A stretch of DNA of 52,779 bases. It comes from Calcarisporiella thermophila CBS 279.70 (lineage: Eukaryota; Fungi; Calcarisporiellomycota). Under the pieces are notes generated by a model. The model saw nothing but the letters and a program-made list of their open reading frames with translations. It did not search any database and had not been told where the DNA came from. Both the position numbers and the translations under genes were made by a program. Position 1 is the stretch's first letter. Each line of letters opens with the position of its first letter. Positions 1 to 52,779 of this stretch are shown piece by piece. Where the stretch lies: NCBI RefSeq assembly GCF_041956535.1, contig NW_027192195.1, positions 1,265,809 to 1,318,587 on the forward strand, read 5' to 3'.

Positions 1-693
1 TCAAAGGGGTGTAAATGCTCGCAAGTATAGATAATTATTGCTATCGCCAATATGCTAACCGTGGAATAGGTGCGTAAACATTTAATGGTGCTCTTTCAAT
101 ATCTCACAAAATCTCGCCCGGAATACACAGAGCCTGATATGGCAACCTCGTATGGCCCATCGCATTTTCTCAAGTTTAATAAAGGGGCGTCTCAAACTGC
201 TTTCGAGAACCTCAACTCACTTTCTCATATTACGTTTAAGGCTCACTCTCCCAATGCTGGCATTGTTCAACTCAACTCCGCTGACCCCTACGACGTGCCT
301 TATATCAATTTTAACTACTTTTCAGGGCAACAGGGTGAAGAGGATATTCGCGATATTTCGAATCATATCAGAATGCTTCGAGAACAAGCACATATTAAGT
401 TATTAGTCGGCTTCGATGAAACAGTTCCTGGAGCACATATTACCACTGATGAAAACCTGGCAGATTGGGTACGGAAATATGTGGGATTCGGACTGTATGC
501 TTGTTGCACCACAAAAATTGGTACTGATAATGATCCTATGGCTGTTCTGGATGGAAAACTCCGAGTACGAGGCGTCAAAAATTTACGAGTTGTTAGCGCT
601 TCATCTTTTCCTGCTATCCCCGGTTAGTAACCTGCACTTTTTACTCATATGATGGGGTTAAATGCAGCAGATGTAATACTGGACACTCAGTGA
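1..693 (+). pseudogene. GMC oxidoreductase (choline dehydrogenase-like) C-terminal part, disrupted; 5' end lies outside the window
   Basis: Motifs GIVQLNSADPYDVPYINFNYF, ACCTTKIG, AVLDGKLRVRGVKNLRVVSASSFPAIPG. Homology continues in frame past TAG TAA (625-630) as PALFTHMMGLNAADVILDTQ* (stop 691-693). There is another stop at 75-77 plus a frameshift, and the catalytic His position reads Tyr (GLYACC). Confidence 0.75.
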
Positions 694-1134
694 AATAACC
701 CGTATAATTTTTACTTTTATAGAAATAATTAGGGTGATTATATTCTTTCTTTCTGGCTAAAGTTTGTGCATTTCTTATTAGTAGTGAATAGTTATATCAA
801 AGTTAGCTCACTCATGAAGAAAAGCGTAATGTGTTTGACGTGGTATTAAAAATTAAAATAACGAAAATCTGAGTAATTTTTTCAGCTAGCAAAGAAATTT
901 ACTAAATCCAGTTTTTGATAGAAGTAATATGAAACACAATATCATCACCAAAATTAGTACAGCAATTGATTGTTTATTATATTCACATATTGATTTAGAG
1001 CTAAGATTGAATTCGACACTTTTGCATATGATCATTTGTTATATTCACGCATTCTTTAAAAATAAAATTCTATTAAAGCATCACACTGTTTATTAACAAG
1101 TCATTGAATGTATAATGTATAAACTAAGCAATTT

Positions 1135-2016
1135 CTATTCATCTTTGCGTAGCAATTTAATGACAGCTCCAACTTCTTCATCTCCATATCCCGCAGCAAT
1201 TGCTCTCTTAAAGATTCCCTGGACAAAGGTTGGGAATTCAGTGTTGATCTTAGCTTCATGAGCCTGTTTTTTAATCAGATCTACTGACGCCGAGCTAATT
1301 TTAACTGAACTTTGCGGTTTGCTAAAATTGGAAGCTTGGATAACATCACTCTCGTGCTTGACCATTTCTCCAATGAGCGGAGCAACATTGGTAATCATAG
1401 ATCCTAAAGCATCCACTCTAATTCCTTCCGACTCAAAAATACGTGCACTGTGGAGAAAGCCAAACATTGAACCCCATAAGTAGGATAAGAAACCCAAATC
1501 CCATGCAGATGCGGCACCAATCGCTTCACCCATAAATTGCAAACCACCAGCAAGGATTTTGAGAATTGGCTCTGTCTTTCGGAATACGGATTCGTTACCA
1601 GACACGAAAACGGGTGTTTCTGGTCTTCCAATTTGGGATGGTGTCGCTAAGATAGCGCCATCAAGGTACTCTGCACCATGCTTATGTACCCAAGTTTCGG
1701 CTTCCCGAGCATCCTGTGGAGTTCCGGTACTTAGCTCCACCAATAATCGACCCTTAAGTGTTGGAATGACATCTTCGCTATCGAGGAGATTGCGTGTCAC
1801 TTTATAGTCGGTCACGCAAATGATGGAAATGGGACTTGCATTGATTGCCACAGCAACGCTGGGAGCAAGAATACCTCCTTCACGGACCACTGGTTCAGCT
1901 TTCGAACTCGACCTATTCCAGACTGTGACACGGTAACCAGAACGAAGTAGGGTTTGAGCAAGCACTACGCCCATATCTCCCAAACCGATTATAGAGACTT
2001 CCTTGATCACTGACAT
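1135..2016 (-). CDS. NAD(P)H-dependent imine reductase (IRED)/beta-hydroxyacid dehydrogenase-family oxidoreductase, 293 aa, intronless
   Basis: GLGDMG Rossmann motif, VWNRS, ELSTG, YLDGAI, AASAWDLGFLSYLW (Asp-type IRED helix) and C-terminal AGYG; complete single-exon ORF. Confidence 0.85.
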   Translation of the reverse strand: MSVIKEVSIIGLGDMGVVLAQTLLRSGYRVTVWNRSSSKAEPVVREGGILAPSVAVAINASPISIICVTDYKVTRNLLDSEDVIPTLKGRLLVELSTGTPQDAREAETWVHKHGAEYLDGAILATPSQIGRPETPVFVSGNESVFRKTEPILKILAGGLQFMGEAIGAASAWDLGFLSYLWGSMFGFLHSARIFESEGIRVDALGSMITNVAPLIGEMVKHESDVIQASNFSKPQSSVKISSASVDLIKKQAHEAKINTEFPTFVQGIFKRAIAAGYGDEEVGAVIKLLRKDE

Positions 2017-2681
2017 TTTTGATGATAATTGTGATTTTTGATGTTGGTTATAATATTGTTGGCAATTCTAGAATTTGAGTATCCCATATTTATATTGTAG
2101 ACAATGGTTGAAAAGTTGAAAAAATTTTCCATTTTAGATGAAATGGTAGAGGATGTGATGCGCATAGGTGCCATTAACCACCGTTGCAAGATTTTATTGG
2201 GTAGATTCTCAAAGAATAACATTAGTAAGTACTGACTAATGCTTAGATTTCACTCATTAATGAACATGTAACTTTGTCCCTTGGAAATTTTCTTTTGCCA
2301 CTATATAATAATTCAAAAGCCTACTAAATCCAATAAAATTTAATTTCCGAAATAACTCCATCCAATTGCATGGAAAGAGTTACAGTATATCTAAGCCCCA
2401 TTCCAATACTCTATTATATTTTTTGGCGTTTGCTAATTACAGCGTATAAAAATCACAAACCTAGCTTCGCAATAAATCTTATATTAGACTAATGGTTCAC
2501 TGTTTAGTCAAGAATTGTATATTTAATCACCATTAAATAAATATCAAAACTAATTTAATTTGAGATTTGAGACTACAGAAAAGCACAAATTCACATATAT
2601 TATCCAAATTTTGGGTAATATAGGGAAATTAATAAAACATGTGAGGATATCTCAAATATAGCTTGGGCAACTGTCTGCCCC

Positions 2682-3830
2682 TTAAAGAGGTGTAGTTGGT
2701 CCTCCACGAAGAAGAGACAAAAAGAAGCCCAATAGTGATACAATAACCCCCACAGTATCATCAAAACCACAATGAGCACTATTTGCCTTTCCCCAATAAA
2801 AGTGATCAAGTGCATTAAGTCTTTCAATGGGCACACCAGGGCTACAATTTTTGTCGTTGGCATTCAGACAGAGAATGACTTTGTTATATTCACTGTAGTA
2901 TAACTCATTACCACGGTGCTATAGTACAAAGAATAAATAAAAAATCATATTGGATTAGATTTGGGATGAATGCAGTAGATATATAACCATTTAAATTATA
3001 AATTCGGCGTACCTTGTATCCCATAAATTCTGGCGGAAGATGAACAAAAACATCCTGCTTGTTGGTTAAGCGGTAGCCAAGGATGTTGAGATTAGAAACA
3101 TAATTTGCGAAGGTGGAATCGCCAACCAGTGGCTCCTCCAAAGTAACAAGAATAATTTTGTTCAGGTCAACTTTGACATCAGCTGCGAGATAGGCAGCAT
3201 GCACGGTTGCTAGTGCTCCACCTAGCGAATGACCAACCACTTCCACGGTATAATCTGGATATTGTTTCCATTGTTTTTGGAGCAACGTGCTGATACGTTT
3301 GGCTACGACAAGGTGAGTGGCGCGAAAACCTGTAAATGAAACGTTAATTAACAATGAGTATCATCAGAAAATAAATTTGAAAGGGGTTCATATTTTTAAA
3401 TACCTTCATGAATCTTTCCTGGAACATTACCCCCTACAGGAACTAATTTCAAGTGCGCATTCGAAATCCATGTTTGGATCGAAGCCGATCCTCGGAAACC
3501 AACAATAAATGTTTTACGAAGGTCATCTCTGGCAACATATCCGGTGGCGTCTTGCGGTCCCTGTAGAGTGAAGTAATCCAAGGTGGTCGTGTTTGGGAAT
3601 CTATCGCAATAGCACCCACATTTGAATGGTTTGCCGGGTTTCAAAAATGGCGAGTGGGCATTCATAGCGAGCATGGCATACTTTTCAGCTGCCTCAATTT
3701 GATTATTTTTCAACATGGTATGGTCAACCTTTGGAATAGCTCGCAGGGAATCGGCATATGGGTTTGCGGAAGCGTCGGCATGAGTTTGTGCCAAAACGAC
3801 AACCAAGAGAAAAATCAGCACAGTGCGCAT
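2682..3830 (-). CDS. Secreted class-3 triacylglycerol lipase (Rhizomucor/Rhizopus-type), 3 exons: 3830-3404, 3329-3013, 2918-2682
   Basis: Signal peptide MRTVLIFLLVVVLAQ, FRGS, IHEGF across intron 1, GHSLGG nucleophile, QDVFVHLPP Asp and LDHFY His; GT-AG introns join in frame. Confidence 0.9.
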
Positions 3831-6585
3831 ATTTTAAGGAAGGAGGGAGGATAAAGATAGGGAAGGATTGGATTTGGAAAAGATGGAGGTTAGATCTGTG
3901 GAAGTTTATTCCTATGCTGATGGAAAACTGTTGATGATGTTTAAATAAAAAAATCACGAACCTTTATTTAAAAAAGAATGAAATCTTAACACTTGGCGTG
4001 ATCCAAGGATGCCAATATATTTTTTAAGTTTATGCAAATTCGTCCTATAAGGTGCTTTAGTATTCCTAGTTTCAACATCGGTGGTTAGTGAGGACAAAAG
4101 TTAGGCTAATTTTTTGATAATCAATGAAAACTCAGTTGGCTGGGGGGTTTAATGTTTATTAATTAATATATGCGATCAAATCTAAGTTTATTTGAATCTC
4201 CCTTATACCCGATAAATTGGCTGGAGGAGTGTGGAGGAAAAAGTCTCTTTTAATTCTACCATTTGAAGACGTAATTGACAAACTAATTGTATAGTATCAT
4301 TTCGGAGCTTGGATTATTTTTTTACTGAATCATGCCAGGAGATTTGGAGAGGTACAGAAATTTGAGTTCTTCATATTGAGATATGTTAAAATCTTGCTTA
4401 GATAAGTTATATATCTAAACTGCATTTCATCTGGGCTCAATTTTCCAAAACATCCGTTTACACGATTAGCTAAAACTCGTATATTCGGAATCTACTAACT
4501 CTTATTTTATTATTCTTGATCATCCAATAACTTCACAAACAATTCTTCACATGCTTTTGCTATCCTAACTTATTACTGCTTCAATTTATTCAGTTCTTAA
4601 TGTAATTTTGTAATTACAGTCAAAGTCCTCTCTTACATAAGTGCTTTTATATATGAAAATTTTCCTATTATATTATTATTTTTCTGTAATGGTAAATGAA
4701 ACTGTCATTGAGGATTCAACGAGTCAACACTAAATTGATTCGGTTTCGAGACATAATAACTTGTAGAAAGATAACTAAATGTACTCAATGTACCATTAAT
4801 TTCTGGTGTAGTGGTAAAAGATATGACGATGGATAGGGAATATGTTATGTTTAGTACAAACGCTAATAAATAACGATTGTTAGCAATTTGGTGAGGGTAG
4901 AATCCCACAAGTTTCCTCGGAAAGTAATCATTGACCATAGGTTTTATAGTTTTTCAATCATCCCATTTTTTTCCCATTTTGCGCATTAATGCCGATAAGA
5001 TTAGGTTCATATTCAGTAGAATGCACATACAGCGTGTTGCACGAAAATGTTTTTGGTTAATTTTGGATATGGGTGCTAGTCTACTAGTTTCTCTTTTCAA
5101 AAGCTAGTGCCTATATTCAGAGCAAGCTTCCCCGGCTGCTGTAATGTATACTAAACTTTAATTAAGTCCTTAGAAAATATTTTACCGATTCACCCGATAG
5201 CCTAGGGCATAGACAAACTTTACGTTTTATCCTTTTTAATCACATTAGAATTTGGAAGGCTTTCATTAACTGACTATGCGAATCTTGGAATAATGCCTTA
5301 ATAAACTTTAACTCCCTACTCATGTGCATTGGAAAATACGAGACCAGGCTAAATAGATTCAAAATTTTTCAGAAAATTTTTCGACCTTCTGAGGTGCTAT
5401 TAATAATTAAGGCAGTTGTCCCTCTCTATTCAGTTACGATTGTTTTGCGTTGATGAATATTATTTAGATAATCAAGCATATATAAGCACATTCTGGAATC
5501 CTTTGTTAACGGAAACCTCCAATACTTGAAGATCTTGCCTTACTACTCTCTAGACCGATTTCAATTGTAAAATTAAGTGTTTTTACTAAATAGATATATT
5601 CTTTCAAGCAACTTACAGATAACACAGGTTCGTCAAGACTTACTGGAAAATTGCAGCTGTGATTTAATGGTATCCAATATTCTTGTTTTACTCGGTTTTG
5701 GACGGGTAGAGCGCAGATAAAACAGAGCATAAAATTTCAAGTAGCCCAAAACTCACATTAGATATGTGAGTGTATATTGAACTTACATGTATATAGGATC
5801 AAGCTCCGCATCACCAATGCCTAAGATGGTGCGGCTATGAGAATTCGTAGATATTTTCAATTTGAGATGAAAGAAGTGTGTAGTAATCCGGTCTCGGGTA
5901 TATGATTTAGCAAAAATTTCAATATTGAGCATAAAAAATGTCGAAGATGATATATTATGAACTCTAAGAATAGCAGCATCGCATTATATCGGTCGTCAAA
6001 TATTAGATGCATGGGTAAATAATAGTGTTTATCGAATCGAATGAGAGACACGCCAAAATTTCTAAAGTATTACAATATTCTAATCCATATATGCACTTCT
6101 TTGGGGTGAGTATAGCTTTCTAAGTTAGTGGAAAAACTCCAGTCCTGTCTAGATTTTTTTATTTTTGGTCAACCCAACCTATTGCAATTTTATCACGTAC
6201 TTTAGAGGTTTCCGAATGCCGTTAGCTGAATACCCGAGTTACAATGTATCAACGTAATTCAGTTAAAATCTTCCAATTGGCCAATTATGAAAAATATGTA
6301 CCGGGACTTCGAATTTGAACAAATATTTGTCCATGCCAGAAGATTACTCATATTGGGACTCATGGCTGAGATTGAAAAAAAAAATTCGTCCCGCACCTTC
6401 GGATTAGATCCGTCAGATCTATTGAGAATTATATCTAATAAATTATTAAGCATACTTTCACTCCATTTCACCTCCAAGATATGATATATAAATACTGCAA
6501 AAGTTTGCCTAAAAGCGTTAATTTCTTCAGTATAATCCACCCTAAAAAAACTTATCCTACTTTCTCTCCCAGTAATCAATTCGAA

Positions 6586-6891
6586 ATGAAAGCTCTTCTT
6601 ATTTCTCTCCCTGCTCTCGTGCTCGCTCTCGCATCTTCGGTGTCCGCTAAGTATGTTTGTCATTGCAGCAGCAAGTCAAGCGCTTCTGTCCACAATAATG
6701 CGCTTACCAAAAAAGCATACAATCATGTTCATTTCAAGGTTTTGAACTGCCCCGGAGACAAATTCCGCGAAAAGAACCCCATCATGGACAATATTTCGAC
6801 CTATGACACGGATGGTGCTGACTGTGCGACAGCATTCAAGTTTGCCTGTAAATCTTTTGGTGCTAAGCAGGGATGGTGTGCTAACCTCTAG
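6586..6891 (+). CDS. Small secreted cysteine-rich protein (101 aa, 6 Cys), effector/KP6-like pattern
   Basis: Signal peptide MKALLISLPALVLALASSVSA, CxC near the mature N-terminus and C-terminal FKFACKSFGAKQGWC; TATATAAA upstream at about 6485. Confidence 0.75.
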   Translation: MKALLISLPALVLALASSVSAKYVCHCSSKSSASVHNNALTKKAYNHVHFKVLNCPGDKFREKNPIMDNISTYDTDGADCATAFKFACKSFGAKQGWCANL

Positions 6892-7425
6892 AGGTGTAAT
6901 GACATTAATAGATTGGAAATATAGCAAAATATAATACTACGGAATTATTCTATTAGCACTTTACTTTTTTGCCTATTTCCTTTTCATGCATTAATTAAAA
7001 GTTATTCTTTTATCTTTTATACTACTGCCATACGCCTTTGCCATTCAAATATCGAAAAATAACGAATATATCAGTAAGATTCTGCTTGAGACTTTTTGAG
7101 CATATAATCAACATTGGGTTCAATAATTACAATACCAAAAATTCCTAAGGGACTGTACATGGATGCTGCTTAACCAACAATAGTCCAGAGATTTATTATA
7201 AGTTGTTAGGTTGGCTCAGTATAGGGATTAAAATCCAGGTAGAGCGACTTAATTTGAATGTTAGGAATATGATACTGTATATAGTTTGCTATCAAATAGA
7301 ATTGTATATTTAATAAAGATAATGCGTTTCATATGTACCCTCATTCCTAATACTTGCCACTATTAATTAACTTACAAGTGTAATTTATTGCAAAAAAAGT
7401 AAGTTAAACCGATTCGGTTAGCTAT

Positions 7426-7680
7426 CTAAAAACAAACACTGGATTCTGTGCCTTCATCCTTGCAGTATTTTTTAAAAACACTTCGCTCTGCACTATGGAT
7501 ATTATAACAAACTACACCACCATTTTCGCCAATCCTCCATGGCCGGCCGAAGGCTCTACCTAGATTGCATGATCTTGCGGTTGCTTTAAAATCAAAATTG
7601 CATTGACAACTCCACGCAAAGGCCGATTCAAGGAAGCAAAGAGCACACAATAAAAATAAGCCAAGTGTTTTGAGATACAT
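7426..7680 (-). CDS. Small secreted cysteine-rich protein (84 aa, 6 Cys in the mature part), effector/KP6-like pattern
   Basis: Signal peptide MYLKTLGLFLLCALCFLESAFA; mature WSCQC...ATARSC...C...FKKYCKDEGTESSVC; TATAAA-like box upstream on the minus strand at about 7790. Confidence 0.75.
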   Translation of the reverse strand: MYLKTLGLFLLCALCFLESAFAWSCQCNFDFKATARSCNLGRAFGRPWRIGENGGVVCYNIHSAERSVFKKYCKDEGTESSVCF

Positions 7681-9015
7681 TTCAGCTAATTTCAATATAA
7701 TTCTCTAGTTGAAAGGTCAATTAAAACAGTCAAAAAACGAAAGCCCTAATGGTGTAATGAGAAATTAACACAATTGCCCTCCTCTTTATATCTTATATCG
7801 GAGTAATTTTTCGATTAAGTTTTGAGCAATATGCCAACTCATACTAATAATGTATCACAGTTTCCCCACCTTGGCTTATAGTCGAATCATTTTAATTCTA
7901 TTTGATGATACTCCAACCCACTTTATTGGTTAGTGTGATTAACACATTAAATGTAACATGTGACTAGTTCTATACTAGAAAACGGGGACACTAAGTCTAC
8001 TCTTACTATTAAACGTTTAAACCCACGCTAATGGTATATACTTACAGCAAATAATTAAATTCCGTAGGTTTGGTACAACTTCGAGTACATATATCTTAAT
8101 TGAATTTGTATATTGAATAAAACTCAAAACAGGAACAAGCGGTGTTACTTTTTCTAATACATTAATCTCAAGCGGACATATTTGTGAATATGATACGTAA
8201 TAGGATAATAAAACTTTGACGGTTAAATTTTAACAAGGAATGCTATAGCAAGTGATAGGCATAGTAAGATGAAATAAAATAAAGTTCATATAAATTTTTT
8301 TACTAGAGTCGATAGTATAGTATATACGAGGATTCAGTAAGCTAAGCATTAGCCTTAACCATTTTATTCAAACTCATGTGATGTTGGACGGGTAGAATTG
8401 CTAAGCAAATGGTTTCCTAATTCTCCGGGTATGAAATACACATGGTAGAAACAGAGATTAAAAGTTAATAGCAACCCACGCTATACTATCAGTAAGACTA
8501 AAAGTGCCTTACTTTACATAGAATTAACGATATGGAGGGATTAAATGCAGATTTATACCGGAAAAAAACTAGACGAATAAATTCAACTACTCAAATGAAT
8601 CTAGATATATCAGTGAATTCTGAGGCGATCTGATTTTCCTCTTTAAGTAAAACTATTTTGAATTTGGCTCATTGTCTTATACTCAATTATTATATTTAAT
8701 TCTCTGTAAATATCTAAATTGAACAATATGTGTTTTCAAAAATGTTGTGCTGCATTTCCGAAAATCACCCCATTTGATCGCTATTATCGTTCCAATATGT
8801 AGAATGTAGTTAAAATTATCGTATATCAATATTTACTTGATAATGTCAAATAAAATAATGGGATAATGATCATTTGAAGCATAATACTAGTAGTTAGTAA
8901 AAATATGCTATACAAAAGTAGGATAAGAGTTGATAAGTTCAATTATTATAGGGAGAAGTGATATGTATGAAATGCTTAAATGATCTCAAGATTAAAATTG
9001 CTTTACACCAACAAT

Positions 9016-9852
9016 TCAATTTTGCTGCCCTTTTAGTATCCAAGCTTTCGAAGATTCTTCAGTTTTTTTCGCTAATTCAGGGTTGCTTGCTATCTGTTTA
9101 ATCTGATCCTTCTCTGGAACATTCAATCCTCGTTGCACGGCAGGGCGGACTTCTATGCGGTCGAGCCAAAGCTTGAGGTTGGGAAGACCATCAATCGAGA
9201 CTCCCGCCCACTGATGTGATCGGATCCTAAAGAAATAGACGGTATTTAGAGACCATTAAATTTACTTGATTAGAGTATAAAGTACTAACCATGTGAAATT
9301 CGCAATATCTGCCAAAGAAAACTGTCCTGCTGCAAGCCATTCTCTTCCTTGCGAAAGATGTTTCTCGATAACTTCATATAGTCGCCTTGTCTCTTTTTGG
9401 TATCTCTTTATTCCATACTCGATTTTCTCGGGCGAATATCTATAAAAGTGACTGGCTTGACCTTGCATCGGACCCACTCCTCCCATCTGGAACATAAGCC
9501 ATTGCAAGACCTCAGAGCGGGCGCTAGGATCTTTAGGGTAGAGCTTGCCATTTGGATCGTAATGCTCACAAAGGTAAATCATAATGGCGCCTGATTCGAA
9601 AACGTTAAAGTTATCCCTTGAGTGATCGGTCAGAGCAGGTATGCGACCATTCGGATTTATCTTGGTGAACCACTCTGACTTTTGTTCATTTTGAGCAAAA
9701 GAGATGGATTTTACATTATAAGGCAGATCGAGTTCTTCTAGAGTAATGGATGCTTTATGCCCATTAGGGGTTGCAGCCGTGTAGAGAGTCAGGTTCGGAA
9801 TGGCCATGGCTGATTTCAAATGCTTGGAGAGTAAGTTTAAACGATTCAACAT
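9016..9852 (-). CDS. Glutathione S-transferase, Nu/Ure2p-like class (YfcG/YghU-like), 2 exons: 9852-9290, 9226-9016
   Basis: TPNG motif, [31 protein letters not shown] and FSLADIA. Exon 2 continues [38 protein letters not shown] after a GTTAGT...TAG intron. Confidence 0.92.
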
Positions 9853-10128
9853 TGTAATGCTTCCTCAACTTGGATCTTATTATTTATACTACAATTGAAA
9901 AAATGTAAGCAATGCGAAATAGAGAGCTTCATGAAATTACCCTATTTTAAAATAATAGCATAGGAAGCTTATTTTCTTAGCCATAATCGATCGAATCACT
10001 TAGTAATAACATGGATGACTCCAATTTTCGCGTAAATTGCGGTAATTACTAAGCTCAAAATTCTGGGTTTGAATGAATAGTTCAATACTAAGCCTAGCGT
10101 TTATGACGGCTTAGTCGAAATGTAATAG

Positions 10129-10273
10129 TGTGACGGGGGTTTTTAGTTGGAGAGAAAGATTTAACTCCTTATGATTTATTACAATCTCAAATGTATGTAT
10201 ATATATCCAATAAATGATGACGTAGCAACGTAGACACAGAGAATAAGAAGATCTGAAAGTAACATATGTAACA
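10129..10273. repeat. Possible short solo LTR
   Basis: TGTGAC...GTAACA termini flanked by a 4-bp direct repeat ATAG (10125-10128 and 10274-10277); internal TATA-like and AATAAA signals on the minus strand. It is short, so the call is uncertain. Confidence 0.3.
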
Positions 10274-10529
10274 ATAGTTGTTACATTTGTTAGTTTTAGA
10301 TAGCTCCTATATTTAGTGACATCTCGATGACATCATCATTATCTAGATATACAGTATATGTAACAGGACAGCTTGCTTACGTCTTTGCTCATGATATAAG
10401 GTCATTATTATTAGCTTGCTTTGGCTTAGCTATTTTTTTGTTATTTTCTAGTGTAATATTTATGGAAAGTTTGTAAAACTTTAAGGATTCGCGAATGTTC
10501 TCCATCCTTTCCACGTGCTTCTATACGTT

Positions 10530-10830
10530 TTCTAGCAGATTCCACCTGGTGGGTTTTTTGTAGGGCAACACTGAGCTAATGCATCGGTTGCTGCCGCTCC
10601 CGGTATGGACTGCCAAGAGAATAATCGTGGGACGCGTTTCGCTAATCTGTCTGCGAAAGGTCAATCGTATGTAGTCCCCATGTTCTTTAGATTTTGGAAA
10701 GTGTGCGACTGTCTACGTACCCTGATTTCCCGAGAGGCCGCATCCGCCTTCGTATTCAGGCAGTCTGGAATGTGATTACGACCATTTGAATGTGTCGCTC
10801 CAGACGGAATTTCCAAAGCTTAGGAGAACC
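10530..10830 (-). mobile_element. DIRS-type retroelement remnant (end of RNase H plus methyltransferase-like domain)
   Basis: Minus-strand translation HIPDCLNTKADAASR ... (WG)LHTIDLFADRLAKRVPRLFSWQSIPGAAATDALAQ with frameshifts; the same domain appears at about 20020-20300. Confidence 0.65.
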
Positions 10831-13800
10831 TCGTCTTGAAGCACGGGACTCTGACCTAGTCCGCAGTTTATTTGGAGGTAATAGTGGGGAGGATTTAATC
10901 AGAATTGATTCTCATAAGTACACATCGATAATCATCAACATGTTAACTTTTAGAATTTGGGGTGTTTTTCAATTCTATCTTAGCATTTTCAAAAATACCT
11001 TTATAACTGGGGTCGTGGGTAGATCAGCGTATAGTGTAGATACACTCATGTTTAATAACACGAGTGTATCTACACTATATCGTAACAATATCGCCTGTGT
11101 ATTATGTGTATTGAACGATTATATATTAGGATATGATACTTGAAATTTGAGATTTGTGGTGATTGCATACAATACCTCGCGGTAGTATTAAATTTTAAGC
11201 ATTCCCTCCCTTATTCCACTATTTTGTTCAATAAGGAGCTTTAAATTTTCCCTCATACTAGAGTTGACTGGGCAATACACGAATGGATTAAACAATTATA
11301 AAGAATAGGTATAAATTATAATGTAGTTATTTTCCCATGATATTAATGCTCTATTGATCGTTCATATCAATCTGGAAACCTTGTATGATTGTTTATTAGA
11401 ATCACTCCCTTAAGTCGAATTTTTAGGACAGGATTAAATACAAGGAATGCTGTATTATTCTCTATCCTTTCACTTTTATTCATTTTAACATTTATTGTAT
11501 AATTGTTAGTGCAAGCACCAATTTAAATTTTATTTTAAATGATACTTCGAAATATTCGAAATATTTAAATAAAAAACTTAGATATTATTAGTAACCATCC
11601 TTTTGTATTTAATAAAGGTGACTGCAATTAAATTTCCATATATTCAATCAATTTTAATATCAGAGTTGCGTACGAAGAAACACCAAGTTGTATATAATAC
11701 TCTGTGTTTTCCAAAAAAGCTTATCAGTAGTGTATAGAGATATAAAATCAACAAAGGCACGCCTCAAACGGGAGAGCACATCTATTAGGCTTGTCTTTGC
11801 AAATGCAACAGTGCTTTGGTGGTTTGCAGGGCTGACTTATACTACATTCTTGAGCTCCTACAACCGTGAGCATGACCATCATTAGGATTAAAAAGAGTGC
11901 TTGTGAATTCATATTTTATCTCTAATTGAAATAAAAAAGAATATTGTAAATCTATCGTTAAATTCGTTTTGGAGCTCAGTTTATATAAGATTTCAGGATC
12001 AAATCAAATATGTGGCTCAGTGGTAATATCCAGACCAGACTAATTTTGGACAGCCGCATAACACATAATACTTCGTGAGAGTTAACATTGCTTCGCTTCC
12101 TGAGAAATTAGCCTGTTATACTTAATTGTTTAGTTGTTTCGATGACTCTTAAATCTTAAACTCTACACAAAATCAAATCGTATATTAATTTTTTCTATTA
12201 CTAATATTGATTTCCGTTAAATGAGTCATCTATTCAAAGAATTTATTGCATTCACTGAATAGATAGAATGTAAGAACATAGTGGAATAACTTATACTAAG
12301 AAGATGTTTGTATTACAGCCTGTATTTGACTATTTGAGAAGAAAGAAAGATGTTTCCAAGATCGAACATGACGTGGCGCCTTGCAGGAAAATTCCCAAAT
12401 TGGAATGCTAAACTTTTGACTTTAATACATCAAGTGATTAAATTTGAACTTCCAAATTGATTTTTTCTACATAGTGAATTATTCTAAATATAGAGTATAA
12501 ATCTGATTATACCACCAGATCCGAGGCTTGGGAGAAAAAACTTACTGTTACTAGGATGTTATGAGATAGAAGAGTGTAGATTCTGCTTCTCTGCAATAGC
12601 TGTCCTGTCCTAATCTTATGGAGAGTTGTAGAAAAACAAGAACATGATACACATGGTCATTTTGTTAAGAAATGCTAGACGCAACCCTGAGGAATAAGTT
12701 TGGAGAAGTGATTCAAATAAACGAACCAGACCATAATGAGACGATTAAAAATATCCGAGTTGTTGCGCACCAATTCAAAGATTGGTGGGTGTCCCGCCCA
12801 ACTCTACAGTGCAGTTTGGCATTTTTGGAATTTTTCATATCTCATATTTCGAAAATATTCTTGCCTTTGAACTTATGAATCAACACTTAAACACGTCCAG
12901 CATATCTCTCTACCTCTTTATCTTTGGAAACCTGATCTCCAGAGTTTCTTTACTTTATCTCATAGAGCATTTATGATCAGGCGGATAGTAAAGGCTGTTA
13001 AAGGTTTTGTCTGACTGATTTGTAACCAATCTTCAACTAACTCTGCTTGATATCTTCATCATCTTGAAATGCTAGAAAGAAGTATAGTTAGGATTCATTT
13101 TCTTCATAAATCGGAGTAAAATAATTATTTTCTATAAAATCAATGAATACACCTCCACTATAGTTTGCTTTTGCGAGCAGATTGTCAAGCCTAAGTCACA
13201 ATATCATTTTCATCAAATTCAGTTGCGACGTGTTTACGCTTTCTTAAACTTGTGACCATACAATCCGAGTCTGACGACATTCCTGATATTGCTATATCAG
13301 TATTTTCATCTTCTTCGGGGCTCTAACATTTTAATAGATGAGTTTTGATACGATTCGCACCTGTCGCCCAAACTTTTTCATTGCAATGAATACAACGGAG
13401 AAAAGGATAAAAGCTTTTGTGCTTGCGTTCAATTATCTCAACGGATTCCCAGAGAGAACTCTTATTATGACCATTTTCAACTAAATATGACAGGAAAATA
13501 TAAAAGTCTTGAATCGAACTTCTTTTTAAAAAAGCACTCTAAATTTCAAGTGTTATGAATTTTCCCGTATATGTAATTAATGGCTTATTCACGGCTTAGA
13601 TCGAGGCTTATATTGAGCTTGGCTAGAAAAAATAATATACCAATTTACAACCCTAATTATTGCAGAACAGCATGGGATTGCAAACAAATCGCATACACCG
13701 AGATCGGTGATTTTAGACATAGTTTTAAAAAAATGTGGTTTTCATTAAGTCCGACATAATTTATCATTATTGCATGTAGTGCATCAACAGCCAAGATGAC

Positions 13801-14007
13801 TGTAGCATATTTCCAACTCTATGCTACTCCACAATCTATTATTTTTTTTTTCCTAGCTGTGTCTGATTTCCACACTACAGGTGGTGTGTTAATCACCTAT
13901 TCGTGTTCAATAGAGACAGCATATTGGTATTAAAATTTTATTTCATAAATGCTGCTTGCTTAATTGACAATAGCGTTATAAAGAGCAAGCAGAACAACAT
14001 AATATGC

Positions 14008-14495
14008 TTATTCTTCGGCCATAACTTCATTCAAGAAAGCTGAAATACGGCCTGGAGCAGATACTGGATCAAGATTTCCTGAGTCATGAATCACATTTCC
14101 GTCCCTATAGGCAACGAGACAAGGAGGCCTGAGAGGAATCTGCTGCTTTGATTCTTCTAAAGCCCACTATACCAATATTTTCTATTTTAGCAGGGTAGGT
14201 AAAAGAACCCATTTTGCTTAATCTACTACTTACAGGGTGCTTATCGGTGTTGACTTGGCCCAACGCAATATCTCGGAACTGAGCTGCAACTCCGGAAAAA
14301 AGTTGTGGGAGCGGATTCATACCCAGAGGTCCATCCCGGTAGAACAAAATAGCGACCTATTTAATTTAAAGAAATTGGCATAGTATTACCGAAAATGTTC
14401 TATAGAGTAGGAGTGGGAAGAGTATTCCTTACAAATTTGTTCGATTGGAGAAGTTGTTGAAATTCGTTAGCAGATTGAAGCTCTTTCACTCCCAT
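14008..14495 (-). CDS. Thioredoxin-fold protein lacking CxxC, 114 aa, 3 exons: 14495-14433, 14356-14234, 14166-14008
   Basis: Spliced product MGVKELQSANEFQQLLQSNKF|VAILFYRDGPLGMNPLPQLFSGVAAQFRDIALGQVNTDKHP|WALEESKQQIPLRPPCLVAYRDGNVIHDSGNLDPVSAPGRISAFLNEVMAEE*. Two phase-0 GTAAG...TAG introns; TATATAAA about 45 nt upstream. Confidence 0.7.
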
Positions 14496-15329
14496 GATGT
14501 TGTTGAGTAGTAGATAGACTATCGAGTTTTTAAGGGTTTATATAGAGTAGTCCGCGTAAACCATTTTTTATGCAGGGGTTCGCTATAATAATGAAAATCT
14601 TCTCACATTCCATTCCAATATCGCGCGTGAGAAGAGAAACTGCAGCATGCACTACATCCTGATACAGACTCTGCATAGATTATAAGGTAATTCCTATTTT
14701 TTCTCACGGGAACTTGCGCTTAGGTTCCCGAGTTATGCGAATTTATGCATCGACGGCGTAAGCCATCAATGTATAAATTCACCTATATAATATTTCCTGA
14801 AAAATATTCAAATGCTGTTTATTCTTTTCCAAATTTAATGGGGATTAATGATGATGACCGTGCATAAAATCTTGGATCAACCTCAAATAAATGAAATCCT
14901 CGTCAATATTTAACATTTCCCCAAAAAATCTCACCCATTATGCATAACTTAATAACTCCACTTCGGGTCTCGAGTACAAATAGGCTACCAAATTGGGTCA
15001 AAAATAGGCTGCAAGAATCACAACATTACAAAAATGTAGATAAGAAAATAAAAAAAGTACACCTTTTAACCTTATCGCAATCTGTTAAGGTCATTCAATT
15101 AAGCCTTTAGATAATCCCACTTAATTTCTTCAGAGATCTCCTCAGCCAGCGCAAAATGACTCTCATTTATCTGGTTTAATTAACGCAAAAGAAAACTATT
15201 GAAAAAAAAAACACTTTTTTGGGTTATCCGTTGAGCAATTTCTTGATTACCGATAGCAGGTAAATAATTTAAAAATATTTATTTTTAGCCTACTGAAAAT
15301 TTAGGCTAGAATTGTTGTGATCAATCTCA

Positions 15330-16382
15330 ATCCAACATACACTAGCTATCGGAAGCTATTCAAGGAAAAGGGAAGCTCAAGAAATTCCTTATAGGTTTTC
15401 TGCCTCGTACCCTCTATAACCAGGAACAAATGGATTGAGGAACCTACAAACATAAAGGTTTTATCGACGAGCTTATGACCGACATGCTTCTTGCTTCAAT
15501 GTCTGCTCGCCTTACTCCCCATATTCTCTCAGTTATTGATAGGGTTTTCCCTATCAATGACCTGGTGAGACGGCAATTTTTGTCCCTCGAATCAACAATA
15601 ATGCCAGATCACCCGGTGTTGTCCTTGGACAGTTTACATGAGAAACACGTTTTACCAGTACAAGGTCTAATTCATCGTTATCCCGATAACGCCTTGTTCT
15701 TGGGTGGGTTAAAGTAGTCTTCATGGTGTAGTAAATCCTTGAGCCTTAGGTGGATAAGATATTGAAAGCTGTTATATATCAATTTTTATATATTTTTGGA
15801 TCTGATTCCTATATTTGCGTGGTTTGTATTTATGCTCTATATATTCATAGCCACAAGTGTTTTCCCATTCTATTGCTGTATCAGCACAAGATCTTACTCA
15901 GTCGGGGGTACGACGGAGCTCGTTTCATCCAAAAAAACATTCGCACCTGCTCGTCGACGTTGGGATAAAATTTTTAAACATATTCGAAATACACCCCAGC
16001 TAATGAATAACTTAGGTTGTTTCGGAGAGTGACTCGTATTAATTTAATACAGAACATATTACATCAATACCTCACATTCGGCGTCTACGTTTTGTGAACA
16101 AAAGGGTGGCGGTATGCCCCTCTCGGATCCTGACCGATTATAAATGGACATCTACGTAAATTGATGTAGTGAACACTGGAGGCAAACTGGGAAAACATGT
16201 GGCGGTTTATACTCACTTCAACTACCCTAATGAGATAACTTGGGTGAGAAATGGCGGCACAAGTACTACTCGAAAATGCGATAACCTTAAGGAATCAGAG
16301 AGTGCTACTTAGGGGTATCACTGATGACGTCGAAACGATGACGTCGCTTATTAAACAACTCGGAAACATGAACATTCAACCG
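15330..16382 (+). pseudogene. Lysine 2,3-aminomutase (KamA-family radical SAM) pseudogene
   Basis: RLTPHILS, VRRQF, LDSLHE, VQGLIHRYPDNALFL, ATSVFPFYCCISTRSY (eroded CxxxCxxC), THFNYPNEITW and LRNQRVLLRGITDD...NIQP; stops, frameshifts and a missing 3' end. Confidence 0.8.
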
Positions 16383-17569
16383 GTAATCTTGGATCTATTC
16401 ATTGCAGGCACTAAAGTTTATTTTTGTTATATTAAAGCCATCGCTACCGTGCTGTCAAAACTCATTGATCAATGATTTCTAACCAACCGCGTCGAAGTTT
16501 TTGATTTGCCTTCACAATCCCTGATCTTAATCCTAGAGATGCTCTTTGGGAAGAAGAAAGCAATGCTTGAAGAGCAGATTCTCAGAGAGCGGAACAGGAA
16601 TATCTGGGAGAATATGTTATTTTTGTCCAAATCGTTCGTAAAGGATAGCTGAATGCAGATGATGAATACGTTCCCAGACCGGACCCAAAGTACTATCAAG
16701 ACTGAAGATGGATTCACTAAATGGTAATCGAGTTGGACTTAGCTTATTTTAAATCTTGTTCTTTTGTTATGAGACTGAGTTGAAAGAGAATAGAAGGATG
16801 AAACCATGATGAATTGATATTTTTCGAAATGAGTGTTAGCCATGGGCATTCTATAGTATTTGGGGAAAGTACTTTGTGAGTGGGGCTTTCAATGGTATCC
16901 ATATTTTGTATGTTGGAGTCGTATATGAAGGAATATTTAAGTCGTGTATCAAATTAAAAAGTGTCACAAAACAGGCGGCGCTTCATGATCACCGAGTTTT
17001 TCAATTGTGCACCAAGTATTTACTCCGAGGATCATTTCTAATAAAATTCAGTTTCTATGGCAAATCATCCCTTTTCACTTTTTGTGAATTTAACATGGAT
17101 GCAAGCATATAACAGCGCTTGAATCATAACGATGCGGAATTGTTGCAGCTTATTAATAAAGACTACATTATTGAAATCCGTAAGAATTCAAATCCCTAAT
17201 AAACGTCGATCTCTAACTGTTCACGTTCTGCTATTTCTTGACTGACCAGAAAATCTGCTACCTTTTCTCGATAGTCTCCTACTAGGCGGATCACCTAAAC
17301 GCGATAGTGAATGGATAAATTACCAAGAACAATCAAGGAAATAGAACGGTGGTTTGACGCTACATCTCATGACTTTGCATCATTAGTGATTCCGTCATTG
17401 CGGTCAAATTGCTGCTTGAGATTTTTATGATCCGGTTATGATCGAGTTCCTCGGGAATTCCTTCGACAGAAGTAAATTGCCACGGCTATTTTTTTTTGAG
17501 GTGTACTCTGATTTTTTTATCATTACACCAGAGTAATCAACATTTGCATCCTTATGCGGGCAGAAAATG

Positions 17570-17814
17570 TGTTGGAGAACGACCAGGCATGATCTAAGTC
17601 TGAATAGTTGTTGTGTTACGACGGGTATTTCATACTTATACAAATATGTATAAGCAAGTATCTTATCATCATTATTAGTCATCATCTCCTAATATATCAT
17701 ATATATAGGATGTGCTTTCTCTCTTTTGAATTCTCTAGTGGTGTGTGTTATTTGTGTTATCCCTTCTATCTGTCTTCTTTCCTTTTATTAATATACTCTT
17801 AATCAGTTCTAACA
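17570..17814 (+). mobile_element. Solo LTR (245 bp)
   Basis: TGTTGG...CTAACA termini with an exact 5-bp TSD AAATG (17565-17569 and 17815-17819); its 3' half is similar to 46160-46269. Confidence 0.8.
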
Positions 17815-19058
17815 AAATGATATATTCAGCTTAGAATCTAGAGACGAAACTAAATGATGCAGAGGGTAGAATTAAGCTCAGCCTACCAAATATACCATGT
17901 TTCTTGTAGTCCATAACGCAGTCAAATTGCTGAAGGGATCTGAGAGAGGAAAGGGAAAATGCGATGAGAAGAAAATGGATACTACTGCAATATGAAATAA
18001 GGAAAAACCCCCTTTATGAAACGACCAACTCAGGTGGATGAGTGAATGATATCGTCGATATTCATTGGAACATAGGTCTCTGAGTGCTGCAATACAAACA
18101 TCGAATAAGAGATTGCCAATATTTACATGGTTTTTTCAAATCTGCTCAAGCTCGAGGGTGGCAATAGGCTGCAGCTAACCCGTATTGCCTAATCCTGCAT
18201 ACAATCCAGTCGCCGATCGGGCATTGGTGATGATGGTCGCAGTTCCCTTGTAGAAGCATACTTATTTGCATGAAGCGAAGCAAGCTAGGCTAACTCCTAG
18301 GATGGGTGAATGGACACGTGCATGGAAACAGCCAATCGGGGGTGCTTGGATCGAAATGTACTGGTTGTTGATTGGCTGGGCGAGGAAACAAGGGGTACCA
18401 TAAGAAGTCTTATTAAAGCCGCGTTCATTTCTATTTTGGGCTAAGAAGCCAAGCAGCATAGAGCGGGACGTGGCCGGATTGACGGGAGAACCTCTTTCGT
18501 AGCGAGCAGCTGAGGTCGGCCGCTCGATGCATTCCCGATCCCGCCTCTCGCGACCTCGGGCTCTTCATTAGAATGCCGCACTCGAAGCAACCGTAAGTAA
18601 ACGCGAAAGTGATAAGGAATTTTCAGAGGTTTGGGCGATGGTTCGGCCCTGTGGCTACTCCACAGCACGATGCATTCGGCTCTGCTTCCATTTCCAGCTC
18701 TTTTCAAACTTAAATCGAGTACTTGTCCTGCTCCACATTCGATCCCATCGGAGGTTTCAATGGGGCGGAGGCTCTCAGCCGTAACATCGCCTTATGCAGC
18801 GAAGCATGGAAGACTTTGCGGATCTTGAACGGCCCGAACCCTGACAACCGGTAACAATCTAGTAGTAACCCACCTTACAAGGCTAGGACAAGCCTTTTAT
18901 CGAGAAAAACCTTTGGGGATAATTCGCTGTAGATACGATTTAACTTACTTTATACTATATAGGACATGAGGTCACTTGCTAGAATGAGTTTGATCAATTA
19001 TTGTAGTCAGAATCGATGTAGCAATGATAAATCGAATTAACCTTCTCAGTTTCGCCCC

Positions 19059-21830
19059 ATGCCTTTTAGGCATCATGCCCAAGCTTCTCTCCCCGGACTA
19101 TATCTGCTACTTCGGAGTCCAAGTCGTGCTTTAATCATAATCATGGAAAAATAATAAAATATCATATGTATAAAATATAAGAATAAACTGGCTACAATTT
19201 TTCAAATTTTTGCTTTTAAAAGAAACTATGAATTGTAATAAAAATAATAGACCGAATCAGAAGTCCAAGCAAATAATCAAGCAAGGTTTCTGATAGAACA
19301 CCTTCAAGCACTCGGCTTCATAATCAACAAAAAGAAATCAGGATTGACGCTGAAAAGAAACAACAGATATTCCCGGGATTCAAAATCAAGACAAAAACCA
19401 TGGAAACCAGGCTCCCAAAATATAAGGTTGCACAAATCAAATAAAACATTAGATTCGCAAAACAAAGCCGAGGACCACAAGGCAAATAGCATCACTAGCA
19501 GGTCTTAGAGCATAGACAGTACCTGCAGAGGAGCCAGAATTCATTTTTCAGCATTTACAAAGAGATCTTGCAAAAAACCTTCAAAGAAACAACCAAGAAT
19601 GGGAGAAGTGATACCACTCTCAGAGGATATGACATAGGATTTGAAAAAGTGTGAAATCCTCATGGATGTTCACAACGGCTTGCAAGTAAGAATTCCACCG
19701 TCGGACGAAACAGTGAATATAACAACAGACGCATCAGGAACAGGATGTGGGATAGTGAGCACACACCTAACAACACATGGCCAATGGACAGACCCAGAGA
19801 GTAAAACATCATCGAACCAGAAAGAGCTCCAGGCTATTCTCTTCGCTCTAAAGTTACACGTCTAACACTGGGAGAACAAACACATTAGAATCAAGACGGA
19901 CAACAAGACAGCTGTGGCCTACATCCAAAACCTAGGGGACACGGCGAGTGTACTTTTTTCTAGACATAGCCACGGAGATATAGGAAATCTGCTTAAGATA
20001 CAACATCCAGATAATAGCAGAACATCTCCCATACAAAACGGAGAAGCAGACACAGAGAGTCGTCGAAAGATATCCCACCATGAGTGACAACTACCGGAAG
20101 AAATATGGAGGCTCATCAACAAGAGCTGGAGAGAGAGGGCAATAGATCTCCTTGCATCAGGCAACAACACGAGACGCCCACGATTCTTTAGCATGGGGCC
20201 AGATCCAGACACAGAAGCAATCAACGCCCTCTCACAAATATGGCCGACCAGAGAAGCCTACGCCAGCCCACCATGGATTCTACTACCCAGAATTCTCAGA
20301 GAGATTTCACTATGAGAACTGGAAGAGATAGTGATGATAACCTCCATCTGGACGACACAACCATGGATAGCACAAGCCCTAAGTCTGACAATCAAACAAC
20401 CGGTGATCCTCGACCTACAACACCTGAACTCTCTAAAAGCGCTCCCAAGACACCCGACACAGATAATCGCTTGGATGTTATCAGGCATGCGCTCGAAACA
20501 CAGGGAGTTTCGGAGAAAACGATTAATCTCATCTCCAAAGAAGAAAGGGCAACCACTGGGAAGCATTACATTTCAGCGTGGAAAAATTCACATCATGGTG
20601 CAAACCGAACTATATGGATCCGTGAGAGTACGACTTGCCCACGGTCACAATGTTCCTTGCAAAAATGAGTGAGAAGTATAAGTATACGTCGCTCCAAGTC
20701 TACCGAACAGCGATATCGAAAACGTGGCAGATACTCCACCCAGAAATAGCGCCTATGGCGGACCAAGCAATAGTCAAGACGATAATCAAAGGGGACAAGA
20801 GAAGTATCGCCACGATCAGGGAGAAAACAACAGTATTAGAACGTCCAGAGGGTAATAGAGAAACTAGTGATGATTCCAACTAGCGGAGAGACTCCATTAG
20901 AACGCCTAGGACAAAAATAGCTCTTCTACTGGCAATAACAACTATCTGGCGATCAAGATCTGACCTTGCGAGTAAACCACTGGACAGAGTCCAATTCACC
21001 ACCACGGACGATGGCACATCAACCACAATGCAAATTACCACCATAATGCCCAAGGAAGGAATGGAAAATCCCATAAGACTACAAGCACTCCTAAAAGACG
21101 CAGAACTATGTCCTGTGACAGCATTGCACCTCTATATATCTCGCACCAGAGAGAGATCACCCGGATATGATAAGTTTCCCACTTTCTTCATCACAGCACG
21201 CAAAGTCCCAACCCTTGCAACTGAGATATGGTGGCAAATGGATCACAGATATGCTTTCCGAAAGTGGTATCCTAGCAACAGCCCACTCAACCATTAGCAT
21301 CTCATCATCCTACTCCTTAGTACAAGGCACGTCGCTGGAAACTATACTCAAAGCAGCTAACTGGACCTCAATGACAACATCCGAACTCTTCAATTACAGG
21401 GTTGGAATGGTTATTTTTCCCGTATGGACAACCTTACGACGAAACATCTTTCAGAGCGAGAACCTTGGGGCATAATTCCCAAAGGGCATTAGCCGAACCT
21501 GTGAGGGCTAATTCCCTTTGGGGAGAGCCCAAGGGAAACGATGCTGAATGCTCACTCACCACAACTCCAAATACAACACGGATTCGTAGGACTTTTCAAA
21601 GCTATGGAACAAGAATAGCTGACGCTATCTTTAAATAATTTTTTGTTTTGTTTATTACAGTTTATAATTACTTCTAAAAACAGGAATTTGAAGATTCTAA
21701 CCAGTTTATACTTGAAATTTGTACTTCTTTGATATTTTATTATTTTTCCATGTCAAAAAAGCACGATTTGAACTCCGAAGGAACAGATACCACCGATGGT
21801 GAGAACCTTTGGGACGATACCTAAAGGGAA
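19059..21830 (+). mobile_element. Internally deleted, decayed DIRS1-like tyrosine-recombinase retrotransposon
   Basis: RT end (LQALGFIINKKKS), RNase H (TTDASGTG, SSNQKELQAI, KTDNKTAVAYI), MT-like domain (IDLLAS...YASPPW) and tyrosine recombinase (WRSRSDL, LCPVTAL, TAHST, ILKAANWTS). Inverted terminal repeats at about 19059-19250 and 21645-21830; ICR at about 21459-21539. Confidence 0.88.
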
Positions 21831-22129
21831 ATTATTAAGGACGCTTTCCAGAAGAAGTAATCCCTATTGAGGTGGGTAGAATAAACTCCAAGCACCGAAA
21901 TTCATATAATAATTTATATTAATTCTCAAGGGAGGCGAATAGATGAATTAGAATGATACCCAATGTAGAAATTGAAATTTCTTAATAAACTTTATATGAA
22001 ATATAGTCAAAATATTTAAAATATAAAAGCAATAGTATCAGAATAAAGAGGAAGTCCTTGACCTTCTACCTTTGCAATTAACCAATTGCGGTGCTTTTTC
22101 TCTCTCCCGCATTTTAGTTTCCTTCAATT

Positions 22130-22720
22130 CCTTGTATATCTCGTTCTCCTCGATAATTTATCGAGCACTGACCAAGCTCTTCAAAGATTCCTAGCTACTT
22201 TCGTGGAGATAGTGACCTGCCCATTTAACTAATACACTTCACAATTACATTGTCTTCGGTCATCGAAGCTGTTTTCTACTACATTTTTGTCATCGAAGAT
22301 TATGGGTAGTGGTGGAGGTGGTATATGAAGATAATCTGTGGTTTTTTGTGTCTTTTGAGGACAGATGAACCTGGGGTGCACTAGGATGTTCGTTTGAGAT
22401 CTAGTTTATACACGACTGTTTCGTCTCGTTCTGGAATATTCCAAAGGCCGGCGAATCGCGACGAAAATATTTTCGACAGCGCATTCCAAAAAGCTTCGGG
22501 AATAAGATGGTTCAAAAATTAACACTGGGTCGTGTACTTGATACTCAATCTCGGATCGATGTTGGTCGGAGTAGATTTTCTGTCGTTTTTTCGCGTCTTA
22601 GATCAATTAGATTACATTCGACTGGATCATCTCCAATTATTCGACGAGCTCTTCGGCAGTTAGGCTTGGAAATATTGAGACATTACCGTGACGACGAACC
22701 GCTTGGTCAATATTCATATA
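22130..22720 (-). mobile_element. Ty3/gypsy (chromovirus) integrase C-terminus and chromodomain remnant
   Basis: Minus-strand fragments YSDQHRSEIEYQVHDPVLI, SRFAGLW...VYKLDL, VHP, PPPPLP and VLVKWAG, with frameshifts. Confidence 0.6.
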
Positions 22721-23329
22721 TAAATTTTAAGTACAGCGCTAACCATTGATGGGCAATGATCCAAGGGTTTTCATTTGGAAGGTTTGAATATATTATCATT
22801 GCAGGAAAAACGGATGAAAAAATAATCAACGATGTAATTAACAACGTTCAAACCTCGTAGAAAAAAAATACTCCCTTACCCCCCCTACAAGGGATCAAAA
22901 TTAGAACCAAAACACTGAAACGAGCAATTAAGATAATTCTCGCGTCGCAACTCTTCGCTACATCAACACAGATCTCCTCCCCCTATTGAATAGAAGAGTA
23001 GGAAAAGAATCTATTATTTGCACGGAGTCTAGTCTTTTAAATATGACATAATATCTAACTACCTAATATCGAGTAAAAGTTAAGGAGAGGGATGGGGGAG
23101 GAGAGGGGAGAGTGCAGGTATTACTGTAACATGGGCATGTAAAGAGCGAAAAAAGAGAATGAAATTAAAAGAATTGATCCGATTTGGAGGATTCGTCCTC
23201 CTTTTCTATTAGGAAGGTGTGCGCGGTGACTAAGGATTCTCGGTCCGTTTCCCCTCCTTGGGTGCTGTCGAACTTCCTTCCGACGGTAAAGTAGTACTCG
23301 AAGTATGGCAAGACTCATTTGCCCGCGCT

Positions 23330-23975
23330 CAGCCTGCTTTTGACGGCGGTTAAATCCAGGAATGTGCCCAGCACTTTCACGAATTTAACTAGCGCCCCCC
23401 AAAATTGCAGCCATCACGCCAATTGCCACGGTGCGATGCGGTCGCCCCAGCAGTCAATCGGGACACTCCGATGCGCGGTGGGGATAGTTTCGAGGCTCTC
23501 CTAGAGGATATACCCGGACCTTCTCTCGATGCCGAGGTCGAAATAGCGCGATTTCAACGCAATGAGCACGGGGGGTGGGGGGGGGGTGATGACATTCCTT
23601 GCTCTCCTCAGCTCCTTATCTGCCTCTACCAGCTCAACATAGTCACCCGTCTTGGTAACACGCTGGAGCTTGTGCATGACACAAGTCTGCTGTGTGGTGT
23701 TGTAGTCCAGGCCCATTCCCCGCTGATAGACAAATGACGAAGGTGTCATCAGCGAATGGAAGCTGGTTGAGAGCATTAGTGGCGACCTATTGCACGTTGG
23801 GAGGAACAAGCGGCACCGTCTTCCCTCCCTTGCTTTTGCCCTTGATATTGACATCGTGCTTGCGGCCGTCAGAGGCAGGTACCTCTGGCTCACGTCCAAT
23901 CCCACGAATTCGCATTGGGAAAAGTGCATCGCCATTTCATGTATCCAGAATCCGGCCGCGCAGCCTAACATTTTT
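23330..23975 (-). pseudogene. Class I SAM-dependent methyltransferase (LaeA-like/Methyltransf_25) pseudogene fragment
   Basis: LGCAAGFWIHEMAMHFSQCEFVGLDVS, then PPNVQ*...NALNQLPFADDTF in another frame, and LQRVTKTGDYVELVE; frameshifts and a stop. Confidence 0.7.
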
Positions 23976-24149
23976 TTTAAACGCCGTATTAATATTTCTA
24001 TTCTGGCATACAGTAAACTATAGTCGAGTGTCGATTATTGTATCACTTGTTACCTAAGTTTTACCCATACCTCTCTGAAAGGAGCCTCTTTGTCTTGCTG
24101 GATCGCCGTCTACAGCTTGGATCTCATAGTCCTTTGAATCTCGTGACCA

Positions 24150-24460
24150 AATTGTTTCTCATTTGAGATTGAGCTCGGGGTGACATTGTTCCACACGATT
24201 TTCAATCTTGAAAGATGTCTGATTCAAAAGGTTATGTGGTGCGCAATCATGGCAGATTCCGCTTTGTGACAGTGTACTCTTAGGTCGGTTCAAATAGTCT
24301 TCTCTCTCGACTATTGATGCATTTGTTTTCCCTCTATCTTCGAAACGATAGAGTCTACCCTATGCCATAGCTATACAATTGCCATGGAGTCGAAGTAGAT
24401 GTGGGTTGTTGTCTCAGGAGTGGCCGAGTTGCATCTTTTGCAGGTGTTTGGCTCGCTTAC
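24150..24460 (-). mobile_element. Non-LTR (L1/Tx1-like) retrotransposon ORF2 3' remnant
   Basis: Minus-strand CKRCNSATPETTTHIYFDS...*LW resembles the zf-RVT CxxC-ET-H-F-C-W motif. Confidence 0.5.
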
Positions 24461-26347
24461 TGGTGATTATTCTTGTCACTAGTTAGGGTTAAATATTAAA
24501 TATCATAATCACCTTGATTACTTCTTTATATCCATTAGGATATCCAGCTTGTTAATTTCTGAAACTGAATTCCAGATTGTTCTGATGTCGACGTTCCGTC
24601 CTAAACGAGTTGATCTCAACTATACTATGGGCAGGAGTGCTCGATTCTCTTGACATGAATGCCGATGTTCACGGAAATTCCTACTTTCGTGAAATAAGAG
24701 TTGCAAAGAATCTACCCATCGATATGTCATGGCGCACTTCCTGGGTATTCTATTCAGGAAAATGCAAGGATTGTGAAGTCAATGGCAAAAGCGAATAAAA
24801 CGGTGTCCAACGAATCCCCCAATCTCTCCACCCTCCTGCCACGCTTCATGCGCGCACGCTCGATGCGCACTTGGCTAGCTCTGACATTCCCCCAGCTCCA
24901 GCCACTGACCGAACCGAGATTGCTAGTGAGATCCAACGGCGCCCCCTTGTCTTTCGGTAAGAGCGAGGCAAATGCAGTTGAATCTGCGCCCGAACCAACC
25001 GACACCTCCTAGAAGCAACGAGGAAGTCAAACTGCGAGGTTGCAAGAATGATTGACGGAAGAAAATTCGCCCGTTAGAGTGACTACGGTGACGTGTGGCC
25101 TGAGCATGAATCCAGGCTAAGCTTAAGTCACGCTTATGCTTGAAAAGATTTGGGCAAACATACAGAGAGATGCAACCTTATTTCCTACTAAGGTTTTTTC
25201 GGGACTCGGGGCCCTAACAACCTCGCTAACATTTTGGGAAAAAAGATTTCCAAGATCCGAAGCTTTGCGCAATTCAGAAAGTTTGCAACCCTCGGAGCCT
25301 CCCGAAACTCAAGCTTACCGCTAGTGAGCACCCCCCTCTCCGCCAATTCAACCCCCGCCTCCCTATTTCCAAATCGCCTCATATTAACATCCCCCTTCTT
25401 GGGGGCAAATTAATTGTGGGATTTCAGACTCCGCATGAAACCTCTACTCCGCGAAATTATCCCGCCTTGCTCCATTCCGCGTTGAAATGCTTACGTTTGG
25501 TTCTTATCTGCACCGCTTGCAATGCCTCAAGCGCTTTGTGACTTAGTTCGGAGAGAATGGCGCAGAGTTGAAGATACAACACGTGGATAGAATAGTACAT
25601 CGCTTTAAGAAAATCGCAAAGGCGCTGACCCTTCTCTTATATTTCGAGGGTGCATCATTCCCAAGCGAAATGACTATGCACATTGGATCCTGGAGAGATA
25701 TGGTTCAAGTTTGTAGCAGAAAATATTAGGCGATTATTTAGTGAGACGGCTCAGTTAATATGCTTTGGGCACGGGCGAGGTGCTTTTCCAGAACGATAGG
25801 TAAATAAATCTCATCGCGCGAAGTCCAGTTACATGGCTCAAAAGCCAGTCGAACTCCCTGCTAGAATTGGTATCTCGTTCTCCTGATTTGAATCCTATTT
25901 AACTCGTGCAGAGTGAGTTGAATGCAACAGCAAACCAATATCTAGCAAGGCCGTAATCCGATCCAACCCAGACACTCTGGAGTATTTCGCAAAGAAGAAC
26001 AGGAGAAGTAGAATCATTAATGTTCGCCAAATAATAGATACTCCTCCAGAGAATGTATAATATGCTATACAGGATCGATATGTTTATGCATAATACTGAA
26101 ATATTGTTTTTATAAAGTACATGTTATTAAATTGTCGGAGCCTGAATTATCAACTGAATATAATGCATTGATCCCAAGAAAAAGGAATCTTGCGAGTTCA
26201 TGCAGGTAGTTGGACCAGACATGGATGGAGATATTTGCTGAATGTAGCGCTACTCATTGTAGATTTATTGGGAGATACAATACAAAAAAAATGAATAATA
26301 AAAAACATGGGCTCAACTACGGGAGGCACTCTACACTGCCCAATGGC

Positions 26348-27088
26348 TCATTTAGACTTTTGGTGATGCTGAGTCTTTAGGAAGAAACTCATCGCTTCAT
26401 GAAGCTTACAACAAGATTGTATGGCCAAAACAAGGGGAATAACGATCCAAAAAGAGTTAAGGAATATAAAGTAAAAATAGAAGTAATAAGGATGAGGTGT
26501 ACAGTGAGGTGATCCTTCCAAGATTGAAGTAGCGTAGTAAAGTACATCTCCGTAAATATGACATACTGAAACTACGAGTTGGACAATATGATGGTATGGA
26601 AGGTTCTTGTAAAGAGCATAGGCAGCCAGATAACACGCTGGCCCATCAAAATGCTAGTTGGAACAAATGTCTTTAATTAAGATATTAATCAGGATAAGGG
26701 TATTAAAGGACAGACTTACAGCCGTAATAAACTCCATCACTACTATAAACATGTCGCTAGATAGGTATCGTGAATCACTTTTGGCATATTCTTTCCATAA
26801 CTGTGCGATCACGAACTGGTTCCCAGCAATGTTGGAATGATTCCAGCTAAAATAGCCCTCCATTACAATATGAATGGTGCCACTGATGATAAACCATATA
26901 AAGGTGAATTTCTCCATGTGAGAGATGTTCTTCCTCGTACCGATGGCTGCATTTGCAGCAAGAGTCACAAGCGCAACCATGCCAAAGAATATTGCTAGGA
27001 TTTTTTCCAATGGCATTGTGGATGCAACATAATGAGGCAGATCAAGATCGCGAGGGTAGTAGGGATGGGAGACATTAGTTAGCGACAT
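26348..27088 (-). CDS. EBP: EBP-family sterol delta8-delta7 isomerase, 224 aa, 2 exons: 27088-26720, 26653-26348
   Basis: HPYYP, WFIISGTIHIVMEG, QLWKEYAKSDSRY, MEFITA|HFDGP, IYGDVLYY, YFYFYFIFLNSFWIVIP; phase-0 GTAAGT...TAG intron. Confidence 0.93.
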
Positions 27089-27397
27089 ATTATTTGAGGT
27101 AGTTTTAAACTATTTATGGAAAAAGAGAAAATACAAGTAGGGGTTGCTTTCTCTCTACTTGAGTATTATATACAACTGGAGAAGGCTTTGGAAGTAGTCA
27201 TAAAGAGTGCAAATTTCTCATACGATCATAAATCCTTCCAATTAGCTTTGAGTGGTATTTAAAGTTTTCAAATCAATTCATCAAAAACTTTAAAGTACTA
27301 CTCCATATATTTTTTGAAAAACTATATAAGCTTCTCGAGATGTTCAGATGCAAAATTCTTCCAATGTCTAATTACCAACCATTGAATATTATTATAA
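27089..27397. promoter_or_regulatory. Bidirectional promoter shared by EBP and ERG24
   Basis: 309-bp gap between divergent ATGs. TATA-like boxes near both ends (about 27165 minus, about 27323 plus), an SRE-like CTCATACGAT at 27217-27226 and an inverted repeat at 27250-27303. Confidence 0.55.
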
Positions 27398-28931
27398 ATG
27401 TCCTCTCGTGATCTGAATCCCAAAACACAGCATTACGAATTTGGTGGTCCTCTCGGGACCATTCTTGTAATGCTGAGTAGCTCTTCAATCGTCTATTTTC
27501 TGTTCTTGACATGCAACGAAAAACAAGGTTGCTCCATTGATCCTTCCTCATTGCGTCAAGCCTGGCATAATTTTCAATGGCGAAATATTTTCGATTGGAA
27601 TGTGACAATCTTGTATCTGCTATGGGTCTCCTTTCAGGCTATTCTCTATTATATTGCTCCTGGGAAGACTGGTCATGGACCATTATTACGCGATGGGTCC
27701 AAATTGATTTATCCTATTAACGGTGCGTCCACTTTGTTAATGATATTTAAGCTCTAACTTCAATGTATGCTATTTAAATAGGGCTTAGCGCGTTTATTAT
27801 CACTATGATGACGGCAGCTGCGACTTATTTTATTTGGGGCATCTATCCCTTTATATATGTATACGATCATTTTATTCAGTTTGCTACCGCTGCGTACCTT
27901 CTTTCAAATGTGCAAGCAGTATTCCTCTATTTATATTCATTCCGCCCGGGAACATTATTTAATTTAATCGGAAATACAGGATCCCCTCTCTATGACGTAT
28001 GTATTTAATAATCAATATTTTGGCATAAGCAACCATTAACTTATATCGTTAAATAAGTTTTTTATCGGACGTCCACTCAACCCTCGCATTGGATCTTTCG
28101 ACCTCAAGTTTTTCTGTGAGCTTCGCCCTGGTATGATTGGTTGGGTGGTGTTGAATTTATGCACGGCGGCCAAGCAGTTTCAGCTACAAGGCCAAATTAC
28201 ACACTCGATGTTAGCTGTAGTTCTTTTCGAAGCAATATACGTGGTTGACGTTCTCGTTAATGAGGTCAGTGAGGCATCTAATGTGATTTGGGATTTGACC
28301 TCTGGCTTAAATATCATCCAATATTTCAGGAAGCACTATTAATGTCCAATGACATTACATCCGAAGGCTTTGGATGGATGCTGTCATTTGGAGATTTGTG
28401 TTGGGTCCCCTTCACGTATTCTCTTCAGGCACGATACCTTGCTTTCCACCCAATTCAACTCAGTCCATTGGCATTGTCTCTCATTTCAATCTTGTTTTTC
28501 GCTTCATATGCCGTGTTCCGCCTATCTAACACGGAAAAAAACGCCTTCCGTGCTAACCCTGATAACCCTGCTTTAAAGCGTAAATCTCTAGAGCAGACTA
28601 TTCATAACTATATTGGATGATGACTGATAGCTTACTTCTATTAACAGATTTAAAATTTATTGAAACCGAAGCCGGAAGCAAATTACTAATAAGTGGGTGG
28701 TGGGGCGTGGCTCGACATATTAACTATACCACCGATTGGCTGGTTGGTCTGGCATGGTGCCTATGCACTGGTTTTGATGCAACGATCCCCTACTTCTATG
28801 CGATCTATTTTGGTCTGCTACTTCTCTACCGGAACGAGAGGGACGAACATAAATGCCAACTAAAATATAAGAAAGATTGGGACCGTTATCGTAAATTAGT
28901 GCCATACAAGTTAATACCTGGCATTTACTAA
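27398..28931 (+). CDS. ERG24: Sterol C14-reductase (ERG24/LBR family), divergent paralogue, 426 aa, 5 exons: 27398-27722, 27782-27996, 28058-28264, 28330-28579, 28648-28931
   Basis: LNPKTQHYEFGGPLG, GNTGSPLYD|FFIGRPLNPRIGSFDLKFFCELRPGMIGW, GFGWMLSFGDLCWVPFTYSLQARYL, LLISGWWGVARHINY, KYKKDWDRY...VPYKLIPGIY. All introns are GT-AG and in phase (1281 nt spliced). Confidence 0.93.
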
Positions 28932-30112
28932 AATGATATAAATTGTATTAAAATATAAAATATAATTTTGAAGATTAAATCATTTACTCTATACTCTGCA
29001 AAAAGCTCTCATTGGTAAAAATGGCAGTATGCGCTTTAGAGATTTTTCGAAAATAAAAAAAAAATTTTTAAGTTAAGCCCAAAACTGATATATAGTACAT
29101 GAACTCTGGCCAGATTGCCCAAAATCTACCAAAGATCGATACGTCAAAAATGCAAATTCGGCCGTAACTTAAAGCACCCAATAATGAGTAAAAATAGTAA
29201 GTCTCAAATGTGTAGTTAAATAGAACCAATTTAAACACATAAATATATAATCCACCGGATCTAAGTTGAATCCCATAAAATATAGAGCTAAATGATCATG
29301 AAAGATTTCTAGACTTAAATTATATACTGTATATACTACTTTCTAGTCCACCCTGTCGAGAGAAATGTATAAAAATTAGCATTAACCGCCGCATAAATTT
29401 CTCCTTTTTATACCACTCCCCACACTTATCCACTGCTTCTACGCCAAAAAAACGCTTCGAGCTACGCTTTTCGAAACCCCTCAGACCATATGTAAATTAT
29501 CCTTGTACCAATCCTCCTCCTGGTACACTGATACCAACATGAGATCTTCCTGATATTTATGATGGAAATAAAATTACACCGGCCAAAGATCTAGTGGGTA
29601 AAGATGTTTAGATTTGATCATCCAAAACAGCTATTCATATCGAATGATTGAATGATTGAACAAGATGGAGAGTCTAGTATTCATAAGACATACTCGCCTC
29701 CTCTTCAGCATAGCAATTTTTTTCTTAGTGGATTATAGCTAATAAAAACCATAGAGCAATCTTCAAGTGTAAAGTGTTACAGTATATACATACAAAAGAG
29801 CGAGTATAACTAAAGGATTCAAATATGCAAATCAGCACATGATAACCATGGGTATCTTTGTGAAGATTATCTTTTATTATTCAGCAATGCTGTAGATCGT
29901 CAGATCATTTTCTTTGATTTTTAAATTCCATTTTTTGTATTTGGTTCATTACCAAACTGCTAAGTTTATTAAACCTACCAAAAAGAAATGCTACATAGAG
30001 GTATAACTTAGACTCAGAAATTTTTATTGTTATCCAAGAGTCCTTGAAATTTTTCACAAATGGATGTATTGATTCACTTGTTATAAAAAATCGCAAATAA
30101 AATATTATTAGC

Positions 30113-31568
30113 TCAGTTAATTGAGCTATTAGCCATGACTTTAAGGCATTCCTCAATTGTGGCGATAGCGCTATCAGCTTGCTCTTTCGTTAGAATTAGT
30201 GGTGGCAGGATAGTGATTGTATTAGCAGCTCCAGGGATAACAAGCAAAAATCTCTGAAGAGCTAATTGAAGAAAGGCTTCCGAAGTGGAAAAAGATTGAT
30301 TGGGTTGGTCACAAAACTGTATGGCGATCATCATGCCTCGGCCACGTACTTCTTCAACTAAAGTGCCATAAAAAGGTTTGCACACATCCTGCAAGCTCAT
30401 CAAAAGATGATTTCCCACATCTTGAACTTTCTGGAGAAAATTATGCTCACTGAGTCGGTTGAACACATAGTGTCCTACACGACATGACAGGGGATTGCCG
30501 CCGAAAGTTGAACCGTGATCGCCTAGTACAAGATTTTATATTTAATAAAAATACAATATTTATGCCAATTTTTAATTCAATACCCATAGACACAATCTTA
30601 GCAACACGTTCGGATAGAATCACTGCACCAATGGGCAAACCATTGCCTAGAGCCTTTGCAACAGTAATAATATCCGGTGCACAATCAGCACCGTAATGCA
30701 TATGAGCCCATAATTTTCCACTCCTACCAAGACCGCACTGGAAAGGCAGATATTGAATATTAGAACAAATCTTGGGAAATTGAAAACTATTTAAATTTAC
30801 CTGGACTTCATCATATATAAGGATTGCATTTACTTCATCGCATCGCTTTCTAAGTGCCTTCAGAAATTCATATGTCGCAATATGTATACCACCACCACCT
30901 TGAATAGGCTCTACTATTACAGCACAGGTATTCTCATCGATAGTTTCAACAGCTTTTTCTACGTTATTGAATTGTAATTGTACACTGCCTGAGAGCATAG
31001 GGCGGAATGGATCACGTAACATCCGTATTTCGAGTGCACTCATCGACAATGCCCCCATCGTACTTCCATGGTAACCATCTTGAAATGACACCACTTTGTA
31101 TTTATTCTCTGCTCTAGAAGGATCTGAGGAATTGGTTATGTGCTTGGCAAATTTACGCGCCATTTTCAGGGCAGCTTCATTAGCTTCAGATCCAGAGTTT
31201 ACGAATATAACCTTACTAGGCCTGCGTAAATCGTCCTTAATAGCGGTAGAGGTTTCAGTAATGTGTTGATTGGTAGCTGAAATAAGCGATTTAGCGAGTC
31301 GTCCCGCCCACTCATTAATGTAGAAAGTTGAAGTGTGTATTAATTTACCCGCTTGGTCAGAGATAATTTGCGAGATCTCTTTGTCTGCATGACCTAGAGC
31401 ATTTACCGCAATTCCTGACATAAAATCCAGGTATTTATTGTTTTCGGCATCATAAACGTAGCAACCTCTCCCGTGAGTGAGAACAATGGGTATGGGTGGG
31501 AAAATCGGTGCTATATATTCTTGTTGAAGTTCAAAGACTTCAAGCGGATTCACAGTTGCATTATCCAT
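30113..31568 (-). CDS. Class-III PLP aminotransferase, ARG8/acetylornithine aminotransferase-like divergent paralogue, 443 aa, 3 exons: 31568-30801, 30737-30584, 30522-30113
   Basis: YLDFMSGIAVNALGH, NSGSEANEAALK, IYDEVQ|CGLGRSG, PDIITVAKALGNGLPIGA (PLP Lys), HGSTFGGNP and EVRGRGMM; 1332 nt spliced in frame. Confidence 0.92.
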
Positions 31569-32773
31569 CTTTGTATATCTAGGGAAAATGAAGATATTAG
31601 CAAAAAAAAATTAAACCAGTTTATGATATAAATATTGCCAATCTTTGACTTGCTCTTAACGTTTCTTCTAATCAATGGATAGGGGTTTAAATAAAAATGG
31701 AAACTACGGGAAAATATTACTAACCAGTCCTAATAAGCCATCTCAATAGTTTTGTGGAACAACCAAAATCTCACTCAACAGAAGCTTAATATTCGCAATA
31801 CAGACTCTGATTGTCGGTTAATTGATCCAATGAAAACCCTATTTGGTTTTGTCAAAATTTTTGGCATCCCTAAGTCGAAATAAAGACAATATAGTGAGAA
31901 AACCTTTAAAATAATCAAAAATTTGCTAAGTAAAGGTTAAATCATATTCCTTCGACTTTAGCGTGAGTTAGAAGTAAATATTAAAATCGTGCTATGTTTA
32001 AAATAGTTTTAGTGCAATTACAGTAGGTACTTGCTTTGCTCGGATTGTTTCTCCGAATCGCTTTATCCATTTCGTACTCAAAAGGCATAATGCAGAACGA
32101 GAGAAATGGGTGCATGATTTGTTACTAATATGATCGGATATTTTATCTACTATGTTAACCAGCTTTCTACAGTATATCAATTGATTAATAATATAGGGAA
32201 GGTTTGATTAAAATTACATGAGATTCGGAAATTCCCGATATGTGACAGTAGCGATTGTTGGAGGCTTTATCAATGCAGTGTAGAGGTGAGGAATCGAATA
32301 AATAAAAAAGGAAAATCTAAAAAAAGAAAAATCGTAGTACGACTAAAGTATTGGCAGAGGGAGTGGCAATATAATAGAGTTATAGTTAAGTCAAGGTTAA
32401 AATATGTATTGTTACACATGCTCTTGACTAAAACCATTAGCCTGGTCCTATTTTTCTATGTAAGGCAAATCAATGTATACCTTATAAAAACGTGTGCTGG
32501 CTAACATGATATCATCCTTTTGCTTATACGGCAAACTCCATAGTAGTTGAATTCACTAAGCCCTCTTGGCTGAAAGTTACTTGAAACTCAATCAGAGCAC
32601 TGATCCTCATTCAGTTTATTTTTTTGAAGGCATACTTTGTATATCTATTTCTTTTTACAAAATATTTTCCCGCTTCAACCATTTCTTTATAAATATCTGC
32701 TCAATTTCTCTTGTTGCTCACCTTTTCCTTTAAGCTGCTATATTGCATTATTACCGGTTAAATTTTAAGAAAC

Positions 32774-34830
<2,057 letters not shown>

Positions 34831-36749
34831 AATATGATAAATAGATGGAAATTCGTTTAAATTTCACATCAAAATTTTAGATAGTCATTCCTCTGCACCG
34901 GTATATTTCAAATATATTATTTATTTATTATAACTTTTCATACCATATTTCATGCTTGCAAGTACATGAGTAGGATTTGTCTATAATCCGTGCTTGGCGA
35001 TTATGAACCAATACGTTGAATAAACTAAGCCTAGCTTTGCGGTTTCGGCAAATTTCTATTAGTATTATAACAAGTTGAAAAATGTATGCTATTATCAAAG
35101 GCACAGTAAGGAGGAAAGGGGGAAAAAGGATGAAATTTCGGGCATTAATGGATTTTAGGAAGAGTTCGATTTCATGAAACTAACCTTGTCTACGAGTTAA
35201 GGACTCTTAATATGGGCGGATTGGGAAATTGAGGGGGCGTGGATCGAAATTGGCAGTGAAGGGATGTATTCTATTGGGATTATAGGAGAATTGAGAGTTG
35301 TCGATGGAGTTTAGGGTGTTAATGTCGTTGAAGGAGTAAAATTTTGATTATGCTGAGGGAGAGAGCAAGTGGTTGCTATCGAATGAGAGGTGAAGGCGAG
35401 TAATATTAGAGGTGGAGCAAGCGAATTAGGCTTGTTTTGAGGTGATGAAAGAGTAACTGATTAAATTTGCTCAGCCACATTACAGGTTTTCTTGGATGGA
35501 TCCAGCATTCTTGTTTATGGTCACTTAGAAGTTTGGAAAATTTTTCGAACAATTTCTTCTGTTAATCTTCGAGTTGCAGGATAAGTGAGTATATGCAACT
35601 GGCAAATCTTTCGTATTGACCACGGTTCAGAAGTGAATCCAGGACGGTATAGTGGCCATTATTCGGTTGGCTCGGGCCTATTCAGCGTTGGCTTCAATCC
35701 ACCTCGCTCACGTTGATGTTGATGAACAGGGAACTCATGAGCCCTATTGAAGGGCCGCTTGCATTCATCGCAGCTTTTCCCAAGGTCGAAGATATTGAAA
35801 TGCCATCTTACTGCCTATAACACCACATTGGGGTCTCGAAAGATGATGAGATTGTCGGCTCTGAGTGTTTCGACTGCGCGGCAGAAGTTTCTTGTGCATA
35901 ATGCTTTTCTAGTCGAGCGGTTCGTTAAGAGAGTTTGAAAACTATTATAACGCTAAAAGCGAAAAAAGACGGTGGATAATTTGGAGGGTAGAAGGGTCTC
36001 TCTGCAGCCTTGCTACGATCAGCATTTAGGACTCATGTTTTTCCTCGGTCACGTACAGGACAGTTGCTAGTAGAATATCATATAATAAATCAGTCAACCA
36101 TCAACTGCAGCTCTTCGGTGGAATATATCTCAAGACTCTGCCGTAGCAGGGTATAGTGTTGCATCACAACCGAGTAGGTAGGGTCAAGGAGTTCCACGTA
36201 TGGGAATTAATGAGAATGTACAGGTGGCAAATTGGGACACTTACCTTGCCTTGGTCGTTCGAGAGAATGTTATACTATAGAACAAGTATTCTAGATCTAG
36301 TTCTAAGTAGAGGAAACTAATGCAATTTATGGTTGCTATAGAAGGAAGGTCCGTACCTCTTTATTTTCTTACCCGACCAGGCGAAGCGAAAATATAGCCC
36401 CCTCTGGTCAAGCAATATTATGAACATTGTAACACAAACAAGCCTTGATCCCTCTTCACATAGCATTCATTTATCTTATATACAATGCTGATTTCTCCAA
36501 TGTTCACGGTCAGGGGATAAAATTTTTAAGGTTAGGCACACATTTCGTATGGATCAAGCAAATCTTTCATAATAGATATAATCAGTTATATGCCCAATTA
36601 ATGGATACAAATTTTTCAATACAATATTTTTTTTTAAAACGGGCGTTGTTTGTACAATATTTAGATAAAAATAATAATAACAATTTTTCGCAAAATTTTC
36701 TGGAAATTTAATTTATTTAGCCGATTCAATAACTGTTGTAATTGTTAAT

Positions 36750-38564
36750 TCAGTAAATGTACTGTTTGGTTTATAGTAATTGTGTTAGATAAAAAATTTT
36801 TTAATTCTGGAAAAGTGTATCGCTTACCGGTATAAGTTTATATGGAACTAACTTACAGTATTCTTCCCAAAATTTTCCGTATTTGCCACGACATCGCGTA
36901 TCGTCCCGTTTCGTGCGATGCAAAAGCAGAACTGTCATGTATATAATATAAAAGTATGCTAGAATATTGTCAAACCCGCAGGCGAGACACATTGCTAACG
37001 AAAGGAGAAGATCGCCGAAATAGTTGAAATGGCGAGCAACTCCTAGAATTACAAAGGCAAAATTAAAGATATTTTCCAACAAATTTCTCACATTTCAAAA
37101 ATCTCAATACCCCAATACCCAGAAGCTAACAGAATACTCTTGTGCTTTTTTCCGTCGCTGGTTACATATTCAGGTCTAATTATCTTTGGTTTGCGACCCC
37201 AAACGAGGCATGTTCCATCACTGCGCCTCACGATGTCTTTTTGATTATTCGCACCACGAAAAATGAGATATCCAATTACACCCAGAATAATTACAGTCCA
37301 AAAGTATAGGGGTGAGAGTTGAATCGGGTTACGAGAGAGATAATGCGACTGAAGTGGATACATGAATGGGAACCAGACCGATGTACCCCATGCCAAATAG
37401 AAGCCAAAGTGATCATGAGCAATATCTGAAAAATAAATAAGGGCAGTTAATGGTTGAATATTGAAATCAGAAGACACATATGTCGATATACCGATAGTTC
37501 GAAGGTACCAGTCCTCAAAGTAAAAAAAATCAAACGTGTATAGGGCATGCAAAAATATAACCGCAACCATTGAGTTGGAAACATAACCAAATTTTTTATA
37601 TTGTGCGGCAGCAAAACTCATATTGATAAGTGACCATGCAACAAACCCTGGGCGCCCATTATGAAACAATTTGAAATCCCATAGTTTGCCGAAGCGTGGA
37701 TTGAACTCAATTCCCATCATGAAATCATATATCACAGAGCCGGAGAATTTCCCTATAAAAATGAAGACTTTAAAAAAAGGAAAATATTTTTAAAATATCA
37801 AATAATTACGATCTTCGGGATGAGAAGGGAACAAGTGGGCCTTCACATAGGCAAAGGCACTAAGGAAATACCCGTACATAATGGTAGATAAAAGTATACC
37901 GCCCCAATAGTCATGTATTATGGAAGCTGGAAACCATCCAAGCATCATAGAACCAACAATGAAAAGTATATTGCAGAAAACCCAGATTCGGAAACCATTA
38001 AGCTACGATATATATAAGCCAAATTTATGAAATATAAATTATGCAAGAAATTTGAAGAATATATAAAAATACCTTATATGATAAAAGATATCCGGCAGGA
38101 GTTCTCTGTCCGTATCCAATATTGGCCGGCACAAAAGCGTACAAAATCCCTTGGAAAATTATCCATGATATATGGATCAGTGTTGCAGTCCAATTGAATT
38201 GAGGTAAACGGGAAGTGAAAAATTGCCTCAACGCCATTTTTGTCCAAGGTAGACTAACCAATTCAAATATAGGACCTACTAGACTGCAATGATAGTAGGT
38301 GCAAGAGGACCAGACATAGACGACCAACATTGGGCAAAAAATCAAAAGAAATAAGCAAGCGATAATAGTAAGTATTGTGACATCTAAGTCGAAATAGAAA
38401 AATAAAATCATATTGAAAAAAAATTGCAATCAATCAAAGTGGTCAACCTGAAAAAATTAAGTTGATAAGTTACCTCGGTCTCGACCCCATGTTTGACCAG
38501 TTTGGGCCTTTAGGCCTTGGTAATTATAACTAGACCTTGGTTTCTGTTGCTCCGATCTATACAT
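36750..38564 (-). CDS. DHCR7: 7-dehydrocholesterol reductase (sterol delta7-reductase) family, 465 aa, 7 exons: 38564-38474, 38383-38073, 38002-37810, 37752-37492, 37425-37111, 37042-36828, 36761-36750
   Basis: [12 protein letters not shown]|[35 protein letters not shown]|[21 protein letters not shown]|[31 protein letters not shown]|YIY*; 1398 nt spliced in frame. Confidence 0.93.
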
Positions 38565-39597
38565 AGTAAGAAAAAAATATATCAATGGACGCAAATATAT
38601 ATTGTTAATAAATACGTTGTTTAAATACAAAAAAAAAAGTTAAAACTTGGCTTAAAGTTTTAGCACTTGCGTAACCGAAAAATCTAAATAAACAATCAAG
38701 CTTTAGACTAAATTATCTATTGGATGATTTTTTATCGTGCCATTACTTGGAAGCCGCTCATTTTAAATTGTCATATATTTTATATTATCAAAGTTGCGTT
38801 CTTTATAACAGTGTTTCTCAAGCCCCAAAAGTTATGTTGGCTTTTAGATTATTTTATAAGTTAGATTCACCTACAAGTCCAATATGAAACTGGGGTAAAA
38901 TAAATACTCAGAAACGCTTGCTGAAAAATAGGATAAAAGTATCATAAGAAAAGTAATTCATTAACTGTGTTGATTATCACAAATTTGGAAAGTATTGTTC
39001 AATTGCCTCAGATTTATAAGTCATGACAATACATGCTATAAAAGCACACTTGCACCGTTTCTATTTCATACAAAATATAATTTTATACAGACATCCTTCC
39101 GTAAAATATTAAATCTATGCTAGATTTTTGGTAAATTATGAAATGAGAAAATCTATATGCCACGCCAAAATGTTCTACATCTCAGCAGAGATATTTTAGT
39201 AGACAAGTGATCCAACTTTGATTTATTGTAAATGATAAAACATCCCACAGATAAACAATAACAGTGATGAAATCAAGAGCCAGTGGAATTGAGAAAAACT
39301 TCTTTATTATGCTCTTCAACTTTTTCATAATTTGTTTGCAAATGTTATTCCGTTAGAGAGCACAAGGGAAATAGTGTCGAATTATTGCTTAAGAATAAAA
39401 TTTCATTATGGAGGTTAGCATTTTATACAAAATTGAGCTTCCATTTATATACTTATTGAATACGAACCTATTTATAAGGATATTAATGATCCAGTCCGAT
39501 ATTTTCGAGATCTTATTTAAATTCAAACTGACTTGTTTATTGCTCCTCACCTCTTTCTTGAATTCTACAAGAATTCGTGTCTCTATCAGTCCCAAAA

Positions 39598-42500
39598 CTG
39601 CTATATTGGTGCTTTCGTCCGAGTATATAAACTAATGGATCAAGCCAACGGGTCAACCAACTGGTATACATTAAGCGTGATACGGCAGCTACTCCACATA
39701 ATTTACCATAATACTGTTAACGTATTCAGTATCGCACCGCAAGCTTGAAATGAAACCTTCAAACCCTTGCGTCCTACACAGCGACTCTAATAACGCTGCA
39801 GAATCCTCTAGTAGTCGCACAGCTCCACCGCCCCCAGTGGCAATTGTTACTTCAACCTCTTCCATAGAGGGAGCTACCCCTCAAGCACTCGCTGATAGGA
39901 TTCAAAAACAGTCCGCGATAATGGAGCAGATGTTTCTCATGTTTGGCAGATTCTTGGAGAAATCACAGCCATCAAACCAGCCAGCTTCTCCAGGATTTAC
40001 CAGCCCAATTTCTGTCAACAGCGGTCAGAGTAATAGCATTTCCGAAATACATCGAACAACGCGACTCAAGCTGTAACCTCTGAGCCTATTGACTAGTCTC
40101 GGCGCCTCGAAACTTCCGATTTACCCGTTTTTAAAGGTATTGCATTGGAGGACTGGCATGTAGATCGAATGTGCAACGAAAATTAAAAGGTTCAATAAGA
40201 CCTCAGATTACGAATTCTTACTATAGTTGCCCAATATTTTGAAGCATGAAGCTCTAACACGACGGCTCACGCCACCTATCTCATTATGGGAAAAAGAATT
40301 GATATCATTTACCCTAGGTTAACCTAACCTTTGTTAGTTTTTTGTTGTTTGTTTTGTTATAGGAAAATACATTGTCCGATTTTAGGAAAAAAAAATATAT
40401 TGAGTCATTTTCGATTTCTTATTTACATATAAGCCCATTCACCTTACATGTATTTCATTGTTCCTTACCGATCATCTATTTTCATAAAAATCTTTGTCTA
40501 TCCTTCGATCTCTGCTACATCCAGTACGTAGTTTACTGATGAACTCTTGGAAAATTGTAACAGTGGAAATGACGTTCACTTCTAGTGTAGCTGGACCGAC
40601 TAGGATCATGGAAAGTAATCGTTTTCTTTTATATATATATCTATACATCCGCCTCCAACTTAATCTCCTTCATCGTTCCCGAATCACGGTCAAGCACCCA
40701 CTAGAGTAGAATGACCCGTCCTAAATCTCCAGGACTTACGCAGGGTGGCCAAGATCACCCAAACTCATAATCTTGATTTCAACTATGTGAAATTCATACT
40801 ACCGAGCCTCCTCGAGGGACGTGCTGAACAATGGTATGATGTAGACGGATATATGCAGCTTCCTCATTGTCAATCGTGAGAAGAAGTCCAAAACCTGTTC
40901 AAAGCACAATTCCGGAGCGCTTTTCCCGAGTGCTCTGCTCGAATAGAGCTTTCCCAACGAGTCTTCAAATCGGACGAGGATATTGAAGACTCATATTACC
41001 ATAAGCGTGAACTGATCGCCCGATGCTACGGTCAAAACGTCTACAACTGCACGCAAATAGGCGAGATATTAGCTGGTATTAACCAAAGACTTGCCAGACG
41101 CGTTGGAATTCAACTGATGCCTCTCCACGATCCAACGCCACCCGACTTGCTCAAAATCCTCAAAATGGCCGATGACGAACTTCCCCGAAAAATACGACAG
41201 GGATGTTTCCTTGAGAAAGAGCAACTAAAAATCTGCAGGAACAACAGACCTTGAGAGGTAACTAACGACAGCAAAAATGGTCGACCGGCTCCCTCGCGTT
41301 GCCCGAACTGTAAAAGGAACCATTGGAAGAGACAGTGTCCCGAAAACCAGGGCCACAATGATAAGAGAAACCACCAAGCTAAAAATTTTCAAGCCTGGGC
41401 AGCCGAAATCACAATGGTTTCCGCAATTTTCGTTCCGCGCCAGGCCAAACAACAAACACTCAGCCGCAAGATCATTCCGCTTTCGGCTACCTAACCCTAC
41501 TCCAGTGCTGGCATTGCAGGGATTTAGCTCCGTCGAAACTCCAGTTGGTTCAGCAAATCTCTGTTATCCTGTATGCAACGAACGGGGACAAACTACAATT
41601 CTGCCTGGACTTCCTCGTCGTAAAAAATGTCCCTCCGGGTATAATTATCGGCACGGATACAATGGCGCCTTATGCAGCAAAGGTGCTATATGAGCCTCCG
41701 ATCTTTCCTGTCAAATCCTGGACTAACATTCCGCCTTCGAAATGAGGAGAAGCAACATGCTCCGAATGTATTCAGGGCAGTAGTATCTCATTGCCAAGTC
41801 ATTCGCCCAGGATACCAAGCTCTAATTTCGGTGCGATTAACCTACCAGCAATCAGTCTTTGATACACTTCTAGAACCGGTGTGTCTGAGAGGGGGAGAAT
41901 TGCTGTACAAGCTGCGAGAACCATAGTTAAGGCCGGGAATAAACATGTACATATTCCGGTTACTAACGCCAGCAGTGCACCAATTACGCTTATGCCTGGA
42001 GAACTCGTTGCTTTGGCACATCCGTTTTCGTCCTCCACGTACGTCGTAGTTCCCGTTCAAAGGACAGAAAATACTGATACCACGGAAGAAGAATTTCATA
42101 GTCACTTCATCGAAGCCTTTTCTGCAGCCCATTTGAATCCCGAGCTGACCCTAGAACAACTAGAAGCAGTAAAGGAAAAGCTCTGGAAACACCATAAGGC
42201 TTTCTCGTTGGATGGTCGTCTTGGAAACACTAACCTCTTGCCGTTGGACATTAACACGGGGAACGCCAAACCAGTTTCTCTACCACCATATCGAGTGTCA
42301 CCACGAGAGCGTGAAGCGATTGAGAAGGAGGTCCAAGAACTTATGGCGCAAGGGATCGTCGAGGAGTCTAACTCTCCATGGGCTGCTCCGGTAATCCTTG
42401 TTCCCAAAACGGATGGTGGAATACGCTTCTGCATAGATTTCCGATGTTTGAATGCGGTTACGGTCGCAGATCGATACCCCTTACCGCGGATAGGCGATCT

Positions 42501-45500
42501 CCTCTCTCACCTTTCAGGCAAGTCATGGCTCACTTCCTTCGACGCTAACAAAGGATTCCACCAAATTCCTCTCTCCTCTGAAGACGATCATGCAAAAGCA
42601 GCATTTCGAACTTATCTGGGCCTACATTAATACTCGCGAATGCCGTTTGAGGCAAAATACAGGCCCTCAATTTTCCAACGACTAATGGATTGTCTCCTAG
42701 GAAAACAAAAGTGGGAGATGGAAGTTGTTTACAGCGGCGATCTTATCATTTCAAGCAAGATCTTTGAGGAATACCTCTCTCATTGCTTCACCATTCTCTC
42801 ACTCGTCATTAGCGGCGGCCTCACCTTCTCACTGAAGAAGTCTTATCTCTTCTTCCCGAAGCTGACAGTACTTTAGTATTCTGTTTCAGGACTCGGGATA
42901 GCAACCTTGGAAGTCAAAACGCGCGCAGTAGCTCAGTGGGTAAGGCCAAGTACCGGTAAAAAATTGCAACGATTCTTGGGCTTAGTAGTACACTACCGCA
43001 TATTCGTCAAAGTTTACACAATCATAACCAAGCCACTAACGAAGCCTTTAACCTAAGAAAAAGTACAATATTTCGATGGGGTGATGAACAGGAATCCGCG
43101 TTTAAATTGCTTAAGGAGAAGCTCTGCTCGGCACCGATCCTCACGCACCCAGATTTTTCTTGACCGTTTTGCATATACACCGATACAAGTACAATTGGAC
43201 TTGATATTATTTTCGCGTAAGAACAGGAGGATGCCGAGAGTGGGGAGTTAGTCGAAAGAGCTATCTGTTATCTTTCCCGCCAGCTCAAACCCGCCGAACA
43301 GAACTACTCAGCGACGGAATTGGAATGCTTAGCCGTAGTATGGTCCCTCACAAAGCTCCATGCTTTTCTTAATGGCTCCAAATTTCAACTCAGCCGATCA
43401 TATAGCTCTTCGATGGATCATGGATTACAGAGGACCAAAAGCCTGACTCCTACAGTGGTCTATTCACTACCGTCCAGATTGATCGAGCCAATGTTGATTC
43501 TCTCTCTCGGAAGCCATCACCAGAAGTGAATGCTGTTTCCGCTGTTGCAGTCTCAAACTTTAATCAACTAAGTACGCGCTAGCTACCGTCATGACGAGAA
43601 GTTTTCTGAGATAATCCTTATCCTCTCGATAAACACCAAAGACAAGGACGCCTGTGATAAATCCAAGCTTCATGCATTTTTCACTGAGGATGGCCTTTTA
43701 TTCCTATAGAGTTCAAGTGATGATCAGCTAAGCCAGTTGTGCATACCCAACCATGGGAATATCAGATTTTCACTACTTAAAGAAGTGCACGATACTCCGA
43801 TGTCCGCACACCCCGGTAGGATCAAGACGTTGGAACTACTTCAGAGTCGATTCTACTAGAATAAAATGTCGATCGACGTAAGGCGCTATGTATCCAGTTG
43901 CACTTCATGCCAGCGAAATAAACCCACCAACCAGAGGACCCCGGGGCTCCTCTCCTCGCTACCTATACCAACGCAGAGATGGCAAGAAGTCTCAATGGAT
44001 TTCATTACAAAACTGCCGCAGACACCTGGTGGTCACGATGCAATATGGGTAGTAGTAGATCGGTTGACCAAACGCGCGCACTTCTTCGCAATCAACGGAA
44101 CCATCTCAGCATCCCAACTCGCTCAACTCTATTTGTGCAAGTTATTTCCGCTGCACGGGATACCCAAGTGCATCGTGTCAAATAGAGATTCAAAATTCAC
44201 GTCTGCATTCTGGAAAGAACTATTTTCTACCCTAGGAACACAGCTATCGCTAAGTACCGCTCATCACCCACAAACCGATGGACAGTCGGAAAGAGTCAAC
44301 TGTTCGTTAATCGAAATGCTCCGACATTTTCTAAGTTCACGACATGACGCTTGAGTTCAATACCTGCCATTATTGAGTTTGCATAATTACTCGGTACACT
44401 CAACGACTGGAATATCGCCTTATTTTTTGGGCTTAGAATACCTGTAAGGAAATGAACTTAGCCAAGTTCAATGTCTTTAGCACCTTTGCTTAGCAAGACC
44501 TTTGTCTCATCAAAGACCAAGCAACACCCATCCGCCAAGAGCAATACAAGCACTTATCCATGAAAACCCACTTTAGCTTAGTTATACTTTTGTCCTTTTT
44601 ACATTATTTAAGGCACACGATCATTTGTCAGAATTATTTTAGGAATCACTCAATGTCACTTTTCCCTTTGTTTTCTTTAGTCAATTTCCCCTTTTGTCTT
44701 TAGAATAAACCTTTTTTTATTTTTCTTTCCAAATTCAACTGTCCTTCCTTATAATATCACCCATACATATCCTCAGCACTTTTCAGATCACACGACGAAC
44801 CATTACGAGTATAGTCCGTTGAAGATTTTCTCCAACAGTCAACGCTATTGCGCACGGCCCAAGACGCTATAATTGAAGCCCAAACACGCCAAGCCGATTT
44901 TTATGATTGCTCCCATCGTCCGGTAGAGTTCAGGGTTGGAGGTTTTTAATGCTGGTTACGGAGAACCTTCAACTACCTGTGGACGTTGACAAGACTACTA
45001 GAAACTTTCTACCGCGCTACATTGATCCTTTTCAATCACCCGGAAGATCAGCTCTTCCGCCTATACTCTCGATTTACCTTATACATTTCGCATGCATCCG
45101 ACGGTAAATATTTTCAAGTTGAAGCCCTTCATTGACACCCGAATGAATTTAGTGCACGTGAGTCATACCCTCCTCCGCCCATGTTTCGCCATAACACCGG
45201 ATTTCTGGAATACGAGGTTGAAGACATTATCCGGACACGCGGGGTGAGGAAAAGAAAAGGTATACATAGTCAAGAGGCGAGGATAGCCCGACGAAGATAA
45301 TACCTGGAAGCCCGTGGAAGATCTTCGTAATGCTCGAGACCTCGTTCGATGATTCGAAGCCACAAGGTCATTTCAATCTTCCCGACGTCTAGTTTCTAAG
45401 GAGATGATATAGCAGGACGACATACACAATAGTTGATAATACCATAGAATGATCTTCAAGTGCAGGATAACCTCTAACGCGCACAATATTTTGAGTAGAA

Positions 45501-45630
45501 TATGTAGAATAGTATGAGAAGGTTTATTATCTTTGTAAAGAATGTCTTATTCTATATTCTAATTTTAACTTTTGATTCCTCGTCTGTGTTTTCTATATTA
45601 ATTTTAGCTTGCCCAATTTCGAGACATTTA
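39598..45630 (+). mobile_element. Decayed Ty3/gypsy chromovirus LTR retrotransposon
   Basis: PBS-like TGGTGCTTTCG at 39607 and a gag zinc knuckle CPNCKRNHWKRQC at about 41300. RT (PYRVSP, SPWAAPVILVPK, RFCIDFR, YPLPRI), RNase H (YSATELECLAVVW), integrase (H..AHPG, CTSC, SMDFIT, VVDRLTK, HPQTDGQSE) and chromodomain (YEVEDII...NTWKP). PPT-like tract at 45398-45407; many stops and frameshifts. Confidence 0.93.
44443..44753. mobile_element. Solo LTR nested in the Ty3 integrase
   Basis: TGTAAGGA...TCCTTATA termini (one C>T from a perfect inverted repeat), TSD ATACC/ATATC; removing it restores integrase-like GLEY-HP. Confidence 0.7.
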
Positions 45631-46159
45631 AGTCGAAGCGATTTTCATTGAAATGGAGCCAATAAATCAGATCATTATTTTAGTGTGGTAGCAGATATCT
45701 GCAAGTATTCTATAATAAACACTTGATCAAAAGAAACCCAAAAGAGTAATTCAAATCAGTATAATTAACAAAAACAGTGTGAAATTTTCACTTTCTATAT
45801 GCCGGAGTACGAACATTATTATAACGATTTTTAACTTACTAATTTCTAATAAAATTCTCCATACAAACTTCTCCTAGGGTTAACTTTTTATTCTTGATTG
45901 GATTTTATAATCTGATTTTCATTCTTCTACAGCCGCGTCCGAAATTGGAGGAATACCCAAGCCACATCTCCTTGGACGCCAAGTATTTCATCATCTCATA
46001 AAATTAGGGAGGGAAAGTTATTATAAAAAACTGCAAAGCCTACACTTTTTTTGGGATATAGTTGGCGCTCTGGGAAGTTAAAATTATAGAATTAGCATTT
46101 CTACATAATTCAATACCTTGTATTTTGTATGCAATTTCTTTAGAATCGAATATTTTTTG

Positions 46160-46269
46160 TATATAGGATGTGATCTATCTCTCATGATTCTTTGGTAAGT
46201 TTGATTTGTGTTATCCCTTCTGCCTGTCTTCTTTCCTTTTTATTAATATGTTCTTATTAAAATCTAACA
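46160..46269 (+). repeat. LTR 3' fragment related to the solo LTR at 17570-17814
   Basis: Shared blocks TATATAGGATGTG, ATTTGTGTTATCCCTTCT, CTGTCTTCTTTCCTTTT and TATTAATAT...CTAACA. Confidence 0.7.
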
Positions 46270-47014
46270 GAAAGTAATTTGCGACTTGCGGACTCCTATA
46301 GTTTACTATAATAATAATAGAAAAAAATAAAGAGAAAAATCGGAGTGAGGATCAGAAAACAAATACAGTAGCTGAACTATTTAAAAAATAACAATAAAAA
46401 CAATAAACAAAATTTATCATTTACAAACAAACAAGTAATAATTAGATGCATGTAAAAATTAAGTTCAAATTAAAATCCTGACAGGAGGTGAGTTGTAACG
46501 AAACGAGAGTTGATCAGGGTTTTCCTGGAAGGTTCGTTCGTTATAATTTCTACAACATTCTATCAATTTATAACAAGTATAAATACGCCGTTTATTCGTA
46601 TTCTTGATATATAACCTTAGTTTTTCTTGACTTTTTCTTGATTTTTCTTGATCCAGAACCAGTCTTGATTCTTTAATACTTTAGTTTTTTTGAATTCCTG
46701 ACTTTTAAATCTTGAATCCTGATCTAGAAACTTGAACCAGAACTGTTAAAATCTTGAAACATGGACTGATGATATATTTTGCAGTCTTCCTTTATTCTAT
46801 ACGTACTTAGTAGTCTATGCTACATATATATTTGCCTAATTTTTATACCAGCTCAGTTAGAATTTTAATTTATATTTTTATTTCAAATCTAATCTATGCT
46901 ATGTGATTCTATAGAGTTGAACCGATAATGCTCTAGCAGAGGCACGAGAGGATTTCACTGACATTCCAGTTGATCTCCGATCAGATTTCCCGTTGTTTGA
47001 ACGTATATTTGCTT

Positions 47015-47356
47015 TCATTTGTGATTGTCAAAGGCGATGTCTCGATCAATCGGATCTGCACTACCTCCACCGCCAATATTTTTTGACGAACCTCTCGGAT
47101 TGCTACTCTGGCTTTTTGTTCTGGGGGGGTTACCAAAACAATGGCTAGATACGTTAATGCCTACTCCACCACATGGATTTTTTTTAAGTTGACGTTTTTC
47201 TAGATTGTTTTCACTAAATGCTGGCCTAGAAGCAAAACTTGAATCGTCACCCAAACTAGCGTTATCGACCACTCCATTGATGGGAGAAGCAGGCGCGGCT
47301 TGAGCAAGAGTTCCAAGGAGAGTTGCAATCAGGAGAGAAACGGCAATAAACTTCAT
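47015..47356 (-). CDS. Small secreted prepro-peptide (113 aa) with a Kex2 site
   Basis: Signal MKFIAVSLLIATLLGTLAQA, AP-rich propeptide ending LEKR, then QLKKNPCGGVGINVSSHCFGNPP...; A-rich context before the ATG. Confidence 0.75.
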   Translation of the reverse strand: MKFIAVSLLIATLLGTLAQAAPASPINGVVDNASLGDDSSFASRPAFSENNLEKRQLKKNPCGGVGINVSSHCFGNPPRTKSQSSNPRGSSKNIGGGGSADPIDRDIAFDNHK

Positions 47357-48599
47357 TTTGTGTGCTGTAGGATAAATTATGTTTGAGGAGGAATTGCCAG
47401 CGCTCCTATTTATGTTTTTTGGCCGAGTTTCTTTCTTTTACATTGACATCACATGAGTATGGTATCGATTAGTTTCCAGAAATGACATGTATAAACCATA
47501 CCCGAAAAATCGTCATACAGAAAGTGTTAGATAATTATTAACGCGGGTTTTCTTTGCTCTGACCCCGTGCACAGATTCGTCTCGGAACCACAAACACAAG
47601 CATAGAATAACCACATAATACTTTAACATCATTTTAGAATATTCCTTTGACTCCAACTTACATCCGAGTTAATGGATATTTGTATGAAATTGTGTCTGAA
47701 ACGATCCCGTCCAAACCCGGGGTCTGGGTGGGATTGTTTCAGAAGCTAAAAAAAACACAAAATCTATTGGTCTCGGATCTCAGTAAGAGTATATTTGAAG
47801 ACATTTTATTCATTAACGTAAAATGTCAAACCCAACCAATCCGTTATCACCGTGCCTCTACGAGAATAAGCTCGGACCTCAGCTCAAAGCAATTAGCGGT
47901 ATTACAAATTGAATTGAATTTACTATCGGTGACAACTCTTCTAGAATTCTCAGCAAAGCATCTAAGCTCTTCCAGAAAAGATAAGATAATGCCACTGCGC
48001 ATGGAAATGTTTATTCCCCCTCTTTTCTTTTTGTATCCATACTGTTTTAAAACTACATCTTCGAAATAATAGAATAAATATAATAAACACAAGTCGGATT
48101 CGAAGGATATTAACGTTTATTATACTAAAATTTCGTAAAAAAACATAAAATCGGTTCGTAACCAAAAATTATACATTGGGCAAATTACATTACAAGGGTT
48201 ACGCAAGTAGTAACCAGGGTCAATAGTCAAAATTATACATTTAAACTATCGAATTATTAAGGGTGCATGATACCCGATATGTACATATTGGAAAAAGGCC
48301 TATGGAGGCCGTGTTTTTGCGGGCGACGGGGGATCTGTAGCGGGACGAACCATTCAAGTTATGCCTAAACTTTCCTCAACTGATTCGTTCGATAGTAATA
48401 TTTGAACTTATCTTTTTATCTTATTATTTTTATTTTTATTCTTATTAATTTTGCATAGACAATTTATCTCCTGATCGTAGTAATTTATCGCCTAATTATT
48501 ATATCATCTGATTATTTCTTCGATTATTTGACTCCTTTGTTTTGTTTATGGTTCCTCATCAAATTGCTATATTATTATTAAGTCTACCAAAAAGGACCG

Positions 48600-49225
48600 C
48601 TACAACGTAGGATTCTCTAATAACTTGTTAAGATGATTTAAAGAAGAAGCTCGTTTGTCGATATCTGGATGAAAAGTTGCAGCGAGACACGCAGATAATC
48701 CACCTAATGAAGCTACCCAAAAGGCTCGTACAAACTCAATCGGCTCCTCCAAAGCCAGAACAATCAATCTGGCGACAGGGCAAAAAACGCATCCCCTGAA
48801 GATCAAATCGTAGTATTCGACCGCTTGGCGCATATCAGAGAAGAACTGCAAACCAAAGGTCTCTCCGTAAAAGCCCAAGAGATAATACTGCGCAACCAAA
48901 GAAATTCAGGGAAACAATGGAGTTATTCTTCAGCCCAGAAAAACTGGATAACATGGTGCGCAGCCAACAGTGTCCCGCCGTTTCCAACGTCTGCAACAGC
49001 AATTGCAAAATTTCTGGCAGAGCAACATGCACATGGGAAATCTGCCAGGTCATGCCGACTATATCGCTCGGCAATAGGCGAACTTCAATCGGAAAATTCG
49101 TCTCACTTAGATCCAATAGTGTCCACCATTCTCAGGTCGCTTGATAGAGTGGCACTACCAATTAATCTGTCGGAAAATCCTCTGGATATCTCCCCGATCA
49201 TTGCACACTTTAAAGAAACAGCTAA
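48600..49225 (+). mobile_element. DIRS-type tyrosine recombinase N-terminal (SAM-like) fragment
   Basis: LQTKGLSVKAQEII...YSSAQKNWITWC...IAKFLAE...YRSAI...DPIVSTIL...LDISPII matches the domain at about 20490-20800; truncated. Confidence 0.65.
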
Positions 49226-49316
49226 CGCTGCGCTTTTCGGATATAGCGCGTTGGTATCAGAATCAATATTTTTCCGCGCGCTCACCCTATGTGTTTGTGT
49301 ACATATCAAGCCTCAA

Positions 49317-49610
49317 TCAACACTGTGCACCAGCATCGCAGATTTTCACCACATCGTCGGGCTTGAGCTGTGAGCATCTATAGCAGCCTTGCACTGAGTT
49401 GTCATTCAAACACTGAGTGCATAGTTTGCAAGCATCTTTTGTTATGGCACAGATTTTCCTCCTATCGTATGCTTTTTCGAAAGGCCGTAACATCTCACTT
49501 ATCATCGAACCAAAAAAAGATGGGGCTATTAACAACAAGTCCAAAACGGGATCTAATTGAGGTGCTGCCATTGGCAGCACCAGTAATAACAGAAAGAGGC
49601 TTGCTTTCAT
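49317..49610 (-). CDS. Candidate small secreted cysteine-rich protein (97 aa, 8 Cys)
   Basis: Hydrophobic N-terminus MKASLFLLLLVLPMA and Cys clustered in the C-terminal half (C..C..C, C..C); no family recognised. Confidence 0.45.
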   Translation of the reverse strand: MKASLFLLLLVLPMAAPQLDPVLDLLLIAPSFFGSMISEMLRPFEKAYDRRKICAITKDACKLCTQCLNDNSVQGCYRCSQLKPDDVVKICDAGAQC

Positions 49611-50512
49611 AAAAAGAATGGCTTCTGACTTGATATGTACGCTTATTTTCCTTTTTTCTCCGATTGCTCTTTTATATCATTTTTAATACATAATAGTTCT
49701 CCGAAACAAAGTATTAATAACATTTGCCCTATCCCATATATGCATTTTAAATCCTGGCTGGCCCAAGTTCGATCTTTGCAGGGTATAAAAAATCTAGGCA
49801 GGGGATGTAAACGATATTGTTTTCTTTAAACATTACTAAAGCTGTCTTTCGTTGAGATTTCTTTTTCGTTGCCCATGTGACATCATAAAATATCAAAAAG
49901 CCGCAAGTTCAACCAACTTTGCCCAAAATAGCGGATTTTCTGGCGGAATCGTTGATTTTCATATGCAACCATTTCTATTTAAATCCAAAAAAATCCTTAC
50001 TGAAATAACTTCTCTAATTTGCCCAAATCGAATCAAATATTTGAGTCAGAAAATCCTATCCTAACTATATTCTGAGTGGAATGGGCCCACCAATCCTATG
50101 ACACGGTGTGATTGTGACACGGAGATTTTCAAGTAAATCGGCAGTCACCAGCACGTGGTTGAATAGGGGCCCAAACTGGCCTCGGAATTTGTTCGAGCGA
50201 ATGTATATTTTAACTTTGAATTGCTATCCATTTTTCAAATAGAGGTGTAATGAAGGGCGTCACGCAGTATTTACCACTTTACTCCTGCTTTATCCGTTGC
50301 ACTAAATGCAATCACAGAATTGCCATTTTTGGAAGAAATTATGAACGCCTAAAGTTATTCACCTAAACGAACAATTTTCGCGCTCGCTCGATGAATTGAA
50401 TAATTTTTTTAATCTTCGTGATAGAAACCAAGATAATATCAAAATAATTATAAAAATAAATACTTCACATTCTATTGCTCTTCTTACTGCCAACACTTTA
50501 TTGCCACGCTCA

Positions 50513-51062
50513 ATGAAGCAACTCTCAGGAGGCGTCATAACTAGGATCGCCTCCTTAAGTAAAGATGGATTATCCACCAGAAGGATCTCGCGTACATTTG
50601 GGATAAGCTGCAGTTCCGTGAATAAATATCAAAGGTTGTACGCACCTCAAGCGCCCAAGCCAACTGTAGGTCGACCACGCATTCTTTCTAGACAGGAAAA
50701 GGTTCTTGTTCGTAACTTCAAAGCCGGCCTGTATGAGAACATTCCTGACGCTAAGGAAAAACTCAAAAAGGATTACGATGTCGATATATCCCTGACAGGA
50801 ATAAGAGATGCACTGAAGCGAAGAAGTAAGTTCAAGAGTGTGCGGAAAAAGACCTCTGTTAAAATCTAAACACAAAAATGACCGCCTAGCTTTTGCGTGC
50901 AAACGTAGAAGCTGGACACTGGAGGACTGGAAGCGTGTCATTTGGTCAGATGAGAGTAAATTTAAGGTGGCCAGTACGGGAAGAAAAAGATATTATTGGA
51001 AGGCTCCTGGAGATCCTTCTCGAGATCATCACTATAAGAAAGTCGCTAAATATGCCCAGTAA
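50513..51062 (+). mobile_element. Truncated Tc1/mariner transposase
   Basis: HTH with GRPRILS, a frameshift near KKRPLL, RLAFA...WTLEDWKRVIWSDESKF (first catalytic Asp); ends before the DD34E core. Confidence 0.88.
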
Positions 51063-51219
51063 GAAGAAACATGGGTAAACTCCGTCGAAAAATTCAGGAA
51101 TTGTTAGTAAAAATTTCGGGTAACCTATTGGTTCGTGATAATTAATAATCTTCATGTATCAGCTCTATTGAACGTAATTTCAATTTATTATAGCTCCTAT
51201 CTTATATTCACACTGGACT

Positions 51220-52590
51220 GGCGAGTTCCCATTCACTGGGTCGGTTGAAACTAATACCGACCACATTCTCTCTACTTCATCGTGAGAACAAATTGGTGCT
51301 GCAATGAACGAATGCCAAATAAATATTCCATCTGATTTTGGAAGTCCACCTCACAATATCTACAAATTTAATAAAGGATTCAGAGTGGAAGAGTGGAAGA
51401 ACTGGATAACCTTGTATTCACTTGTTTTCCTTAAATAATATATGCCTTCGAGGTAACGATTTCGCCTGTTTTTTAAGCCAATTTCACGGTATCTCGAGTG
51501 ATTTTGTTTAATGCTATGTTTTCTAAACGAAGGGTCTTAAGAGGTTGGCATAAATTTGTCTCAGCGGTTCGCCACTGCCTTGCTTGGTCATTAACTAGAG
51601 CAAAGATCAAAGCGGTTAAAGAAAGACTATATTTGTTTTATCAACATTATACAGAGTAATATTTGATGTTTTATTGAAAATGAGATATTATGTTAACAAG
51701 GCCATCTCTTTGTTGTTGCTGTATCTAGAGAATATTCTGGAGGGAGCGTTGACCACTTGTCTGCGCATAGAATCGTCTTTCATTATTTGCTTCACGTTTC
51801 CGATTCTATTTTACACCATGGCCCTCCGTGGGCATATTGGCAGTTTCCAATGGAGAGATATTGTGGTATAATTGAGGGATATGTCAGGTACTAACATCGC
51901 TAGCTATTGATATGCCTCTTTGATTATTTTTAGTTTTATGTTTTTAAGATACATCCTTTAACTTTCTGCTATTTTTCTTTACATTAGATCAAGAACTCAT
52001 CCTTACGCCTCGCACACAAAACAATTAAAAATTCGCGAGCAACTGAATCATTGTCAATATATACATCCGTTCCCATCTCGCGATCCTATCACTAAAAAAA
52101 CCTATGCACCTTGGGTGGAAAAAAACATAATAGCATTGGAAGACCGTCCAGAGGAATTGTACTGGCCTAAAGGGCGGTATGAATTAAACACCTTAGAATA
52201 TCGGTGTCTCAAACAACACTATGCATTTATTTTAGACAACATAACGCACTACTCTGAATTACAGGTAATCAGCAGTTTAACTTGATCACAATATGAAATA
52301 TAGTGAAATGCACTTTGCCTGAGAATAGGATGTCTCAAGGACTGGCCATCTCCGAACTCAGGATGGCCATACACTTGGCTCGAGAAAATGCCGAAAAGAA
52401 TGCGAAGATTTTAAGCGCATAGCTTATACAGTTGCAGTAGGTTTATCTTCTTGGTAGAAAACAAAAATAGTGGAAAACATATCTTTGCACTTCATTTTAT
52501 AGGCAATAATGGTGGTGGATATCAATGAGAACGACCCCGATATGCCGGATGTTTTCGAGGAAAAAGAGTTATATTGTGAAGTCGAAGTAA
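51220..52590 (+). mobile_element. CACTA/EnSpm-like transposase remnant with introns
   Basis: IPSDFGSPPHNI, GFRVEEWKNWITLYS, GWHKFVSAV, FHYLLHVSDSILHHGPPWAYWQFPMERYCG; in-frame stop and GT-AG interruptions. Confidence 0.7.
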
Positions 52591-52779
52591 GTGAATCAGC
52601 ATACTCATAAAACAGTGAAGTCTTTGTTGGAATTTCAATCAGAGTATATTTTCCTCTAGTTCAAAGAAAGACAAATAGCTAAACTATTTAAGAATAACAA
52701 GAAATCATAAACAGGTAATATAGTTTATACACAAACAAGTAAAAATCAAGTTTAATTAAAATACCGACAATTTCAGAAT

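Follow-up and report, generated by a model that had tools for sequence, protein, structure and literature searches.

Gene content and organisation of the locus

The locus belongs to Calcarisporiella thermophila, a thermophilic, early-diverging fungus, and was analysed within a stretch of 52,779 nucleotides, referred to here as the window. Five intact, intron-bearing genes occupy positions 26348-38330 and encode an EBP-type isomerase, a delta-14 reductase, a class-III aminotransferase, a CYP51 and a DHCR7. They are organised as two head-to-head pairs (EBP/ERG24-type and aminotransferase/CYP51) and a single DHCR7 gene. The genes and their surroundings are as follows:

23157-24925: repeat debris of the upstream flank, with 73-77% identical copies elsewhere on contig C5 and also on C58 and C41
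26348-27088, minus strand: EBP-type sterol delta8-delta7 isomerase paralog, 2 exons (26348-26653 and 26720-27088), 224 aa
27089-27397: divergent intergenic region between EBP and the ERG24-type gene, 309 bp, presumed bidirectional promoter (from the gene models)
27398-28931, plus strand: delta-14 sterol reductase (ERG24/TM7SF2-type) paralog, 5 exons
30113-31568, minus strand: ARG8-derived class-III PLP aminotransferase, P0001 (VTP21DRAFT_9633), 3 exons, 443 aa
31569-32773: divergent intergenic region between aminotransferase and CYP51, 1.2 kb, presumed bidirectional promoter (from the gene models)
32774-34830, plus strand: third, highly diverged CYP51 paralog, P0121 (VTP21DRAFT_9634), 8 exons, 516 aa
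35465-36409: dispersed-repeat (transposon) debris between CYP51 and DHCR7, with 69-73% identical copies on C22, C78, C14 and C30
about 36750-38330, minus strand: DHCR7 (sterol delta-7 reductase) paralog, 6 exons
39036-44354: repeat and retrotransposon debris of the downstream flank, with RT and integrase ORFs at 41881-44354

In the gene models, all five reading frames and all 19 introns are intact. The models of the aminotransferase and CYP51 are identical to the annotated P0001 and P0121, the EBP model was built against the canonical copy on C27, and the last exon of DHCR7 consists of three codons and the stop. EBP/EXPERA, ERG4_ERG24 (in two genes), Aminotran_3 and p450 are the Pfam domains found in the exons. 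The earlier note had described five intact genes in two head-to-head pairs plus DHCR7, bounded by transposon debris; gene models, Pfam and PDB searches confirmed the genes, and dispersed repeats together with the RT and integrase ORFs confirmed the debris on the flanks, repeats being present inside the cluster as well. The repeats at about 23.2-24.9, 35.5-36.4 and 39.0-41.8 kb are 69-89% identical to other contigs. A shared promoter word enriched beyond chance was not found in the intergenic regions of the cluster, including the 309-bp region between EBP and the ERG24-type gene.

The four sterol families comprise about 10 loci in the 28.2-Mb genome. According to our own estimate, which assumes uniform placement, one copy of each family would fall within 12 kb with a probability of about 1e-8 to 1e-7, so that chance is not a plausible cause of the grouping.

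The earlier statement that no PKS, NRPS or cyclase is present holds inside the window, as no such core scaffold enzyme (terpene cyclases included) was found between 26 and 39 kb, but it does not extend to the wider surroundings. A multi-module NRPS and an ABC transporter lie about 18 kb downstream, the NRPS starting about 17.7 kb past DHCR7 and just outside the window, and upstream of the cluster an imine reductase is encoded at a distance of 24 kb. Classification as a fungal biosynthetic gene cluster in the usual sense was rejected, since a core enzyme is lacking and the nearest NRPS is separated from the genes by transposon debris. The GC3 of the cluster genes is 0.34-0.43 and that of neighbouring genes is similar; such an AT-rich, low-GC3 compartment may account for part of the extra divergence of the cluster genes.

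Family assignment of the sterol enzymes

CYP51 entries alone lead the PDB matches of the P450 exon (the top 55 among the 60 listed), and 120 named lanosterol 14-demethylases match the window copy at 39-48% identity. With its haem and helix-I motifs and with 76 of 83 near-invariant columns conserved, the protein falls into the CYP51 family. The F-G/access-channel motif (YHDLD-GF-PINF type) carries several substitutions, D216G and F219V among them.

Both reductase genes match delta-14 sterol reductases in the PDB. The ERG24-type gene has the delta-14 reductase 9L5R as its best match, carries the Pfam domain PF01222 (ERG4_ERG24) and groups with the ERG24-type gene of C22 against the DHCR7s with 100% support in the tree, and was thus assigned to the delta-14 reductase subgroup. 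Of the 64 columns conserved across the family it keeps 57; one of the seven changes affects the Glu of ELNPR. The DHCR7 gene is 59-63% identical to named DHCR7s of Mucoromycota, Glomeromycota and chytrids and falls within the DHCR7 clade of early-diverging fungi. The view that the sterol copies have diverged applies to this gene only mildly (2/69 conserved columns changed).

For the EBP gene, both exons match human EBP 6OHT (E 3e-21 and 2e-17), contain the EXPERA domain and are identical to 6OHT at the His/Glu/Glu/Thr/Asn/Trp positions, which we take to be the catalytic His76/Glu80/Glu122/Thr126/Asn193/Trp196 of the human enzyme. Judged from the conserved positions, each of the four sterol enzymes retains its catalytic core, which points to functional constraint.

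A remodelled acetylornithine aminotransferase

The best PDB matches of the aminotransferase are acetylornithine aminotransferases (E 5e-96), and its Schiff-base Lys and cofactor-binding Asp align with theirs. Its class-III fold is evident from the Aminotran_3 domain, the retained PLP Schiff-base Lys and the retained Asp of DEVQ. An alignment of 111 fungal ARG8s has 111 columns with at least 95% conservation; the window copy deviates at 20 of them and the copy on C4 at 1. The substitutions R169S, E225G and R411T lie in the motifs FHGR, EPIQGE and R-x-PPL, respectively, and replace an Arg/Glu/Arg triad that is invariant in 110-111 of the 111 fungal ARG8s by Ser, Gly and Thr. In ARG8 this triad binds the carboxylates of acetylornithine and glutamate, and it is equivalent to R180/E235/R413 of human OAT (carboxylate-binding Arg, gate Glu and Arg). 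Only 45 residues precede the first core motif, compared with a median of 90, and the N-terminal extension that normally bears the mitochondrial presequence is absent.

These changes bear out the proposal that the transaminase has been retooled. With the substrate triad replaced and the N-terminal extension gone, a working ARG8 identity was rejected, and the ARG8 of the genome is, as its sequence indicates, the gene on C4. Membership of a GAME12-like/GABA-T subfamily was rejected as well, because the nearest relatives are ARG8/ArgD; the likeness to GAME12 concerns the evolutionary route only. Because both carboxylate-binding arginines are lost, the amino donors glutamate and alanine would have no obvious binding site, and the protein may no longer be a transaminase.

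Dispersed paralogs and origin of the cluster

The earlier note had suggested looking for separate CYP51, ERG24, EBP, DHCR7 and ARG8 copies and building trees. At least one paralog on another contig was found for each of the five genes: ARG8 on C4, CYP51 twice on C12, DHCR7 on C11, ERG24 on C22 and EBP on C27 and C16. In the four families with outside sequences to compare (all except EBP), the dispersed copies are the more conserved ones. Identity to proteins of other fungi is 47-63% for the C4 copy of ARG8 versus 38-48% for the window copy, and about 56-76% for the C11 copy of DHCR7 versus about 51-67% for the window copy. Similarly, the CYP51 paralog P0300 is 55-58% identical to Mortierellomycotina proteins, versus 45-47% for the window copy. 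The two ERG24-type copies share 50% identity. In trees from quick searches, in which the placement of long branches is without support, the terminal branches of the window copies are 2-3.5 times those of the paralogs (CYP51, 1.37 versus 0.61 and 0.69; DHCR7, 0.63 versus 0.21; ERG24, 1.53 versus 0.66; aminotransferase, 1.65 versus 0.47).

All trees place the cluster genes among early-diverging fungi, and intron positions and phases are common to cluster genes and dispersed copies: the ERG24-type gene shares three of four intron positions with the C22 copy, and EBP has its intron at the same position as the C16 copy. Taken together, the shared introns and the placement argue for an origin by DNA duplication inside the fungal lineage, and the location of the conserved copies on six different contigs indicates that the cluster is not a copied block. 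Separate copies, longer branches and shared introns all agree with the claim that duplicated sterol genes were recruited.

The protein databases searched held no ortholog of the aminotransferase or the CYP51 copy above about 50% identity, and searches of protein databases and metagenomes found no relatives of these two copies. Synteny in related genomes, a further point raised earlier, was not observed, as no comparable cluster was seen in the other fungal genomes searched.

Long branches, low GC3, repeat debris around and within the cluster and the lack of orthologs in the databases searched would be expected if redundant copies in a transposon-rich, AT-biased contig end were drifting under relaxed selection with no joint function. 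Such decay is highly improbable in our judgement: none of the five reading frames and 19 introns is damaged, the great majority of near-invariant catalytic columns are unchanged, the losses of the aminotransferase are concentrated in one functional triad with the cofactor residues retained, and the estimate given above speaks against a chance co-location of four families.

The sterol copies could also be isoenzymes for particular conditions (heat, hypoxia or a developmental stage), grouped for joint regulation next to an aminotransferase that merely happens to lie there and has taken up a new, unrelated substrate. In favour of this, the fungus is a thermophile with several sterol-gene paralogs, its DHCR7 copy is nearly canonical, and differently regulated CYP51 paralog sets are an established, common feature of fungi (PMC8546618). 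However, the isoenzyme sets of other fungi are not known to be physically clustered, expression would be low rather than bulk to judge from the low GC3, the aminotransferase would have to be there by coincidence and the 2-3.5-fold rate acceleration would stay unexplained, which makes this reading decidedly unlikely.

A putative side branch of sterol metabolism

The 12-kb island has the appearance of a sterol side branch that has not been described before and whose product may be a nitrogen-bearing sterol. That duplicates were recruited together with a retooled transaminase is supported at the level of the sequence; a nitrogen-sterol product we only infer. The full reading, namely a lineage-specific metabolic cluster in which relocated sterol-enzyme duplicates stand beside an ARG8 duplicate and perhaps yield an amino- or aza-sterol, is one for which we see belief and doubt evenly balanced. 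DNA-level duplicates of CYP51, delta-14 reductase, EBP and DHCR7 would have been relocated beside a duplicate of the mitochondrial ARG8. The enzyme encoded by this duplicate would now reside in the cytosol or at the ER, where its substrate would be a carbonyl compound that is not a carboxylate and is probably lipophilic. This is likely to be a ketone or aldehyde of a sterol, from which an amino- or aza-sterol would result. A gene specific to the cluster that forms such a ketone or aldehyde was not identified. Protonated sterol amines are a classical inhibitor type of delta-14 reductase, delta8-7 isomerase and delta-7 reductase, which operate through carbocation intermediates, and an amine can ligate the haem of CYP51. 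The sterol paralogs might handle a nitrogen analogue unacceptable to the housekeeping enzymes, or they might be copies insensitive to it.

Insensitivity could be the whole purpose of the island. The four paralogs would then be drug-insensitive spare targets that allow sterol synthesis to continue under amine- or azole-type inhibitors, produced by compost competitors or by the neighbouring NRPS of the fungus itself, and the aminotransferase would be unrelated or detoxifying. Self-resistance paralogs of CYP51 are a known device in fungal clusters. All four sterol enzymes keep their catalytic cores, as working replacement targets would, the CYP51 changes are concentrated in the F-G/access-channel motif, and an NRPS and an ABC transporter are located about 18 kb off. 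Morpholines and azasterols classically act on three of the four enzymes jointly (PMC7179204 for delta-14 reductase). Yet this explanation gives no reason for the pairing of a deeply remodelled ARG8 copy with the CYP51 copy across one divergent promoter region, and about 18 kb including transposon debris separate the NRPS from the cluster. Moreover, we know of no NRPS product that hits these four sterol enzymes. On balance, tolerance alone is unlikely, and a nitrogen-bearing sterol side branch is preferred.

If active, the cluster would be the first fungal case in which an aminotransferase recruited from primary metabolism introduces nitrogen into a sterol, convergent with plant GAME12, and the first metabolic cluster built almost wholly of duplicates of core sterol-nucleus enzymes. 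It gives access, at the level of genes, to natural antifungals of the amino- and aza-sterol type, and its divergent natural versions of CYP51, delta-14 reductase, EBP and DHCR7 may show a route to amine and azole insensitivity. Cluster finders that require a core synthase would probably miss it, and similar clusters in other early-diverging fungi may for this reason be overlooked.

Comparison with known systems

Natural fungal azasterols inhibit delta-14 reductase, and the 15-aza-D-homosterol A25822B of Geotrichum flavo-brunneum is identical to UCA1064-A of Wallemia (PMC7179204, PMC5201246). In these compounds the nitrogen is next to C14, where CYP51 and delta-14 reductase act. It is conceivable, albeit a long shot, that the product of the cluster is a ring-D aza- or amino-sterol resembling A25822B/UCA1064 in type. 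The CYP51 paralog would open or oxidise the C14-C15 region of a delta-8,14 sterol, the carboxylate-blind aminotransferase would aminate the resulting aldehyde, and ring closure of the amine on the C14 carbonyl would give a cyclic imine; the delta-14 reductase, EBP and DHCR7 paralogs would then either reduce and isomerise the aza-analogue or be insensitive to it. The upstream imine reductase, a GMC oxidase or the downstream NRPS might lengthen the pathway. No published report on biosynthesis genes of natural fungal azasterols was found, and the CYP51 loci of two Wallemia species have no aminotransferase or reductase neighbours. To our knowledge, C. thermophila is not a known producer of 15-aza-D-homosterols.

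In the restricticin and lanomycin clusters, a CYP51 copy serves as self-resistance paralog of the target. The locus described here resembles them in having an extra, diverged copy of a sterol drug target at a specialised-metabolism locus, but they combine a PKS core with one resistance gene, whereas here four target-type paralogs are present with no core synthase inside.

The Solanum cholesterogenesis genes SSR2, SMO3/4, C5-SD2 and 7-DR2 arose by duplication of phytosterol genes. Common to both systems are duplicates of core sterol genes including a DHCR7-type reductase, which in the plant feed a side branch to nitrogen-containing steroids. The plant genes are dispersed and have a known product, cholesterol, while the fungal copies are clustered and would have a putative product.

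Steroidal alkaloid pathways use GAME12/GABA-T2 in Solanum and GABAT1 in Veratrum as transaminases of sterol aldehydes. GAME12 goes back to a mitochondrial class-III enzyme; its targeting peptide has been lost, its pocket has been altered, and a sterol aldehyde is what it aminates today (PMC11666457). The fungal protein is likewise a class-III PLP aminotransferase duplicated from a mitochondrial enzyme of primary metabolism, with the N-terminal targeting region lost and the pocket remodelled, and it is likewise encoded in a metabolic gene cluster with sterol-modifying enzymes. Unlike GAME12, it derives from ARG8 and not from GABA-T, its host is a fungus and not a plant, both carboxylate-binding arginines are gone and its sterol activity is putative; its partners are duplicates of core sterol-nucleus enzymes, in contrast to the CYP72/CYP88 oxidases and dioxygenases of the plants. 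The parallel with GAME12 drawn in the earlier note stands insofar as the retooled aminotransferase has followed a similar evolutionary route (PMC11666457).

Gene content of the cluster

The window spans C5:1265809-1318587 in the assembly of Calcarisporiella thermophila, a thermophile of the Mucoromycota. Gene models were obtained with a dynamic-programming spliced aligner, which reproduced from the window exactly both annotated proteins of Calcarisporiella thermophila: VTP21DRAFT_9633 (P0001, 443 aa), matched by the aminotransferase exons, and VTP21DRAFT_9634 (P0121), which the P450 represents by match. For EBP, ERG24 and DHCR7, joined spliced models served for alignments and trees, and databases were queried with single exons or annotated proteins. 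Pfam searches with the exons returned EBP/EXPERA, ERG4_ERG24 (two genes), Aminotran_3 and p450. The models bear out the arrangement described in the earlier note, five genes as two divergent pairs plus one:

26348-27088, minus strand: EBP (Pfam; human EBP is the PDB match for both exons)
27398-28931, plus strand: ERG24-type gene (Pfam; PDB matches are delta-14 sterol reductases)
30113-31568, minus strand: aminotransferase (Pfam; PDB matches are acetylornithine aminotransferases)
32774-34830, plus strand: CYP51 (Pfam; top PDB matches are CYP51 entries)
about 36750-38330, minus strand: DHCR7 (last exon of 3 codons, preceded by an intron of 66 nt; PDB matches are delta-14 sterol reductases)

The fifth gene shares 59-63% identity with named 7-dehydrocholesterol reductases of Jimgerdemannia, Paraglomus and chytrids.

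Dispersed paralogs and the sterol pathway of the genome

A six-frame search of the whole genome (28.2 Mb, 116 contigs) uncovered four loci of the ERG4_ERG24 family, three CYP51 loci, five EXPERA loci and an ARG8-like locus on contig C4, with further, more distant class-III genes elsewhere, so that separate copies outside the window are present for all five cluster genes. Gene modelling identified a second DHCR7 on contig C11, a second ERG24-type gene on C22 and canonical EBPs on C27 (intronless) and C16. The whole genome holds three canonical EBP genes and two DHCR7 genes, together with two sterol methyltransferase loci. Since neither an ERG2-type isomerase (PF04622) nor an ERG4-type reductase was detected in it, the nucleus pathway of the fungus appears to be of the EBP/DHCR7 type, as in animals and plants, and four steps of it are duplicated by the cluster. 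The conserved copies are spread over six different contigs and the cluster was therefore not copied from a pre-existing block. On contig C12, a distant member of the EXPERA family is found 22 kb away from C12a, one of the housekeeping CYP51 copies (C12:584195-584592 and C12:606439-607014), probably by coincidence.

Divergence and origin of the cluster copies

For the genes with outside sequences at hand for comparison, divergence as judged by identity and branch length is greater in the window copy.

Table. Identities, and terminal branches in quick maximum-likelihood trees, in which long rows are placed without support
ARG8: identity to other fungi 47-63% for the C4 copy, 38-48% for the window copy; terminal branch 1.65 (window) vs 0.47 (paralog)
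CYP51: identity 55-58% to Mortierellomycotina for the conserved paralog P0300, 45-47% for the window copy; terminal branch 1.37 (window) vs 0.61 and 0.69
DHCR7: identity to other fungi about 56-76% for the C11 copy, about 51-67% for the window copy; terminal branch 0.63 (window) vs 0.21
ERG24: window and C22 copies 50% identical; terminal branch 1.53 (window) vs 0.66

Intron positions and phases are common to the window and dispersed copies in two of two cases for the aminotransferase, three of four for ERG24 and one of one for EBP; both introns of the C11 DHCR7 recur in the window copy, and the window CYP51 has three in common with C12a and two with the other C12 copy, C12b. These common introns point to DNA-level duplication within the lineage as the origin of the cluster genes, rather than to retrocopies or foreign DNA. 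Horizontal transfer of a ready-made block was considered and rejected on the same introns and on the trees, in which every copy falls among early-diverging fungal sequences. The window CYP51, with seven introns, has positions kept separately by the two housekeeping genes, as if an older intron-rich structure had been preserved.

The compartment in which the cluster resides may raise the apparent divergence somewhat. Dispersed repeats, 69-89% identical to many contigs, occur at ~23.2-24.9 kb, upstream of the cluster, at 35.5-36.4 kb in the interval that separates CYP51 from DHCR7, and at 39.0-41.8 kb on the downstream side. The last are followed at 41881-44354 by ORFs for the reverse transcriptase and the integrase of an LTR-type retroelement. 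Many short repeat copies, over at least 15 contigs, were seen for window 39.4-39.6 kb. GC3 is ~0.35-0.52 for genes across the 70-kb contig end (window and flanks) and 0.55-0.79 for the dispersed housekeeping paralogs, with the exception of C12a (0.42). The contig end is an AT-rich, transposon-rich compartment of low codon bias. Low GC3 was discarded as a mark specific to the cluster because neighbouring genes have low GC3 too, and a subtelomeric position is not claimed, as the contig end carries no telomere repeat.

A rebuilt aminotransferase beside sterol enzymes with conserved cores

The window aminotransferase departs from ARG8 at 20 of 111 near-invariant columns, and the C4 copy at one. 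Among the changes are R169S, E225G and R411T, which map to the motifs FHGR, EPIQGE and R-x-PPL when the protein is aligned to Thermotoga AcOAT; we take these residues to be equivalent to R180, E235 and R413 of ornithine aminotransferase, binding the carboxylates of the substrate and 2-oxoglutarate. The same alignment indicates that the Schiff-base lysine and the cofactor aspartate are kept. Ahead of the first core motif there are just 45 residues, where 108 fungal ARG8s have a median of 90, which makes loss of the mitochondrial presequence probable. To judge from its sequence, the protein does not work as an ARG8 but remains a PLP enzyme, and its pocket is predicted to be rebuilt for something without carboxylates. 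Given the replaced triad and the shortened N-terminal part, the earlier claim of a retooled transaminase stands. The loss of both arginines leaves glutamate and alanine, the usual amino donors, without an obvious binding site.

Conservation of the sterol enzymes was counted over those alignment columns in which large homolog sets show at least 95% conservation. CYP51 keeps 76 of 83 such columns, comparable to C12a, with intact haem and helix-I motifs and with its non-conservative changes in the conserved F-G/access-channel motif. DHCR7 retains 67/69; an apparent loss of the WGD aspartate was dismissed, the position not being conserved (26 D, 11 S and 3 G among 42 homologs). ERG24 keeps 57 of 64 family-wide columns, with one change in the ELNPR motif, and EBP equals human EBP at the His, Glu, Glu, Thr, Asn and Trp positions, which are catalytic in the human enzyme.

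Genomic surroundings

Further genes were recognized in the window and beyond it towards the contig end, which is covered by two stretches, L040 and L043:

70-627, plus strand: GMC oxidoreductase C-terminal domain (gene continues upstream)
1135-2016, minus strand: imine reductase/reductive aminase family gene (single exon, 293 aa; NAD_binding_2 and RedAm-like_C)
2908-3354: class-3 lipase, adjoining the GMC gene region
9262-9852: GST, in the upstream part of the window
C5:1321.9-1329.3k (L040 3334-9985, L043 42-707), minus strand: multi-module NRPS (condensation, adenylation and carrier domains)
L043 6634-9527: ABC transporter, after the NRPS

The GMC oxidoreductase family includes sterol and alcohol oxidases. 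The gene at 1135-2016 has imine reductases as its best PDB matches (E 1e-58). Its position is 24 kb upstream of the cluster, and it might be relevant should the product be a cyclic imine. NRPSs are uncommon in Mucoromycota. The earlier note had counted no NRPS here, which holds inside the window but not beyond it, where one starts ~17.7 kb past DHCR7 and ~6 kb from the contig end.

Searches in other genomes

Among 5.8 billion proteins, the best non-self match reached 47% for the window aminotransferase and 46-48% for the window CYP51; the best match in a representative library of 15 billion was 50%. P0001 and P0121 were also scanned against metagenomes (two scans), and no relatives turned up there. 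The best match came from Dimargaris for CYP51 and from Spiromyces for ARG8; synteny did not extend to these two loci, where the neighbours are unrelated to the cluster. A shared promoter element was not found either: ATCGTRYNA was rejected (6 in the window vs 5.98 expected), and three cluster upstream regions have no non-trivial word of at least 8 bases in common. This set of diverged duplicates forms a genuine cluster, not a chance one, and is unique so far.

A possible side branch of sterol metabolism

The reading of the sequence with the best support is a branch leading off sterol metabolism. Here the rebuilt aminotransferase would place nitrogen on a sterol carbonyl, and the four sterol paralogs would have one of two roles, acting on the nitrogen analogue or remaining active when it is present. 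Delta-14 reductase, delta8-7 isomerase and delta-7 reductase proceed through carbocation intermediates, and protonated amines, morpholines and azasterols among them, inhibit all three; the choice of enzymes in the cluster therefore fits this reading. One such inhibitor of delta-14 reductase is the 15-azasterol (PMC7179204). The earlier proposal holds in part, as to the recruitment of paralogs, borne out by extra copies and diverged window copies, and as to the transaminase; its nitrogen-containing sterol product we infer.

Natural azahomosterols are made by the fungi Geotrichum and Wallemia, with unverified candidates only as their genes (PMC7179204, PMC5201246), and our literature search found no paper on azahomosterol biosynthesis genes and nothing on the secondary metabolism of C. 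thermophila. The CYP51 loci of Wallemia mellicola and W. ichthyophaga, makers of the azahomosterol UCA1064, have no aminotransferase or reductase neighbours and gave no support to a link with the cluster; such a link is speculative. A likeness in evolutionary route is offered by GAME12, the class-III transaminase of Solanum steroidal alkaloid synthesis, a duplicate of a mitochondrial class-III enzyme that lost its targeting peptide and gained a new pocket (PMC11666457). The window aminotransferase would have taken the same route of duplication, loss of targeting and a new pocket.

Follow-up and report, generated by a model that had tools for sequence, protein, structure and literature searches.

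At positions 30113–31568 of the window (the whole 52,779-nucleotide stretch of Calcarisporiella thermophila contig NW_027192195.1 analyzed here), the minus strand carries a three-exon gene for a 443-residue class-III aminotransferase, an ARG8 duplicate in which, judging from the alignments, the charged residues that bind the N-acetylornithine and glutamate/2-oxoglutarate carboxylates have all been replaced (Arg169Ser, Glu225Gly, and Arg411Thr). The gene sits in a 12-kb block made up otherwise of second copies of sterol-nucleus enzyme genes (EBP, ERG24, CYP51, and DHCR7). We propose, with a probability of about one half, that this copy has acquired a new function as a cytosolic transaminase at the ER surface, which would convert an uncharged sterol-derived aldehyde or ketone into an amino- or aza-sterol.

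Gene Structure and N-Terminus

The protein encoded by the joined exons matches an uncharacterized C. thermophila entry, database record P0001, at every residue, and we use this name for it. Exon 1 (30801..31568, minus strand, as are all the parts of this gene) encodes residues 1–256, from the annotated ATG to just after the DEVQ motif (phase 0), and exon 3 (30113..30522) encodes residues 308–443 plus the stop codon and carries the HGSTFGGNP and NTITILPPL motifs. Both match PF00202 well above the gathering score of 30.5 bits (175.7 bits, E 1.6e-51, and 80.9 bits, E 9.7e-23, respectively). Between them, exon 2 (30584..30737) encodes residues 257–308, with CGLGRSGK and the Schiff-base Lys284 (codon 30656-30654), and its 154 nt equal the length of its counterpart in the canonical ARG8 paralogue of the same genome. 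The two introns are of the GT..AG type. Intron 1 (30738..30800; 63 nt, GTAAAT..CAG) is in frame, without stops, and matched in position in the canonical paralogue, while intron 2 (30523..30583; 61 nt, GTATTG..TAG) interrupts the Gly308 codon in phase 1, with the same position and phase in canonical ARG8. Single exons or the record P0001 served as queries in the database searches, and the spliced models (canonical ARG8 and the joined window exons) were used for script comparisons. A divergent intergenic region of 1.2 kb (31569..32773) is common to the aminotransferase gene and its CYP51-like neighbor.

The P0001 N-terminus (MDNATVNPLEVFE...) has no Lys/Arg and four Asp/Glu among its first 25 residues, whereas the canonical paralogue begins with a separate additional exon for a mitochondrial presequence with four Lys/Arg and no Asp/Glu, in agreement with the preliminary description, made from the sequence alone, in which the presequence was said to be missing. 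A scan of 31569-32773 for an upstream presequence exon found weak candidates and no convincing one, the best (31867-31806) being judged unlikely for its poor GTCTGT donor and 227-nt intron. The missing presequence suggests that P0001 is probably cytosolic. We also observed a branch-point plus acceptor-like sequence (CTAAT..CCCTAG) 10 nt ahead of the ATG.

Descent From ARG8

P0001 finds its best matches among argD-type models and proteins, and the genome contains, on another contig, an intact canonical ARG8 that keeps the Arg/Glu/Arg residues, is 45% identical to P0001 and has both of its intron positions. In the phylogenetic tree P0001 falls on a long branch at the fungal side of a fungal/bacterial split with 100/100 support, and the AU test does not reject (p = 0.127) a clade uniting it with the canonical copy. 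The earlier assignment as an ARG8-like gene holds, P0001 being an ARG8/ArgD-derived paralogue. Its grouping with the long branch of S. japonicus is likely the result of long-branch attraction. Horizontal transfer was also considered and is unsupported, given the two shared intron positions, the fungal placement, and the AU test.

The predicted fold is nearest to solved acetylornithine aminotransferases (AcOATs), with TM values up to 0.96 normalized by the target chain (0.84 by the model) and a pLDDT of 91.7. P0001 nevertheless scores below every curated NCBIfam cut-off for AcOAT and OAT, with 390.6 bits against a cut-off of 410.05 for TIGR00707 and 365.9 against 372 for NF002325, while true fungal ARG8 proteins taken as TIGR00707 controls reach 479 (Glomus), 490 (Mucor), and 440 (S. 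japonicus). A word search with exon 1 among 5.8 billion protein clusters, which would have picked up any relative above ~55% identity, found none closer than ~50%, and a search with the derived motifs (residues 158-236) returned two ordinary AcOATs only, both with the two arginines kept, so that no orthologues of P0001 were found in these searches.

Conserved Cofactor Site and Altered Substrate Site

The motifs DEVQ (Asp253, Gln256), TVAK (Lys284), and HGSTFGGNP (Thr313) are retained in the translation. In class-III enzymes the lysine forms the Schiff base, the aspartate lies at the pyridine nitrogen and the glutamine at O3', the Ser-Gly pair binds the phosphate, and the threonine comes from the partner subunit. 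The alignment contains this whole PLP-binding set in P0001 (Lys284, Asp253, Gln256, Ser125-Gly126, and Thr313), always in invariant columns, which bears out the view of the preliminary description that the PLP machinery is kept. All 42 invariant family columns, every PLP contact included, are preserved despite ~55% divergence. With the class-III fold and its cofactor contacts whole, P0001 is, as far as its sequence tells, still built for PLP chemistry.

The substrate site is another matter. Residue roles in P0001 were assigned by alignment to published structures, and the position of the invariant Arg of FHGR (AstC Arg141, St-ArgD Arg144, Slr1022 Arg163, OAT Arg180) is occupied by Ser169 (AGT, 31062..31064, minus strand, as for the other codons given here) in the motif DGYHGST. 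Gly225 (GGT, 30894..30896; motif EPIQGGGG) replaces the invariant switch Glu of EPIQGEGG (Slr1022 Glu223, St-ArgD Glu198), Thr411 (ACT, 30212..30214; motif NTITILPPL) the invariant C-terminal Arg (Slr1022 Arg402, OAT Arg413), and Phe23 (TTC, 31500..31502) a conserved substrate-site Tyr (AstC Tyr18, St-ArgD Tyr21, Slr1022 Tyr39). In a MAFFT alignment with the 119 best homologues, these have Arg at position 169 (119/119), Glu at 225 (119/119), and Arg at 411 (103/103), P0001 being the only one among the 120 sequences to depart from this Arg/Glu/Arg set. It is evident that the charged residues are absent from P0001, and the motif changes first noticed in the translation (YHGST, EPIQGGGG, and TITILPPL) are real departures from the family. 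The PDB alignments likewise set Ser169 opposite AstC Arg141 and Phe23 opposite AstC Tyr18. In addition to this Tyr23Phe replacement, known substrate-site positions are changed in Asn81Thr and Tyr184Leu. Compared with the ARG8/ArgD-AstC enzymes (EC 2.6.1.11; TIGR00707), with which it shares fold, descent, PLP residues, and, in the case of canonical ARG8, the degree of identity and introns given above, P0001 lacks both carboxylate-binding arginines, the switch Glu, Tyr23, Asn81, Tyr184, and the presequence exon, remains under their curated cut-offs and has inserts at residues 107-115, 181-182 (two residues in a mobile loop), and 379-385. The model is poorly predicted in one stretch only, residues 170-190, right after Ser169.

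These changes are not evenly spread. Among the 106 columns conserved in at least 90% of sequences P0001 deviates at 15, against a median of two for the other sequences; every substrate-site position defined in the literature is among the 15, and its changes are concentrated at substrate-site positions (p = 2.7e-4 to 2.9e-6). All four substrate-recognition residues named by mutagenesis of Slr1022 (Tyr39, Arg163, Glu223, and Arg402; PMC10057298) are altered (hypergeometric p = 2.7e-4), and P0001 also differs at all four positions equivalent to those for which Salmonella AcOAT mutant structures exist (Y21K, N79R, R144Q, and E198A). In ArgD/ARG8 enzymes the Arg of FHGR binds the alpha-carboxylate of the substrate as well as the gamma-carboxylate of 2-oxoglutarate, and the switch Glu forms a pair with the C-terminal Arg. 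The roles that had been attributed to the lost residues are confirmed in the literature: Arg141 of AstC makes the sole salt bridge to the substrate (PMC3590144), and in Slr1022 the KM for acetylornithine rises 4100-fold in R163A, 2080-fold in R402A, and 65-73-fold in E223A/S (PMC10057298).

It could be argued that P0001 is simply a cytosolic ARG8 isozyme that still acts as an acetylornithine (or ornithine, or GABA) aminotransferase, as its best matches are argD-type models, its score is just under the cut-off and its nearest fold is that of AcOAT. We find this very improbable, since single losses raise the acetylornithine KM 65- to 4100-fold (PMC10057298) and here all of these residues are gone, along with Tyr23, while the genome has a canonical ARG8 at another locus and P0001 does not reach any of the curated AcOAT and OAT thresholds. 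Probably P0001 is no longer an acetylornithine aminotransferase, and its predicted acceptor would be an uncharged carbonyl, possibly sterol-derived. Even without the sterol link, P0001 is a clean natural experiment, in which the AcOAT specificity residues were replaced together and the cofactor site was conserved.

Resemblance to Omega-Transaminases

Plant GABA-T and the Vibrio fluvialis transaminase (sequences from PMC13224807 and PMC12878350) also have the YHGST motif and, where the switch Glu would stand, a small residue (EPxxG-A/G-GG), and plant GABA-T and omega-transaminases with these motifs take non-dicarboxylate substrates (PMC13224807, PMC12878350). P0001, whose overall sequence is unlike theirs and remains AcOAT-like, has converged on these omega-transaminase motifs. 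The omega-amine/pyruvate-type transaminases, however, have retained a "flipping" Arg that lies 10 residues ahead of PP(L/Y) and binds pyruvate/alanine, and inspection of the sequence places Pro404 at this position in P0001. As both arginines are gone, glutamate/2-oxoglutarate should bind poorly, a question of the amino donor that the preliminary description did not address. No usual amino donor appears to have an obvious binding site in P0001, a situation that a crippled enzyme would fit too. An ARG8-derived class-III pocket without any known arginine anchor would be an unusual natural scaffold and could be of use in amine biocatalysis on bulky apolar ketones.

The Sterol Gene Cluster

Searches for ORFs and against Pfam, the PDB, and the genome itself served to annotate the neighbors, and all four flanking genes turned out to be second copies of sterol-nucleus enzyme genes present elsewhere in the genome (coordinates are approximate). 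On one side lie an EBP-like gene (26348..27088, minus strand; 42% identical to its paralogue on contig C27) and an ERG24-like sterol reductase (27398..28931, plus strand; 50-67% identical to its paralogue on contig C22), and on the other a CYP51-like P450 (32774..34830, plus strand), which shares 39-55% identity with two CYP51 genes of contig C12 and has CYP51 enzymes as all its best PDB hits, and a DHCR7-like reductase of the ERG4/ERG24 family (36801..38429, minus strand; 67-71% identical to its paralogue on contig C11). The sterol context is real, and it is through this gene neighborhood that the aminotransferase is possibly linked to sterols. No obvious 3-ketone-making or ring-cleaving enzyme was found in the cluster.

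Whole cofactor residues and swapped substrate residues would equally be expected of a PLP enzyme that has acquired a new function on a substrate other than a sterol. Such an enzyme could act on a different amine or carbonyl without charge, or be a lyase, racemase, or mutase, the class-III fold also hosting epimerases, decarboxylases, and lyases that are present among the P0001 hits, and the sterol surroundings would then be coincidental or regulatory. No chemistry ties the aminotransferase to sterols. We consider this unlikely, as all the immediate neighbors are sterol-nucleus paralogues, the divergent promoter region is shared with the CYP51-like gene, and no non-sterol pathway genes were found adjacent to the aminotransferase gene.

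The cluster has a GC content of 0.33-0.38, toward the low end for this genome, where 11% of the sampled 2-kb tiles are below 0.40, although this is not unique, the housekeeping CYP51 loci having 0.38-0.41. The GC3 of the aminotransferase gene is 0.35, versus 0.78 for canonical ARG8, and may reflect low expression. The gene lies 20-70 kb from a contig end and adjoins a retroelement. Such an AT-rich, transposon-flanked subtelomeric region could harbor a decaying or dead duplicate, a pseudoenzyme whose residues were lost by relaxed selection and not by adaptation, and the low GC3, the long branch, the longest set of conserved-column departures in the alignment and the lack of any known donor-binding residue would agree with it. 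We nonetheless regard decay as rather improbable, because the ORF is intact over two introns with good splice sites, the invariant columns are all kept at such a divergence, the fold is predicted with confidence, and the changes not only cluster at the substrate site but reproduce the YHGST motif and the small residue seen in functional transaminases.

Proposed Function and Parallels

The transaminase function that we favor would have begun with the duplication of the mitochondrial ARG8 gene, one copy taking a new function and working in the cytosol, at the ER surface. Its pocket would be larger, uncharged, and more apolar, and could accept a sterol-derived aldehyde or ketone. A CYP51-type 32-aldehyde would be the favored acceptor, since it is the only carbonyl intermediate made by any of the enzyme families represented in the cluster, with a 3-ketosteroid or a seco-sterol aldehyde as alternatives, and amination would yield an amino- or aza-sterol. 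As amino donor the enzyme might use a molecule without a carboxylate, or one anchored by a lineage-specific residue, e.g., Arg182 or Arg185 in the remodeled loop.

There is a plant precedent for such a history. The nitrogen step of the plant steroidal alkaloids, solved only in 2024, is performed by a recruited class-III aminotransferase (PMC11666457), GAME12, a duplicate of a core enzyme that lost its targeting, changed its active site, joined a metabolic cluster and uses a sterol aldehyde as substrate (PMC11666457). P0001 resembles GAME12 (GABA-T2) of Solanum in being a core aminotransferase duplicate without a targeting peptide, with a remodeled active site and located among sterol-modifying genes, and by analogy it may similarly put nitrogen onto a sterol-derived carbonyl in the cytosol. 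They differ in that P0001 is fungal and comes from the AcOAT subfamily, and GAME12 is a plant GABA-T of the pyruvate type, which keeps the C-terminal Arg, uses GABA as donor and has demonstrated activity, P0001 being known from its sequence. GAME12 is a functional analogue of P0001 and does not belong to a homologous family.

A more specific and clearly doubtful possibility is that the gene encodes the nitrogen-introducing enzyme of a new fungal amino-/aza-sterol pathway. If true, the gene would offer the first genetic access to azasterol biosynthesis in fungi and would independently parallel GAME12 of plants. Nitrogen-containing sterols of fungi are potent inhibitors of sterol delta-14 reductase, among them the 15-aza-D-homosterols A25822B and UCA1064-A and -B from Geotrichum flavo-brunneum and Wallemia (PMC7179204, PMC5201246). 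No biosynthetic genes for these compounds are reported in PMC7179204 or PMC5201246, nor is any compound of this type reported from Calcarisporiella, and we put them forward purely hypothetically as a conceivable product class for a cluster that combines an aminotransferase with ERG24- and CYP51-like genes. In such a pathway a CYP51-derived 32-aldehyde, for example, could be aminated, or a 14,15-seco aldehyde could be aminated and then cyclized to a 15-aza-D-homosterol of the A25822B type, and the clustered ERG24-, EBP-, DHCR7-, and CYP51-like copies would be pathway enzymes and/or inhibitor-resistant copies of the targets.

Structure and product of the aminotransferase gene

The window (Calcarisporiella thermophila contig C5, 1265809–1318587) carries on its minus strand, at 31568–30113, a gene of three exons (31568–30801, 30737–30584, and 30522–30113), whose spliced translation of 443 aa is exactly the database record P0001, annotated solely as "uncharacterized protein VTP21DRAFT_9633". 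The introns, on the same strand, measure 63 nt (30738–30800, GTAAAT..CAG) and 61 nt (between exons 2 and 3, GTATTG..TAG). The first is in frame and stop-free, and its retention would add 21 residues between DEVQ and CGLGR with no truncation. Both large exons match the class-III aminotransferase family PF00202 in Pfam, and acetylornithine/succinylornithine aminotransferases head the NCBIfam and PDB matches. An AlphaFold model built from a 99-sequence alignment has high confidence (pLDDT 91.7, pTM 0.92), loop 170–190 being its only low-confidence region, and the nearest solved folds are acetylornithine aminotransferases (AcOATs), with TM-scores reaching 0.96 when the target chain is used for normalisation and 0.84 when the model is.

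Substrate-site residues are changed and the cofactor site is kept

All the motifs quoted in the preliminary description, altered (DGYHGST, EPIQGGGG, NTITILPPL) as well as PLP-site (DEVQ, TVAK, HGSTFGGNP), are present in the P0001 translation. When aligned with its 119 best homologues, a set of fungal ARG8s together with bacterial ArgDs, P0001 has Ser at position 169 and Gly at position 225, where 119 of 119 have Arg and Glu, respectively, and Thr at position 411 (Arg in 103/103), confirming the reported absence of the Arg/Glu/Arg set. Lys284, Asp253, and Gln256 are kept in every aligned sequence, P0001 included. Of the 106 columns conserved at 90% or more, P0001 lacks the majority residue in 15 (Y23F, R25P, N81T, F121I, F166Y, R169S, T177S, Y184L, P193S, E225G, L371M, G374A, G399F, G406A, and R411T), compared to a median of 2 for the other sequences. 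P0001 conforms to alignment A1 at all 42 of its invariant columns, which include all PLP contacts, and the cofactor machinery is retained as had been claimed.

The substrate-binding role assigned to the first arginine agrees with the literature. In Escherichia coli AstC, Arg141 gives the only direct salt bridge to succinylornithine, while Tyr18 and loop 151–154 shift to accommodate this substrate (PMC3590144). In the Synechocystis AcOAT Slr1022 the KM for acetylornithine rises 4100-fold in R163A, 2080-fold in R402A, and 65–73-fold in E223A/S, and Y39F is left with 7% of kcat (PMC10057298). Ser169, Phe23, and Leu184 of P0001 lie opposite AstC Arg141, Tyr18, and Tyr154 in the HMMER alignment, and Slr1022 R163, R402, E223, and Y39, matched by motif, correspond to Ser169, Thr411, Gly225, and Phe23. 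These four Slr1022 residues all fall within the 15 changed columns (hypergeometric p = 2.7e-4); extending them by Asn81 and Tyr184 to a six-residue set, one not fixed beforehand, gives p = 2.9e-6. P0001 also differs at all four positions equivalent to those mutated in the crystallised Salmonella AcOAT (Y21K, N79R, R144Q, and E198A). Its whole-protein scores are 390.6 bits against a cut-off of 410.05 for TIGR00707 and 365.9 against 372 for NF002325, whereas ARG8 controls reach 479 (Glomus), 490 (Mucor), and 440 (the fast-evolving S. japonicus) with TIGR00707. With the controls above the cut-off and P0001 below both, the protein misses the functional definition of an AcOAT, yet it retains the cofactor site.

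A canonical paralogue and the origin of P0001

On contig C4, the organism's own genome carries another ARG8-type gene, whose spliced model (439 aa, 45% identical to P0001) retains FHGRS, EPIQGEGG, and NTIRVVPPL. Both genes have a middle exon of 154 nt and share two intron positions: one intron follows DE(I/V)Q, in phase 0, and the other interrupts the Gly codon that precedes (D/E)HG, in phase 1. The canonical gene has an extra 5' exon encoding an Arg-rich, acid-free presequence, and the annotated start of P0001 corresponds approximately to the start of exon 2 of the canonical gene. Within the first 25 residues the canonical protein has four Lys/Arg and no Asp/Glu, against no Lys/Arg and four Asp/Glu in P0001, which bears out the acidic N-terminus described earlier as unlike a presequence. 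A scan of the 1.2 kb upstream of P0001 for a presequence exon gave no convincing candidate. At 31579–31600 (minus strand), 10 nt before the ATG, a CTAAT motif resembling a branch point and a pyrimidine tract that ends in CCCTAG could mark the acceptor of an intron in the 5' UTR, or be what is left of the ancestral ARG8 presequence intron.

In an IQ-TREE phylogeny of 40 sequences, a 100/100 split separates the bacterial ArgDs from a fungal side that includes P0001, whose terminal branch is 1.19 (median 0.2); there it groups with the long S. japonicus branch, probably through long-branch attraction. A clade of P0001 and the canonical ARG8 is not rejected (AU test, p = 0.127), and this compatibility, together with the shared introns, favours a gene duplication within fungi followed by rapid change. 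A collection of 5.8 billion clusters held no relative above ~50% identity, and a search with residues 158–236 for the derived motifs gave only two ordinary AcOATs, each with both arginines kept.

A block of second copies

The P0001 gene lies inside a 12-kb AT-rich block (GC 0.33–0.38) with four other genes: EBP-like (26348–27088, minus; 42% identical to a paralogue on C27), an ERG24-like reductase (27398–28931, plus; 50–67%, C22), a CYP51-like P450 (32774–34830, plus; 39–55% to two paralogues on C12), transcribed divergently from the P0001 gene, and a DHCR7-like reductase (36801–38429, minus; 67–71%, C11). As the genome has a paralogue of each at another locus, the block is made up of five core-metabolism genes that are all second copies, and four of the five encode enzymes of the sterol nucleus. 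Divergence from the paralogues is uneven (67–71% identity for DHCR7-like, 50–67% for ERG24-like, and about 40–55% for the CYP51-, EBP-, and ARG8-like genes), and such inequality suggests that the block was assembled stepwise. On its 1.34-Mb contig it lies 20–70 kb from one end, and the remains of a retroelement (reverse transcriptase and integrase core, 41881–44354, plus) form its right-hand boundary.

Low GC is not peculiar to the block, the housekeeping CYP51 loci also being low at 0.38–0.41. Composition was not taken as a sign of foreign origin. The sampled genome mean is 0.47, and codon GC3 contrasts strongly between the paralogues, at 0.78 for the canonical ARG8 (C4 locus 732068–735805, GC 0.56) versus 0.35 for P0001 (region GC 0.36).

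Possible function

The earlier interpretation is partly supported: at the sequence level the loss of ARG8-type residues, the intact PLP site, and the missing presequence stand. P0001 presents a predicted PLP-competent class-III scaffold, its charged specificity residues replaced by small or apolar ones, among duplicates of sterol enzymes, and it would be a cytosolic transaminase acting on a bulky, uncharged acceptor. Two of its changes recreate YHGST and EPxxG(A/G)GG, motifs found in Arabidopsis GABA-T and a Vibrio fluvialis transaminase variant; because these are working transaminases that bind no dicarboxylates, the likeness points to adaptation more than to decay. A candidate acceptor would be the 32-aldehyde of the CYP51 reaction, the only sterol carbonyl expected from an enzyme family in the block, while a 3-ketosteroid or seco-aldehyde would require enzymes not seen there.

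The amino donor is the main weakness of a transaminase reading, since Arg169 and Arg411 are lost and Pro404 occupies the position of the omega-transaminase "flipping" Arg. The donor might be an amine without a carboxylate, or a lineage-specific residue might replace the lost arginines; the mobile loop carries a 2-residue insert that includes Arg182, and Arg185 is close by. Otherwise the enzyme would be impaired.

As for known systems, P0001 is related by descent to ARG8/ArgD but misses four defining features of these enzymes, and it has two motifs in common with omega-transaminases but not their arginine. The closest functional precedent is tomato GAME12 (PMC11666457), which arose from a duplicated GABA transaminase, no longer has a targeting peptide, has an altered active site, and transfers an amino group to an aldehyde derived from cholesterol; P0001 would work, if at all, in a similar manner, although subfamily and kingdom differ. 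An aza- or amino-sterol is a conceivable product of the block, as natural fungal azahomosterols exist, namely A25822B and UCA1064 from Geotrichum flavo-brunneum and Wallemia, delta-14 reductase inhibitors whose biosynthetic genes are not reported in that literature (PMC7179204, PMC5201246). P0001 is probably a recruited class-III aminotransferase that merits experimental attention.

Some 24 kb away from the sterol block, with other genes between, an intronless ORF of 293 aa (1135–2016, minus) belongs to the imine reductase/reductive aminase family (Pfam NAD_binding_2 and RedAm-like_C; top PDB matches imine reductases, E 1.6e-58). Such an enzyme could logically act alongside a transaminase that produces cyclic imines. 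The window also holds a GMC oxidoreductase C-terminus (70–627, plus), a class-3 lipase (2908–3354, minus), a GST (9262–9852, minus), and a LaeA-like methyltransferase fragment (23501–23971, minus).
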